Shown here piece after piece: positions 1 through 61,317 of a stretch of 61,317 bases of DNA. Numbering within the stretch: the stretch's first letter is position 1; every line of letters begins with the position of its first letter. The DNA is from Thermoplasmata archaeon (GTDB lineage Archaea > Thermoplasmatota > Thermoplasmata > RBG-16-68-12 > JAFNFQ01), in contig JBGPQV010000017.1 in assembly GCA_041489255.1 (NCBI GenBank), forward strand, positions 1 through 61,317, in the 5' to 3' direction. The translations under genes were made by a program, and so were the position numbers. A model generated the notes under the pieces. It was not told the DNA's origin and did not search any database. It worked only from the letters and a program-made list of their open reading frames with translations.

Positions 1-86
1 GCTCAATGAAGATGACGACGATCTACCTGAACGAGCTCGCAAGGGGTACGCGAGAGGACATAAGCTCGCACCCTGTTAGATATTAA
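1..86 (+). CDS. C-terminal end of a probable tyrosine recombinase/integrase (partial, runs off window)
   Basis: Frame from nt 3 reads SMKMTTIYLNELARGTREDISSHPVRY*. This resembles the XerC/D-type end TTQIY...HP carrying the catalytic Tyr. Only 27 codons are visible. Confidence 0.55.
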   Translation, partial: SMKMTTIYLNELARGTREDISSHPVRY

Positions 87-156
87 CGAATCCCTGTCGC
101 AAAAATGGCGATTAAGTCGCATGAAACGCTACACCGTCGGATGTCCGACCTTCACC
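81..156 (+). repeat. Dispersed ~76-bp repeat, copy 1 (inverted copy at 61155-61230)
   Basis: 94-149 matches the reverse complement of 61162-61217 at 46/56 positions, with TATTAA at the same spacing upstream in both copies. Confidence 0.8.
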
Positions 157-231
157 AGTTTGGCAATAACCACCGCGAATCTCAATTCTCTTGACTCTGC
201 GGGAGATAGCGAAGATTCAGCGCGTAATATT

Positions 232-762
232 CTAACGGGAGCTGGTGTGACAAGTTGCTTTGTTCCTTGGAGGCGAGGTATAGGCCCTGTGCAGCCAACC
301 GTTTTCGAAGAAGACAAAGCGGCTCTCATCCTTGAGGACAAGAACCTCCACGAACACCTCATTCCCGCAGAGTTTCACAGTCGCCTCATAATCTATCACC
401 CTTGGCAGGCGGACATTGAGCAGTCGGTCAAACTCCCCTCGGCGATCCAACCATACCTCGACCCTGTTCATGGTTCTCAAGGTCTCGATGACGTATCTCT
501 TGGACAAGATCGCCTCCTCCCCTTTTCTGCGTTCTCGAACCCGTGTTCTGGCCTCATAACGCGGAATCTCGAGACATTCTCCTGAGAAATCGCAAGGGGA
601 CATCAATCGCTTCAGATACGGCTGCACAAAGTGGTAGACCCGCGACAGCCGCCTACCATGACTGTCGAATTCCGCCAGCACATTCGCGGGTAACTGAGGA
701 AGAGGCATGGCTTCGTCCCCCGTGGTAGTGAGCTTGCGGCACACTGGGCATATCACGCTCAT
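232..762 (-). CDS. Hypothetical protein with N-terminal CPVC motif
   Basis: ORF with GGAGG upstream of ATG 762; no family recognised. Confidence 0.45.
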   Translation of the reverse strand: MSVICPVCRKLTTTGDEAMPLPQLPANVLAEFDSHGRRLSRVYHFVQPYLKRLMSPCDFSGECLEIPRYEARTRVRERRKGEEAILSKRYVIETLRTMNRVEVWLDRRGEFDRLLNVRLPRVIDYEATVKLCGNEVFVEVLVLKDESRFVFFENGWLHRAYTSPPRNKATCHTSSR

Positions 763-967
763 CGTGTCCTCCCTGTTGTACCTCATCCAAACAAGCTCAT
801 AGCCGTGGCACCGAATCCTCGGAGAATCTCGAGCCATGGTCGTATTTCACGTAAACCTGGCTATTGGATGCATCTGCTGCAAGTAGCAGAGCGCTCTCGC
901 GCACAGCCGCTTGCTGGTCATGTAGAACATTAGCCCATCAGGGTCAGGCTTCGATGATCGCCTGACG

Positions 968-1396
968 TCAAGGAGATGGGGGAGGAGGCCTCGACTCCTC
1001 AAGCCGCTTCAGTCTGGATTCGAACTGTGTCAGTCTATCGTCAAGCTGGCCGAGCTTCGCCAGGTTGTTGTTTATCGAGTCCAAGATGGCCTGCGACCGC
1101 TGCGAAGCCTTCTCCGCTCGCTCGCCCAGTTTCGTTCTGTCTACCGCTGCAGCGTAGACGGCGACGATGAGAATGACGAAAAGGATTCCGAAAATGAAGA
1201 TGATTGGATTGAACTTGGGCGGCGAAGTGCTCCAGTCGAAGGAGAAGAGTATCGATAGCACGATGATGATGAAAGATGCCATGAACGTAAACGATGCTCT
1301 GCGTGCCTCCCTCTTCTCCCGTTCCCATTTCTCTTTGCGCATATCCAAGTCCTTTGCATCTCGCTGCTCACGTTCGGCATCGGTAGTAGTCGTCAT
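968..1396 (-). CDS. Two-TM membrane protein with C-terminal coiled coil
   Basis: GGAGGGGA RBS before MTTTTD, two hydrophobic helices and a heptad-rich tail. Confidence 0.7.
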   Translation of the reverse strand: MTTTTDAEREQRDAKDLDMRKEKWEREKREARRASFTFMASFIIIVLSILFSFDWSTSPPKFNPIIFIFGILFVILIVAVYAAAVDRTKLGERAEKASQRSQAILDSINNNLAKLGQLDDRLTQFESRLKRLEESRPPPPSP

Positions 1397-1553
1397 CTTT
1401 CCATCCCCTCCCTTATTCCACATCCTTTGACATCCGCCATCGACACACCAGCCACAGCCACAGGGGTGTATCCCCGATGGCGAGATGAATGTTTCCGTTG
1501 GCCCGTTTCGTTGTGAAATCGCTTCTTTCGGCGTTGAGATAATCCGTTGACCC

Positions 1554-1718
1554 ATGTCCCTTGACGGATACGGGTCGTTCTACGAGCACGCGAAAGGTCG
1601 ATTGGTCCTCTACATCCCCGCTGACCTGAGGAAGGACTCCGGCTTCCCCTTCAAAGCTGGCGAGCGGGTCCACATCAGGATCGATGGGAGGCGTTTGGTC
1701 GTGGACAAGACACGATAA
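1554..1718 (+). CDS. AbrB/MazE/SpoVT-like swapped-hairpin DNA-binding protein (54 aa, absent from ORF track)
   Basis: MSLDGYGSFYEHAKGRLVLYIPADLRKDSGFPFKAGERVHIRIDGRRLVVDKTR fits the GR-x-x-x-x-IP-x-x-LR...GE-x-V...DG-x-x-LVV pattern. Confidence 0.75.
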   Translation: MSLDGYGSFYEHAKGRLVLYIPADLRKDSGFPFKAGERVHIRIDGRRLVVDKTR

Positions 1719-1889
1719 GCCCGCCTCCGCACCTCGATCGCCCGCCAGCCGAGGAACTCGTCCACCGACCGCCATGCCAAGACGTCGCCTACTTCTGGCC
1801 GACGACTTTATGCTAGGGCCGGTCGATGACCGGTCTGGCGCCGGAATCCTTAAGTTCACGGGCGACCGAAAGGCTTATCCTAGTTACAG

Positions 1890-1962
1890 TGGGCTCAGCC
1901 GGATTCGAACCGGCGACCTTCTCTGTGTGAGAGAGATGTCATAACCGCTAGACCATGAGCCC
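1890..1962 (-). tRNA. tRNA-Val(CAC)
   Basis: Reverse complement GGGCTCATGGTCTAGCGGTTATGACATCTCTCTCACACAGAGAAGGTCGCCGGTTCGAATCCGGCTGAGCCCA folds as a cloverleaf; TTTATA box upstream at ~1986-1991. Confidence 0.97.
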
Positions 1963-2023
1963 GAGACGGAGAACATGGCGGCTGCTATAAAGCCTGTTCG
2001 CCGGCGGAATTCCCGTCATCGCA

Positions 2024-3706
2024 TCAAAGCTTCAGTTTCTCAAGAGCCTTGATGAAGTCGTCGGAGAGCGAGAGTTTCTTCAGGAACGCGATCCTCTGGT
2101 CCATCCGCTCGTTGTAGAGCTTCCTGTAGCCTTCCTTGTCGGGCACGCGCCTCGGGTCGAACTTGTCCGCGTACTCCGCGTCGAACCTGGGCAGATACAG
2201 CCCCGCCCGGTACTCCTCCCACTCGACCTCATCACGCGCCACTTTCGGGTAGAAGGACAGAGTGACCTCTTTGGGGATCTTTGTCCTCTTCGCCGCGTCG
2301 ACATAGAACTCGCTAGTGTTGAAAATGAGTCCCTTGCAGCCGGTCGTCTTGATCATCTTCATGACGGTGTCCGCCTCCAGCTGCATCGGGTAGATGATGA
2401 ACGGGTTCGCCCCGGGGATGATCTTCAGCTTGCCCATCTCTTCCACGGGGATGTTCTCGGCCGCCCCCGGCTTCGTCGAGAGGCTCATGAACAGCGCGGC
2501 GATGAGCGGCGGGTCCTTGACCAGCATCATCGGCGGGAGCGTCTCCTCCTTCATGATGAGGGTGATGTAGCTCGGCCACGGCACATTGACGTCCTCGCTC
2601 GCGCCCTTGAGCGCGGGCCTGTAAGTGATGCACCGCCCGTTGCCGACGAACACGTCCTCGTGCATCACGCCGATGCGCCCCTTCTCGTCGCGGTAGGTGA
2701 GAACGTCCTCGGCGGTGACGAGCGTCTCGAGCATGTAGCTGCCTGGCTTGTAGTCGTCCGTCTTGTTGAAGCAGCCCTCCTCGAAACCGACAGTCACATT
2801 GCCGTCGAACATGACGGCCACAGCGTCATCGTTAGCTACCTTGACACTCTCGCCCTTCCTCATCTGGCCCTCGTGGATCGAGAGGCCGATCGTGGACTTG
2901 CCGCTGCCCGAGAGGCCGATCGTGATGAACACGACGTCTTCGAATCCGCTCTTCCCCTTGACGTGCAGGAGCTTCGATGAGCCGTGGATGCCGCAGCCGA
3001 GGCCATTCGCGACAACAGCCTTCCAGGCGAGCGTCAGAGTCGCCTTCTTGACCTCGCCGAAGTACCTCGCCCCCAGCAGGTAGGCCGTGTCGCCCTCCGA
3101 GTCGAACAGCATGCATAGCCGCGGCAGGTCAGGGATGATCGGGTTGTTCTTCTGATCCCTCACCATGTCCGGTGTCCACCCCGGGAACACGACGACCTTG
3201 ATGTCGGGGAGCTTCACCTTCCTCCTGTTGAAGACCGCCATCGTCTCCTTGTTCACGGGGATGAAGTTCGCCTGGAAATCGAGCGCCAGCTTCGCCCACT
3301 CCTTCGGCACGACGAGCGTCGCCTTGACCATGAACCGCTCCGACTTACCGACGTAGGCCTCGGTGTAGATGAGCGGCCTCGCCATGAGATTCATGTCCGC
3401 CTCCCTCGCCAGCCTGGCGTACTTGTCCCTGAGGCCCGCGTCCGCCTCATGCACGAGCCGCCTGGCCCAGGCGGACCTGCCCGTGTCCTGCCCCGAATAC
3501 GACACGATGACCTTGTCCTGGTCCTTGCGGAGGCCGAGCTTCTCCATCGCCACGGCCGGAATCTTCACCTCGCTGACCACGACGTTGATCGATTTCGCCG
3601 TCATGTCATAAATCTCCGAAATCGACGGATCATAGATCACATTGCTCGCACACCTCAGCACTTCGGCCGCGGCTCGAATCTCGGTGAAGCCGTTCTTCAT
3701 TGGCAT
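2024..3706 (-). CDS. pckA: Phosphoenolpyruvate carboxykinase, ATP-type (divergent)
   Basis: YFGEVKK, IHG, P-loop GLSGSGKST, NDD, FEEGCFNKT and NGR motifs. Confidence 0.8.
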   Translation of the reverse strand: MPMKNGFTEIRAAAEVLRCASNVIYDPSISEIYDMTAKSINVVVSEVKIPAVAMEKLGLRKDQDKVIVSYSGQDTGRSAWARRLVHEADAGLRDKYARLAREADMNLMARPLIYTEAYVGKSERFMVKATLVVPKEWAKLALDFQANFIPVNKETMAVFNRRKVKLPDIKVVVFPGWTPDMVRDQKNNPIIPDLPRLCMLFDSEGDTAYLLGARYFGEVKKATLTLAWKAVVANGLGCGIHGSSKLLHVKGKSGFEDVVFITIGLSGSGKSTIGLSIHEGQMRKGESVKVANDDAVAVMFDGNVTVGFEEGCFNKTDDYKPGSYMLETLVTAEDVLTYRDEKGRIGVMHEDVFVGNGRCITYRPALKGASEDVNVPWPSYITLIMKEETLPPMMLVKDPPLIAALFMSLSTKPGAAENIPVEEMGKLKIIPGANPFIIYPMQLEADTVMKMIKTTGCKGLIFNTSEFYVDAAKRTKIPKEVTLSFYPKVARDEVEWEEYRAGLYLPRFDAEYADKFDPRRVPDKEGYRKLYNERMDQRIAFLKKLSLSDDFIKALEKLKL

Positions 3707-3912
3707 CGTCTCATTCCTCTGCGACTATTCCCGCCACCTTCACTCGGTCCCGATGGGGGAACGTTCAGCTTAGGCTTTCTGAATATGAATCTTTTCCTAA
3801 GCAAATACAATCTTCGGGGGAATGAATTTGCATCATCATATTAACCTCCACGGGTTTTCTCGAGGGAGTCTTTTTCGCATGGGATAGTGTCTAGTGGCGG
3901 GACTTCGCTACA

Positions 3913-3920
3913 TATAAATA
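3913..3920 (+). promoter_or_regulatory. TATA box for the coiled-coil/mtnA operon
   Basis: TATAAATA 26 nt before ATG 3947, consistent with a leaderless transcript. Confidence 0.6.
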
Positions 3921-3946
3921 GTCTCTTGTTCGTAGTGCCCGCCAAT

Positions 3947-4174
3947 ATGGATTCGAAGAACGTCCTCCTCGCCATCCAGGAGAAGCTGAGGTGGGAAGGC
4001 AGGAAGGCCAGGATCGAGGAGAAGCTCGGCGAGATAAGGGAGAAGAAGGGGCAGGTCCTCCGCCAGATCGAGGAGACGAGGACCAGGGTCGCCCAGCTCA
4101 CGGCGATGGGGGCCATCACCGAGTCGGAGAGGTCGCCCAGTAGGGTCGCCGTCAGGATAGACGGTCTGAGGTAG
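3947..4174 (+). CDS. Small coiled-coil hypothetical protein
   Basis: Charged heptad-rich 75-aa ORF with genome-like codon usage. Confidence 0.7.
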   Translation: MDSKNVLLAIQEKLRWEGRKARIEEKLGEIREKKGQVLRQIEETRTRVAQLTAMGAITESERSPSRVAVRIDGLR

Positions 4175-4178
4175 GACG

Positions 4179-4409
4179 ATGGCCGAATCAACTCAAATGT
4201 TCAGCGAGGAGCTCGTGAGGTGGAGGCGCCGACAGCAGCACCTCGAGGAGAGCCTCAGGCGGCTTTCCGAGGAGGAGGAGCGGCTCACACGCGAGCTCGT
4301 CAAGGCTGAGAAGCAGCTCACATACTACAGTTCCCTCACGAGCGACATGAAGCGCGAGCTGGAACCGCCAAGCCTCACGTCCATGCTCAAGTCCTTCCGC
4401 AAGGCCTGA
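4179..4409 (+). CDS. Small coiled-coil hypothetical protein
   Basis: GAGGT RBS; heptad pattern similar to the previous ORF. Confidence 0.75.
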   Translation: MAESTQMFSEELVRWRRRQQHLEESLRRLSEEEERLTRELVKAEKQLTYYSSLTSDMKRELEPPSLTSMLKSFRKA

Positions 4410-4420
4410 GGTGTTCCCCG

Positions 4421-5434
4421 TTGAGGGTCCTCTGGCGGGGAAAGGTGACGAATCTCAAGACCGTCTGGTTTGAGGGCAGGTCGGTCAAGATGATCGACCA
4501 GCGACTTCTTCCCGACATTCTCCAAATCCACCGCGCGGACTCTGTCGAGAAGGTCGCGAGAGCGATCGAGAACATGACTGTACGCGGCGCCCCCGCCATA
4601 GGTGCGACGGCCGCCTACGGTCTGGCACTGGCGCAGATCAAGGGAGAGGACATCAAGAAGAGCTGCGACCGCCTCAAGAGGACCAGACCGACGGGGCACG
4701 ATCTTTTCTACGCCCTCGACCTCATGATGGGTTCATGGCGGTCTGGAGAAGACCTCGTCAAGACGAGCAGGACCTACGCGGCGGGACTCGAAAGGAGTTG
4801 CCTGTCGATCGGCAAGCACGGGGCGAGGCTAATCAAGAATGGAACGAAGGTCCTGACGCACTGCAACGCAGGCGCGTTGGCGACGGTCGACTACGGCACC
4901 GCCATCGCACCCCTTCGCGTGGCCCACTCCCGCAAGAAGAGGTTCTTCGTCTTCGTCGACGAGACGAGGCCGAGGATGCAGGGGGCGCTCCTCACCGCGT
5001 GGGAGCTCCTGCAGGAGGGCATAGACCACGCCATCATCGCTGACAGCGCGGCCGGTCATTACTTTTCCAAGGGGGAGATCGACCTGGTGATCGTCGGCGC
5101 CGACAGGATAGCGGCGAACGGCGATACCGCCAACAAGATAGGGACTTACACCAAGGCGGTCCTGGCGGCTGAGAACGGGGTCCCCTTCTACGTGGCAGCG
5201 CCCCTGAGCACGATTGACTTCACCGCCGCAAGCGGCAAGGACATCCCGATAGAGGAGAGGGACGAGGAGGAGGTCTTGAGCTTCCACGGCGTCAGGGTCG
5301 CGCCGAAGGGCAGCAAGGCCCTGAACCCTGCGTTCGACGTGACCCCCGCCAAGTACATCACCGGCATCATAACGGAGGAGGGCATCGTCTCTCCGCACGA
5401 TATCAGGAAGCTGCGGCAGGTCAATCGCCAGTGA
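4421..5434 (+). CDS. mtnA: Methylthioribose-1-phosphate isomerase (aIF-2B family)
   Basis: VRGAPAIG, THCNAGALAT, ETRP, GADRI, NKIGTY and NPAFDVTP motifs. Confidence 0.92.
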   Translation: MRVLWRGKVTNLKTVWFEGRSVKMIDQRLLPDILQIHRADSVEKVARAIENMTVRGAPAIGATAAYGLALAQIKGEDIKKSCDRLKRTRPTGHDLFYALDLMMGSWRSGEDLVKTSRTYAAGLERSCLSIGKHGARLIKNGTKVLTHCNAGALATVDYGTAIAPLRVAHSRKKRFFVFVDETRPRMQGALLTAWELLQEGIDHAIIADSAAGHYFSKGEIDLVIVGADRIAANGDTANKIGTYTKAVLAAENGVPFYVAAPLSTIDFTAASGKDIPIEERDEEEVLSFHGVRVAPKGSKALNPAFDVTPAKYITGIITEEGIVSPHDIRKLRQVNRQ

Positions 5435-5486
5435 CGAATTGCGGTGATTGCCCGATCTCTCTTCTCGGATAGGTTTTTATGACCTC

Positions 5487-6563
5487 ATGGCCTTGCGAGC
5501 CTCAGTGCACCTCGTCACGACGTGGTTCGGCTCATTCCTGCTCACTGATGGCAAGGTCACGAAGGTCGCCTTATTCCCGAAAGACCCTGCGGCCATAGCA
5601 GACCGCCTGCAGAAGGTTGAGGACTGGCAGGCGCTCGACGAGGAGAAGCAGCTCGTGGCGGGACTGGACGAGCACTTCGTGTACGAGCCGAGGCTCGAGC
5701 GCATCGGCGGGAGCATGGTCCACGAGGAGCCCCCGTTCATATCCCCCGATGACCACGGCTTCGACCGCGCCCTGCTCCACGAGGCCATGATGGTCTTGGG
5801 GAAGCGCCGGGTGAGGAAGGCGGCGGGGATCGACGCTCACCTTGCCCAGGCAATCGGTGCCCTCGACGACATGTACGAGGCGGAGAACCTGCTACTCGAG
5901 AGATTGGATGAATGGTACGGCCTTCACTTCCCTGAGCTTTCGAAGATGGTCAGGCGCGAGAAGTTCGTCGACCTGATCGCGACTCATGGCAACAGGGAGA
6001 TGATGTCCCTGGACTTCGGCGACTCCGTCGGCGGCACGCTGCCAGAGGAGGAGAGGCAGGTCGTCATGCAAATCGCCGCGCAGGTCAGGTCGATGGCGGG
6101 AGAGAGGGCGAGACTCTGCGCCCTCATCGAGAAGAGGATGAGAGAGCTGGCGCCGAACGTCACCGAGCTCGCCGGACCGATCGTCGGAGCCAGGCTCGTG
6201 TCCTTGGCGGGAGGACTCGATGAGCTGGCGAAGCTGCCGTCAAGTACTGTCCAGCTCCTCGGGGCGGAGAAGGCTCTGTTCAGGCACCTGAAGGACCACA
6301 CGAAGCCGCCGAAGCACGGCGTCCTGTTCCAGCACCCTCTCGTTCACCAAGCCCCCTACTGGCAAAGAGGAGCGATATCGAGGGCATTCGCGGCCAAAAT
6401 CGCGATAGCCGCAAGAGCGGACTTCTTTTCCAAGCGCATGATCGCGGAGCAGTTGAAGGCCGACCTCGACAGGGCGCTCGCGAGCCTCAGAGAGAGGAAG
6501 CAATCGGCGCCGCCGCGCAAGCCCCACAGGGCGGGCGACAGGAGAAAGCAGAGGAGAAGGTAG
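5487..6563 (+). CDS. nop5: Nop5/Nop56/58 box C/D sRNP protein
   Basis: EWYGLHFPEL, APN, LPSSTVQLLGAEKALF and PPKHG. Start is uncertain (GTG 5505 possible). Confidence 0.93.
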   Translation: MALRASVHLVTTWFGSFLLTDGKVTKVALFPKDPAAIADRLQKVEDWQALDEEKQLVAGLDEHFVYEPRLERIGGSMVHEEPPFISPDDHGFDRALLHEAMMVLGKRRVRKAAGIDAHLAQAIGALDDMYEAENLLLERLDEWYGLHFPELSKMVRREKFVDLIATHGNREMMSLDFGDSVGGTLPEEERQVVMQIAAQVRSMAGERARLCALIEKRMRELAPNVTELAGPIVGARLVSLAGGLDELAKLPSSTVQLLGAEKALFRHLKDHTKPPKHGVLFQHPLVHQAPYWQRGAISRAFAAKIAIAARADFFSKRMIAEQLKADLDRALASLRERKQSAPPRKPHRAGDRRKQRRR

Positions 6564-6622
6564 CGCCCCCGCCTAAAGCTAAGAATCTTATATCCCCCGC
6601 CATTGTAACCGCTGGAAACATT

Positions 6623-7012
6623 ATGTCTTGGCTACAGCAGGAGATCAGGGAACTCAAGGTCAATCGCTACATAATGATCGACGAGGAGCCCTGCAAGATC
6701 CTCAGCATACAGACCGGGAAAACAGGGAAGCACGGAGAAGCTAAATCGAGGATAGAGGCCGTCGGCCTCTTCGATGAGAAGAAGAGGACCATCTCCCATC
6801 CGGTCACGCACAAGGTCAAGGTCCCCCAGATAGACAAGAGGAAGGCGCAGGTCCTGGCCCTCATGGGCGAAGATAAGGCGCAGCTCATGGACCTCGAGAC
6901 CTACGAGACGTTCGAGCTCGAGATCCCCGCGGAGTTCAAGGGCCAGATACAGCCCGGCGCAGAGATTCTCTACATGGTCGCCATGGGAAGAAAGAAGATG
7001 ACGAGGCTCTGA
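6623..7012 (+). CDS. eif5a: Translation factor aIF-5A
   Basis: Hypusine motif KTGKHGEAK. Confidence 0.96.
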   Translation: MSWLQQEIRELKVNRYIMIDEEPCKILSIQTGKTGKHGEAKSRIEAVGLFDEKKRTISHPVTHKVKVPQIDKRKAQVLALMGEDKAQLMDLETYETFELEIPAEFKGQIQPGAEILYMVAMGRKKMTRL

Positions 7013-7015
7013 AGG

Positions 7016-7870
7016 ATGCCTTCGTACCTCCAGTTCGCAGATGCGAATGCATCGTTCGACGAGGCGAAGATAGTCATCTTCGGCGTCCCCTATGACAGGA
7101 CGACCTCGTTCCGAGCGGGCACGAGGCATGGCCCCGCCGCGATACGCGAGGCGTCCTGGAACTTCGAGACCTACATGCTCGAGCACGGCCGCGACCTGCA
7201 GGACGTGAAGTTCCACGATCTGGGTAACACGGAAAATTTCGGCCCGCCGCTGGAGATGGTCGACGGCGTCTACAGGTTCGCGCTACCGATCACCCGGGCC
7301 GACAAGATCCCCCTGGTCCTTGGCGGCGAGCACAGCATCACCCCAGGGATCGTCGCATCGCTGCCCAGGGACATAGGCGTCATAGGCCTCGACGCACACC
7401 TTGACTTCAGAGACTCCTACCTGAACGAGAAGCACAGCCACGCATGCTCCCAGAGGAGGGTAACAGACCTCGTCGGCGTCGAGCACGTGGTGTACATGGG
7501 CATCCGCTCGGAGTCCAAGGACGAGGCGGCGGACGCGAAGAAGCTCAAGCTCCGCTCTATCAGGGCCAGCTTCATTGAGGAGAACGGGATCGAGGCGGCG
7601 ACGGAGCTGGCGCTCGGCGCGATACTTCGCAAGAAGATCTACCTGACCGTCGACATGGACTGCATCGACCCCGCCTACGCACCAGGGGTCGGCACGCCAG
7701 AGCCTTTCGGCATCAAGCCCTCCGATGTCAAGCAGGTCATAAACATGCTCGGCCCCAAGCTCGTCGGCATTGACATCAACGAGGTTGCGCCTCAGTGGGA
7801 CGGCGGGCAGACCGCGCTCCTGGCGGCGAGGCTCGCCCGCGAGGCCATAATGGTCATGAGCAAGAAATAG
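7016..7870 (+). CDS. speB: Agmatinase
   Basis: GGEHS, DAHLD and DMDCIDPAYAPGVGTPEPFG; classic adjacency to aIF-5A. Confidence 0.92.
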   Translation: MPSYLQFADANASFDEAKIVIFGVPYDRTTSFRAGTRHGPAAIREASWNFETYMLEHGRDLQDVKFHDLGNTENFGPPLEMVDGVYRFALPITRADKIPLVLGGEHSITPGIVASLPRDIGVIGLDAHLDFRDSYLNEKHSHACSQRRVTDLVGVEHVVYMGIRSESKDEAADAKKLKLRSIRASFIEENGIEAATELALGAILRKKIYLTVDMDCIDPAYAPGVGTPEPFGIKPSDVKQVINMLGPKLVGIDINEVAPQWDGGQTALLAARLAREAIMVMSKK

Positions 7871-7876
7871 ACAGGC

Positions 7877-8476
7877 TCAGACGTATCCAGGGATGTTCTT
7901 CCTTTTCAGGTAGAGCGCCTCCAGATCGAAGCGCTTCAGCTCCCCATCGAACTTCTTGTCGAGCGCCTGCTTCGACTTCCTCAGTTCCGAGGTGTCGACC
8001 TTCTCCGACGCCATTGCCGCCTGAATCGACTTGATGTCCTTCACGAGGGAGATGTCAAGGTCGGTCCCCGCCAAAGTGAGGACAGAGATTGTGTTCCTCA
8101 TGATGTCCAGCTCCATCTTGATCCTCCCGCGCTCGCCCGCCTTGAAATAGACGGTGTTCATCTTCGCGAGCAGCTCCCTGTGATTCTTGAGCGTCACAAG
8201 GATGTTGTCGATCCTCTCCGCGTTCCTGAGGAGGTACTCCTCGAGGTGCAGGAGCGACTCGGTTATCTCGCTGAGAGAACCGCGATCCCCCTTCTTGGAC
8301 TGGGGGCTCAGGCCCAAAGCGTCCATCATGAGGCTCTCGCGCTGCGCCCTCGTCGCGAGGCTGCCCGAGACCGCCCTCATCTGGACCTCATGCTTGGCTA
8401 CTCGCCCTTCGAGCTTGCGGACGCTCCTTTCGAGTGCCGCCAGCCCCTTTTCGGCGCTCGTTTTCCTCTTCGGCAT
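7877..8476 (-). CDS. Helical/coiled-coil hypothetical protein
   Basis: Long ORF with genome-like codon bias; start taken at MPKRK. Confidence 0.7.
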   Translation of the reverse strand: MPKRKTSAEKGLAALERSVRKLEGRVAKHEVQMRAVSGSLATRAQRESLMMDALGLSPQSKKGDRGSLSEITESLLHLEEYLLRNAERIDNILVTLKNHRELLAKMNTVYFKAGERGRIKMELDIMRNTISVLTLAGTDLDISLVKDIKSIQAAMASEKVDTSELRKSKQALDKKFDGELKRFDLEALYLKRKNIPGYV

Positions 8477-8578
8477 TACTGGGGTCAATCGGCGCGACAC
8501 TATGAACTTTTTCAACGTGCGCGGTGGTCACAAGTTTTCAGTCAGCTTAATTATCGGGGTCTCGTTGTTATCGCCCAT

Positions 8579-9619
8579 ATGAGCAGCATAATCAAGGTCG
8601 AGAAGCTCTCCAAGACCTTCGAATCGAAGGAGAGGAAGAAGGGGCAGCGCCGGAAGCTGAAGACGGTCCAGGCGCTAAAGGACGTCAGCTTCGAGATCGA
8701 CGAGAACGAGATCTTCGGCCTCCTTGGACCCAACGGCGCGGGCAAGACCACGCTCATCAAGTGCCTCACCACGCTCCTCCTGCCTTCATCAGGCAAGGCG
8801 TGGGTCAACGGCTACAGCGTGCTGGATGAGGAGGATTCGGTCAGAGCCTCGATCGGCTGCATGCTCATGGGCGACCGCGGGCTCTACTGGAAGCTCACCG
8901 GGCGGGAGAACCTGGATTACTTCGGCGCACTATACCATGTGCCCAAGGCGGTGAGGAGGGACCGCATCGACAAGCTCGCCGACCTCCTGCACGTCAAGGA
9001 CTTCATCGACAGGACGGTGGAGACCTATTCCTCCGGGCAGAAGATGCTCGTGGCCTTCGCCAAGTCCCTGATCAACGATGCGCCGATATTGATATTGGAC
9101 GAGCCGACCGTCACCCTCGATGTCCCGACGGCGAGGCAGCTCAGGACGATAGTCAAGGAGCTGAACGAGTCGGGCAAGGCGATCCTGTACACCACTCACC
9201 TCATGCACGAGGCCGAGGAACTCTGCAACCGTGTCGCGATAATGGACCACGGCGAGATCATCGCGTTCGGGACGCCATCAGAACTGAAGGCCTCCCTGGC
9301 CCTCGACGACACGCTGGACCTCGAGGGCGTCTTCCCGGCGAAAGCGGTCGAGGCGGTGCGCGCGCTGGGAGGGGTGACGCGGATCGCGATGAAGTCCACG
9401 AACGGCGGGAGAACCTCACTTTCCATCATCAGCAGAAGCGGCGGGACGATCCTGCCGCAGATCATCGAAGCCCTGATGCACAACGGGGCAACGATAGAGC
9501 AGCTGAGGCCCAAGACGGCGACGCTGGAGGACGTGTTCATCGCGAAGACGGGCAGGACGCTTGACGTCGACACCCGCCAGATTGTCGTGCAGCGAGGTGA
9601 GTCGGGTGGAGGGCCATAG
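8579..9619 (+). CDS. ABC-2 type exporter ATP-binding subunit
   Basis: GPNGAGKTT, YSSGQ, ILDEPT and TTH motifs. Confidence 0.93.
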   Translation: MSSIIKVEKLSKTFESKERKKGQRRKLKTVQALKDVSFEIDENEIFGLLGPNGAGKTTLIKCLTTLLLPSSGKAWVNGYSVLDEEDSVRASIGCMLMGDRGLYWKLTGRENLDYFGALYHVPKAVRRDRIDKLADLLHVKDFIDRTVETYSSGQKMLVAFAKSLINDAPILILDEPTVTLDVPTARQLRTIVKELNESGKAILYTTHLMHEAEELCNRVAIMDHGEIIAFGTPSELKASLALDDTLDLEGVFPAKAVEAVRALGGVTRIAMKSTNGGRTSLSIISRSGGTILPQIIEALMHNGATIEQLRPKTATLEDVFIAKTGRTLDVDTRQIVVQRGESGGGP

Positions 9620-10475
9620 TCACGGATTCGGCCTCGCGAGCCCGTCGTGGCGGGCGAACCTCGACGTCGTCGTGACGGTCCTCATCGCCAGGCTCAAAGT
9701 GATCAGCCGCTACAAGGGGTCGCTGGTCATGGAGATGTTCTTGCCGGTCGTCTTCGCCGCGATGCCGATCCTCCTCGGCGTGGCGGTGGGGGGCGCGAAC
9801 GCGGGCCAGTACTTCCAGGCGAACACCGGCACGTCGAACTTCAAGCTCTACATGCTCATCGGCGCCTGCACGTTCTCAGTGGTCTCGATAATGCTGTGGC
9901 TGGTCGGCTACTGGATCAGGAGGGAGCAGGAGACCGGGACACTTGAGAGCATATATCTCGCCCCGGCCAGGCAGGTCTACGTCCTGACCGGCGTGACCAT
10001 CTATTCCCTGCTGAGGGCTTTGCTGGCCTTCGTGGTCTCTCTGGTCATAGGCTCCCTCGTCTTCGGGGTGAACCTCCTCGAGGGAAATGTACTCGGGGCA
10101 ATAGGCATCCTGATGCTCGGCATGCTGCCGCTCTGGGGTCTCAGCATGCTCTTCGGCGCTTTCATCATGAGGGTGAAGGAGGCGAACTCGATCATCAACG
10201 TCATGACTTGGGTGGTCTCGTTCCTGATGGGGGTGTTCTTCCCAATAACGATGTTCCCCCCGCTGCTGCGGTGGGCCGCGGCGATCTTCCCGCCAACGGT
10301 CATGAACGATGCGATGAGGGCATCCATGCTGAACCTCTCGACATTCTTCGGCTCGTGGTACATCTCCCTGGCGGTGATGTTCGCAGCCGCCTTGACGGTC
10401 CCGCTCGTCGGTTACGGGGTTTTCACGTTCACGGGGAGGAGCGTGAGGAGGAAGGAGGGGGTGGGACAGTACTGA
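9606..10475 (+). CDS. ABC-2 type permease
   Basis: About 6 TM helices, REQETGTLE and GVFFP; GAGGTGA RBS before GTG. Confidence 0.9.
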   Translation: MEGHSHGFGLASPSWRANLDVVVTVLIARLKVISRYKGSLVMEMFLPVVFAAMPILLGVAVGGANAGQYFQANTGTSNFKLYMLIGACTFSVVSIMLWLVGYWIRREQETGTLESIYLAPARQVYVLTGVTIYSLLRALLAFVVSLVIGSLVFGVNLLEGNVLGAIGILMLGMLPLWGLSMLFGAFIMRVKEANSIINVMTWVVSFLMGVFFPITMFPPLLRWAAAIFPPTVMNDAMRASMLNLSTFFGSWYISLAVMFAAALTVPLVGYGVFTFTGRSVRRKEGVGQY

Positions 10476-11353
10476 GCAAGGAGACTGTCCACAAGGGCTT
10501 CGGGCTGTCGATCGACACGTTCAACCAGAGGGTGCACACCTTCCTCGACATGTCCTGGAAGACGATAATCGAGTACTCCAGGTACCCCGTCGCGTTCATC
10601 GCGATGTTCGCCCAGATCTTCCTCATAGTCTTCATGTTCATCTTCGCGACGATGGCGTTCAGGGCCCCGGGCGAGGGGCTGTCGAACCAGACGACGTTCG
10701 CCGGCGTCATGATTTACGGCACGGTGACGAATCTACTCTTGAGCTTCACCCTCTGGGACGTCGGTTTCTCCATCAGAGAGGAACAGGTCAGGGGGACGCT
10801 CGAGAGCCTCTATCTCTCTCCCGCCAGGAAGTTCGCGAACCTCGTGTCGAGGGTCTTCGTCGTGCTCCTGTGGACCGGCATCATGTGCGTGTTCGCCGTC
10901 CTGGTGGTCGCCGCCGTGGTCGGCGGTCTCCCATTCGACAACGCCCTGCTTGCGGCGGTCGTGCTCGGCTTCAGCATCTCCGGGTTCCTGGGCATCGGGT
11001 TCATCTTCGCCGGCCTGACCATCAAGCTGAAGGAGAGCGCGCAACTCCTCGTCAACGGAGTCCAGTTCTTCTTCATGATATTCTCGGCGCAGTTCTTCCC
11101 GTTCGCCGCCTTGCGCTCCATTTCTCCCGCCATCGTGGACTACGTGAGCGTGTGGCTCCCGGTGAGCTACTGTGTCGACGCATTCAGGTCCTTGCTCGTC
11201 GGACTCCCAGCCGGATACCCAGAGCTCGCGCCCCTGAGCGTGGAGATACCAATCGTCGTCGCTTTCGGGGTGATCTCGCCAATCGTGGGATATCTCATCT
11301 ACAAGCGCGCAGAACGCTCGGCGAGGCGCAAGGGCAACCTCGGGGAGTACTGA
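10472..11353 (+). CDS. ABC-2 type permease
   Basis: About 6 TM helices and REEQVRGTLE. Start is uncertain (CTG 10472, GTG 10532 or ATG 10550). Confidence 0.88.
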   Translation: MSKETVHKGFGLSIDTFNQRVHTFLDMSWKTIIEYSRYPVAFIAMFAQIFLIVFMFIFATMAFRAPGEGLSNQTTFAGVMIYGTVTNLLLSFTLWDVGFSIREEQVRGTLESLYLSPARKFANLVSRVFVVLLWTGIMCVFAVLVVAAVVGGLPFDNALLAAVVLGFSISGFLGIGFIFAGLTIKLKESAQLLVNGVQFFFMIFSAQFFPFAALRSISPAIVDYVSVWLPVSYCVDAFRSLLVGLPAGYPELAPLSVEIPIVVAFGVISPIVGYLIYKRAERSARRKGNLGEY

Positions 11354-11413
11354 GGTTCGTCAAGGCAACATTATTTATCGAGTCGTTCCTTCGTGAACCG
11401 AAGGTGGGCGAAG

Positions 11414-12874
11414 TTGTCTGAAGCATTCAAGGGCACGCTGAACAAGCTCGACGATTTTCGATACGAGATTCCGCGGAGCTACAAGCCGCAGATGAGGACC
11501 ACCGGCATCATCTTCGCGGACGAGAAGATGCTCCCGCACATCAAGGGCGACAACGCCCCCGACCAGGTGGCCAATGTCGCGACGATGCCCGGGATCGTCG
11601 GCAGTTCACTGGCTATGCCGGACATCCACTGGGGCTACGGATTCCCGGTTGGCGGCGTGGCGGCATTCGACATCAACGAGGGAGTAATCTCCCCTGGCGG
11701 GATCGGCTACGACATCAACTGCGGTGTTCGCCTTGTCAGGACAGACCTGGAGCTGAAGGATGTCCAGCCCAGAGTCAAGGACCTCATCGACGCGATGTTC
11801 GTCAACGTCCCGAGCGGCGTCGGCTCGGAGGGAAAGGTGAGGTTGTCCCGGGGCGACCTCTCGCGGGTGATGCAGGAGGGCGCGAACTGGGCGGTGGAGA
11901 AGGGCTACGGATGGAAAGAGGACATCGAACGCATCGAGGCGAGAGGCTGCCTATCCGATGCGGACCCGGGCCTGGTCAGTCAGAAGGCGGCAACGCGCGG
12001 AGTGCCCCAGCTAGGGAGCCTCGGCGCGGGGAACCACTTCCTCGAGGTGCAGCGGGTGGACAAGATCTATGCGCCGGAGGCGGGGAAGGCGATGGGCATC
12101 GACCACGAGGGGCAGATCACCGTCATGATCCACACGGGCAGCAGGGGCTTCGGACATCAGATCGCCACTGACTACATCGCCGAGCACGAGAGGGCGGTGA
12201 GGAAGTACAACATATCCCTGCCGGACATGCAGCTCGCCTGCGCGCCGATCGGCAGCAAGGAAGGCGACAGCTACTGGAAGGCGATGTGCTGCGCAGCGAA
12301 CTTCGCGTGGACCAACCGGCAGATGATCGTGCACTGGGTGAGACAGAGCTTCGAGAAGGTATTCAGCACCAGCGCGGACTCCATGGGCATGAAGATCGTC
12401 TACGATGTGTGTCACAACATAGGCAAGGTCGAGGAGCACACCGTTGACGGGCAGAAGAGAAAGGTCGTGGTGCACAGGAAAGGCGCCACCAGGGCATTCC
12501 CGCCAGGGCATCCCGAGACGCCGAGCATGTACAAGAGCGTCGGCCAGCCCGTTCTCATCCCAGGCGACATGGGCTCATGCTCGTTCGTCCTGGTCGGCTT
12601 GCCCGACTCCATGGAGTATTCATTCGGGTCGTCCTGTCACGGAGCAGGGCGGGCGATGTCCAGGACAGCTGCAACCAGGAAATACAGAGCCGCCGATGTT
12701 GAACGCGCTCTCCGTGAGAAAGGAATCTATATCAAGGCGGCGAGCAAGGCGGGCATAGTCGAGGAGGCGCCAGGCGCGTACAAGAATGTCGAGGATGTCG
12801 TCAGGATCGCCGAGGGAGCGGGGCTGACCAAGATAGTCGCGCGCCTCGTGCCCATCGGAGTGATGAAAGGTTGA
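11414..12874 (+). CDS. rtcB: RNA-splicing ligase RtcB
   Basis: MPDIHWGYGFPVG, DINCG, GNHFLE, HTGSRG, HRKGAT and HGAGR motifs. Confidence 0.97.
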   Translation: MSEAFKGTLNKLDDFRYEIPRSYKPQMRTTGIIFADEKMLPHIKGDNAPDQVANVATMPGIVGSSLAMPDIHWGYGFPVGGVAAFDINEGVISPGGIGYDINCGVRLVRTDLELKDVQPRVKDLIDAMFVNVPSGVGSEGKVRLSRGDLSRVMQEGANWAVEKGYGWKEDIERIEARGCLSDADPGLVSQKAATRGVPQLGSLGAGNHFLEVQRVDKIYAPEAGKAMGIDHEGQITVMIHTGSRGFGHQIATDYIAEHERAVRKYNISLPDMQLACAPIGSKEGDSYWKAMCCAANFAWTNRQMIVHWVRQSFEKVFSTSADSMGMKIVYDVCHNIGKVEEHTVDGQKRKVVVHRKGATRAFPPGHPETPSMYKSVGQPVLIPGDMGSCSFVLVGLPDSMEYSFGSSCHGAGRAMSRTAATRKYRAADVERALREKGIYIKAASKAGIVEEAPGAYKNVEDVVRIAEGAGLTKIVARLVPIGVMKG

Positions 12875-13383
12875 GGTTGCTGATCCAGCCGTTCGGCAAC
12901 GTGCCGGTGGACATCATCGATGCCCTCGCTGCCAGCCTCTCGATATTCGACATGGAGATCGAGATCCGGAATTCCATCAGCATACCCAGAGACTCCTATG
13001 ACACCAAGCGGGGACAGTATCTAGCTGACGCGTTCGGGGGGGCGTGCGCACAGGCGGACGCCGACAGGGTCCTCGGCGTGGCGGCGGTGGACATTTTCGC
13101 CGAGCCGCTCAAGTTCGTCTTCGGACAGGCAGAGGTCGGCGGCAGAGCCGCGGTGATATCGATAGCCCGCCTCGCGCACCGTGACCGAGCGAAATTCGGA
13201 CAGCGGGTAGCCAAGGAGGCGATACATGAGCTCGGCCACACGTTCGGCCTGACTCACTGCACAGATCCTAAGTGCGTGATGTCATTCTCCAACTCACTCG
13301 ATGATACGGACCACAAGGGGACAGGATACTGCGATTCCTGCCTAGATGCAATCCCTACAGCTTTGAGGCCGAGACGAAAGTAG
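12871..13383 (+). CDS. amzA: Archaemetzincin (M54 Zn metalloprotease)
   Basis: HELGHTFGLTHC...CVMSFS...CDSC motif. Confidence 0.92.
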   Translation: MRLLIQPFGNVPVDIIDALAASLSIFDMEIEIRNSISIPRDSYDTKRGQYLADAFGGACAQADADRVLGVAAVDIFAEPLKFVFGQAEVGGRAAVISIARLAHRDRAKFGQRVAKEAIHELGHTFGLTHCTDPKCVMSFSNSLDDTDHKGTGYCDSCLDAIPTALRPRRK

Positions 13384-14095
13384 CCTGGATCCTGTTGAGC
13401 AGTTCCTCGCCAGGTATCCCTGCCAGGATGCTCTCCATCTTCTTCACTCCCGCCTCGTATTCCTCTGGCGGTATCAGATCGAATGTCGAGATGTACTTGT
13501 GCCGGATCTTCTCCATGTAGGCTTCCTTCGATAACCTCTCCTCCACGAGAATCCTCCGCGCGCGCACGCGGTCGAAACCCGCCAGGATGCACGCGCCCTC
13601 CAAGTCCTCGATCGGCGGGAAGCGCTCGAAGTCCGCCTCGATGACGCCGGGGAATGCCTGGTCTATCAGTGTGGGCAGCCTGCGGTACATGTCCGTCGTC
13701 ACGATGATGAGTTTGGGGCAGATCCTGGAGATTTCCTCAATGACCGCGTTGAAGTCAGGCACCTGGTGCATCACGTAAGCGAGGAAGACGCAGTCGACGT
13801 GCTTCGGCTTGAACGGCGTCCTCATGATGTCGCCCTGCACCCACCTGACCTTCCTGCTTTTCGCGATGCCCTTCTGTATCATCTCGCCCGAGCAGTCGAG
13901 GGCGGTGACCTTGTAGCGTTCCGACAGCGCGAGGGCGAACCTGCCTGTCCCCGCCCCGCCATCGAGGATCCTCTCACCGCCGATCAGCTCCGCCATGTCA
14001 TCGAATGTGGACATGTACCTGCTGAGGACTTCCTTGGGGAAGACCCTGTACCGGTCGTACTCCTCCGACGTCCTCGCGCTGTATTCCGGCCTCAC
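13355..14095 (-). CDS. Class I SAM-dependent methyltransferase
   Basis: ILDGGAGTG motif I; ALDCSGEMI. Confidence 0.85.
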   Translation of the reverse strand: MRPEYSARTSEEYDRYRVFPKEVLSRYMSTFDDMAELIGGERILDGGAGTGRFALALSERYKVTALDCSGEMIQKGIAKSRKVRWVQGDIMRTPFKPKHVDCVFLAYVMHQVPDFNAVIEEISRICPKLIIVTTDMYRRLPTLIDQAFPGVIEADFERFPPIEDLEGACILAGFDRVRARRILVEERLSKEAYMEKIRHKYISTFDLIPPEEYEAGVKKMESILAGIPGEELLNRIQATFVSASKL

Positions 14096-14156
14096 CGTCC
14101 GGGCGATATGGACGAAGGCTTAAGTCTTTGACGGATGGATTAGGGGCCGTGATTCC

Positions 14157-14462
14157 ATGCTCGCGGAGTTCAGCGTCACCCCCATAGGTGCGGGAGTGAG
14201 CGTCGGCAAGTACGTGGCGGAGTGCCTGAAGATCGTAGACGAGAGCGGCCTGGACTACAAGATCAACCCGATGGGCACCGTGGTGGAGGGCGACTTCGAC
14301 GAGGTCATGGCCCTCATCGCCAAGTGCCACAGGGCTGTCCGGAGGAGATGCAAGCGGGTCTCCACAATCATCAAGATCGACGATCGGGCGGGTGCGAAGG
14401 GCGCTTTGACGAAGAAGGTCGCCAGAATCGAGCACATCCTTCGCAGGAAGCTCAAGACCTAG
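14157..14462 (+). CDS. MTH1187/YkoF-like thiamine-binding protein
   Basis: AEFSVTPIG...SGLDY...PMGTVVEGD...IKIDDR. Confidence 0.9.
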   Translation: MLAEFSVTPIGAGVSVGKYVAECLKIVDESGLDYKINPMGTVVEGDFDEVMALIAKCHRAVRRRCKRVSTIIKIDDRAGAKGALTKKVARIEHILRRKLKT

Positions 14463-14465
14463 ACT

Positions 14466-15719
14466 CTAGCCGGTGCCCGCGGGCTTCTCCCTGAAGGGAA
14501 TGAACAAGACCAGTGCTGTGGCCGCGAGGGCCGCTCCGAAAAGGAACGTGTACTGCGAACTGAAACCCCAGAGGATGCCCGCAATGATGCTCGACGGGAG
14601 CTTCGCGAGGCCCACGCTCGTGTGATATGTGCCCATGGCGGTGCCCTTGAGTTCCGACGAGGCGAGGTCCGCGACGAGCGCTCTCTGCGGGCCCTCGACG
14701 AAGCCGTAGACGAGTCCGTAGACCACGAACAAGCCCGCGAGGAGGTACATGTCGTTCACGAAGATGAGAGAAACACAGAGTGCCGCAAACAGGAGGTACC
14801 CTGTCGATATCACACGCTTCCTGCCGATTCTGTCGGAGAGCGTGCCGGTCAGGAAAGCCGTGATGGCGTACACGATGTTGTACAGAAGGTAGAAGAGTAT
14901 TGCCATCACCAGGCTTCCCGTGACGGCCTGGACCTTCAGCAGGAAGAAGGAATAGGAGAAGTTCGCGAGAGAGAACACCGTCGCGACGACCATGAAGGAT
15001 CTCAGCCTCGGCGGTGGATGGAGTATGCTGGCGCCGAGCGGCTTGAGCTTCCTCGCGGCCCTCTTCTTCTCACGGACGAACAGGGTCACGATGAAAGCCG
15101 CGGCGGCTGGCAATGCGGCGACGAGGAAGATGAAACGGTAGACGTCGCCCGGCACTGTCCCCCCGGAGAGGCTCGCAGAGGCCAGAGTGAACAGGAAAAT
15201 CAGCGCGATGATCGGGCCGAGGATGGCACCGGAGGTGTCCATCGCCCTGTGAAATCCGAAAGCCTTCCCCACAGTCTCCGGATGCGTCGACTCGGCGATT
15301 ATCGCGTCCCTCGGCGGGTTGCGGACGCCCTTGCCCATCCTTTCGACGACCCTTGCTGTCACATATTGAGGCCAGCTGACGATGAAGGCGAACGCCGTCT
15401 TCAACGCGAATGAAAAGCCGTAGCCGAAGGAGACGAAGGCCTTCCTTTTCCCCGTCTTGTCCGAGTAGTATCCGGAGGCTATCTGCACGAAAGAGACCGT
15501 GCTCTCCGCCAGGCCGTCCACGAGGCCCAGGATGGCGTAGTCGGCGCCGGGGAGCGTCAGGAAGAAGAACGGGAGTATAGGCAGGATCATCTCGGAGCTG
15601 ACGTCGGTCAGGAAACTCGCGACCGCCAGCAGGATGATGTTCAGGGTCAGTCCGTAGAGCAAGCCGCGCTTCGCCGCCAAGGTCCCGACACCTCGTCTGC
15701 CGACTCGATTGGAGAGCAT
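14466..15719 (-). CDS. MFS transporter
   Basis: About 12 TM helices; SDKTGKRK, GKGVRNPPRDA and AFGFHRAMD motifs. Confidence 0.9.
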   Translation of the reverse strand: MLSNRVGRRGVGTLAAKRGLLYGLTLNIILLAVASFLTDVSSEMILPILPFFFLTLPGADYAILGLVDGLAESTVSFVQIASGYYSDKTGKRKAFVSFGYGFSFALKTAFAFIVSWPQYVTARVVERMGKGVRNPPRDAIIAESTHPETVGKAFGFHRAMDTSGAILGPIIALIFLFTLASASLSGGTVPGDVYRFIFLVAALPAAAAFIVTLFVREKKRAARKLKPLGASILHPPPRLRSFMVVATVFSLANFSYSFFLLKVQAVTGSLVMAILFYLLYNIVYAITAFLTGTLSDRIGRKRVISTGYLLFAALCVSLIFVNDMYLLAGLFVVYGLVYGFVEGPQRALVADLASSELKGTAMGTYHTSVGLAKLPSSIIAGILWGFSSQYTFLFGAALAATALVLFIPFREKPAGTG

Positions 15720-15810
15720 ATGCCGCCGAAGATAATAAGCCTCTCAGAATCCGGAGGTCACCGGACCCGTGCGGGGAAACTTGAAATACACCCGCCCTGA
15801 TGAGCGGGCG

Positions 15811-17250
15811 ATGATTTCTCAGGAGGAAATGAGGGTCCTAGACAGGAACTGCGAGTTCTTCGGAATCCCCATACAGGGGCTCATGGAGAACGCCGGCCGC
15901 GCGGTGGCGGAGGCGGTCCTCAAGAAGTTCGACGGGAAGGGCAAGACCGTCCTGATCGTGTGCGGGACCGGCAACAACGGCGGGGACGGACTCACAGCAG
16001 CCCGCTATCTGAAGAACGATTCCAAGGTCATCATCGTCCTCGCCCGGAGCGCCGAGAAGCTCGCGACGAAGCAGGCAAAAGATGCTTATTCCAAGGTGAA
16101 GGGGCAGGTGGACATAATCGAGGATCCAGCGGGCTTCGAGGAGTTGCTTGCAGGCGCTGACATCGTGGTCGACGCTCTCCTCGGCATCGGGATGCGCGGG
16201 GAGATCCAGGAACCGTACGCTTCCATGATAAGGAAGATCAACTCCAGCGGCAAACCGATCCTTTCGGTTGATGTGCCGAGCGGGCTCGGTGCGAACGTCA
16301 TGGTCAAGCCCACCGCCACAGTGGCCTTGCACGATGTGAAAGTCGGCATGACTCCGGAGAACTCCGGCGAGATAATCGTCTCCGACATCGGCATCCCCCG
16401 TGAGATCAACAGTCGTGTCGGTCCGGGGGAGTTCCTCTACTACCCGAGGAAGAAAGAAGGATCGCACAAGGGAGACAACGGCCGGCTGCTCGTTGTTGGC
16501 GGGGGACCGTTCACGGGCGCTCCCGCATTCGTCGGGCTTGCGGCCTACAGGATAGGGGTCGACGTCGTTCACATAGCGACTCCCGCGCTCGCCTACTCGA
16601 TAATCGCGTCCTTCTCCCCGAACTTTATAGTGCACCAGTTGGCGGGAACCAGGCTGCTGCGAGCGGACATCTCGCAGATCCTCGAAATCGCTTCCTCGAT
16701 GGACGCGATCGTCATTGGTCCGGGACTTGGCAGCACGGACTCCACCCTCGATGCTGTCCGCGAACTCGTCAAGGCGGTGCACATCTCGCTCGTCATTGAC
16801 GCGGACGCAATAACCGCCGTGTCCAAGGACCTAAACTTACTCAAGGGGAAGAAGGGGGTCATCACGCCGCACGCCCGCGAGTACCAGACCTTGAGCGGCG
16901 AGAGGTTGAGCGACGACCTGGCGCAGAGGTCCGAGGCCGTGAAGGCCTTTGCGAAGCGCGTCGGGTTCACGATTCTGCTCAAGGGTCCCACTGACATCAT
17001 CACCGATGGCGAGAGACTGAAGTACAACGTCACGCACAATGCCGGGATGACGGTTGGCGGGACCGGGGACTCCCTCGCGGGGATCACCGGAGGTCTGCTT
17101 GCGAAACACGTCAGGCCGTTCGAGGCGGCGAGGATCGCGGCCTTCACCAATGGCCACGCCGGGAACCTGGCATTCAAGGAGAAGAGCTACGGGATGATGA
17201 CATCGGACATGATCGAGAAAATCCCGAGCGTCCTCGTCGAGTTCCTCTAA
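15811..17250 (+). CDS. nnr: Bifunctional NAD(P)HX epimerase/dehydratase
   Basis: LMENAG, GNNGGDG and VDVPSG (NnrE) plus HKG, GPGLG, TPH and GGTGD (NnrD). Confidence 0.94.
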   Translation: MISQEEMRVLDRNCEFFGIPIQGLMENAGRAVAEAVLKKFDGKGKTVLIVCGTGNNGGDGLTAARYLKNDSKVIIVLARSAEKLATKQAKDAYSKVKGQVDIIEDPAGFEELLAGADIVVDALLGIGMRGEIQEPYASMIRKINSSGKPILSVDVPSGLGANVMVKPTATVALHDVKVGMTPENSGEIIVSDIGIPREINSRVGPGEFLYYPRKKEGSHKGDNGRLLVVGGGPFTGAPAFVGLAAYRIGVDVVHIATPALAYSIIASFSPNFIVHQLAGTRLLRADISQILEIASSMDAIVIGPGLGSTDSTLDAVRELVKAVHISLVIDADAITAVSKDLNLLKGKKGVITPHAREYQTLSGERLSDDLAQRSEAVKAFAKRVGFTILLKGPTDIITDGERLKYNVTHNAGMTVGGTGDSLAGITGGLLAKHVRPFEAARIAAFTNGHAGNLAFKEKSYGMMTSDMIEKIPSVLVEFL

Positions 17251-17300
17251 TCCGCCATCGCTTTGAAAAACGCTAAGAACCGCCGAGGTGTTCGAGTATC

Positions 17301-18074
17301 GTGCGAATGGAACCTGTCCCCGACGAGCCCGCAATTCTCGTCGACGGGAGCATACTGGTGGTCGCGGATCTTCACATAGGGATCGAAGCGGAGCTGAACC
17401 TGGCGGGGATCTTCCTCCCGAGCCAGACCGACAAGATGGCCCAGAGGATCGTGCGCATCGCCGATGAAGTCGACGCAAAGAAGCTCGTCGTCCTAGGTGA
17501 TGTGAAGCATTACATTCCCGCCACCGCCGCCCTCGAGAGGAGGGATCTGCCGCGCTTCTTCGAGGCGGTCCTGGGATCGTTCAAAGAGGTCCATGTGGCG
17601 GTAGGAAATCACGATGCCCGCCTCAGACCGCACGTGCCGAAACAGGTCAAGTTCCACCGCCCGGGCGGGTTCACCCTCGGTCAGGCCGGCTTCGTCCACG
17701 GCCACGAGTGGCCTTTTCCATCCGCGGCGGGGTGCAGGACCCTCTTCATGGGCCACAACCATCCGGCGATTGCTATGGTCGACGAGCTTGGCGCGAGGAG
17801 TTTCAGGCCCTGTTGGGTCAGGTTCAAGTTCAGGAAGCACGTGAAGGGTCACCCCGTCATGCCACGCGAAGGAATCCTCGTCCCATCGTTCAACGAGCTT
17901 TGCGGTGGCGTGGCGGTGAATGATGTCGGAACGAGGCTGCTCGGACCGCTCATCACCGATGGCGTGGCGGATCTTGCGGGGGCCAACGTCCACCTGCTTG
18001 ACGGGACCTACCTGGGCCGCCTGCGCGATCTGAAAGTGGACATGGGATTGAAACCGCGCGACTTCAGGCAGTGA
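17301..18074 (+). CDS. Metallophosphoesterase (calcineurin-like)
   Basis: DLH, GD, GNHD, HGH and GHNHP motifs. Confidence 0.9.
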   Translation: MRMEPVPDEPAILVDGSILVVADLHIGIEAELNLAGIFLPSQTDKMAQRIVRIADEVDAKKLVVLGDVKHYIPATAALERRDLPRFFEAVLGSFKEVHVAVGNHDARLRPHVPKQVKFHRPGGFTLGQAGFVHGHEWPFPSAAGCRTLFMGHNHPAIAMVDELGARSFRPCWVRFKFRKHVKGHPVMPREGILVPSFNELCGGVAVNDVGTRLLGPLITDGVADLAGANVHLLDGTYLGRLRDLKVDMGLKPRDFRQ

Positions 18075-18085
18075 GCATTCCGCGG

Positions 18086-18097
18086 GAAAGCTTAAAG
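18086..18097 (+). promoter_or_regulatory. BRE/TATA promoter of tRNA-Val(TAC)
   Basis: GAAAG-CTTAAAG about 25 nt before the tRNA. Confidence 0.6.
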
Positions 18098-18122
18098 GCC
18101 GGCTCATGGTTCGTGCGGCAAC

Positions 18123-18223
18123 GGGCCTGTGGTCTAGTGGCTAGAGCCGCCGAATTGGCGGTTCCCACATATGACGTCACCCTTACAAGGTGAAGGTCGT
18201 CGGTTCGAATCCGACCAGGCCCA
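18123..18223 (+). tRNA. tRNA-Val(TAC) with a 28-nt D-loop intron (18143-18170)
   Basis: Removing 18143-18170 gives a 73-nt cloverleaf collinear with tRNA-Val(CAC). The BHB consists of a GTGG/CCAC helix with CTA and ATA bulges. Confidence 0.93.
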
Positions 18224-18225
18224 TT

Positions 18226-18810
18226 TCACTTCTTAGGTTCGAGTCCGGGTTCTTCCTTCCGAGCGCTTCGTGCTTCCTGTCTTTGAAGTTCGGCTCTCCT
18301 TTCGAGGAGGTCGTGCCACTCCCTCGTCTCCTTCCTCAGCTGCTCCAGCTCCAGTCTGAGTTCTTCGCTGGGAACCACTCTCTCGGAGAGAGCCCTGCCG
18401 ACCACCGCTCCCAGCAACAGCACAGGGAACGACAGAACTACGAATAGCAGAATCCTCTGCGCGATGTAGATCTCCAGGACCTCGCCGGGCGCAACTGCGG
18501 GCGCTGCCGAGGCGACTCCCGCCAGAATCGGGCTCATGATGAAGGCCGTCACGAGGACCGATGATGAAATCACGATGACGAGAGTGCCCGCTGCGACAGA
18601 CCTCAGGTCGCGCTCGGACAGCATGAACCCGAAAAGTACCCCCACGAGGAGCGGCGTCAAGATGAGGATGGTGCCCGTCTCGGTGATCGAAAAAGGAACA
18701 TAACCCGGGAAGAATGCGAGGATGAAGAATGCCGCAACGGGAATTGAGCCCGCCAGCGAATACATCATCACCTCGAGGAAGGCCCACAGGCGCGGTTTGA
18801 GCTCAGCCAA
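18226..18810 (-). CDS. Four-TM membrane protein with C-terminal coiled coil
   Basis: GGAGGTGG RBS and TTG start; last gene of the Opp-like operon. Confidence 0.8.
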   Translation of the reverse strand: MAELKPRLWAFLEVMMYSLAGSIPVAAFFILAFFPGYVPFSITETGTILILTPLLVGVLFGFMLSERDLRSVAAGTLVIVISSSVLVTAFIMSPILAGVASAAPAVAPGEVLEIYIAQRILLFVVLSFPVLLLGAVVGRALSERVVPSEELRLELEQLRKETREWHDLLERRAELQRQEARSARKEEPGLEPKK

Positions 18811-19369
18811 TCGGAGCCACCTCCACCGTCATTATCCCCGGCCAGAACTGGCGGAGGAGCGTCGTCCCGGAATATCCGTATGACACGGCCAGACCATAGA
18901 GGATGACCGTGTAGTTGCCGTTGGCGTTCAAATGGTTCATCATGGAGGAATCGGCGGCGGGCACGCGCATCGCGTATGATCGTATCAGCTTCCCGCCAGG
19001 ATCTATCAGGGGCCCCGCGTCACCCAGGCTCTCTGCGGCCTCTCCGATTTTCTCTGAGGTCAAACGCACCTCATCGTAGGGGTTTCCCTGCGCGCCATTG
19101 TCTATCGCGATCTCGAAGCTGAACGCCCTGAGGCGTATGGGCACCATCGCCGGGTTCTCGAAGCGGAAGCTGCAAATAATCGAGTAGTCCCGGACACTTG
19201 CATATCTCGGTATCCGGACCTCGTTCACATAGATGCTTGAAGGGAATTTCTGATCGGCCTCGGTGTAGAGGACCATGTTCGAGAGGGACTGGACGTAGAT
19301 CACTCCGCCGACCACGACGATGACGAGGTAGGCGGTGAGTAACAAGGCTCTAACGCGGTTCATGCGCAA
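18803..19369 (-). CDS. Membrane-anchored LEA_2/WHy-like protein
   Basis: N-terminal TM; FENPAMVPIRLRAFSFEIAIDNG resembles the LEA-2 NPN motif. Confidence 0.6.
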   Translation of the reverse strand: MRMNRVRALLLTAYLVIVVVGGVIYVQSLSNMVLYTEADQKFPSSIYVNEVRIPRYASVRDYSIICSFRFENPAMVPIRLRAFSFEIAIDNGAQGNPYDEVRLTSEKIGEAAESLGDAGPLIDPGGKLIRSYAMRVPAADSSMMNHLNANGNYTVILYGLAVSYGYSGTTLLRQFWPGIMTVEVAPIG

Positions 19370-19372
19370 TCA

Positions 19373-20533
19373 CTAGAACCACTTCATACACACCTGGCAG
19401 CCCTTCATCTGGCTCGCGCAGTCTGTGTGGTATATCTTTGGGCAGTTGCACTGGACAGAGGGCGTCCCCTTCACCACGAGTTTGCCGCATGCGGCGCAAG
19501 TGCCCGACTCCAGGACGATGTCGTCAGGCTTCCTCGTCTTTATCTGTTCCGCGAAATGACACTGGACGAAGTGGCCCGGGGTCACCTCCCTCAGCGGCGG
19601 CTTGATCTCAGAGCAGAGGCCCCGCCTGTAGAGGCACCTGGGGTGGAAGTAGCATCCTGGCGGGATGTCTATCGGGCTCGGCAGCTCCCCGCGTATCTCC
19701 ACGCGCCCGTGCTTGGCCTTCGGGTCTGGTATGGGCACCGCGGAAAGCAGCGCCTCGGTGTACGGGTGCATCGGGTTCTTGATTATGTCCTCCGACGGAG
19801 CGAGCTCGACGATGTTCCCGAGGTACATCACCGCGATCCTGTGCGACATGTACCGCGTGACCGAGACGTCGTGGCTGATGAACATGAACGGGATGTCGTA
19901 CTCGTCTCGCAGCTTGAGCATGAGGTTCATGATCCCCGCGCGTATCGAGACGTCGAGCATGCTCACGGGTTCGTCCGCGACGACGAACTCCGGTCTGAGC
20001 ACGAGGGCGCGGGCGATCGCGACCCTCTGCCTCTGTCCGCCGCTGAGCTCATGAGGGTAGCGGTAGAGGAACTCCTCCGGGGGCTTCAGCTCAGCCGACT
20101 CGAGCGCCCTTGCCGCCATCTCCTCCCTCTCATCGTAGGATTCCCCGATTCCATGCACGACCAGCGGCTCGGACACCGTAGAGTAGACGGTGAACCGGGG
20201 GTTCAGCGACTCGTACGGATCCTGGAATATCATCTGCACCTTCCGCCTGAACTCCTTGAGTTGCCTACCCTCCAGCTTCCCAATGTCGGTGCCGTGGAAC
20301 AGCATCTGCCCGGATGTCGGAGTCTCGAGGCGCGTGAGCAGGCGGCCCGTCGTCGTCTTGCCGCAGCCCGACTCCCCCACCATGCCGACTATCTCGCCCT
20401 TCCTGATGTCGAAGCTGACGCCGTCCACCGCGTGCACGAACCTCTCTGGGGCGAACATCGACCCGAACCCGGCCTTCACAGGGAAGTACTTGACCAGGTT
20501 CTTGACGCTGAAAACGATCGGTTCCTCAGCCAT
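19373..20533 (-). CDS. oppF: Oligopeptide ABC ATPase OppF-like with C-terminal RING-like finger
   Basis: GESGCGKTT, LSGGQRQR, HPYT and GCYFHPRC, plus an extra C2-CxC-H-C-C2 tail. Confidence 0.93.
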   Translation of the reverse strand: MAEEPIVFSVKNLVKYFPVKAGFGSMFAPERFVHAVDGVSFDIRKGEIVGMVGESGCGKTTTGRLLTRLETPTSGQMLFHGTDIGKLEGRQLKEFRRKVQMIFQDPYESLNPRFTVYSTVSEPLVVHGIGESYDEREEMAARALESAELKPPEEFLYRYPHELSGGQRQRVAIARALVLRPEFVVADEPVSMLDVSIRAGIMNLMLKLRDEYDIPFMFISHDVSVTRYMSHRIAVMYLGNIVELAPSEDIIKNPMHPYTEALLSAVPIPDPKAKHGRVEIRGELPSPIDIPPGCYFHPRCLYRRGLCSEIKPPLREVTPGHFVQCHFAEQIKTRKPDDIVLESGTCAACGKLVVKGTPSVQCNCPKIYHTDCASQMKGCQVCMKWF

Positions 20534-20534
20534 C

Positions 20535-21938
20535 CTAGGTCACCTCCCTCAGCTTGCCGGCGTAGACCTCGTTCGCGAAGTGGCAGTACGACCAGTGGTT
20601 TGGCGCGACCTTGACCGTCGGCGGCTCGGCCTGCGCGCATATGTCCTTGGTGAACGGGCATCGCGGGTTGAACGAGCAGCCGGTCGGCGGATTCATCAGG
20701 TCCGGCGGCGATCCCGGTATGGACTTCAGCTTCTTCCTCGCACCCTTGATGCTGGGGAACGCCCCCATGAGACCGAGCGTGTAAGGGTTGCCGGGCTTCT
20801 CGAAGATGTCCGCGAGGCTGCCATACTCGAACAGCTTCCCCGCGTACATAATGCCGATCTTCTCAGCCACCTCGGCGACGACCGAGATGTCGTGGGTGAT
20901 GACTATCATGGCGATGCCGAGGGTCCTCTGCAAGTCCCTTATCTCGGCGAGAATCCTGTCCTGCATGATCACGTCAAGGGCGGTCGTCGGCTCGTCTGCG
21001 ATGAGCAGCTTCGGCCCGCAGGCCAGGGCCATCGCGATCATCGAGCGCTGCCTCATCCCGCCGCTGAACTCGTGAGGGTAGCCGTCTATCCTCGACCTGT
21101 CGATTCCGACCATGTCGAAGAGCTTGAGTGTCTTCGCGCGGGTCTCCTTCTTCGTCATGTCCCTGTGGATGACAATGCCGCCGCAGGTCGGACAGAGTAT
21201 CCCTTTCGGGCGCTTGACCTCCGTTCCTTCAGCGAGGTTGACCTTGCATTTCCCGCACCTGTACAGCTGGAACTTGTCCTTGTGGACGAGCAGTGCCTCG
21301 GCGATCTGGTCGCCGATCCTGTACACAGGGTTGAACGCGTTCATGGCGCTCTGGAAGATCATCGAGACCTTCCACCACCTGATGGCCCTGAGCTCCTTGT
21401 CCGCCATGCGCTGCCTGCGCCTGTGGCGCCTGATACCCGCGCCGCCCTTGACCAGCTTGCCGACCACCTTTCCGAGCTTCTGCTTGAGCTCCTCAGATTC
21501 ATTGTCCGCGCCGGGCTGGCCGAGGATTGCCGTGAGCTGCTCGAGGACCGGGAGATCCATATCTATGAGCGCGTGGAACTCTCCCGTCATCTCCGGGTCT
21601 GCCTTGTGCTCCTCGAGCTCCTTGCTGACTCGCCCGACCATCGACCGAACGTTGACAAGCCAGTTCGCTACCTTGAGCGCCTCGTGCACCTCCATCGCGA
21701 TGTCACCGTGCGCGACAAGCTTGCCCTCGAACTCAATCTCGCCTCCGACTATGCGCCCGTTGCCCGGCAGGAGCTGGGTCACCGCGAACGCGGTGGTCGT
21801 CTTGCCGCAGCCGGACTCGCCCACCAGGCCCATCGTCTCCCCGTGGTCCAGGGTGAACGATACCCCGTCGACGGCCTTCACCGTGCCCTTGAGTATCTGG
21901 AAGTAGACTTTCAGGTTCCTGACATCTAGCATTACCAT
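20535..21938 (-). CDS. oppD: Oligopeptide ABC ATPase OppD-like with two insertions
   Basis: GESGCGKTT, FSGGMRQR and DEPTTALD; a ~100-aa helical insert and a CGKC/CPTC insert. Confidence 0.92.
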   Translation of the reverse strand: MVMLDVRNLKVYFQILKGTVKAVDGVSFTLDHGETMGLVGESGCGKTTTAFAVTQLLPGNGRIVGGEIEFEGKLVAHGDIAMEVHEALKVANWLVNVRSMVGRVSKELEEHKADPEMTGEFHALIDMDLPVLEQLTAILGQPGADNESEELKQKLGKVVGKLVKGGAGIRRHRRRQRMADKELRAIRWWKVSMIFQSAMNAFNPVYRIGDQIAEALLVHKDKFQLYRCGKCKVNLAEGTEVKRPKGILCPTCGGIVIHRDMTKKETRAKTLKLFDMVGIDRSRIDGYPHEFSGGMRQRSMIAMALACGPKLLIADEPTTALDVIMQDRILAEIRDLQRTLGIAMIVITHDISVVAEVAEKIGIMYAGKLFEYGSLADIFEKPGNPYTLGLMGAFPSIKGARKKLKSIPGSPPDLMNPPTGCSFNPRCPFTKDICAQAEPPTVKVAPNHWSYCHFANEVYAGKLREVT

Positions 21939-21939
21939 G

Positions 21940-24237
21940 TTAGCGCTTCCTCAACCTCGGGTTGACGATTTCATCGAAGGCTCTCCCCACGAGGAAGAAG
22001 CCGAGGGAAATGAGAGTGATCGCAATCCCCGGAGGAATCAGCCACCACCAGGCCTTGAGCGCCTGAGACTGCGTGACGTCCTGGAGCATCCGTCCCCAGC
22101 TGACCGTCTGGATGTCCCCGAGGCCAATGAACGAGATCGACGCCTCGGACAGTATCGCGCCGCTGACCGCGAACGTCATATAGAGGAAAGCTAGGGGCAG
22201 GACGTTGGGCAGTATGTGCTTGCCCATGATCCTGGCGTGGCTCGCCCCCGTGACCCTCGCGGACTCGATGAACGGCCTCTCTTTCAGCGACAGCACCTGG
22301 GATCTGATGACTCTGGCGACGCCTGGCCAGCCCACGATCGCTATCACCAGGATCAGGTTGTTCACGCTCGCACCCAGCACGGAAGCCAGGGTGATGATCA
22401 GCGGCAACCCAGGAATGACGAGTATCACGTCCGTGAATCTCATCAGCACCGTGTCGATCTTCCCGCCGAAGTATCCCGCCACCAGCCCCATGGTTGTGCC
22501 AATCGTGATGGAGAACGTCGCCGCCAAGAACCCGACATAGAGGGCGATCCGCGAGCCCCACACCCACTGGCTCCAGATGTCCCGGCCCCTGTTATCGAGT
22601 CCGAGGATGTAGAGGTTCCCGCTCGGGTAGCCCTGCACCCATGAGGGCGGGGCGGGTATCATGTAGAGACCTGTCGTGCTGTAGGCGTACATCGAGCCCG
22701 CCATGGTCCCCATGTACACTTGATCGAGGCCGCGGCTCTCCCCCGTCAGTGCCACCTGGGAACCGAGTATCGCGGAATCGAAGGTCTGCGACCAGCTCGT
22801 TGTGCCATCGTTGTAGTTGAGTGCGAAAAGCGTCCCGACATCGTCCGCAGGGCCCGGCGCGCCCTGATCGTAGTTGCTTGCCACGTAGACGAGCGTCTTG
22901 ATGAATGCGAACGGGTATGATGAGATGTACGTTGCGCCTGGTTTGACATCCTTGAAGACCCAGTTGGGCACAATCGACGGCACAACCGACTCAAACCCAG
23001 ACCCAGCTGTCACATCCATGTAACCAATCGAATACGCATATCCACTGGCTGATCCGACGAGGAGGTTCAACGTCTCGCCGACGAGGAACGGCTGAGTGAG
23101 CTTCTGTGTTTCGACCTGCGTTATCCCAGTGCCCCACCTGATCTGGCGGGACCATGCCTTGTCCCCCCACCAAGGCAGGCTCGTCCCATTGGAGGCGTAC
23201 CTAGCGGTCAGGTTGCCATCATCCATCCCGGCAAAGACGACGGGTTCGAATATCCTCGGCCTGTTGGAAACGAAGTGCACCACGGGAGCGCTGGAGAATT
23301 CGCCGTCTTTCGCCACCTGCCGGCTCCATTTCAGCTGGGGATCTGAAACATTCGTTATATCAATCGCCGTCAGCATGCCGTCTTCGCTCCCGACACAGAT
23401 GTACGGCCTTGTCCTGTTGTTGGTGGTATAGTAGAACACGGGTGAGAAAAGGGGATAGGAACCGGTTCCCTTCATTGGCTGCCCGGCCACATGCACAGGT
23501 TCAGCCGAGACAATGAAGACCGAGGGGCCTATGTGCCCTATGTCCGTGACTTGCCAGAAATACATCCTTCCTGATGAAGAGCTGATGGCGACTAGGTCGT
23601 AGATTGTGTGGTCGGGGCCGTCATCCCCCGAGAAGACGGCGATTCCCGTTACCGATCCGTTCACTACACCAATCAGTTGCGAGGAGGGGGGAGGCTGACC
23701 TGAGTTCTTCTTATCGTTGATGGCGTAGACCGCCCCCGATTGCGTCCCCACGTACACCGTGAAATTGGCCTCACTTGGGTCACTGATCTTGCCCCAGTTG
23801 ACGACTATTGGATCTGCCGATATCGTTGAACCGAATTCGATGTAATTGGTCCAATCTTTCAAGCCGTAGGCTTGGCCTATCGCATATAACCTCGATCCCG
23901 CCGCCACATAGAGCCTGTCGGTGGCAATCCCGAGCGCTTTCGGGACGACGCGGGCTGCCGCCGCATGGGTGATTGGCTGAAATCCGAACTTGTCACTATT
24001 GTTCGAGCCCAGGGGCCAGTACTTCGTGACCTGGACTATGTCCATGTCGGGTGCCCGCCACCAGAGCGGGTCGCGCAGGCCCATGAATGGCGCGGCAAAC
24101 GCGATAAAGATGAACATGATCATTATGCCGAGTCCCAGCAGTCCGATCTTGCTCGCCTTGAAGAGGGTCCAATTCTGTTTGAACAGCTTCCGCCATCCCA
24201 TGACCATGTTCTTGATCCGCTTCTTCATGGCTGCCAT
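21940..24237 (-). CDS. oppC: Oligopeptide ABC permease OppC-like with inserted PQQ-like beta-propeller
   Basis: LGLDNRGRDIWS and the EAA loop FIESARVTGAS; repeated 'YVGT..G.VYA' blades and Trp-docking motifs in the insert. Confidence 0.9.
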   Translation of the reverse strand: MAAMKKRIKNMVMGWRKLFKQNWTLFKASKIGLLGLGIMIMFIFIAFAAPFMGLRDPLWWRAPDMDIVQVTKYWPLGSNNSDKFGFQPITHAAAARVVPKALGIATDRLYVAAGSRLYAIGQAYGLKDWTNYIEFGSTISADPIVVNWGKISDPSEANFTVYVGTQSGAVYAINDKKNSGQPPPSSQLIGVVNGSVTGIAVFSGDDGPDHTIYDLVAISSSSGRMYFWQVTDIGHIGPSVFIVSAEPVHVAGQPMKGTGSYPLFSPVFYYTTNNRTRPYICVGSEDGMLTAIDITNVSDPQLKWSRQVAKDGEFSSAPVVHFVSNRPRIFEPVVFAGMDDGNLTARYASNGTSLPWWGDKAWSRQIRWGTGITQVETQKLTQPFLVGETLNLLVGSASGYAYSIGYMDVTAGSGFESVVPSIVPNWVFKDVKPGATYISSYPFAFIKTLVYVASNYDQGAPGPADDVGTLFALNYNDGTTSWSQTFDSAILGSQVALTGESRGLDQVYMGTMAGSMYAYSTTGLYMIPAPPSWVQGYPSGNLYILGLDNRGRDIWSQWVWGSRIALYVGFLAATFSITIGTTMGLVAGYFGGKIDTVLMRFTDVILVIPGLPLIITLASVLGASVNNLILVIAIVGWPGVARVIRSQVLSLKERPFIESARVTGASHARIMGKHILPNVLPLAFLYMTFAVSGAILSEASISFIGLGDIQTVSWGRMLQDVTQSQALKAWWWLIPPGIAITLISLGFFLVGRAFDEIVNPRLRKR

Positions 24238-24238
24238 T

Positions 24239-25882
24239 CTACAACCTCACTCTTGGATCCAGATACGCGTAGAGGACGTCGGCGAACATGTTCGCGATGA
24301 TCGTCATGATCGCGAGGATGAAGAAAGCCCCCTGGACCGCGGGGAAGTCCTGGGCCAGCGTCCGGCTAACGAGGTAGGAGCCCATGCCGGGCCACGAGAA
24401 CACTGTCTCGGTGAGGACGCCGCCGCTGATGATGAAGCCGATCGAGATCGCTATGGCGGTGACAACCGGCAATAAAGCATTGCGGGCTGCATGCCTGTAG
24501 ATGACCGCACGCTCGGTGAGTCCCTTTGCCTTGGCGGTTGTGATGTAGTCCTCTCCCATGACCTCCAGCATGTTGCTCCTCATCAGGAGGATCGAGCCCG
24601 CCATCCCGATCATCACGAGAGTGACAAGCGGCAGCGCCATGTGCCACGCGACGTCCTTGACATAATCCAGCCCAGTCAAAGGCTGCAAGGAAATCGGGTC
24701 GTAACCGCCCATGCCGCCCAGCGGGCTGATCTTGAGATTGACCGCGAAAATCCAGAGCAGCACCAGGCCCAGCCAGAAAACCGGCATGGCGTAGAAGAAG
24801 AGCGTGACTACTATCGTGCCCAGCTCCAGCTTGCTGCCGCGCCTCCAGGCAATCACCGCCCCGACCAGTATGCCGATGAGGTACTCGACCATCAATGCCG
24901 TGCCGAACAGCAGCAATGTAGGGCCTATGCGCACAGATATCTCGTCGACTATTGGGCGCCCCGTGAGGAACGAACGCCCCAGATTGAACGTGACCATGTC
25001 CACGAAATAGCTTGCGAACTGCTCCAGGATCGACCTCTTCACGATGACATCGGGATGTATGGCCACGACATACTGGACGGCGAGGATCGGCGGGGGATTC
25101 CTCACGCCGACGTTCAGCGAGCCTATTGTGCCGGCTGTCGAGATGACGGAGAGCGAGAAACGGGCGCTGTCGACGTGCGTCTGCGTCGACTGGAACTTGT
25201 TCCCGTCGAGCCGGAACGGGCCGATGGATCCAGGGGAACCTGCATCCCAATCGTTGACCGTGAAGCCTGAACTCATGTCCGTGGAATTCACGCCAGCCAC
25301 GATTGACACCTTGACAACGTATGCGCCAATCCCGGGAGGGGTGTAGTTGACGCTGAACTCTTTCCCAGACCCGGGCTCCATCGTCAAGTTGACAGCAAGA
25401 AGGTTGCCGAGTTCGTCGGAGAAGTTGGCCCACGCCATCGGCGTGGTCAAAGGAGGCCACGTCATGTTGGCGGTTATCTGGACCTGGTCACTGCTGCGGT
25501 ATGCCCAGCTGTCCCTGTCCGTCGTTATCGACAAGATCCTGATGGCCGCGTTGGCCAAGAATGTCTTGGGCTTGGTATGAGAGAAGTAGGTCAGGTTTGA
25601 ATTGCCCGCGCTGTCGTTCAGCCATACGTGGAAGGCGTAAGGGCCCGGCGTACCGGTGTCGAAGCTCGTCTCGAACGCGTGTCCCTCCTGTGGAACTCTC
25701 TTGCACAGCCCGAAGGAGACGCATATCTCGTCCCGCGCCTCCTGCGGCTGTCCTGGGACCGTGAAGAGCCGCGTGGGGTCTCCCGGCATAAGGCGGAATA
25801 TGGCGAAGAGGATCACGAGGAAGACCACTAGCGTGATGAATGTCTGGATTCCCCGCCTCACCAGATACTGCCTCAGCCTCAT
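24239..25882 (-). CDS. oppB: Oligopeptide ABC permease OppB-like with extracellular beta-rich insertion
   Basis: RLMPGDP, NLGRSF, EDYITTAKAKGL, HAARNA and AYLDPRVR. Confidence 0.92.
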   Translation of the reverse strand: MRLRQYLVRRGIQTFITLVVFLVILFAIFRLMPGDPTRLFTVPGQPQEARDEICVSFGLCKRVPQEGHAFETSFDTGTPGPYAFHVWLNDSAGNSNLTYFSHTKPKTFLANAAIRILSITTDRDSWAYRSSDQVQITANMTWPPLTTPMAWANFSDELGNLLAVNLTMEPGSGKEFSVNYTPPGIGAYVVKVSIVAGVNSTDMSSGFTVNDWDAGSPGSIGPFRLDGNKFQSTQTHVDSARFSLSVISTAGTIGSLNVGVRNPPPILAVQYVVAIHPDVIVKRSILEQFASYFVDMVTFNLGRSFLTGRPIVDEISVRIGPTLLLFGTALMVEYLIGILVGAVIAWRRGSKLELGTIVVTLFFYAMPVFWLGLVLLWIFAVNLKISPLGGMGGYDPISLQPLTGLDYVKDVAWHMALPLVTLVMIGMAGSILLMRSNMLEVMGEDYITTAKAKGLTERAVIYRHAARNALLPVVTAIAISIGFIISGGVLTETVFSWPGMGSYLVSRTLAQDFPAVQGAFFILAIMTIIANMFADVLYAYLDPRVRL

Positions 25883-25914
25883 TGGTTGACCCCGGATTGA
25901 ACCGCCGCCGCGTC

Positions 25915-28833
25915 TCAGGCCTTGCGCCTACGGACGATAATGTACACGACCGCAATCATGCAGATGACCCCGATCGTGATTGCGATCTCCAGAACAGGCA
26001 GTCCTCTCGCCGGGCATGTCGAGTCGTTGGGGATCCTGTCGCCGTTCCAGCACGTCTGGTAGAGCTTGACCATGACCACGCCGATGGTGGCCGTCCCGTT
26101 GTAGAAGCCCGGATAGGACGCGTCTATCGTCATCGAGATCGGAGTCTCATCCAGCGGCAGCAAGCTCGCGACAGGGGCGGTGAAGGTTACCTCGCTCATC
26201 TCCGTCGTGGTTCCAGTCACCGGACTCACTCCCGCTGGCGCATCCAGGCTCTGATCGAGCGACGCATTGACCGTGGCGCCCAGCTTCGGGAAGCCGAGGG
26301 GATCCGTGACCTTGATCTGGAAGTGCAGGCTGTCGCCTGCGTTCGCCACGTCCGTGTCGAGCATGCTGATAGTCACCGCCAGGAAGTCGGCGCCGACCGG
26401 GTAGATTGCCACGAGGGAGCTCCTGCCAGCGTCCGGGAAGTCCCAGTATGTGACCGTCGCGGTGATCGTCGCGTTGAGGATGTCAGCGAATGTGTTCGCG
26501 ACCAATGACACCGTCATCTTGCCCGCGATGTTCGTCTTGCCCGTAACGATGTAGTTGGTTGCGGTGCCGTTGTCGAAGTTGCCCGCGTAGTTCGGAGTCA
26601 GCTCGAGCGTGACGTTCGCGTTCTCGACGGGGTTGCCGTTTTGATCTTTCACATTGACCGCGATCAACTTCGTGTCACTCGAGGCGATCGCCGATGGGGC
26701 CTCTATGCCCACAGACAGCCTCTTGTTCGAAGGTGGCTTGATGTTCAGCAGCGACCAATAGTTCCAAATCGTCCCCGATGACGGCATCCAGCCGACGAAA
26801 CGGTCCTGCCTCTGCGCCTCGATGTTCGTCCTGAAGTACAGCACGTCGTACGGCAGCTTCTCCGCCAGGATGCCCTCCGCCCACTGGAACATCTGGACTC
26901 TCTTGTTCTCGTCCAGCTCCTTCCTCGTCTCTTCCAGGATATAGTCCAAGGTCAGGTCGTTGAACCCGCCATAGTTCTGGCCGGACGCCGCATTGGATGA
27001 GTGGAAGAAGCTGTAGAAGTAGTCCGGATCGTTCCCGCCGATCCTCCAGCCGAGGATGTACATGTCGAAGTCGTGGGCGTTGATCAGCGAGGTGATCGCA
27101 CTGAATGCGGACGGCTTCGCCTTGACGTTGATGCCGATCTTGTTCATCTCGTTCGCGATCATCGTGCAGGAGTTCGCTCTGACGGGGTCGTAGTCGGCGT
27201 TGGGGCACCAGAGGAAGAACTCATCCGTGCCCTTGCCGGGCAGGATGTATTTTTGGGTGCTTGGGTCCTTGGTGTACCATGTTGCGGCCTCTAATCCGCC
27301 ACCGTTGTTCGATAGCCAGACCGCGTCCTGATGCGCCAAGTCCATCTCGGCCAGGGCCTGCGCCACGCTGAAGTCGTATCCCGTCAGTGACGCGTTATAG
27401 AACCTGACGTTCTGCGGGCTCAGCGGCACGACGCCCGGGACTCCGTATCCCTGGAGGAAGTCCTTGACGATCTTGGGTTTGTCGATCAAGTGGGCGATCG
27501 CCCTCCTGAAGTGCAGTCCCGTGTCGAACTGGTCGATCTGCCCGTAGTGCCATGCCCCTATCGCGGGGCGCCTCATGTTGTAGGCGAGGTAGAAGAATCC
27601 GGGCTCAGGCCTGCTCCAGATGCGTATGTTCGGGTTGTTGATCAGGTCAGGCACGTATTCGGGCGCGACGCTCCAGTGATAGTAGTCGATCGCGCCAGAT
27701 TGGAGCGCGAGGATGCCCAATACTCCGCTGGCGTAGACATTGGTGAGGATGCCGTCGATGTAGGGCTGGTGGATGTACTCGGCAACGAACGGGTCTATCA
27801 TCGTGCCGGTCTTCTCGTCCTTGCCCGTGAAGAACAGTGTGTTCTTCATCACCAGAGCGACGGCCTGCGTCTCATCGAAGCTCTCGAACCGGAAGGGTCC
27901 GGTTCCGATCACGTCGCCGTCCGTGAGCTGCCACTCCTCCGCGCTGTCAATCAAGGTTGTGTCGGACTTCAGATAAACGTAAGGCTTGTAGGACGTCTCA
28001 GTCGTGGGTATGCCCTGTCCGAACCTTGGGTTGGGCTCGGGGTAGATCGCCTTGCCGAAATCCTCGTGAAGATTATCGACCCTGCATGGGGCGATCAGAG
28101 TGCAATCTGTGGACTTAATGTCGTCTCTGAATCCCCGGTCCTCCCAGACGTGGCGTGGAAACAGCGTGTATCCCGTCAGGGTCGACCTGTAGAAGTTGGC
28201 GAAGGGCTCCTGCAGCTGGAATCTCACGGCGATCCTGAGGCTGGCGTCGCCGACCGTCGGCTCGTTCTGCCAGTTCTTCGTGGTGAGAGTCATGAACAGC
28301 CAGCGGGTCGTGGTGTAGTTGCTGCCCGACTTGCCCGCCTTGTCCATGAGGACCCTGAGGTCGATGTTCGATCTCGGGTTCATGGCCTGCAGCTGATATG
28401 AGAAGAACAGGTCGCCGGGCGTCGCCTGGACACCGTCATGGAAGTAGACTCCGTTGAAGTCGTAGTATGCGATTATGTCCAACGCGCTCGTTGAAGTTTC
28501 CTTCGCGAACTTGCCGTATTCATCCGCGTCGAACACTCCGTTCTGATCCGCGTCCACGCCCTTTACGATGTAAGGCACCAGCTCGTCGGTGTCGGGCTTC
28601 GCCTGACCTATGCTGTCATACACGCGGCCCAGGACATCAGATGTCCACACGTCGTTCGCAAGCGCGGGCAACGGGTTCCTCGTCTTCATCTTGTCCTGCC
28701 CGCCGACGACCAGTATGATCTGGTCGGCCCTTGTCCCGACATCCGCGGCCTTCACAGGGAAGCCGCTGACGACGAACAGGCCCACTAACACTACTGCCAA
28801 ACACATTGTGCCAAGCGCCGGAGTGGCCTTCAT
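25915..28833 (-). CDS. oppA: Family-5 solute-binding protein with Ig-like domains and C-terminal TM anchor
   Basis: Signal peptide; FHDG, IGTGPF and FRRAIAHLID motifs; VKDQNGNPVENANVT (Big_1-like); terminal TM followed by RRRKA. Confidence 0.9.
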   Translation of the reverse strand: MKATPALGTMCLAVVLVGLFVVSGFPVKAADVGTRADQIILVVGGQDKMKTRNPLPALANDVWTSDVLGRVYDSIGQAKPDTDELVPYIVKGVDADQNGVFDADEYGKFAKETSTSALDIIAYYDFNGVYFHDGVQATPGDLFFSYQLQAMNPRSNIDLRVLMDKAGKSGSNYTTTRWLFMTLTTKNWQNEPTVGDASLRIAVRFQLQEPFANFYRSTLTGYTLFPRHVWEDRGFRDDIKSTDCTLIAPCRVDNLHEDFGKAIYPEPNPRFGQGIPTTETSYKPYVYLKSDTTLIDSAEEWQLTDGDVIGTGPFRFESFDETQAVALVMKNTLFFTGKDEKTGTMIDPFVAEYIHQPYIDGILTNVYASGVLGILALQSGAIDYYHWSVAPEYVPDLINNPNIRIWSRPEPGFFYLAYNMRRPAIGAWHYGQIDQFDTGLHFRRAIAHLIDKPKIVKDFLQGYGVPGVVPLSPQNVRFYNASLTGYDFSVAQALAEMDLAHQDAVWLSNNGGGLEAATWYTKDPSTQKYILPGKGTDEFFLWCPNADYDPVRANSCTMIANEMNKIGINVKAKPSAFSAITSLINAHDFDMYILGWRIGGNDPDYFYSFFHSSNAASGQNYGGFNDLTLDYILEETRKELDENKRVQMFQWAEGILAEKLPYDVLYFRTNIEAQRQDRFVGWMPSSGTIWNYWSLLNIKPPSNKRLSVGIEAPSAIASSDTKLIAVNVKDQNGNPVENANVTLELTPNYAGNFDNGTATNYIVTGKTNIAGKMTVSLVANTFADILNATITATVTYWDFPDAGRSSLVAIYPVGADFLAVTISMLDTDVANAGDSLHFQIKVTDPLGFPKLGATVNASLDQSLDAPAGVSPVTGTTTEMSEVTFTAPVASLLPLDETPISMTIDASYPGFYNGTATIGVVMVKLYQTCWNGDRIPNDSTCPARGLPVLEIAITIGVICMIAVVYIIVRRRKA

Positions 28834-29055
28834 ATTGCTACCTCCTTCCCCACGCTCGAGAGGTCTTGAGCGTGCGATAGTCCGTTCGTACTAAAGGCTT
28901 TCGGAGGACTCATCGAGACTGCATCCGTGCCGAGACTATAAAAGCAGATTTGTGCGGCTTTTTGTGAACTATTTAACTGTTTCCTCGGCAAAAATCGCCG
29001 AATCCAGAGATATATCTAGTCGATAATATATTGAGTCCATTATTATTGCCGCCGC

Positions 29056-30066
29056 TCACGCGTCAGCCACGTAGTACTTGTGCTCGCGGCCGATCCTCTC
29101 GACCGCAATCATCCCCTCTCGGCTCATCATGCGGAGGTTATAGCTGATTGCCTGCTGGCTCGCGTTCAGCCTCTGGGCGATCTCCGCCTGGGTCGAGCCG
29201 CTGCCACCGCTGACCAAATCGAGGATCTGCGCCTGGAGGTCGCTGAGGCGGATGCCCTCTTCGTCCGGTATGTTGACGTCCATCGCGTAGAACCGCTTCA
29301 GCATGCGGTCCCGCCGCGACTTGACGAAGCCCTGGACCTCGAGAGTCCGCAGGTGGTGTGCCAGGGTCCCGTTGTTGACCCTCAAGCTCGCCCTGAGGAG
29401 GTTGAAGTGGACGCCGGGATTGGCGCGGATGTAGCCGTAGATCTGGCCCCGGACGAAGTGGTCCAGGACGTCCTCCTTACGGATCCTAGAATAGAGCGGG
29501 AACACGAGGAACTTGAACAGGCCGTAGCGCGCTGTCTCGGTGCTCGCAGCCCCGCCAAATGCTGCCAGGACCGCCGCCAGGCTCAGCACCGGGACGACGG
29601 GGATCTGCCCCCAGCCGCCGGCCGGCCCTGGCGTCACGACGACGACCATCCTGCCGACGCCGCCGAAGGTTCCCGCCTTGTAGGCAGTCGCGACAATCAG
29701 GAGGTGACGCTCGTTTGACGAGACTGAGGAATAGGTGAATTCGAAGCGACCATCGTATGAGGTCGTGCCCGATGCAGGCGTCACTGTCCCGCCGTCGGCC
29801 AGCAATGTCACGGTGGCGCCCATGACCGGCACGCCGTAGTTATCGGTCACGGTCAAGGCGATAGGCAGGCTTGTGCCGCTCTCGATCAGATCAGTATCGC
29901 AGTAGAAGGAGACGACCAAGGAAACGTCACCGCTGCCGCCAGCGTCGAACAAGGGGATTTCGGCTGCAGCCCTTGGCGGGACAAGCAAGAATGCTGAGAA
30001 AAGCAGCAGAGCGGTAAGTGGGAGCCAGTATGCGGATTTCACTGCGCGCCTACCCCGTGATAACAT
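29056..30066 (-). CDS. Membrane-anchored double winged-HTH transcriptional regulator with extracellular Ig-like domain
   Basis: Signal peptide, VTDNYGVPVMGATV (Big_1-like), TM segments, RGQIYGYIRANPGVHF...GTLAHHL and TQAEIAQRL...ISYNL. Confidence 0.85.
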   Translation of the reverse strand: MLSRGRRAVKSAYWLPLTALLLFSAFLLVPPRAAAEIPLFDAGGSGDVSLVVSFYCDTDLIESGTSLPIALTVTDNYGVPVMGATVTLLADGGTVTPASGTTSYDGRFEFTYSSVSSNERHLLIVATAYKAGTFGGVGRMVVVVTPGPAGGWGQIPVVPVLSLAAVLAAFGGAASTETARYGLFKFLVFPLYSRIRKEDVLDHFVRGQIYGYIRANPGVHFNLLRASLRVNNGTLAHHLRTLEVQGFVKSRRDRMLKRFYAMDVNIPDEEGIRLSDLQAQILDLVSGGSGSTQAEIAQRLNASQQAISYNLRMMSREGMIAVERIGREHKYYVADA

Positions 30067-30222
30067 GGTGCTCACCGTATATAAGATGATTTGTACGGTG
30101 TTTTGTGAGGAGCACTCACTGCCGACCTCATCGATGCGTATTCTGTTTTGGCGGGACTTCTGGCTTCCGGGTGAATCTCAAAGGTCTTAATGCCCTGTCG
30201 CCATCAGCACCGCCAAGATAGC

Positions 30223-31152
30223 ATGTTCTGTCCTCGGTGCAAGACGCCTATCGCTCCCCTCGAGACGAAATGCGGGAAATGCGGCCTCGCTGCTTCACTC
30301 GTCTCGAGTCGTCCTTTGCCATCGGGGGATGCGCCCGACTCCTGCAGGTATTGCGGCCACCCGCTTGGCGGGCGGGACTCGTGCGAGATGTGCGGCGCAC
30401 CCGGCAGTCAGCCCATGGTCGGTCCGCAGGGGATCAGATGCCCCCTATGCGGCGGCGATCTCGACGAGAATCTTGCCTGCCGCAAGTGCGGCTCCATAGT
30501 CGGGGGAGAGACGACCCGGGAAGAACCCAAGGTCCAGTGCCCGGGTTGCGGCGGCGAGGTGTCCCTCGATGATGAAAGCTGCGGGGCGTGCGGCATCAGG
30601 ATATGGATCGAAGATTCGGCTGAGAGCGCGAGGCTTGATGCGCTGAAGTGTCCGGCCTGCGGATCGCCAGTCGCGGAGGGCGACGCGAAGTGCGCGCGGT
30701 GCGGCTTCCTCGTCTGGCTCGAGTCCGAGGAAGAGAGAGCCGACAGGGCGAGGGAATCGATCAGGGACGCGACGTCGCGGCTCGTTGAAATCAAAAGAGA
30801 GCATGGCGCGGTGCCGGAAAGGGCGGTGACTTACCTGCAGGCCGCTCAGAGGGTTTTGAAGAATGGCGAGGCGGAGCTCGCGACCAGGCGCGCCATGATC
30901 GCCGCTGACATCGCTGAGGTTGATGCGCGACAAAAGGCAATCTTCGCCGCGGCGGTGAGGCGGGCGGAGGAGAGGATGAGGTCCGCCGAGGACAGGGGCG
31001 GGGACATGTCGAGGTGCATAGAGCTGCTTCAGATGTCGCGACAGGCGGATGAGAAAGGCGATCGCAAGGTGGCAATCAGACTCGCGCTGAAGTGCAAGAT
31101 CATGGCGGAGGATCTGGAAGGTTCTCTTTCCAGGGCCCCCATCGGTGCATAG
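30223..31152 (+). CDS. Tandem zinc-ribbon (DZR-like) protein with helical C-terminus
   Basis: Five CxxC-x(9-10)-CxxC units. Confidence 0.8.
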   Translation: MFCPRCKTPIAPLETKCGKCGLAASLVSSRPLPSGDAPDSCRYCGHPLGGRDSCEMCGAPGSQPMVGPQGIRCPLCGGDLDENLACRKCGSIVGGETTREEPKVQCPGCGGEVSLDDESCGACGIRIWIEDSAESARLDALKCPACGSPVAEGDAKCARCGFLVWLESEEERADRARESIRDATSRLVEIKREHGAVPERAVTYLQAAQRVLKNGEAELATRRAMIAADIAEVDARQKAIFAAAVRRAEERMRSAEDRGGDMSRCIELLQMSRQADEKGDRKVAIRLALKCKIMAEDLEGSLSRAPIGA

Positions 31153-31171
31153 GCCGCAGATTAGACGATGA

Positions 31172-31522
31172 TTATATCTCGCGCGAGGCGGCCGTGATCA
31201 ACCCTTTCAATTGCGGCTCCACCTGGTAGGGGTCGGAACCTGGCGGCATCACCGCCACGACCATGGAACGCCGACCTGACTCCAGTATCAATATATGCAG
31301 GTCGTCTGAATCCAGCACGATGCGCGACGGAGGGGATTTCCCGAGTTCGTTGGCGGCGGTCATGCCCGCGCCCAATATCGTGGCGCACATGATGGAGAAC
31401 GTCTCCTTCGCGACGCCCTTCGGCATGTCCGCCGCGATGACCAGTCCATCCCGGCTCACGACTGCCAGGGCATTCGCACCGCACTCCTGCCTTGTTTTCC
31501 TCACTACATCATCCAGTGACAT
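31172..31522 (-). CDS. Roadblock/LC7 domain protein
   Basis: AVVSRDGLVIAA motif; GGAGGTGA RBS; start overlaps the upstream stop. Confidence 0.88.
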   Translation of the reverse strand: MSLDDVVRKTRQECGANALAVVSRDGLVIAADMPKGVAKETFSIMCATILGAGMTAANELGKSPPSRIVLDSDDLHILILESGRRSMVVAVMPPGSDPYQVEPQLKGLITAASREI

Positions 31523-31923
31523 CAGCTCACCTCCGGCTTGAAGACGCATTCCGGACTTCCCGAGCTCGCGCACTCAACTTCCACGAGCCTTGCATTCTTT
31601 TCACCGTGAATCGAACGAAGGCGCGACAGAATCCCCCTGAGGCGGTGGCAAGAGGGCGACTCGTTCTCCTTATCGGCTTCTATCGAACCCTTCACCCTGA
31701 TCTCACCGTCATCGAAGACAACATCCTCCACCCAGCCCCTCGCGATGAGTATCTTCCGGGCGCCTTCGAGCATATCGCCGCTGCCCTTGCACAGCTCCGC
31801 GAGCTGGCCGGCGAGCGCCTCGCCCTCGCGGAAGAAGAGACCGTGACAGGCATAGCTCATCACGCCCTCGTAGAGTCTCAGGATTGAAGAGACCTCTGTC
31901 TGCGATATCTTGACGAATCGCAT
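31522..31923 (-). CDS. V4R domain protein
   Basis: CHRLRGIL...EVECASSGSPECVF motif. Confidence 0.82.
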   Translation of the reverse strand: MRFVKISQTEVSSILRLYEGVMSYACHGLFFREGEALAGQLAELCKGSGDMLEGARKILIARGWVEDVVFDDGEIRVKGSIEADKENESPSCHRLRGILSRLRSIHGEKNARLVEVECASSGSPECVFKPEVS

Positions 31924-31968
31924 CCGGACTCTCAGCGGGAGAACCGACTAATAAAAACTTCGCTGCAA

Positions 31969-32499
31969 TTATCGCTCCCTGCACTCCGGACAGACGAGAA
32001 GGCTGCCCTCCGCCCGGAGATCGGTGCTGTAGATGCCGCATGCCTCGCAGTGCCCCTCGATCCCTTCCATCTTCTCCACGAGGCCGGCCCGGGTGAACTC
32101 CCGCGTCACCTCCATGAGCTGCGGCCAGAGGTGGATGATGTCGTCCTCCGTGACGAGACCGACCAGCTTCCCGCCATCGACGACCGCCAGACGCCGTATC
32201 TTGAGCTTCGCCATCTTGGCCGCGGCCTCGGCGACCTCCATGTGCGGGTGTATCGAGACAAGGGGCGAGCTCATGACCTCGCCTATCTTCGTGCCCGTGG
32301 CGTCCTTGCCTTGGGCGATCACCTTCGCGACCATGTCGCGCTCGGTCACTATCCCGACAGGCGTCTCGCCGTCCAGCACGACGAGGCTCCCGATGCCCCT
32401 GTCCCTCATCAGCCTCGCGGCCTCGGCAACGGAGACCTCGGCGCGGACCGTAACTGGCACCTTCGACATTATCTCCAGAATGGGGACTCTCGCAATCAT
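31969..32499 (-). CDS. CBS-pair protein with C-terminal Zn ribbon
   Basis: GIVTERD, IRRLAV and CEAC...CPEC. Confidence 0.9.
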   Translation of the reverse strand: MIARVPILEIMSKVPVTVRAEVSVAEAARLMRDRGIGSLVVLDGETPVGIVTERDMVAKVIAQGKDATGTKIGEVMSSPLVSIHPHMEVAEAAAKMAKLKIRRLAVVDGGKLVGLVTEDDIIHLWPQLMEVTREFTRAGLVEKMEGIEGHCEACGIYSTDLRAEGSLLVCPECRER

Positions 32500-32597
32500 G
32501 GCGACATTCCTGTCAATGGCCTAAGAGTTCATATAACCTTTTGTCTATGTTTGCATCGTCCCCGACTCGGAACGGCGGACGCTCGAAGAGGTAGCGA

Positions 32598-33227
32598 ATG
32601 GCGGTGGGGCAATCGTACACTTCGGAAGAGGGCGAGCTGGCCGTCCGCATCGCCCGCGACACCGTCGATTCTTATGTCGTGAACAAGCCGTTTAAGGCCT
32701 TTCAGGTCCCCGCCAAGTTCAACGAGAAATCCGGTGTGTTCGTGACCCTCAACACGTGGCCCGAGCAGGAATTGCGCGGCTGCATAGGCTACCCTCAGCC
32801 GGTCTTACCTCTGGTGAAGGCTCTGATCAAGGCCGCGGAGGAATCGACCGGGGATCCGAGGTTCCCCGCTCTGAGGAAGGACGAGCTGGATCATGTCGTC
32901 GTCGAGGTCACAATCCTCACCCCGCCCGAGCTCATCCAAGTCAAGAAGACCAGGGACTACGTCAAGGAGGTCTCCATCGGGACTCACGGCCTGATAGCCG
33001 CGCAAGGCATGCTCCGCGGACTCCTGCTCCCGCAGGTGCCCGTGGAATGGAATTGGGACACGGAGGAGTTCCTCGCCCAGACGTGCATGAAGGCTGGCCT
33101 CACGCCGGACGCGTGGCTCGACGAGGACACGAAGATCTACAGGTTCAGGGGCGAGATATTCGCGGAGGAGAAGCCTCGAGGATCCGTGAAGAGACACTTG
33201 CTTGGTGTTCCCCATGCTGGTCCTTGA
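32598..33227 (+). CDS. AMMECR1 domain protein
   Basis: GVFVTL, LRGCIG, DPRF and GLLLPQV motifs. Confidence 0.93.
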   Translation: MAVGQSYTSEEGELAVRIARDTVDSYVVNKPFKAFQVPAKFNEKSGVFVTLNTWPEQELRGCIGYPQPVLPLVKALIKAAEESTGDPRFPALRKDELDHVVVEVTILTPPELIQVKKTRDYVKEVSIGTHGLIAAQGMLRGLLLPQVPVEWNWDTEEFLAQTCMKAGLTPDAWLDEDTKIYRFRGEIFAEEKPRGSVKRHLLGVPHAGP

Positions 33228-34530
33228 GGGAAGGGGCTTCATACAGGGCAGTTTCAAGCAATGCGCGATCGGCATCGAGGACGGCGTGATCTCCTCGATC
33301 AAGAAGACTCTCCACGGCGACGACAATGTGGACTACGGTGAATTCCTCATCCTTCCCGGAGGAATAGACCTGCATGTCCACTTCCGCGAGCCCGGCCTGA
33401 CACACAAGGAGGACTTCAGGACGGGGACCACATCGGCGGCGATGGGCGGCGTCACCACGGTGTTCGACATGCCGAACACCATGCCGCCGACGACGACCCT
33501 GCGCGAATACGAGCAGAAGGTCGAGATGGCGGGAAGGAAGGCGTTCATTGATTTCGGCCTCTACGCGGCTCTCTCGAAAGCCCGCGAGACATCCAGACTG
33601 GCGGGGGTCCGTGCGCCCTTCAAGCTCTACATGGCTCAGACCACTGGCGGCCTCGACGTCCCGGCGGACGATGTCCCTGGCCTTCTGAAGGATCTTCCGC
33701 CCGTGTATCCCCCCGTCGTCGTGCACGCCGAGAACCCCGCCAAGTTCAAAGCCACCGATGCGAGAACGCTCCGGGAGCACGACCTCGCGAGGCCGGTCGA
33801 GGCGGAGTCTTCATCGATAGACCTCCTCAAGGCGATGAGGAGGAACTTCCACATCACTCATGTCACGTCGGAGGAGTCGCTGAAGAGCGTCTCATCGTCG
33901 GGCTTCACGTCTGACGTCACACCGCATCACCTGCTGCTCGATTGCACCAGGCCGCTAGGCCAGCTCGGCAAGGTGAACCCACCGTTGAGGCAGCCCTCGG
34001 AACGGGAAGCCGTGTGGAACGCGTTCGCCGGAGGACGCATCGGCATTCTGGCGAGCGACCACGCGCCGCACACGGAGGAAGAGAAGTCCGTCAACTTCGC
34101 AGACGCTCCATCAGGCTTGCCAGGCGTCGAGACTATGATCCCATTGATGCTACGCAAGGTGAGGAGCAGCGACCTGCAACTTGACAGGCTCATCAACGCC
34201 GTTGCCGAGCGTCCGGCGGAGCTCATGGGTCTGAACAAGGGCTTCATCGAGGTCGGCAGGGACGCGGACCTGGTCGTGGTCGATTCGCACTCGGTCACGA
34301 AGGTGCGGGGCAAGAAGCTCCATTCGAAGTGCGGATGGACGGCGTTCGAAGGATGGGAGGCGATCTTCCCCTTGGCGGTGTACCTGCGCGGGAACCTGAT
34401 CGTGGACAAGGGCGAGGTCGCGGAGGATTCGATCGGGGAACACGTGGATGCGAAGGTCCCCGCCAAGCGGCCGGAGCCTGCAAAGAAACCCGGGTTCGGG
34501 GCGGCCCTCCAACAGGGCGCGCCTAGGTGA
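33214..34530 (+). CDS. pyrC: Dihydroorotase
   Basis: DLHVHFREPG, DMPNT, TPHHL, KVNPPLR and SDHAPH motifs. Confidence 0.9.
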   Translation: MLVLEGRGFIQGSFKQCAIGIEDGVISSIKKTLHGDDNVDYGEFLILPGGIDLHVHFREPGLTHKEDFRTGTTSAAMGGVTTVFDMPNTMPPTTTLREYEQKVEMAGRKAFIDFGLYAALSKARETSRLAGVRAPFKLYMAQTTGGLDVPADDVPGLLKDLPPVYPPVVVHAENPAKFKATDARTLREHDLARPVEAESSSIDLLKAMRRNFHITHVTSEESLKSVSSSGFTSDVTPHHLLLDCTRPLGQLGKVNPPLRQPSEREAVWNAFAGGRIGILASDHAPHTEEEKSVNFADAPSGLPGVETMIPLMLRKVRSSDLQLDRLINAVAERPAELMGLNKGFIEVGRDADLVVVDSHSVTKVRGKKLHSKCGWTAFEGWEAIFPLAVYLRGNLIVDKGEVAEDSIGEHVDAKVPAKRPEPAKKPGFGAALQQGAPR

Positions 34531-36301
34531 GCGCGTAGTAATACTCGCCCGCGTGCTTCTGCTCGCGGTCAAGGCGCGAGTCGGGCTTGTTTATCCTCGG
34601 GCGGTTCGTCTCGTTGTCCCGGCGGAACGTGATCCCCACCTGCTCAAGGAACCTGTTCATGCCCTCCCGCATCGGGAAAGGACCCTGGGCGAGGCCGGAG
34701 ACACCCGGCTCGCCGCTGAACACGATGATGCTGTCGGAGACCATGTCGATGAAGTAGACGTCGTGGTCGACGATGAGGCCGCTCTTCCCCTCCTTCTCCA
34801 TGACCCTGCGGATGGTCTTCGCCGCCTCCATGCGCTGGTTGCTGTCCAGGTACGCCGAGGGCTCGTCGATCAGGTATGAGTCGGCGTCGCGGCCGAGGCA
34901 GATCGCGATGGCGACGCGCTGGAGCTCCCCGCCGGAGAGCGTGGTGACTTCCCGCTCCATTAGTCCCCTGACCTTCAATGGGCTGAGAACCTCCGCCTCG
35001 AAATAGTTGCTCTCCGCCTTCCTGCCGACCGCCGCCGCAAAAAGATCCCGCACGACCCCCTCGTACTTCGACTCGACGTACTGCGGCTTGTAGCTGACCT
35101 TCCACTCCGCGGTCACCTCGCCGACCGTCGGCGCCTCCTCTCCCGCCAGCATCTTAACGAACGTCGTCTTGCCCGTCGCGTTCGGGCCGACGACGCCTAC
35201 GACTTCCCCCTTCCTCAGCTTGCCGGGCTCGACCTTCAAGTGAAAGCCCTCGTATCGCTTCTCGAGGACATCGTAATGGAGGAGCGTCGTGGCTTTCCAG
35301 CCAGTGCGTGGCGGGCTCGCCTCGAACCTGATCTCCCTGTCCCTGAACCGCATGTTCTCCTCGCGCAGGTATCCTTCCAAGTAGACGTTGATGGCTGTCC
35401 TCACGGGCCGGGGCTGCGCGAGCACGCCATAAGCGCCCTCCGAGCCGTATATGATGTGAACGACATCTGCGAGGAAGTCCATGATGGCCAGGTCGTGCTC
35501 GATGACGACCACCTGCTTCCTCTCGGACAGAGACTTGATCGTCCTCGCGACCCTGAGCCTCTGGTTGATGTCCAGATAGGACGACGGCTCGTCGAAGAAG
35601 TAGACATCGGCGTCCTTGAGCATCGTCGCCGCGATGGCGGTCCTCTGCAGCTCCCCGCCGGACAGGTGCTTGACGTCGCGGTCCATGAACGAGCTGAGGC
35701 CGAGCTCCTCGCCAACAACATCGAGCTGGTCCCCCTCGTCCACCTTCTCCAGCAGATCCTTGACTTTCCCGGAGACGACCTTGGGCAGCTTGTCGACGTA
35801 CTGCGGCTTCATCGACGTTTTGAGCCCGCCATCAGCCAGCTTCTCCAGGTAGTTGTGCAGTTCCGTCCCGGCGAAGTACTCGAGCACGGGGCCCCACTGT
35901 GGCTTCTTCTTGCGGTATTGCCCGAGATTTGGAACGAGCTCGCCGCTGAGTATGCTGACGGTCGTCGTCTTGCCGACGCCGTTGGGGCCGAGGAGGCCGA
36001 CGGCCTGGCCCTCCTTGGGCACAGGGAGCCTGAAAAGCCTGAAGCCGTTCTTGCTGAACTGGTGCACCAGGTCTTCCTTGAGGGCCTCGGGTAGGCCGAT
36101 GATCCTGATCGCGTCGAACGGGCACTTCTTGACGCAGATGCCGCAGGCTATGCATGTCTCCTCGGATATCGTCGACTTGCCGGTCTCCTGGTCGATCCAG
36201 ATGACCTCTGAGCCGGTCCTCTGAGGGGGACAGAAGGCGATGCACTCCAGATTGCAGCGCTTCGGATGGCACCTGTCTTTGAACACTACCGCTATGCGCA
36301 C
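34523..36301 (-). CDS. rli: Ribosome recycling ATPase ABCE1/RLI
   Basis: N-terminal FeS cysteine clusters and two NBDs with LSGGELQR. Confidence 0.96.
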   Translation of the reverse strand: MRIAVVFKDRCHPKRCNLECIAFCPPQRTGSEVIWIDQETGKSTISEETCIACGICVKKCPFDAIRIIGLPEALKEDLVHQFSKNGFRLFRLPVPKEGQAVGLLGPNGVGKTTTVSILSGELVPNLGQYRKKKPQWGPVLEYFAGTELHNYLEKLADGGLKTSMKPQYVDKLPKVVSGKVKDLLEKVDEGDQLDVVGEELGLSSFMDRDVKHLSGGELQRTAIAATMLKDADVYFFDEPSSYLDINQRLRVARTIKSLSERKQVVVIEHDLAIMDFLADVVHIIYGSEGAYGVLAQPRPVRTAINVYLEGYLREENMRFRDREIRFEASPPRTGWKATTLLHYDVLEKRYEGFHLKVEPGKLRKGEVVGVVGPNATGKTTFVKMLAGEEAPTVGEVTAEWKVSYKPQYVESKYEGVVRDLFAAAVGRKAESNYFEAEVLSPLKVRGLMEREVTTLSGGELQRVAIAICLGRDADSYLIDEPSAYLDSNQRMEAAKTIRRVMEKEGKSGLIVDHDVYFIDMVSDSIIVFSGEPGVSGLAQGPFPMREGMNRFLEQVGITFRRDNETNRPRINKPDSRLDREQKHAGEYYYALT

Positions 36302-36383
36302 GATTTCAGAAAGTCTCCAGCTTATTTAAACTGAGGGAACGTGCGCGGCGGGACTCGGACTGGAGCGTGCCCGCCAGCTGAGC

Positions 36384-36396
36384 GAAAACGTTTAAG
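36384..36396 (+). promoter_or_regulatory. BRE/TATA promoter of tRNA-Gly
   Basis: GAAAACG-TTTAAG 26 nt upstream of the tRNA. Confidence 0.6.
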
Positions 36397-36422
36397 CGGG
36401 ACAGTCCTTACTGCAGACTCGC

Positions 36423-36495
36423 GCGGCTATAGTGTAGCCTGGTATCACATAAGCTTGCCAAGCTTATAACTCGGGTTCAAATCCCGGTGGCCGCA
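36423..36495 (+). tRNA. tRNA-Gly(GCC)
   Basis: GCGGCTA/TGGCCGC acceptor stem, TAAGC-TTGCCAA-GCTTA anticodon arm and TTCAAAT T-loop. Confidence 0.96.
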
Positions 36496-36581
36496 CTTCT
36501 TTCCCTGAAATCACCGCCACGATTCAGCTGGGCCGGCGGCACCGTTATCTGGCCTCATCGTATTCCGGTGGCGGGAGAGAA

Positions 36582-37952
36582 TTGGAGAAGCGCAGGGTCG
36601 CCCTCGAGGGCGCAACGATCCTCACGGGCCCGATGTGGCAACCGATGCCCGACTCGACCGTCTTGGTCAATGGCGACCTCATAGCAGCGGTCTCGCACGA
36701 ACGCGGCTCCCCATATCCAAAGGGCACGAGGGTGATCGACTGCGGCGGGAAGTTCCTCACCCCCGGTTTCATCGACATGCACACCCACTGCCACACGACT
36801 GCGGCGGTGGACTTCCTGTCCCAGTTCGGACCGAGGATAGAGGGACCGCAGCACAGGGACTGGTTCCTGAGGCTCTTCGTCGCGCATGGAGTGACGACCA
36901 TCAGGGATGTCGGCAACTTCCCGGAGATTTTCGATCTCAGGCGCGAGTTCTCGGAAAACCCGTCCGCCCCCGCAATGTTCGTGGCGGGGGAACTGCTCGA
37001 GGGACCAGAGCCGCTCTGGCCGCTGAGCAGGAAGGTCAATGACGCCGAGGCCGCCCGCAAAGAGGTCAGGAGGCAGAATGAACTCGGGGCGGACTGGGTG
37101 AAGCTCTACACCGGGCTCGACCCAGAGACCGCGACGGCGGCGATCGAAGAGGCGCACTCGCTCGGGATCCGCGCGGCTGGGCACATCTGGAAGACGACCG
37201 CGAGAGAGGCGGCGAGGGCGGGCATCGACACGCTGGAGCACACCCTGACGCTTGCCGATGAGGAATTCCTCACGGAGGAGGACCGGGCCTCTCTGCCAGG
37301 ATCGGCGGACGGGAAGTACAGGCGGGATAGGTTCCGCTACGCTTGGTCAAAGACGAACCTAGAGTCCGATGCGGCAAATGACCTCGTTAAAGCGCTGACG
37401 GCATCGCAGACAGCTGTTTGCCCGACGCTCATCGTCCACGAGAACACGATACTCGGCCCGGACGTGTCATACCAGAACTTCGCCTACGACTGCGTTCCCC
37501 AGCAGTGGCTTGACACATGGGAGGGGCGGCTAAAGCTGTTCAAGCCGCCGGGCGAGACGCTCCCCGATCCGATCGGGTCGTTCGAGAAGGCCTTGAACAT
37601 GGTGGCGCGGTTGAACTCACGGGGCGTGCGCATCCTCGGCGGGACCGACGCTGCACTCTGGAATCCCTTCGTCGTGCCCGGCGCCAGCCTCCACAGGGAA
37701 CTGGAGCTGCTCTTGGCGGCGGGCGTGGACGCCCGTGATGCCCTTTCCTCCGTCACGTGCTGGGCGGCGGAGGCCCTCGGTGTCCCAAGCGAGATCGGTA
37801 CGATTGAGGAGGGAAAGGTGGCGAACCTCGTCCTGCTCGATGACAATCCCCTGGAGGCGATACGGCACACAAGGGGGATTGAACTGGTGATCAACAGGGG
37901 ACGCGCGTCGTCACCCGAAGAGATTTTGGAGAGCGGCGAACTCGTCGATTAA
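36582..37952 (+). CDS. Amidohydrolase family protein
   Basis: PGFIDMHTH, GVTTIRD, GTDA and GTIEEGKVANLV motifs. Confidence 0.9.
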   Translation: MEKRRVALEGATILTGPMWQPMPDSTVLVNGDLIAAVSHERGSPYPKGTRVIDCGGKFLTPGFIDMHTHCHTTAAVDFLSQFGPRIEGPQHRDWFLRLFVAHGVTTIRDVGNFPEIFDLRREFSENPSAPAMFVAGELLEGPEPLWPLSRKVNDAEAARKEVRRQNELGADWVKLYTGLDPETATAAIEEAHSLGIRAAGHIWKTTAREAARAGIDTLEHTLTLADEEFLTEEDRASLPGSADGKYRRDRFRYAWSKTNLESDAANDLVKALTASQTAVCPTLIVHENTILGPDVSYQNFAYDCVPQQWLDTWEGRLKLFKPPGETLPDPIGSFEKALNMVARLNSRGVRILGGTDAALWNPFVVPGASLHRELELLLAAGVDARDALSSVTCWAAEALGVPSEIGTIEEGKVANLVLLDDNPLEAIRHTRGIELVINRGRASSPEEILESGELVD

Positions 37953-37958
37953 GATTCG

Positions 37959-38921
37959 TCACTTCTTCCTGAGTTCCTGACCTATCAGCACGAAGTTGGA
38001 TAGCAGGTTCTCCAGCTGGATCCGCTCGTTGCTTCCCTCGACCAGCCTGAACTCCGTCTCTCCTATCCTGTCGACGAGCCTGACCTTGAACACGTCAGGG
38101 ATCGCGAGATCGAAGACGGTGCGGTGTATCTGGCGGATGATGTCCTCTCCCGCCAAGCCGTACTCGATGAGCAGCTCGTCGAGCTCGTCCCTGGCCTTGA
38201 TGAAGTCGCCTTCAAGTGCGACCTCTATCAGCTTCTTGACCGCCTCCGGCCTCGCGGTGCTGGCGGCCTTGTACATCGTGTCGGAGTCGACCGTCTTTCC
38301 GACCGAGGCAGCGACCTGCAGCGAGTTGACCGCCTTCCGTAGGTCGCCTTGTGCGACGTAGAGCAAAGCCTCCATGCCGTCGTCCGTCACCTTGATCCCC
38401 TCCGCCTTCGCAACGCGCGAGAGGTACTGTTTCACAGCGTCGGGCTTCAGGGGCCTGAAGCGGAACACGGCGCACCGCGACTGGATCGGCTCGATTATCC
38501 TGGAGGAATAGTTGCAGCTGAGGACGAACCTCGCCGTGCGCGTGTAGTTCTCCATCGTCCTCCTCAGCGCCGACTGCGCGTCGGTGGTGAGGTTGTCCGC
38601 CTCGTCGAGGAAGATTATCTTGAAATCCCCGCCAATCGGCATGATCCGTGCGTAGTCCTTGATCTTCGTGCGCACCGTGTCTATCCCGCGCTCGTCGCTC
38701 GCGTTGAGCTCCAAGAAGTTGGCCTTCCAGTTGTCCTTGAAAAGCTCGCGCGCGAGGGCGATCGCGCAGGTCGTCTTGCCCGTGCCCGCGGGGCCGGCGA
38801 ACAGGAGGTGCGGGAGGTTCTCCGTCTTCACGTAGGCCTTCAGCCTGGAGACTATCTCCTCCTGGCCAACTACGTCGTCCAGCTTCGAGGGCCGGTACTT
38901 CTCGACCCAGACCTCCTTCAT
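37959..38921 (-). CDS. rfcS: Replication factor C small subunit (no intein)
   Basis: WVEKYRP, GPAGTGKT, LNASDERG and SRC motifs. Confidence 0.96.
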   Translation of the reverse strand: MKEVWVEKYRPSKLDDVVGQEEIVSRLKAYVKTENLPHLLFAGPAGTGKTTCAIALARELFKDNWKANFLELNASDERGIDTVRTKIKDYARIMPIGGDFKIIFLDEADNLTTDAQSALRRTMENYTRTARFVLSCNYSSRIIEPIQSRCAVFRFRPLKPDAVKQYLSRVAKAEGIKVTDDGMEALLYVAQGDLRKAVNSLQVAASVGKTVDSDTMYKAASTARPEAVKKLIEVALEGDFIKARDELDELLIEYGLAGEDIIRQIHRTVFDLAIPDVFKVRLVDRIGETEFRLVEGSNERIQLENLLSNFVLIGQELRKK

Positions 38922-39034
38922 GACTCCCCCTTTGCCGGCCTTGAATCGCGGGAGCCGCTAAAAGCTTTTGGGAGGGTTGATCGAGAGCGCGTTCCATGAA
39001 AACCTAAATAGCGACGGCGGCCTAGCCAGCGCCG

Positions 39035-41375
<2,341 letters not shown>

Positions 41376-41446
41376 TTATGGAAATACATCGAAAGCATTT
41401 TATATGCGCGAGAGGCAATCAGCACCGCCGCAGGTAAGCCCGCGGC

Positions 41447-42472
41447 ATGTCAGGTCGGGGGAGGAAGGTGGCAAGATCGCCAGCGTCGCCAGACGGTACC
41501 CGCTCCGCTTCTGAGTCGGAAGTGCAGAGGGCATTTGAGGAGAGTTTTCAAAGGAGTCTGGCGGAGGAGCCGTGGATGGGCGCGGGCCTCTACGGCACGT
41601 ACCTGAGCTCCCCCGACGATATCCGTCGCAGCTTCCTGGACCTCTGGCCCCGCCTCGATGGCATCTTGGAGAGATCAATCGATCCGGCATCCGCCCTGAA
41701 GGACATCGGTGATCTGATCGTCTACGAAATCCCCGACGGAACGCGCACGACGCTCAGCACGAACGAAAAGATCGACGTCGAGCTGGACGCGGGCATGTGG
41801 TGCCTCTCGTTCATCCACACACTCCGCTCGCTAGGAGCGAAAAAGGCGGTGCTGATGACGCACACCTCCTACAACCGGCAGAGAGGCGAGGGGGAGATGG
41901 AGCGGATTATATCCGTCATAGAGAGGGGGATTGCTCCGGTGGCCGACTACTGCGAGAAGAACGACATCAACGCGAGGCTGGTCGGCCTGAGCGACGAGTA
42001 CGAGCTGAGCGAGAGCCTCAGAGCCGCTTTCCCCGAGAGGAAGGGAGCGGACTTCGAGGTCTTCTTCCTCATCGACTACAGAGAGGAGTGCTTCCTGGAG
42101 GAAAAGGGCAAGGAGCTCATGTCGCGGCTCCCGGATGTTGACGTCGTCGTGAGGCACACGAAGATGCACATATCCGGCGGCTGGCTCCCCACGAAGACCC
42201 TGCGCTCGACCTACCTCTACTGCCAGAACGGGACCGTGTACACCAACTGGACGTTCGACGAGCACGTTTCTCTCGTCGGGGCGGCGCTCCTGGCGAAGTA
42301 CCTGAACCAGGGGGAGATGCTTGTCAAGACCTATCCCTCGGTCGACGATGTCAAGAAGAGGTACCAGAAGAGGGAGCTGAGTCTTTCCAACCGTGTCGTC
42401 AAGGTCCGAGAGGCCCCGAGGAAGCTCTACGTCATGGGGTCCCCGTGGGGCCTGGTCCAGCTCTACTACTAG
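41447..42472 (+). CDS. Divergent cis-prenyltransferase (UPPS)-fold protein
   Basis: IPDGTR, HTSYNRQRGEGEM and PDVDVVVRH occur in the order of cis-PT regions I, III and V. Confidence 0.55.
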   Translation: MSGRGRKVARSPASPDGTRSASESEVQRAFEESFQRSLAEEPWMGAGLYGTYLSSPDDIRRSFLDLWPRLDGILERSIDPASALKDIGDLIVYEIPDGTRTTLSTNEKIDVELDAGMWCLSFIHTLRSLGAKKAVLMTHTSYNRQRGEGEMERIISVIERGIAPVADYCEKNDINARLVGLSDEYELSESLRAAFPERKGADFEVFFLIDYREECFLEEKGKELMSRLPDVDVVVRHTKMHISGGWLPTKTLRSTYLYCQNGTVYTNWTFDEHVSLVGAALLAKYLNQGEMLVKTYPSVDDVKKRYQKRELSLSNRVVKVREAPRKLYVMGSPWGLVQLYY

Positions 42473-43526
42473 ATGAGAGCGAGCGCTGTCTCCGCGCCGC
42501 GACTCTTCTCTCTCGTTCCTCGTCGTCCATGGCGAGCGTCCCTCGCACCAGGCCCTCGAGCTCGTCGCCGAGTCTCTTCATCTCGACGGTGTACGCCGAC
42601 ACTGGGTTCTCAGCGCCGCCGAGAATCGCCCGGGATGCCGCCTCGGCGCTGCCGATGGCGTATCCGATCCCCTCCCCCGTCAGCGGATTGCCCAGCCCCG
42701 CCGCGTCGCCGACAAGGAATACATTCCCGCTCCCGCAATGGATGCTGCCGAAAGGCGCGGAGTAACCCTCCAGATGAACAGGCTCCGCGACCCTCACCCC
42801 GCAGTCCCGGGCGAGCCAATCCCTCAGCCGGTCCATCCCCTCGCGCATTCGCGGCGGTCTCGTGCTGAGGATGCCCACGCCCAGACACAGCCTGTCGCCC
42901 TTGGGGATGAGGTACGAGTAGGTCGGGGACATGTCGCCGCGGTACATCATGTAGAAGCAGTCTTCGAGATTCCCGGACCTGGGATGGTATTCCTGCGCGT
43001 AGATGACGCGCTGGTCGACGGACCTGCGGGAGATCTTCTCGCGTATCTTCGAGTAGATCCCGTCGGCTCCGATGAGAAACCGGGCCGTCACCGCCGCCGC
43101 GCCATCCTTCGTGCTCAGCAGCACCTTCACGGCACGCCCGGATTCCTTGAAGGCGACGGCCTCGCAGTCGCGAAGCAGCTCGGCGCCATGACGCTCCGCG
43201 GACTCGGCCAGCCATGCGTCGAGCTCGCGCCGCTTGATGTTCAGCAGTTCCTCGCCGGGCACCTTGAATCCGTTTTCCATGCCGCTCGGCGGGACGACGA
43301 AGACGCCCAGCTTCCCGGGATCCTGGATCGCCTCGCGGGGCGGCCCCGACCCGAAGATCCTGACCATCAAATCCAAGCACACCTTGGACAGCAGTCCTCC
43401 GCAGACCTTGTCCCGCGGCGGGCCGCTCTTCTCCGCCAAGAGGACGGAGAGTCCGTTACCCGCAAGAATCCTGGATGCGGTAGAACCCGCCGGCCCCGCT
43501 CCAGCCACGACGACATCATAGTCCAG
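42432..43526 (-). CDS. Geranylgeranyl-reductase-family FAD oxidoreductase
   Basis: YDVVVAGAGPAG, RDKVCGG, GADG and LVGDAAG...NPLTGEGI. The Rossmann strand extends upstream of the ORF-track start. Confidence 0.88.
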   Translation of the reverse strand: MDYDVVVAGAGPAGSTASRILAGNGLSVLLAEKSGPPRDKVCGGLLSKVCLDLMVRIFGSGPPREAIQDPGKLGVFVVPPSGMENGFKVPGEELLNIKRRELDAWLAESAERHGAELLRDCEAVAFKESGRAVKVLLSTKDGAAAVTARFLIGADGIYSKIREKISRRSVDQRVIYAQEYHPRSGNLEDCFYMMYRGDMSPTYSYLIPKGDRLCLGVGILSTRPPRMREGMDRLRDWLARDCGVRVAEPVHLEGYSAPFGSIHCGSGNVFLVGDAAGLGNPLTGEGIGYAIGSAEAASRAILGGAENPVSAYTVEMKRLGDELEGLVRGTLAMDDEERERRVAARRQRSLSSSSRAGPGPTGTP

Positions 43527-44643
43527 TTTCAGGACGCGACCCCCGGGCGAAGAAGGCGTTGATCACCAGGTCGGTGTCTTGCGCCTCTTGGGCGATGCCG
43601 CGCCAATGCGTAAGGCTTTCGCCGTTCTTCGTCTCGAAAGTCGCGAGAATGTCCTTCATCTGCCTTCGGAGTATGTCGTTCTCTTCGCCTTTTATGACGA
43701 GCGCGAGGAAGGTGAATTTGCCTCTCTCTATCAGTATTTTCAGGTCCTTCTGCTCGATCTTCGTCAGCCACTTGCCTCCCAGAGAGGGGAACGACGTCCT
43801 CATGAAGTTCTGTATCACGTCGAGCGTGGCGGAGAAGATGTCCTTGTCGACCTTCATCTCGGTCATGGACGACCTCGACACGATTAGGGTGCCGTCCGCG
43901 TGCACGAGGTACGTTGCCAGGACCTCGTAGCGGCCGCTCGCTAGGTACTTCGCCGCGTTCGCAACTTTCTCACGGGTGAGCGGCAGGACCACGAGGAGTG
44001 TCGCCAGCGCGGGGATCGCGATGACTGTGGAAAAGATGGGCACCGTGTCGATGCCAACGGCGTTGAAGTACGCGTTCGTCCCGAGGCCGACGGCGAGGCT
44101 GGCAAGAAGCGCGAACATGATGCCCAGGGTCCGTGAGGCTATCGTGCGGCTCATCTTCTTCGCGGCGACATGAGCTCTGTACATGTTCATTATCCCGATC
44201 TCGAGATAGACGACTATGTAGACGAGCCATGCGAGGTAGACCTCTTGATGGTAGGTTACGACCCAGCCCCATGTGGTTTGCTGGACGCCGCTCACCATCC
44301 CTATCCAGACCGCCGACAGGCAGATGAGCCCCGGGACCGCAGATACGAGGTACCAGTCCTTCATGCGTCGGAGGAACAATGTTGTGAAGAGGAGGAAGAA
44401 GAGGACGGACAGGGTGAGAGAGCTTATGCTCAACTTCGCGGCGAAGACTGCCCGCTCGTAGTTCGGCGCCGTGAAGAATAGGAAGTCCGACAGGGCGTAG
44501 GTGCCGGCGAAGAAGAAGCCCGCCAGGAAGAAGGACTCGGTCCATGTCTTGAAGCGGTCCCTCAATATCTGGACCGCGACGATGGCGTACATCAGCGCGG
44601 CCGACACCAAGGGCAGATTCCGCAGCACCTCTTCGAAGATCAA
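43516..44643 (-). CDS. 7TM (HisKA_7TM-like) sensor fused to a longin/roadblock-like domain
   Basis: Seven TM helices, then YLVHADGTLI...DIFSATLDVIQNFMRTSF...KILIERG; no kinase motifs. Confidence 0.7.
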   Translation of the reverse strand: MIFEEVLRNLPLVSAALMYAIVAVQILRDRFKTWTESFFLAGFFFAGTYALSDFLFFTAPNYERAVFAAKLSISSLTLSVLFFLLFTTLFLRRMKDWYLVSAVPGLICLSAVWIGMVSGVQQTTWGWVVTYHQEVYLAWLVYIVVYLEIGIMNMYRAHVAAKKMSRTIASRTLGIMFALLASLAVGLGTNAYFNAVGIDTVPIFSTVIAIPALATLLVVLPLTREKVANAAKYLASGRYEVLATYLVHADGTLIVSRSSMTEMKVDKDIFSATLDVIQNFMRTSFPSLGGKWLTKIEQKDLKILIERGKFTFLALVIKGEENDILRRQMKDILATFETKNGESLTHWRGIAQEAQDTDLVINAFFARGSRPETGL

Positions 44644-44745
44644 GCCTTATCCTCCCGCCTATTGCCAAGCGGACGAGCGTGGATACGGATTTCGCATCTA
44701 GAGAGGTTTGCCTTAATGGTGTCGGGCAGATTCTCAATCAGCGCA

Positions 44746-46521
44746 CTATGAGGGCTCCGGGGGCGGCGGCTCCTCCTTGATGGTCCTCAGCTGCGCCCTG
44801 TACATCTCGAGGAGCTCCTCGTCTGTCGTCGCGTCCTCGGGCTTCTTGTCGTCCCGCCACTTGCCTGTGAATCGGGGGAACCTCACCGCCAGGCCGGAAT
44901 CCGCGCGGACAGAGCCGATGGCGCAGGTGTGCGTCGGGCTCAGTGTGATCTCCGCGCCGAGCACCTCCAGCACGATGGCGGGGTTGAACCAGAAGTCCGG
45001 CTGCATCCTCGAGACGACCCTGGCGGGCTTCTTGGGCACGCGGAAGGCCTTGAGCCTCTCCGGCAGGGCGAAGAGCGTCACGTCGTCGAACCCGCTGCCC
45101 AGCTTGCTCGTAGTCCTGAAGACGTCCGCCTTCTTGTCGTAGGCGGCCATGAGGAGGGCGCCGTATGTCCCAGCCCTCTTCCCCCGCCCCGAGAACGCGC
45201 CGACCACGACAAGGTCGACTGTGTCTGTCATCTCCGACTTGTAGTCGCGCTTGTACTTGATCCACTGGAAGCCGCGGGCCCCCGCCTCGTAGAACGACCC
45301 CGGGGCTTTCGCCACGATGCCCTCGCATCCGCCCTCTATGGCCTCATCGAAGAACGCCTGCGCCTCCTCGACCTTGTCGGTCGTGAGGGTCTTGGAGAGC
45401 CTAATCTTCTCGCTCGACTGTATCAGTCGCTCTAGCGAGCTGCGCCTCTCGGTGAGAGGCTTCATCGTCAGGTCGGTCCCGTCGCTGTAGAGGCAGTCGA
45501 ACAGGAACAGGTGGACTGGGTAGTCCAGCGCCATGACGTCGAGCTCGTACTTGCGCCCGCGCCGGCGCGAGACCTCCTGGAACGGCCTGAACTCGCCGGT
45601 GTTCGTGTCGATCGGCACCGCCTCGCCCTCGACTATGCAGGAACCGCCCTTGAACGCCTGGCGGAACTCATCCCTGATCTCCGGGAACTGCTCCGTGATG
45701 TCCTCGAGGTGGCGGGAGAAAATCCTCGTCTCCTTCTCCCCGACGTGCGCCTGCATCCTCAGCCCGTCGTACTTGTACTCCATGACTGTGAGGCCGATCT
45801 TCTCGATTATCTCCGCGAGGGAGGGGAGGCGCTCGCACAGCATCGCCCTGATCGGCCTGCCGAGCTTGAGGTGGATGTCAGAGAGCCCCGCCATGCCCTT
45901 CGTGGCCAGTGCCTTGGACACCTCGCCGAGGTCCGAGGAGACATTGTAGGCTCTCTCCACATCGTCCCTCCTCTCCTTTTCGCCGAACGTGACGGCAAGA
46001 GCGTCGACTATCGTCATGTCCGCGATGCCCAGGCGCATCTTGCCAATGACAGTGCGGATGATGTACTTGGCCTCCAGCGGCGTCGCATCATGGAGGAGCT
46101 CCGCGAGCTTGCGCATCTTCACGTCCTGGGAACCGCCGCCGGCCGCGCGCGCGATGTCCGCGAAGTTCTGGTAGACGCGCGAGACGGTGAGCTTCTCGCT
46201 GAAGAGGGAAGTCTGCTTCTTTCCCGCCACGGCCTGCTCCGCGACAAGGCCCATGTCTCCCAGCTCGTGCCAGAGGGATTCCAGGCGCTCATCTGAAACC
46301 CCAGTGGTGAAGTTGAGCGTCTTCAGGACGAGCTTCTCCGCGAGGCCGAGTTCGATCCCCGAGTAGTCGGGGTAGACCCTGCCCTGGGTCAGGTAGACCG
46401 CCTTGTCGATAATCTCTGGCGGCACCGCCTTGAACAGCTCGACGAGGAGGTCGGTCATCTCCAGGCGTTTGGTCGTCGCTTCTATCCTCTCGTAGATTTC
46501 GACGAGCTTGGAGTATTCCAT
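44746..46521 (-). CDS. lig: ATP-dependent DNA ligase
   Basis: EYKYDG, EGIVAK, WIKYKRDY and RFPRF motifs. Confidence 0.97.
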   Translation of the reverse strand: MEYSKLVEIYERIEATTKRLEMTDLLVELFKAVPPEIIDKAVYLTQGRVYPDYSGIELGLAEKLVLKTLNFTTGVSDERLESLWHELGDMGLVAEQAVAGKKQTSLFSEKLTVSRVYQNFADIARAAGGGSQDVKMRKLAELLHDATPLEAKYIIRTVIGKMRLGIADMTIVDALAVTFGEKERRDDVERAYNVSSDLGEVSKALATKGMAGLSDIHLKLGRPIRAMLCERLPSLAEIIEKIGLTVMEYKYDGLRMQAHVGEKETRIFSRHLEDITEQFPEIRDEFRQAFKGGSCIVEGEAVPIDTNTGEFRPFQEVSRRRGRKYELDVMALDYPVHLFLFDCLYSDGTDLTMKPLTERRSSLERLIQSSEKIRLSKTLTTDKVEEAQAFFDEAIEGGCEGIVAKAPGSFYEAGARGFQWIKYKRDYKSEMTDTVDLVVVGAFSGRGKRAGTYGALLMAAYDKKADVFRTTSKLGSGFDDVTLFALPERLKAFRVPKKPARVVSRMQPDFWFNPAIVLEVLGAEITLSPTHTCAIGSVRADSGLAVRFPRFTGKWRDDKKPEDATTDEELLEMYRAQLRTIKEEPPPPEPS

Positions 46522-46705
46522 CCGGGAGCGCGAAAGCCCTGAGGGGTAATAAGAAGTCGGTCTGCCGGAGGATTCCCTCTATTATTCCACGTGATAATAC
46601 TCTCATGGAGAGCGGGATGTCCCACTAAGCATTCTTCCGGCATAAAGACCAAATAGACTCCGGACAATGGTCTAGCAAGACGCGGGGGTAGAGCGCATCC
46701 ATTCA

Positions 46706-49700
46706 GTGCGGCCAGCACGTGGGCATAGCGAGAGACTTCGAGTGCGCTTGGTTTCTTTTGCGTTCGCTGTCGCACTTGCGATGGAATTCTTTGCGATGGC
46801 AGGGACTCGGGCGGTGGGCGCGCCGAGTGCGATTGAGAAGACTAGTGTCGAAAACATCGCTGCACAGAGTCTGGGCTCACCCGCTGGCTACTTCATCGAG
46901 AATCGTGGCCAGATGGCGGGGGGAGTCCGATACTATGCTCTCGGCAATCCCTCGATAGGATTCAGAGACGATGGCGTGATGTTCGTGGTGCGGGAGTCTG
47001 CCGGCACCGCGCGCGACTTGTTCGATTCTCGACATGAATCGAGAATCATAGCTTACCTGATGAGATTCGACGGTGCGCGTGTCGCCGCGCCGGCAGGGAG
47101 AGGATTGGCGCCGCACACGAGCAACTTCTTCTTCGGAAACGACCCAGCCCAGTGGAATGTCGATGTACCAAATTATGGAGAGGTGGTGTACAGCGATATC
47201 TATGACGGTGTGAACGTGGTCTACCGTCTGGGCCCGACCGGTCTGAAGTACGATCTCATTCTGCAGCCCGGAGCGGATATTGGACAGATCGAAATCGCCT
47301 ACGATGGTATCGAAGGAATAGCCGTTGGCGGCAATGATGCGATTGTCAAGACTGCACTCGGCGAGATTCGCGACAGCCTGCCCCGCTCCTATCAGGCGGA
47401 TGGTGGGAGCGTCAGCTGCGCGTTCGCAAGTAGAGGAACATTCTCCTACGGGTTCAAGTGCGATGGATGGGACAGGACGAGCGCTCTGACGATCGACCCG
47501 CTGGTGTACTCCACGTTCCTGGGCGGGACCCAGGGTGACTATGGGAATTCGATCAAGGTCGACTCGGCCACCGGGGATGCGTATGTGGCGGGGTACACCG
47601 GGTCCACGGACTTCCCCACTACCCCAGGCAGCTACCGCGAGACAACCACCCTCACGGGCAGCGGGTTCGTGACGAAGGTGGCTTGGAACGGGACCTACCT
47701 GATCTATTCGACCTACTTCGGCGGGATCGCATTTGACGGCGCGTTCTCGCTTGACATCGATTCAGCCGGCAGCGCGTACATCACTGGATACACGGAATCT
47801 TCGGACTTCCCGACAACGCCCGGCGCGTACAACAGGACGTACGCGGGAGGACCCAACTACGGGGCGGTCTTCGCCCTGAAGCTGAGCCCATCAGGCGATT
47901 CCCTCATTTACTCGACATACCTCGGCACCGGCGTCAGCCTAGCCATAGGAACCGTCGAGCGGCCCTATGCGATCGCTGTGGATGGTTCGGGGAACGCATA
48001 TGTGACAGGTCACACGACCATGCCGACTTTCCCGACAACCGCGGGGGCCTATGATAGGACCTTCAATGGCGGTGTGTACGATTCGTTCCTGACGAAGCTG
48101 AATGCGAGCGGAGATCGGCTGGTCTACTCGACATTCCTGGGCGGGAGCAGCTCAGACCATACGGTCTCGGTCGCCCTCGATTCGAGCAACAATGCCTATG
48201 TCACCGGGCTCACCGGCTCGGCGAACTACCCGACCACCGGCGGGGCCTACCAGACAACCTATGGAGGCGACATCTATGACGCCTTCGTGACGAAGGTGAA
48301 CGCGGCGGGAAGCGGCCTAGCCTATTCGACCTTCGTGGGCTCGCCGGGCATCGAGGAGTCCTACTCGATCGCTGTCGACGGAACGGGGTCCGCCTTCATC
48401 ACGGGCGTCGCCCGCGACAACAAGTATCCCACGACTGCCGGAGCTTACTCGGGGACGATGAACGGGCCTTGGGACGCGTTCGTCACGAAGCTCAATGCGG
48501 CAGGTTCAAACCTGGCCTATTCGACGTTCCTTGGCGGGACTCTTGGCGATGTAGGATACGCCATCTGCCTCGATCCCAATGGCCTCGCAGTCGTCACCGG
48601 CACCGCAGGGGATGGCGCGTTCCCGACCACGGCAGTCGCGTACGACAGGACCTTCAACGGTGGCATTTCTGATGTCTTCTTGACGAAGTTGAACGCGGGG
48701 GGAACCAACCTGGTCTACTCGACCTTCCTCGGAGGAATCGACCAGGAGCAGGGTTTGTCCGTCGCGGTCTCCTCGGCACGCGACGCCTATGTCACGGGAG
48801 ACGCGTGGTCCAGCGACTATCCGACGACACCCGACGCATTTGACACGACCTTGAGCGGCACGCCGAACGGCATGGTGACGAGGGTCGTCTTCACCAACAG
48901 CGGACCGACTGCCAACGCGGGCTCAGACTTCACTTTGCCTCGGAACTTCCGCGCGGACCTCAACGGCTCGGCGAGCTCTGACCCTGACGGCGACGTTCTG
49001 CACTTCGCGTGGACCCAGGTCGCTGGACCTCCCGCCACGATAAACAACGCGACACAGGCGGTCGCGTGGATCCAGCCGCAGTCCCTCGGCATCCACACCT
49101 TCATGCTCACGGTAAATGACTACTACGGCGCAGCGTCAACAGACAACGTCATCGTCACGGTGGTCAACGACCCGCCGGTCAGCAGCGCCGGCCCTGACGC
49201 TTTCAGCTACAGGAACACGGCGACCTACCTGGACGGGAGCGGGAGCAGCGACCCGAACGGGGACCCGCTCACATATGCGTGGACCCAGCTGCTCGGGCCC
49301 GACACCCCGACGATCAACGGCCCAGACCAGCCGAGGCCCTGGTTCGCCACGACCGTAATGGGGCTGTTCAGGTTCCAGCTGAACGTGTCCGACAACTATG
49401 GTGCCTATGACCTCGACACCGTGGACATCACCATCAGGAACCGCGCGCCCGTGGCGGATGCGGGTGTGGACCATTCGGGACGTCCTGCCGACCCGATAAT
49501 CCTGGACGGTTCCGCGACCTATGACCCCGACGGCGACGCGATCATCTACAGCTGGACGGAGCTGTCCGGACCTCCGGCGACCATAACGAACTCCACGCAG
49601 GCGGTGGCCTGGCTGAATACGTCAAACATCGGAGTCTTCCAGATGATGCTCGAGGCCCGCGACGCGTTCGCGGGGTGGACGCTGGACTTCGTCAACATCA

Positions 49701-52447
49701 CCGTGGCAAACGCTCCGCCGGTCGCGAACGCGGGCCCTGACCAGATAGGTCACAGGAGCACACGCGTCGACCTCGACGGCAGCGGGAGCACGGACATCGG
49801 CGGGACGATCGTCTCGTATCTCTGGACGCAGACGTCGGGACCTGCCATCACGCTCAACAATCCTAACGCTGCACTGGCCTGGTTCACTCCGACCGTTCTG
49901 GGCAACTACGCCTTCACCCTGACGGTCACAGACAACGACGGCGCGTGGGACACCGATAGCACGAACGTCGCAGTGGTTAATCGACGGCCTGTGGCGAACG
50001 CAGGATCAGATGCCGGGGCGTTCAAGAACACCTCGTTGACTCTGAACGGTTCGCTGAGCTCGGATGCGGACGGCGACACGCCTAGTTTCGCGTGGACGCA
50101 GGTCGGCGGTCCGGGCGTGACGCTGACCGGGGCAGACACCGACAAGCCGACCTTCACACCGACCGCCTCAGGCATCTATGTCTTCAACTTGACAGTCGAT
50201 GACGGGTTCGGCGGACTGGACTGGGACAGCGTCAACATAACGGTCACGAACCGCGACCCCATCGCGGACGCCGGTGTGGACCAGACCGTCGCTGTGGACT
50301 CGCTCGTGACGCTGGACGGGAGCGCGTCGTCCGACCCGGACCGCGACCCGATCACCTTCGCCTGGACGCAGACGAGCGGCCCGGCGGTCACCCTGACGGG
50401 GGACGACACCGCAAGACCGACCTTCACCCCGACCGTGATCGCGATCTACAGCTTCCAGGCCAGGGTCAGCGACAACGACGGCGGTTCCAGGACCGACACC
50501 ATGACGGTCAATGTCATCAATGGGGTGCCGCCCGTCGCCGACGCGAAGGTCTGGCCAGGACTGACAGGTCACGTCGGAGCGGTATTCGTCTTCGACGGCT
50601 CCAACTCCACCGATCCAGACGGAACGATAACGGGATATCTCTGGGACTTCGGCGACCTTGCGACGGATCCCAGGGCTAAGGCGCCGCACAGCTTCGGCAC
50701 CGCGCAGGTCTTCACCGTGAAGCTGACCGTGACCGACAACGATGGCATGACCAACTGGACGACGTTGCAGATCGACGTCTTCAGCGGCACTCCGCCCGTG
50801 GCGGACATCAAGGTCTGGCCCGCTGCGACCGGGTACATCGGGACCGTCTTCGTGTTCGACGGTGCCAACTCGACCGACCCAGACGGGACCATCTCCACGT
50901 ATTCGTGGGAACTGGGCGACGGCAACGTCACGCCCGGCGCGAATATCAATCACTCGTTCACAAGCAAGGGGCAGTTCACCGTCAACCTCACGGTCACGGA
51001 CAACGACCTGATGACGGACGTGGCCACCGTGACCATCCTGATCGTGAACCGGCGGCCCTTGATCGTGTCTCATATGCCGACGTCGTCCTCTGCCGATGTC
51101 ACCGCGAACCACAGTGAGCTGTTTTCCGTCGTCGCGAACGATTCGGATGGGGACGTGCTCTCCTACGCCTGGCGGTTGGACGCGGCCCAGGTAGGGGCGG
51201 ACTCCTCCACCTACACATTCAACGAGTCAGCATTGAGGACATACGTCTTGAATATCACCGTCTCGGACGGTCTTGCACAGGACTGGTACCAATGGACGGT
51301 GACGGTCTCGTCTGGCGGGAACGGCAACAACAATCCGCAGATCGAGGGCGGCTTCCCATGGTGGATCGTGATCATCGTCATCGTGGTCGTCGTCCTCGTC
51401 GTTCTCCTGTTGCTCTTCACCAAGCGAAAGAAGCATGAGGAGCCGGTTCCGCCGGCAGAAGCCCCCGCGAAGGCACCGCCAAAGAAGGAAGGAGTCGTGA
51501 CTGCCCCCGCCGAGCCAACGCCGAAACCGGCAGCGAAGCCCACGACAGCGCCAGCGGCCAAACCTTCAATCGAGCCTGCAGTAAAACCAGCCGCCAAGCC
51601 AGCGGCGGCGTCGGCCAAACCTGCGCCAAAGCCTGCGGTGAAGCCAGCCGCCAAGCCAGTGGTTGCGACACCTGCAGCGCCGACGACCGAGCCTACCGTG
51701 AAGCCTTCTCCCGTCACGACACAAGCTGCGCCAATCGCAGCACCGATAGCCCCAACTGCCACGCCTGCTCCAGCACCCGCCGTCGAACCCTTGCCTGAGC
51801 CCGCGAAGGTCCCGCCCGCCGAGCTTATCATCGGGCCGTCCGCTGCCGCACCGCCAAGTACACCATTAATCACGCCCCCGATTATCGCAGTCGCCACGCC
51901 TGTCCTCCCGCCATTAGTTGAACATGTGACCGAGCATGCGAGCATGCTGCCCACTGAGACTGTTGTCGAGCCGCCCTCCGTTCCCACGCCTGCTTCGCCA
52001 ATCGTCATGCCTCCGATAATCACAACCGCCACGCCCGTCTTCGCGCCCGTCGCCGCGCATGCGCCCATGCTTGCGGCGATGCCTGAGGGGACGCCTCCAC
52101 CCAAACCGCCAGAACCCCAAGCCGCCATTCCTCTCCACGCGCCAAGCGCCGCACCCGCCGCCACACATTCGCCAATGCTTGCGGCGGCGCCCGAAGTGAC
52201 GCCTCCCCCGACATCGCCAGAACCTCAACCCGCCATTCCTCTCCACGCGCCAAGCCTTGCGCCCGCGGCGGTTCTTCCGGCCAAACCCGCGACAGAGCCA
52301 CCCGGCATGCACGCAGCCAAGCCTGAAGCCAGACCCGCGGCGGCTCCCGCCATGGCTTTCTGTCCGACGTGCGGCAAGCCGGTCCGGTACATCGAGACCT
52401 ATGAGCGATGGTATTGCTATTCCTGCAAGGAGTACTACGCGTCGTAG
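46706..52447 (+). CDS. Large cell-surface protein: SBBP propeller repeats, PKD/Ig repeats, TM, Pro/Ala tail and Zn ribbon
   Basis: FIENRGQ; repeated YSTFLGG/AYVTG; repeated P.ADAG.D...LDGS.S.DPDGD; TM WWIVIIV...; terminal CPTC...WYCYSC. Confidence 0.92.
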   Translation: MRPARGHSERLRVRLVSFAFAVALAMEFFAMAGTRAVGAPSAIEKTSVENIAAQSLGSPAGYFIENRGQMAGGVRYYALGNPSIGFRDDGVMFVVRESAGTARDLFDSRHESRIIAYLMRFDGARVAAPAGRGLAPHTSNFFFGNDPAQWNVDVPNYGEVVYSDIYDGVNVVYRLGPTGLKYDLILQPGADIGQIEIAYDGIEGIAVGGNDAIVKTALGEIRDSLPRSYQADGGSVSCAFASRGTFSYGFKCDGWDRTSALTIDPLVYSTFLGGTQGDYGNSIKVDSATGDAYVAGYTGSTDFPTTPGSYRETTTLTGSGFVTKVAWNGTYLIYSTYFGGIAFDGAFSLDIDSAGSAYITGYTESSDFPTTPGAYNRTYAGGPNYGAVFALKLSPSGDSLIYSTYLGTGVSLAIGTVERPYAIAVDGSGNAYVTGHTTMPTFPTTAGAYDRTFNGGVYDSFLTKLNASGDRLVYSTFLGGSSSDHTVSVALDSSNNAYVTGLTGSANYPTTGGAYQTTYGGDIYDAFVTKVNAAGSGLAYSTFVGSPGIEESYSIAVDGTGSAFITGVARDNKYPTTAGAYSGTMNGPWDAFVTKLNAAGSNLAYSTFLGGTLGDVGYAICLDPNGLAVVTGTAGDGAFPTTAVAYDRTFNGGISDVFLTKLNAGGTNLVYSTFLGGIDQEQGLSVAVSSARDAYVTGDAWSSDYPTTPDAFDTTLSGTPNGMVTRVVFTNSGPTANAGSDFTLPRNFRADLNGSASSDPDGDVLHFAWTQVAGPPATINNATQAVAWIQPQSLGIHTFMLTVNDYYGAASTDNVIVTVVNDPPVSSAGPDAFSYRNTATYLDGSGSSDPNGDPLTYAWTQLLGPDTPTINGPDQPRPWFATTVMGLFRFQLNVSDNYGAYDLDTVDITIRNRAPVADAGVDHSGRPADPIILDGSATYDPDGDAIIYSWTELSGPPATITNSTQAVAWLNTSNIGVFQMMLEARDAFAGWTLDFVNITVANAPPVANAGPDQIGHRSTRVDLDGSGSTDIGGTIVSYLWTQTSGPAITLNNPNAALAWFTPTVLGNYAFTLTVTDNDGAWDTDSTNVAVVNRRPVANAGSDAGAFKNTSLTLNGSLSSDADGDTPSFAWTQVGGPGVTLTGADTDKPTFTPTASGIYVFNLTVDDGFGGLDWDSVNITVTNRDPIADAGVDQTVAVDSLVTLDGSASSDPDRDPITFAWTQTSGPAVTLTGDDTARPTFTPTVIAIYSFQARVSDNDGGSRTDTMTVNVINGVPPVADAKVWPGLTGHVGAVFVFDGSNSTDPDGTITGYLWDFGDLATDPRAKAPHSFGTAQVFTVKLTVTDNDGMTNWTTLQIDVFSGTPPVADIKVWPAATGYIGTVFVFDGANSTDPDGTISTYSWELGDGNVTPGANINHSFTSKGQFTVNLTVTDNDLMTDVATVTILIVNRRPLIVSHMPTSSSADVTANHSELFSVVANDSDGDVLSYAWRLDAAQVGADSSTYTFNESALRTYVLNITVSDGLAQDWYQWTVTVSSGGNGNNNPQIEGGFPWWIVIIVIVVVVLVVLLLLFTKRKKHEEPVPPAEAPAKAPPKKEGVVTAPAEPTPKPAAKPTTAPAAKPSIEPAVKPAAKPAAASAKPAPKPAVKPAAKPVVATPAAPTTEPTVKPSPVTTQAAPIAAPIAPTATPAPAPAVEPLPEPAKVPPAELIIGPSAAAPPSTPLITPPIIAVATPVLPPLVEHVTEHASMLPTETVVEPPSVPTPASPIVMPPIITTATPVFAPVAAHAPMLAAMPEGTPPPKPPEPQAAIPLHAPSAAPAATHSPMLAAAPEVTPPPTSPEPQPAIPLHAPSLAPAAVLPAKPATEPPGMHAAKPEARPAAAPAMAFCPTCGKPVRYIETYERWYCYSCKEYYAS
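52067..52257 (+). repeat. Two-copy 108-bp-period intragenic repeat in the Pro/Ala tail
   Basis: ATGCTTGCGGCG...GCCATTCCTCTCCACGCGCCAAGC begins at 52067 and 52175. Confidence 0.8.
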
Positions 52448-52512
52448 GATGAGGAGAAGCCGCCGGTCAAACCAGACGACGGGGAAGCGGTGCAGATGCG
52501 GCGGGCGCCTGA

Positions 52513-52569
52513 GGCCCTCACCTGATCTTCTTTGCGTTCAAATCGACGACATTCCGGCGGAGCCTGTGT
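52513..52569 (-). pseudogene. Degenerate copy of the purB 3' end
   Basis: First 20 nt are identical to 53470-53489. It encodes HTGSAG/NVVDLNAKKIR* (one frameshift) versus PurB YTGSAGKIVDSIVKKIR*. Confidence 0.8.
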
Positions 52570-52642
52570 GGGGTCCGGGCAGACAGACCCCCAACGCCAC
52601 CATGATGGGAAGACCCATTCGGATGACGGTTACACAATACGA

Positions 52643-53224
52643 CTACACGTCGGTTCGGCGGGAGCGCCGCCGTCTGAGAATAAGGGCGATCATGATCGAG
52701 ACAGTCGAGATCGCCAAGGCACCTGCGATGAGAATCGGCGTGAGGTCGAGAGTACCGTAAGGACCTCCGCACCTGACTTGGTACCCCTCCTGAACGAACA
52801 AATACCAACTAAACGAGAAATTCCCACTTCGCCAGTCCCGATCCCAATACAGATGAATCCCCCTCGAGTTGTCGGTCCTGAGGGTCGCGTTCTCCTCCCA
52901 GACCATGAATTCATCGCCCTGAGAGACGTTCGTGTCACTGTCGCGGTCTTGGTATGTGATGAGTTCCGTTACGCTGGGGAGCCTCCCCGTGTGATTCACA
53001 ACCTCCTCGAAGGTCTCATGCCACATGTATCCATCCAATCTGAACGAAAGAACCCTGAGCGGGAACTCACCTGCTGGCGTCGAAACGCTCACGGTCCATA
53101 AGGGAGAGGAGTATGTGACGGAATATTCCATGGGGCAGGGCTGACTGGCCGAGGCAAGCAATGGGACTGCGTTGAGGACAAGGCCGGCGGCGAGCAACCC
53201 GCAAACTAGGAGCCGCCCGTTCAT
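52643..53224 (-). CDS. Exported, C-terminally anchored hypothetical protein
   Basis: Signal peptide, YQDRDSDTNVSQGD acidic loop, and TM followed by RRRRSRR. Confidence 0.75.
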   Translation of the reverse strand: MNGRLLVCGLLAAGLVLNAVPLLASASQPCPMEYSVTYSSPLWTVSVSTPAGEFPLRVLSFRLDGYMWHETFEEVVNHTGRLPSVTELITYQDRDSDTNVSQGDEFMVWEENATLRTDNSRGIHLYWDRDWRSGNFSFSWYLFVQEGYQVRCGGPYGTLDLTPILIAGALAISTVSIMIALILRRRRSRRTDV

Positions 53225-53359
53225 GTTTGAGTATCGCTACCTGGGGCCATAATGCTTCGCTCATCGATAGGATTCCGGGAGAAGCTCATCTGGCACTTCC
53301 GTGGCCTGAGGCTTGGTGGCGGGGCGGGCCGACCTCTTCTGTCCAAAGCCCCTGTATGG

Positions 53360-53460
53360 CCAGCGGTCAAGCCTGCTGTGAAGCCCGCCAAGCCGGCGAC
53401 CAAGCCCGGGGCCATTCCTGCCTCGAAGCCTGCGCCGAAGCTAGCCACAAAAATGCGACC
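53360..53460 (+). pseudogene. Remnant of a PAVKPAAKP-type tail resembling the surface protein
   Basis: Reads PAVKPAVKPAKPATKP...KPAPK, similar to 51575-51660; low complexity limits certainty. Confidence 0.4.
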
Positions 53461-53474
53461 AATACCGGCGGCCC

Positions 53475-54815
53475 TCACCTGATCTTCTTCACTATCGAGT
53501 CGACAATCTTGCCCGCGGAGCCGGTGTAGGACGCGGGGTCGAGCGCCTTGTCGAGCTCCTTGGCGGTGAGCAGCTTCATCACTGTATGGTCCTTCGCGAG
53601 GACGTCGCGCAGGTGCACTCCCTTTTCCCTCGCGGCCATCGCCACGTCCCTCGTGAGCTTGTGCGCCTCCTGGCGCCCCATGCCCTTCTTCACGAGGGCG
53701 ATCATCACCGACTCCGACATGACCTGGCCCTTGGTCCTCTCGATGTTCTCCTTCATTCTCTCCGGGTAGACGCGGAGCTTCGAGAACACATCCGCTGTCT
53801 TCACCAGGATGTCGTCAGTCAGCACGAAAGCGTGAGGGATGATGAAGCGCTCCGTCGAGGACTGCGTGATGTCCCTTTCGTGCCAGAAGGAGATGTCCTC
53901 GAAGGCGGGGATGAGCAGGCCGCGGACGACTCGCGCGAGCCCGCAGATGTTCTCGCTGACCACGGGGTTCTCTTTGTGGGCCATCGTGCTGCTGCCCACC
54001 TGCCTCTCCCGCCCGAACGCCTCGGCGGCCTCGCCTATCTCGTTCCTCTGGAGGTTCCTGACCTCCGTGGCGAACTTCTCCGCCGAGGAGCAGATGTTCG
54101 CGAGCACCGCGATGATCTCGGCGTACCTGTCCCTGCCGACTATCTGGCCGGATGCCTCCTCGAAGCCGAGGTGCAGCTCCTTCATCACGATCTCCTGGAT
54201 CTTGAGGGCCTTTGGCCCGAGGGCGGCTCCTGTTCCAACTGCACCGCTCATCTTCCCCACCGCAACGCGTTTCCTCGCCTGCTCCAGTCTCTCGAGGTGC
54301 CTCGTCGTCTCCAGCGCGTAGACCGCCATCTTCAGCCCGAAGGTGATCGGCACCGCCGCCTGCCCGTGAGTCCTCCCGAGCATGACGGTGTCCCTATGCG
54401 CCTTCGCCTGTCCGGCGAGGACCCTGCTGACGCCCCTCAGGTCCTCCGCTATCAGGTCGACCGCGGCGCTCATCTGCAGGGCGGTGGCAGTGTCGGTGAT
54501 GTCGTTGCTCGTCGCCCCGAGGTGCACGTACCTCTTGGCAGAATCGGAGCACGCCTCCGTCAGGGCGAGGACGACCGCCATGACGTCGTGTCCGGTCTCC
54601 TTCTCGATCTCCTTGACGCGCTCGAGGCGCACCTTGTTCAATGTGACGTTCTCCCCTATGTTGACTGCGTCCTTGAAGGGGATGTCGCCGACGACGGCGT
54701 GCGCCTTCGCGAGGGCCGCCTCGACCTGCAGCATCCTCCTGAGCTTCTCCTCCTCGGAGAAGATAGACTTCATCTGCTGACGGCCGTAGCGAAACTCGAG
54801 GGGACAGATTGACAT
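53475..54815 (-). CDS. purB: Adenylosuccinate lyase
   Basis: HLGATSND, GRTHGQ and GSSTMAHKENP motifs; start at MSICPL. Confidence 0.96.
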   Translation of the reverse strand: MSICPLEFRYGRQQMKSIFSEEEKLRRMLQVEAALAKAHAVVGDIPFKDAVNIGENVTLNKVRLERVKEIEKETGHDVMAVVLALTEACSDSAKRYVHLGATSNDITDTATALQMSAAVDLIAEDLRGVSRVLAGQAKAHRDTVMLGRTHGQAAVPITFGLKMAVYALETTRHLERLEQARKRVAVGKMSGAVGTGAALGPKALKIQEIVMKELHLGFEEASGQIVGRDRYAEIIAVLANICSSAEKFATEVRNLQRNEIGEAAEAFGRERQVGSSTMAHKENPVVSENICGLARVVRGLLIPAFEDISFWHERDITQSSTERFIIPHAFVLTDDILVKTADVFSKLRVYPERMKENIERTKGQVMSESVMIALVKKGMGRQEAHKLTRDVAMAAREKGVHLRDVLAKDHTVMKLLTAKELDKALDPASYTGSAGKIVDSIVKKIR

Positions 54816-54860
54816 GCGATGACCGCGGCGGCATCGGCGGTGGCGGTTATGATGCTTTCG
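54700..54860. repeat. purB promoter + 5' end, copy A (functional)
   Basis: 161-bp direct repeat with 57278-57438, 7 mismatches. Confidence 0.95.
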
Positions 54861-55280
54861 CAGCGAGGCTGCGGAGAACAATAATTCCTGAGGATTCCAA
54901 GCCGACTCCTCCTTTGCCGCGAAATCCTGTGAATATGGGTATCCCAGATTTCTTTTCTGGAAATCATGGGAGCCTTCTTTGAGCACGGGGGACACTCGTA
55001 AATCGATAGGCATCTGCGTTCAGAAGTGCAGGTTAGGACGGTCGATTGGCCTCCCATCCTCGCATACCCGGCCCAATGTCCAAGAAGTGAATTACGGGAA
55101 ACGCAAGCTGACCAAGGCATGATCCGAGCGCCGTCAGCCACGATTCATCCCTCATGGACTGTTAAGGGTCGACGACAAGGGCAAGAGTAACGGAAACGCT
55201 GACGCACTCCATGTGACGATTCATTTCCATCCGGCTCTAATGCGGGGAGTGGCGTTCTTTCTGGTTTTCGTGTTGACTTC

Positions 55281-55734
55281 TCAATTGCTTCTCCGGCCGG
55301 CATCTCTATCTCTCATGATGTCCAACCACCAAGCAATCGTCGCAGCGCCCAGAATCGCCGAAATGGCCCAGACGGTCATCGCGAAGAACAGGTGAGGGTA
55401 AAATAGAACCATCCCAGTCGCGATACCTAGCACTAATGCTGCCCAGATCGCAACGATCGGCCATTGGAGTTTTTCTGGAAGGCTCCGATGTGCGGTGCAC
55501 ACGCCATCATTTCTGGTTGACTGCAAACTGATCCTCCGGACATTGCTCTACATGCCAATTGACATATTCGTTGCCCAAGGAATCCCCATAGCCCTCTATG
55601 AAACCTTCGCAACCGGAAATGTATATGGAGGAATGATCAGGATCGGAAGGAGCCATGTGCATACCGACTGTCAGAGCCGTTCCCGCCATGAACGTGACCA
55701 GGCAGAGAATGATCGTCACTTTCCAGATGTTCAT
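55281..55734 (-). pseudogene. Probably frameshifted small membrane protein (55507-55734 + 55281-55526)
   Basis: AGGAGGT RBS. Removing one A from CAG-AAA-TGA joins the two ORFs as ...CPEDQFAVNQNDGVC... with three hydrophobic helices. Confidence 0.55.
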
Positions 55735-55751
55735 ATCTTCGGACCTCCTTG

Positions 55752-57011
55752 TCAAAGGGTGAAGAAATAGACGCTTTGGGAATTAGTCTGGACTTGAGCC
55801 CACGAGAAAGCTGTAGCAAAACCTATCACAGCCGCACGCGCATCCGTGTCAAGTTCGATGATGAAGTGATAATAGTGACCAACTATGAGGGTGGCAGGGA
55901 AATCTCGATTGTAGTAGAAGTCCTTCCACTCCAGGTAGAAGTTATTCCCGCGATTGAACATAACCCATTGATCACTGGCAATGATCTTCCATCCGATGGT
56001 TTCGTCCACGACTTTCGACCACAGAGTCGCTGCAGCTGAAGATGCCCCGCAACCAATGAAACCGCAGGTTGCCATCGCCATTGCTTGAACGTAGGTAAAG
56101 TGATACCAGAATCTAGCGAGCAACGGCTCTGTACCATATGCCCGCCATGATCCCGCTTGTGGGCCTACCAGCCCTGCGCTCGCCCAACTGAATACTCGAC
56201 CATAGGGAGGACAGGCCCCAGCGTCACTACGTGCCGCTAGATAGCCTGTGGGAGCATTGAATCCTGCATAATAGTAATAGGAATAACAGGATTCGTCGTG
56301 GTTTTTGCCTCCTCCAGCATAACCGCCGTAATACGGTGGGGAAAACGAATAGCGCAATTGCTGCAGGATTCCAGGCTTCCCAACGGAAGAACCGGCCGTG
56401 GGAAGATCCTGGGACTTCTTGATAATCATGCCCTTCCCCGCCGACGATTGCAGTATCGTGAATGTTGAAGTCTCATTTCCCCATACCACCGTACCGTTGC
56501 CTGTGGTCAGTCTGAGAGATGTCGTCGAAAAGTTAAGCAAGGAATAGTTGCCTGAGCTTTGATATGATTCAAAGACGTGGACGGTGGCGGTTGTCATTTT
56601 CAGCGTGAAGTTCTCCTCTCCAAGGAATGCATAGCCAGAACTAACATCAGATGGCAGGATCCAAAGCCACGTGTAGTAATCACCACGTGCGGGTTCGACA
56701 ATCTTCCGCGTGGTTTCATCGAACGTCGTGTTCACGACAATCTGGTTGACCCCTCCGCTCTGATTCAGAGTGGCATATGTTTCACGGTAGGAGACTCTCC
56801 CTGATTCGACATTTGTTATCAGCACGGTGTATGTGAAATTACTGGTCTCTACCGGAGGCTCAATCGTCCGGAAATAGTGCTGAAAAACATAGTAGTTGCC
56901 AGATATCAGCCAATCTGGCGGTAAATCCGCAACAGCAGGCGTCGCTATTAATCCACCAATGATCATAAATGATATCAGCGCAATCCCTACAAGTCTATCG
57001 CATTTGCTCAT
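55752..57011 (-). CDS. Secreted orphan protein, two beta-rich domains
   Basis: Signal peptide (…PAVA|D), many NxT/S sequons, Gly/Ala/Tyr/Cys-rich C-terminal half; TTTTATA box upstream. Confidence 0.8.
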   Translation of the reverse strand: MSKCDRLVGIALISFMIIGGLIATPAVADLPPDWLISGNYYVFQHYFRTIEPPVETSNFTYTVLITNVESGRVSYRETYATLNQSGGVNQIVVNTTFDETTRKIVEPARGDYYTWLWILPSDVSSGYAFLGEENFTLKMTTATVHVFESYQSSGNYSLLNFSTTSLRLTTGNGTVVWGNETSTFTILQSSAGKGMIIKKSQDLPTAGSSVGKPGILQQLRYSFSPPYYGGYAGGGKNHDESCYSYYYYAGFNAPTGYLAARSDAGACPPYGRVFSWASAGLVGPQAGSWRAYGTEPLLARFWYHFTYVQAMAMATCGFIGCGASSAAATLWSKVVDETIGWKIIASDQWVMFNRGNNFYLEWKDFYYNRDFPATLIVGHYYHFIIELDTDARAAVIGFATAFSWAQVQTNSQSVYFFTL

Positions 57012-57069
57012 CCAAACCACCAATAACGGGATAGGCTCTGACTATAAAAAAATTTCCTAGCCAAGCTGC

Positions 57070-57268
57070 ATCCCACAGCGCATCCATATCTTTTTCCGAC
57101 TTGAACCAGACTCTGAATGGGGGCAGAAGGCAGAAGTTGTGGGCAACCACATTCAATCCGATCCCCTGCACCGGTCTCACCTCTTCGTGGTGGATATCCT
57201 CCTTCCCCCAGCCTCTTGATCGGGAAACCTGTTGATTCGTCGCTGCCCCTGTTGTGGCAGAGGTTCAT
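57070..57268 (-). pseudogene. Degenerate DDE transposase C-terminal fragment (IS4/IS5-like)
   Basis: CHNRGSDESTGFPIKR has Y(2)R(3)E(6)K spacing with Y changed to C, then after a frameshift QGIGLNVVAHNF. Confidence 0.5.
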
Positions 57269-57393
57269 GCGCTTGTATGCGCCTTCGCGAGGGCCGCCTC
57301 GACCTGCAGCATCCTCCTCAGCTTCTCCTCCTCGGAGAATATCGACTTCATCTGCTGACGGCCGTAGCGGAACTCGAGGGGACAGATGGACAT
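57265..57393 (-). pseudogene. Truncated purB 5' fragment (39 PurB residues + TSA*)
   Basis: MSICPLEFRY...EAALAKAH is identical to PurB at the protein level. Confidence 0.93.
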
Positions 57394-57438
57394 AAGATGA
57401 CCGCGGCGGCATCGGCGGTGGCGGTTATGATGCTTTCG
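57278..57438. repeat. purB promoter + 5' end, copy B
   Basis: 154/161 identity to 54700-54860. Confidence 0.95.
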
Positions 57439-57682
57439 TAATAGGGAGGAGACGTGGATTCCACGCGATGGCCCGGCCTCATAGGTTCCAAGTCAGTGCA
57501 GGGCTTCCTGCCAACGAGGATCCGAAGCGGTCCCTCCGCGGTGGGGTCTTGAAACTAGCGTCCGGATGTATCTTGAAATCAGCTCCATCCGCTCCTTGGA
57601 TTGATGCACTCCACCATGGATGATCCCTGCGAACCCAACCGGGTGAAAGGATGATCCCGGGGGGTAAGGAGAAAAGAAAAAC

Positions 57683-58081
57683 ATGGGATACTCGGAAGCA
57701 CAGATATTGGGGCTAGTGGAAAAGACCGAAGACCTGCAGGTGACGGAGCAGGCGGCGCTGACGGATGCGAACCTGAACGTCCCCGCGATGCACGAGGAGC
57801 TCCTCATCCTCCACAAGAAGGCGAACGAGTCGAACGAGAAGCAGGAGCAGAAGAAAAGGGAGCTGAAGGAGATCACTGTGGAGCACGAGGCGGACCTCAA
57901 GCGGCTCTACGTCGCCGCATCCAGCCAGCTCGACATGATGATCGGGGCGGTCAAGAAGGACAGCGTCGCGGCGAAGAACTTCAGGCGCATCCGCAGCAGG
58001 CTGAAGCGCCCCGACGCCGACGACATCGCCATCGCGCAGCCGGTCCCGCAGCCCGTCCCCACGCCGGTGCCGCTGAAGTAG
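57683..58081 (+). CDS. Coiled-coil hypothetical protein with basic C-terminal helix and Pro-Val tail
   Basis: AAGGAG RBS, strong GC3 bias, FRRIRSRLKR. Confidence 0.85.
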   Translation: MGYSEAQILGLVEKTEDLQVTEQAALTDANLNVPAMHEELLILHKKANESNEKQEQKKRELKEITVEHEADLKRLYVAASSQLDMMIGAVKKDSVAAKNFRRIRSRLKRPDADDIAIAQPVPQPVPTPVPLK

Positions 58082-58198
58082 CGGAGGGCGAGGGGGCGGG
58101 TCGGGCGGGAAAGCCTCGGGACCCGCCAGATTGCGGGGACCCGGGGCGACCGCCCACCGACCATACCTCTGATCCGGTTTGTGTCTGCGGCCAGCTAA

Positions 58199-58235
58199 GA
58201 GGCCCCTCAAGGGGCCTCACCTTTTTTTTATTTTT
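58199..58235 (+). terminator. Hairpin + T-tract terminator
   Basis: GAGGCCCC-TCAA-GGGGCCTC followed by T8AT5. Confidence 0.8.
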
Positions 58236-58399
58236 CAACACAACCGCTGCGATCGAGACACGGCATGGGACATGATGTCTGAATATCTCACCGCCCTGTT
58301 CTCATCCAAGATTGAATCCGTCCTAGGCGGCCCTACCGCCAAGGACAATCGCGTTCATGTCGGCACCGCGTGAACTCCCCCGTGGTCAACCGCCGTCGA

Positions 58400-58755
58400 A
58401 CCTCTCTACCCTTGAAACACATCATCCACCATCCGCGCCGACGTCATCTACATGTGCGCGGGACTTTTCTACATCAGGACCGAGGCTGTCCACCAGTGGA
58501 CCAAAGTGTTCCACGATCGAGTTGGCCCGTTTCGAGGCAGAATTGCAGTTCTCAGCGTCGGAAGGCAGTGTTCCGCGGTCGGGAAGTTGTCCATCCACGA
58601 GTAGACGAGGGTTTTCCCGAAGTGGATGAGACAGGTCTCGGTGCAGATGTGGTATATTCGGGCGTTCTAGCATGGATGAGCGTGTAGAACAGTTCGGCGC
58701 AGATGTAGACCTCCTTGCTCCAACATGGTGGGACACCAGGTTCTACGTCGATGAG
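58400..58755. repeat. Degenerate 21-bp-period array (TCYAC-nn-GTRGA)
   Basis: TCYAC at 58405, 58447, 58468, 58489, 58510 and 58594; GTRGA at 58496, 58601, 58622, 58684 and 58705. Confidence 0.75.
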
Positions 58756-58774
58756 CGTGGTGGCGGTGGAGACC

Positions 58775-58828
58775 GGGGACGCGCAGATATGCGTCATGGC
58801 GGCGGCGGTGGCGGTCATGATGCGTTCG
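58775..58828. repeat. purB promoter, eroded copy C
   Basis: 58803-58828 matches 54835-54860 at 24/26, with patchy similarity (GGGGAC, CAGAT, ATGCG) further left. Confidence 0.75.
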
Positions 58829-59131
58829 AAAAGAGGAAGAGATGGAGACAGGGCCTGATGGACGCGCCTGATCCTTCGTCGTCGTGTGGCGTGCCCAGTC
58901 ATGTAGCGAGGTCGACGAAATGAAGTCCAAGACGATTCTTCGTCCGTCGGAGCGGAATTCAGCTCGGAAACATCGCCGAGTATGACCGACCGCAAATAGG
59001 GGGGTGTCCATCTGATTGTCCACGCCTGACGGAAATGCGGTTCGCTTAGGGAAGGATTCGTTCTCATGGAGGGCTCGGTGTGGATTTCCGCGTTATGAGG
59101 TTCCGCAATGTCCCTCGGAATGTCCCCTCAA

Positions 59132-59168
59132 GCCCGCCCGAAAGGACGGGCACTTTCCTCTTTTTCTA
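59132..59168 (+). terminator. GAAA-tetraloop hairpin + pyrimidine tract
   Basis: GCCCGCCC-GAAA-GGACGGGC followed by ACTTTCCTCTTTTTCT. Confidence 0.5.
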
Positions 59169-59249
59169 TTGATGCAGAATCCTCGTTCGACAGGGCAAGT
59201 TCTCGCAGAGTCGGGTATGCATTCATCTTGACCGCCAGCCGTGGCCGCC

Positions 59250-59332
59250 TCGCCCGCCCTCTCGAAGAACTCGGCGGCTTCGACGCCCATGCCCGTCGGG
59301 CTGAGGTGCATATGGTTATCGTAGATTCTCAT
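59250..59332 (-). pseudogene. 5' fragment of an archaeal TatD-related metal hydrolase (COG1831-like)
   Basis: MRIYDNHMHLSPTGMGVEAAEFFERAG carries the DNHxH motif; similarity ends after about 27 codons. Confidence 0.6.
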
Positions 59333-59417
59333 CTTTCCCGCCACGCTGATGCGGTCTGACCTATATGGAGACGACTGCCTGCCGGTGGGAAGGGGGCATC
59401 TCGGCGGCGACTCCCGC

Positions 59418-59966
59418 CTATCTCAGCAGCCCTGCCGCCTTGAGTTCCTGCGTGATCTTCTCGACCGCCTGCTCGACATCAGACGGCTTCTTCGCGCCCG
59501 TGCAGACCAGCTTCCCGCTGCTGAACAGCAGGACGACGACCTTCGGCTCGTCCAGGCGGTAGACCAGGCCGGGGAACTGCTCGGGCTCGTACTCCACCTT
59601 CTCCAAGCCCAGGCTTATCGCGATGGCGTTGAGATTGATCTTCATGCCGAGGTTGCTCGTCGCGACGATGTTCTGGACCTCGATGTCCGGGTGCTTCTTG
59701 ATCTGGATGCCGGCCGCCTCGATCTGCTTGCCTACGGTCTCTATTGCGAGCCTCACGTCCTCCAAGCTCTTTCCTCCGGTGCAGACGACCTTGCCGCTAC
59801 TGAAAAGGAGCGTGGCGGTCTTCGGCTCCTTGAGGCGGTATATAAGCCCCGGAAACTGCTTGGGCTCGTACTCCGCCCCGTCAATGGCCAACGCTATCGC
59901 TTGAAGGTCAAGCTTCCCTCCGAGTGAGGTCGATGCCACGACATTCTCGATTTTTATCTTTGCCAA
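59418..59966 (-). CDS. tbp: TATA-box-binding protein
   Basis: Two repeats (ENVVAS/QNIVAT, YEPxQFPGL, LFSSGK); GGAGGAG RBS and TTG start. Confidence 0.97.
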   Translation of the reverse strand: MAKIKIENVVASTSLGGKLDLQAIALAIDGAEYEPKQFPGLIYRLKEPKTATLLFSSGKVVCTGGKSLEDVRLAIETVGKQIEAAGIQIKKHPDIEVQNIVATSNLGMKINLNAIAISLGLEKVEYEPEQFPGLVYRLDEPKVVVLLFSSGKLVCTGAKKPSDVEQAVEKITQELKAAGLLR

Positions 59967-60253
59967 CGCTACTCCTCCTAAGGATTGTGCGCGGATGCGC
60001 TTCTTCCGCCCCCGCCTGTGCGTCATTTAGATGGGGACTGATTTCGGGATAACAGAGTGGCCGTTTGAGCCAGATGCTTACTCACGTATCTGGACTCTGA
60101 CGTCTTCGTCTCTCCCGCTTTCGCGCACCTCTTTGCCATCATCCGATGCGAACACTCTTCTTCAATACAAGTCTTTCGGCAGTCCGGATAGAATAGTCCA
60201 GCAATTTCGATGTCTTGGGTAGGAAATATACATTGAGTACTAATTGCACCCAG

Positions 60254-60685
60254 CTAGATTCTCTTTGCTTTGATGGTCAGTATGTGGATTGACACACCGA
60301 GTGCCACCACCAACAACACAATACGAACAATCATGTTGTCAGTCACAACGATGGCGGAGAAACCGATCACGATCCAGAGTAGTGAGACGGTTGCGATTTT
60401 GACCTTCCACGGCATTCCCCTTCCCTGTCTGTAGTTCCTCAGATAAGATCCGAAGTATCTGTTCGTCAACATCCATTTGTACATTCTTTCTGACCCTCGA
60501 AGATAGCAGGCCGCCGCAAGCAGAAGAAATGGAGTCGTGGGAAGCAAAGGTATTGCGATTCCAACTATTCCGAGAGAGAGGAAGAAAGAACCTGCCACAT
60601 TCCATAGTAATCTGGAGATTCTACTTCGGTTGATTGGAGTCTCTGGAGAATCACCGTCTGATCGTTCTGACGATACTTCTGCCAT
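60254..60685 (-). CDS. YbaN/DUF454 family membrane protein
   Basis: GIVGIAIPLLPTTPFLLLAAACY motif; lower GC than the core. Confidence 0.9.
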   Translation of the reverse strand: MAEVSSERSDGDSPETPINRSRISRLLWNVAGSFFLSLGIVGIAIPLLPTTPFLLLAAACYLRGSERMYKWMLTNRYFGSYLRNYRQGRGMPWKVKIATVSLLWIVIGFSAIVVTDNMIVRIVLLVVALGVSIHILTIKAKRI

Positions 60686-60789
60686 GATCCCCTTCGAGGT
60701 TGTGAACAGATGGGACGAAATAATAAGGATATCGAGGCACGATAGCGAGACGTGCTCGGGTCTTTCGAGGGGGGCTTGGCACAGAGACG

Positions 60790-60975
60790 CTATCTAGCCG
60801 AGCAGAGCGGGGCGAAGATGAGCGTGACCTGCCAAGTTATGCCCTCCCCGAATAGGATTAACCGAACCATGAAAATCAGGAAGCCGATGATCCATGCCGC
60901 CACAATCAGCCCGAGCGTGCGCGAATGCGTCTTGATTCGCCGAGAGGGAATCGAGCGCTCGTCGGAAAGGCGCAT
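60790..60975 (-). CDS. Small membrane protein (61 aa, possibly truncated)
   Basis: AGGAGG RBS, TTTTAAG box upstream, hydrophobic helix. Confidence 0.5.
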   Translation of the reverse strand: MRLSDERSIPSRRIKTHSRTLGLIVAAWIIGFLIFMVRLILFGEGITWQVTLIFAPLCSAR

Positions 60976-61154
60976 CAATTGCCTCCTGCGGGCCCCCACG
61001 CCCCCTTTCTTCTTAAAACTCGCTCTCCAAGGACATTCGGGCTGGTCGGCGCGCCGCATCGTCAAGGGGTGCCTCCGAGTGAGCCCAGGTCCTTGCATTT
61101 CGACCGCGCCTACCCTTGCGCCGAAAGGCGAAGGGGCCTTCGCGGACCTCCCTC

Positions 61155-61230
61155 GGTGACCGTCGGAGAGCCGATTGTGTAGTGTTTCATGCAACGTAAT
61201 CGGCTTTTCTGCGACAGATACTTCTTAATA
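61155..61230 (-). repeat. Dispersed ~76-bp repeat, copy 2
   Basis: Inverted homologue of 81-156. Confidence 0.8.
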
Positions 61231-61317
61231 GCAATTTGTCTCTTTGTCTTGGCAGCTAAGGGATGGGATTCAGATTATGCAGCCCCGGAAACCAGTGAGG
61301 CTTCTACGGCGAGACGA

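Follow-up and report, generated by a model that had tools for sequence, protein, structure and literature searches.

Duplicated ends of purB around unrelated DNA in an uncultured Thermoplasmata lineage

The purB locus of this archaeal contig raises the question of how a whole gene came to be flanked by further copies of both its ends with unrelated DNA in between. We read the purB flanks as the usual scar left where DNA has inserted repeatedly at a single chromosomal position, rather than as a novel type of system. The locus is a clean, small example of flexible gene content building up beside an essential gene in an uncultured archaeal lineage whose mobile elements are poorly known.

Repeats of the purB ends

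Self-comparison of the window, that is the whole 61,317-nt stretch of DNA analysed, yielded 5 pairs of repeats when the giant PKD gene is set aside. Gene-end duplications were confined to purB, confirming those pointed out in a first-pass annotation, and the remaining three pairs are each internal to a single gene. The window also holds two tRNA genes (1889-1962 and 36423-36496), of which no partial copies were found in the self-comparison. The gene and its repeated ends are as follows.

53475-54815, minus strand: purB (adenylosuccinate lyase), 446 aa; Pfam Lyase_1 2.9e-54 and ADSL_C 9.6e-26
54700-54860, minus strand: 5' repeat copy A; putative core promoter (45 nt 5' of the ATG) and codons 1-39 of the working gene
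57278-57438, minus strand: 5' repeat copy B; same putative promoter and codons 1-39, followed by 3 codons foreign to purB and a stop codon
58798-58945, minus strand: copy C; putative promoter core at 58803-58828 (2 mismatches) and old upstream flank
53465-53537, minus strand: working copy of the 3' repeat; final ~60 nt of purB with its stop codon and a few bases further
52508-52579, minus strand: displaced remnant of the 3' repeat; adjoins the ancestral DNA downstream, where the giant PKD gene ends

The target gene is whole, with both domains kept and end-to-end alignment with relatives. Its product shares 95% amino acid identity with PurB of L001, the only close relative found, over residues 1-446; the ungapped 1388-nt alignment of the two loci is 93.3% identical, with 61 synonymous and 22 non-synonymous codon differences.

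As first annotated, the 5' end occurs three times in direct orientation. Copies A and B are identical at 154/161 positions (E 1e-56) and the third copy matches at 24/26 within the core. This 26-nt promoter core has 3 occurrences in the window, all in direct orientation, while 0/100 shuffles gave any match. Copy C by itself is marginal (39 nt, 82%, E 3e-4); it shares just ~26-31 nt with the other 5' copies, and no PurB-like translation was found after it. Taken together with ~120 nt upstream (58798-58945), it is homologous to the purB promoter region of L001 (68.9% of 151 nt, E 1.7e-12; local-alignment z 26.5), and its flank alone resembles the L001 purB upstream flank (z 9.2, 0/500 shuffles). 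A search for further PurB stumps employing the 42-aa N-terminal peptide of copy B gave no candidate.

Copy A starts with CGAAAGC followed by an A/T-containing box, and as the same word lies 5' of other genes in the window it was read as a likely BRE/TATA-like promoter. Three mutually unrelated upstream flanks, those of A, of B and of the C/L001 type, meet the repeat at one nucleotide just 5' of this word. Flank pairs among A, B, C and L001 all scored z<=2 except C-L001. A likeness by eye of the A and B flanks to the C/L001 flank was ruled out by this shuffle test.

The 3' end occurs twice, again as first annotated, with 75% identity over 73 nt (E 1.6e-8) and an exact 20-nt stop-codon core that has 2 occurrences, one per repeat. 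The displaced remnant carries a 1-nt deletion, is frameshifted and is 60-71% identical to the other three 3' ends; its downstream flank is common to the L001 remnant. Three different downstream flanks join 2-5 nt past the stop codon. Two short candidate attachment cores can be named, the 26-nt promoter core and the 20-nt stop-codon core.

Each insert is thus bracketed by direct repeats, one of which lies within the intact gene, and flanks meet at fixed boundaries on both sides. Both observations support reading purB as a reused attachment locus. We tentatively favour, at a little under an even chance, the explanation that circular cassette DNA carrying a purB-end fragment entered at the gene's outer edges through single crossovers, more than once and in tandem. 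A circle with a copy of a purB end would recombine by a Campbell-type crossover, within the 26-41-nt core promoter on the 5' side or within the last ~70-110 nt around the stop codon on the 3' side. The resident coding sequence would be left whole and the insert bracketed by direct repeats of the gene end. Upstream this would have taken at least two events, which left C and B as tandem copies, and downstream at least one, with older junctions eroded since. What is left over would be small, recombinase-less cassettes resembling cis-mobilizable elements (CIMEs) and encoding mostly orphan membrane or secreted proteins.

DNA between the repeats and in relatives

The segments enclosed by the repeats are as follows.

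54861-57277, minus strand: cassette E, between copies A and B; three ORFs, all in purB orientation, of 423 aa (55752-57023), 82 aa (55507-55755) and 81 aa (55281-55526)
57439-58797: segment between copies B and C; coiled-coil-like gene 57683-58081 (plus strand), hairpin and T-run at ~58196-58232, ~560 nt without a recognised gene
52580-53464: 3' cassette; 193-aa ORF 52643-53224 (minus strand) and Ala-Lys-Pro repeat remnant ORF 53252-53482 (plus strand)

Cassette E, first taken for a single gene, has a GC content of 0.47-0.545 vs about 0.62-0.67 in purB. Hydrophobic segments are present in each of its ORFs, none of which matched a family in Pfam, PADLOC, PHROGs or NCBIfam. The 423-aa protein matched only itself among 5.8e9 proteins, had no phage or plasmid match and, like a 261-aa protein of L001, gave nothing in the Atlas. 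Copy B appears from its sequence to retain a core promoter and start codon oriented into these three ORFs.

In the segment between B and C the previously reported 21-bp array was absent (TRF and repeat search of 57440-58800). The 132-aa coiled-coil-like protein is a member of a family whose proteins are about 125-130 aa long, with 84 representative clusters at E<=1e-3. Its gene is also present in L001 (82% amino acid identity over 57 residues), where its order with respect to the C-type flank differs. This segment may therefore be resident DNA rather than a cassette, and a reordered gene of a conserved family between C and B counts against the favoured reading.

The 193-aa protein of the 3' cassette has hydrophobic segments at its N- and C-terminal ends and one relative (94%, 162 aa, on a 923-nt contig). 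A 'membrane' partner proposed earlier for it, ORF 53221-53478 (minus strand), is the antisense of the Ala-Lys-Pro remnant. This remnant overlaps the purB stop and is similar to the end of the giant PKD gene (70% over 88 nt, E 3e-7). The GC content of the cassette, 0.557, is less low than that of cassette E or of the L001 3' cassette (0.467-0.487). No sequence similarity was found among the cassettes or their arms.

L001 (purB 93% identical at the nucleotide level) stems from an independent assembly. The 3' end of its purB is likewise duplicated (93% over 101 nt, arms of 101-110 nt), here around a different, 390-nt cassette, and the DNA upstream differs from that in the window. As expected, L001 contains the promoter core once and the stop-codon core twice. 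Occupancy of the purB flanks therefore differs between the window and this one close relative compared. Of 45 archaeal loci scanned, L001 alone had a clear end duplication; the other 44 are more distant, and 9 of the archaeal loci gave weak matches (60-79% identity, E 7.6e-8 to 1e-3). The scan left out 35 loci, 34 bacterial ones and the partial archaeal L076. In more distant relatives purB directly abuts a DNA ligase gene (L032, L034) or is separated from it by one ORF (L002, L008), and this variable gap marks the downstream side as an insertion-prone spot. The low GC content and mutual unrelatedness of the cassettes together with the different cassette in L001 count for the attachment-locus reading. 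The earlier proposal that the purB ends are reused insertion sites is to this extent supported, the repeats enclosing unrelated DNA, some of it low in GC.

An assembly artefact, in which two co-occurring strains were stitched together to give false tandem copies, would be suggested by the probable metagenomic origin of the window and by copy B bearing the allele of another lineage. We consider this extremely unlikely. The junctions of copy B with cassette E and of cassette E with copy A offer no shared sequence at which a graph assembler could switch, the 7 differences between the copies speak against collapsed repeats, and the same kind of 3' duplication is present in the independent L001 assembly.

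Origin of copy B and proposed mode of insertion

The ORF of copy B (42 aa, 57265-57393) encodes PurB residues 1-39 at 100%. Of its 7 differences from copy A, 2 lie upstream of the ATG and 5 are synonymous. From L001 copy B differs at 2 positions, none of them coding (0/116 mismatches), while the working purB differs from L001 at 5/116 sites over the same 39-codon stretch and by 6.7% overall. Mismatch-free windows of 116 columns made up 16/7701 sliding windows of the window-L001 alignment. Judged by its sequence, copy B is not a decayed duplicate but a functional allele of another lineage, and it probably came in together with the low-GC cassette. As its coding part is identical to an allele so rarely matched elsewhere, it looks like incoming DNA and not like a displaced resident end, meaning that DNA bearing a purB fragment arrived from outside. 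The earlier view, in which newly arriving DNA repairs the end of the gene and displaces older copies outward, is not supported in the light of this allele, and the increase of decay with distance, in part observed, fails for the 161-nt copy B, all of whose coding differences are silent. With the outer fragment being, on allele comparison, the newcomer and not the displaced original, caution is due before such scars are read simply as older copies moved outward.

Copy B also bears on a replacement model, in which linear fragments from relatives, with a whole purB and its neighbours, replaced the resident purB interior by illegitimate or one-sided homologous joins, leaving the two ends of former resident genes as remnants. 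Such a model could yield 5' and 3' stumps from one event, would account for the Ala-Lys-Pro remnant beside the working gene as donor chromosomal context, and could explain by one event the break in L001 on the coiled-coil gene side (about L001 362) and the 3' stump. The ages of the stumps are however very different, copy B having no non-silent change and the 3' stump being 60-71% identical and frameshifted, and the one-event version was set aside on account of this difference in decay. Copy B is moreover closer to L001 than almost any other aligned window DNA and so unlikely to be resident, and three flanks at one nucleotide are not expected of random illegitimate joins. Replacement is therefore regarded as improbable.

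For insertion by crossover, we infer circular intermediates, the crossover position and the enzyme. The favoured catalyst would be a site-specific recombinase acting in trans, its gene lying in another part of the genome or on elements that have since disappeared, with host homologous recombination as the alternative. Consistent with the first-pass annotation, which had noted no integrase in the array, no recombinase family was matched by Pfam on 54 ORFs of the 61-kb window. Remnants of recombinases were sought in 58100-59420, 54816-55013 and 57024-57277 with no relevant Pfam match in 12 stop-to-stop frames. For the cassette ORFs and those left unassigned, PADLOC, PHROGs and NCBIfam gave no recombinase and nothing meaningful. 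Rfam on 52000-61317 gave a sole match, a sub-threshold IRES_Bip inside the TBP gene that was taken as chance. No recombinase was found on the 11-kb L001 contig either. These absences count against a site-specific enzyme, as does the use of both ends of one gene, which would require two site specificities. The long repeats (161 and 73-110 nt), with coding pieces that would restore nothing after a crossover at the outer edge, resemble captured donor chromosome more than a tailored attP, an origin for which the Ala-Lys-Pro remnant next to the working 3' end also speaks. In favour of the attachment site, the ~26-31 nt of copy C fall in the range of 29-69 bp given for crenarchaeal att sites in PMC6563490.

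The same topology could arise with no dedicated enzyme, if circles consisting of a purB-end fragment and cargo were integrated by host homologous recombination. The circles would stem from pop-out between direct repeats or from aberrant excision in a donor, the purB fragment serving as a portable homology arm, a natural counterpart of laboratory pop-in/pop-out. We hold this possible if rather unlikely. It would agree with the lack of a recombinase in the window and L001 and with the length of the arms (161 nt; 101-110 nt in L001), it would need no second specificity for the use of both purB ends, it would account, through capture of chromosomal DNA, for arms that hold coding pieces of no use and the remnant of a gene next door, and it would fit the match of copy B to the allele of a related lineage. 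The ~26-31 nt of copy C are however short for homologous recombination unless later truncated, coincident junctions would need all circles to descend from one founding event, and the illegitimate join that founded them is left unexplained. If the insertions prove to be independent of a recombinase, cassette exchange through homologous recombination would have a natural model in this locus. An extension of this idea, which we regard as distinctly doubtful, is recombinase-free cassette exchange, in which purB promoter and terminus fragments act as portable homology arms, small circles with surface-protein genes pop in and out of the chromosomes of related archaea via host recombination alone, and the duplicated promoter expresses the newcomers. 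If true, it would make the locus a functional integron analogue built from a housekeeping gene.

Comparison with known systems

A literature search on purB as an attachment site or in genomic islands surfaced no such report among the papers listed. With integrons, to which the array was originally likened, the locus shares a row of promoter-proximal, unrelated small cassettes, and the putative promoter of copy B faces cassette E. It differs in that no IntI, attI or attC was found at purB and in that its cassettes are bounded by pieces of the target gene, namely direct repeats of the purB ends; the closest inverted-repeat arms in 49000-61317 lie 338 nt apart. With neither an integrase nor an excisionase found at purB, only a recombinase-less, CIME-like form of integrative element is possible, not an autonomous one.

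In Prochlorococcus, an arriving Tycheposon uses the site of its predecessors and displaces them further into the island, and scattered fragments of the target gene are left as scars (bioRxiv 10.1101/2020.12.28.424599). Tycheposons employ tyrosine recombinases and tRNA targets, neither of which is found at the purB locus. Among archaeal elements, 14/68 lie in 3' ends of protein-coding genes, including a purine-pathway gene, and tandem arrays at the same site have been noted (PMC6563490). These elements were recognised largely via integrases or Cas1 and short att sites, whereas the purB locus has no recombinase, has repeats of 73-161 nt and uses a 5'/promoter site as well.

Bacterial integrative elements and CIMEs insert at the 3' end of housekeeping genes and more rarely at the 5' end (PMC5704250). 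CIMEs are decayed elements that retain attL and attR without integration genes, and later arrivals reuse the site and build tandems (PMC5704250). The purB locus differs in being archaeal, in using both gene ends with a core promoter as the apparent 5' site, and in its tiny cassettes (0.4-2.4 kb), in which genes for conjugation or integration have left no trace and which may or may not derive from a larger element. It shares with CIME accretion that one flanking direct repeat contains the gene end, so that the target gene survives (PMC5704250). Of published models, tandem accretion at an attachment site (PMC5704250, PMC6563490, bioRxiv 10.1101/2020.12.28.424599) would on our analysis be the fitting one.

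Duplicated ends of purB and their setting

The window is a segment of archaeal chromosome with genes for Nop56/58, aIF5A, RtcB, RFC, DNA ligase and TBP (Pfam). Repeats of the purB ends were located by comparing 53300-55100 with the whole window at high sensitivity. The genes concerned, in the window and in its sole close relative locus, L001, are listed here.

Genes at the purB locus of the window and at L001
53475-54815, - strand: purB, 446-aa ORF with Lyase_1 and ADSL_C domains (Pfam)
46706-52447, + strand: giant surface-protein gene, 1913 aa; L001 orthologue at 4628-9664
57683-58081, + strand: gene for a 132-aa coiled-coil-like protein of an uncharacterised family (proteins of ~125-130 aa)
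L001 535-1320, - strand: orphan ORF of 261 aa, upstream of purB
L001 1447-2439, + strand: orphan ORF of 330 aa, upstream of purB

The 5' end of the working gene (copy A, 54700-54860) recurs as copy B (57278-57438; 154/161 identical, E 1e-56) and, as a third match, within copy C (54830-54868 against 58798-58836, 82% over 39 nt, E 3e-4). The working 3' end (53465-53537) matches a displaced stump at 52508-52579 (75% over 73 nt, E 1.6e-8). The 26-nt core CGAAAGCATCATAACCGCCACCGCCG occurs three times in the window, with 0, 0 and 2 mismatches (matched in 0 of 100 shuffles), and a 20-nt stop-codon core occurs twice exactly. These comparisons and counts bear out the first-pass annotation, which had seen the 5' end three times and the 3' end twice; self-comparison of the whole window gave no other gene-end duplications. 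Its statement that the array holds no integrase also stood: no recombinase or transposase was found in the 54 window ORFs scanned (Pfam), among the cassette and unassigned ORFs (NCBIfam, PHROGs, PADLOC) or in 12 stop-to-stop frames from gene-poor stretches of the window (Pfam).

The 5' repeat starts with CGAAAGC followed by an A/T-containing box, which we take to be a BRE/TATA core promoter on the basis of archaeal promoter structure. The CGAAAGC word also lies upstream of several other window genes, e.g. the ORF at 41447 and a solute-binding protein gene. The best example of the pattern within the window is the divergent intergenic region between purA and the 41447 ORF (41336-41447), where the same CGAAAGCAT word is followed by TTTATATG.

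Other features of the window were also observed. The giant protein contains DUF7948, SBBP beta-propeller repeats, at least 7 PKD domains, one membrane segment, a tail rich in Ala-Lys-Pro and a Cys-rich C-terminal end; its L001 orthologue has 1678 aa and a different ending, and more distant relatives lack a giant PKD gene in the interval from purB to the ligase gene. Near each end of an unassigned 579-aa ORF (20190-21929) lies one copy of a 38-nt direct repeat (89%; 20349-20386 and 21793-21830). Just downstream of TBP, ORF 59093-59344 (- strand), without Pfam support, begins with MRIYDNHMHLSP, which resembles the start of metal-dependent hydrolases, but the reading frame breaks down shortly afterwards; this could be what is left of a gene cut short by the insertions.

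The relative locus and the origin of copy B

A scan for PurB in species-representative genomes returned 80 loci, among which L001 (JAFNFQ010000012.1, 11.3 kb; PurB 95% aa identity) was the sole close one. Both L001 and the window carry purB (93.3% nt identity), the giant PKD surface-protein gene together with the ligase gene (86% nt) and, at 88% nt, the beginning of the small gene for the coiled-coil-like protein. The 3' end of purB is duplicated in L001 as well (101 nt, 93%) and encloses a 390-nt low-GC cassette, unlike that of the window, with a 74-aa ORF of two membrane segments, and the displaced 3' stumps of both loci adjoin the same ancestral downstream DNA. On the 5' side L001 carries 2.2 kb of unrelated DNA with the 261- and 330-aa ORFs, which had no family, defence or phage match. 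The flank of copy C has a homologue in the 120 nt that immediately precede the L001 promoter, and no second promoter core was found on the L001 contig. A scan for end duplications took in 45 archaeal loci, leaving out 35 of the 80, and found a clear one only in L001 and weak matches in 9. In two more distant loci (L032, L034) purB directly abuts the ligase gene and in two others (L002, L008) a single opposite-strand ORF lies between them, which identifies the PKD gene and the cassettes as additions on the ligase side.

The 39 codons of copy B translate to PurB residues 1-39 unchanged. Of the 7 positions at which copy B departs from copy A, 2 precede the ATG and 5 are synonymous third positions. 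Relative to L001, copy B has 2 differences, none within 116 coding bases, while copy A has 7. Because mismatch-free stretches of this length are rare in the window-L001 alignment (16 of 7701 sliding 116-column windows), copy B is taken to be part of a working purB that belonged to an L001-like lineage, and not a paralogue in decay. Most probably it came in attached to cassette E (54861-57277, between copies A and B; GC 0.47-0.545). The crossover would therefore lie within the first 41 identical bases, i.e. in the promoter, and the resident purB coding sequence would thus never have been replaced, which reverses the earlier proposal that incoming DNA restores the gene end. Copy B retains its promoter and its start codon (ORF 57265-57393, - strand), and might thus yield an N-terminal PurB peptide of 42 aa, with read-through into the three ORFs of cassette E.

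Junctions, ages and mechanism

The upstream flanks of copy A and copy B resemble neither one another nor the C/L001 flank (z at most 2); those of C and L001 are related (z 9.2, 0 of 500 shuffles). All of them meet the repeat at one identical nucleotide, and three different downstream flanks join 2-5 nt past the stop codon. Such fixed, recurrent junctions with direct repeats are the expected outcome of single-crossover insertion at an attachment site, and argue against random illegitimate joins. Assembly chimerism is unlikely, as the cassette junctions offer an assembler no common sequence for a switch, and L001, assembled independently, has a structure of this type as well.

In the window, the 3' stump has a 1-nt deletion and shows 60-71% identity to the other three 3' ends, whereas the L001 stump is 89-92% identical to both working 3' ends. 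Of copy C the promoter core alone is left, beside a flank ~69% identical to that of L001. This unequal decay calls for several events that differ in age, so that one replacement cannot account for both stumps.

As to the topology, Campbell-type insertion with repeated tandem use has good support. A circle carrying the copy B fragment could have arisen by aberrant excision capturing the first 39 codons of an earlier host's purB, akin to the origin of specialised transducing phages. A site-specific recombinase acting in trans would fit the fixed positions of the junctions and the small extent of sequence shared with copy C; host homologous recombination would fit the lack of a recombinase in the regions searched, the use of both ends of a single gene, and long arms that include coding parts of no use and a remnant of a neighbouring gene. 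Neither enzyme is well supported.

Cassette cargo and known gene-end insertions

Hydrophobic segments were found in 6 of the 7 cassette ORFs: in the window those of 193, 423, 82 and 81 aa, and in L001 those of 74 and 330 aa but not that of 261 aa. For the 423-aa and 193-aa products the prediction is membrane anchoring or secretion. None of the 7 was assigned to a family in searches that included PADLOC, PHROGs and NCBIfam, and no sequence common to different cassettes was found. The 423-aa protein matched only itself. The 193-aa protein, from the 3' cassette (52580-53464), has one relative (P0002, 94%) on a 923-nt contig, which is about the size of that cassette. A 76-aa ORF at 53252-53482 (+ strand), whose stop overlaps the purB stop, is an Ala-Lys-Pro repeat remnant similar to the final part of the giant PKD gene (70% over 88 nt), apparently chromosomal DNA of the donor that came along with the 3' cassette.

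The coiled-coil-like family comprises 84 representative clusters (E<=1e-3) and has a member in L001, and the segment from copy C to copy B may on this account be resident DNA. With respect to the C-type flank, this gene lies differently in the window and in L001, the latter known from one partial contig. A hairpin and T-run follow the gene at ~58196-58232.

PMC5704250 describes integrative elements that target the 3' ends, more rarely the 5' ends, of housekeeping genes, a flanking repeat preserving the gene, and CIMEs, decayed elements without integration genes that accrete in tandem with newcomers. Newcomers push older elements into the island and leave partial target copies behind, according to bioRxiv 10.1101/2020.12.28.424599. 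Among the papers listed for purB with attB/integrase or genomic islands, none concerns purB as an insertion target. The integron-like analogy first drawn for this array fails on the defining features of an integron: no IntI recombinase was found, and the cassettes are bounded by direct repeats of purB ends in place of attC sites. The locus belongs instead to the already known kind of gene-end insertion, of which this host and target are a further example.
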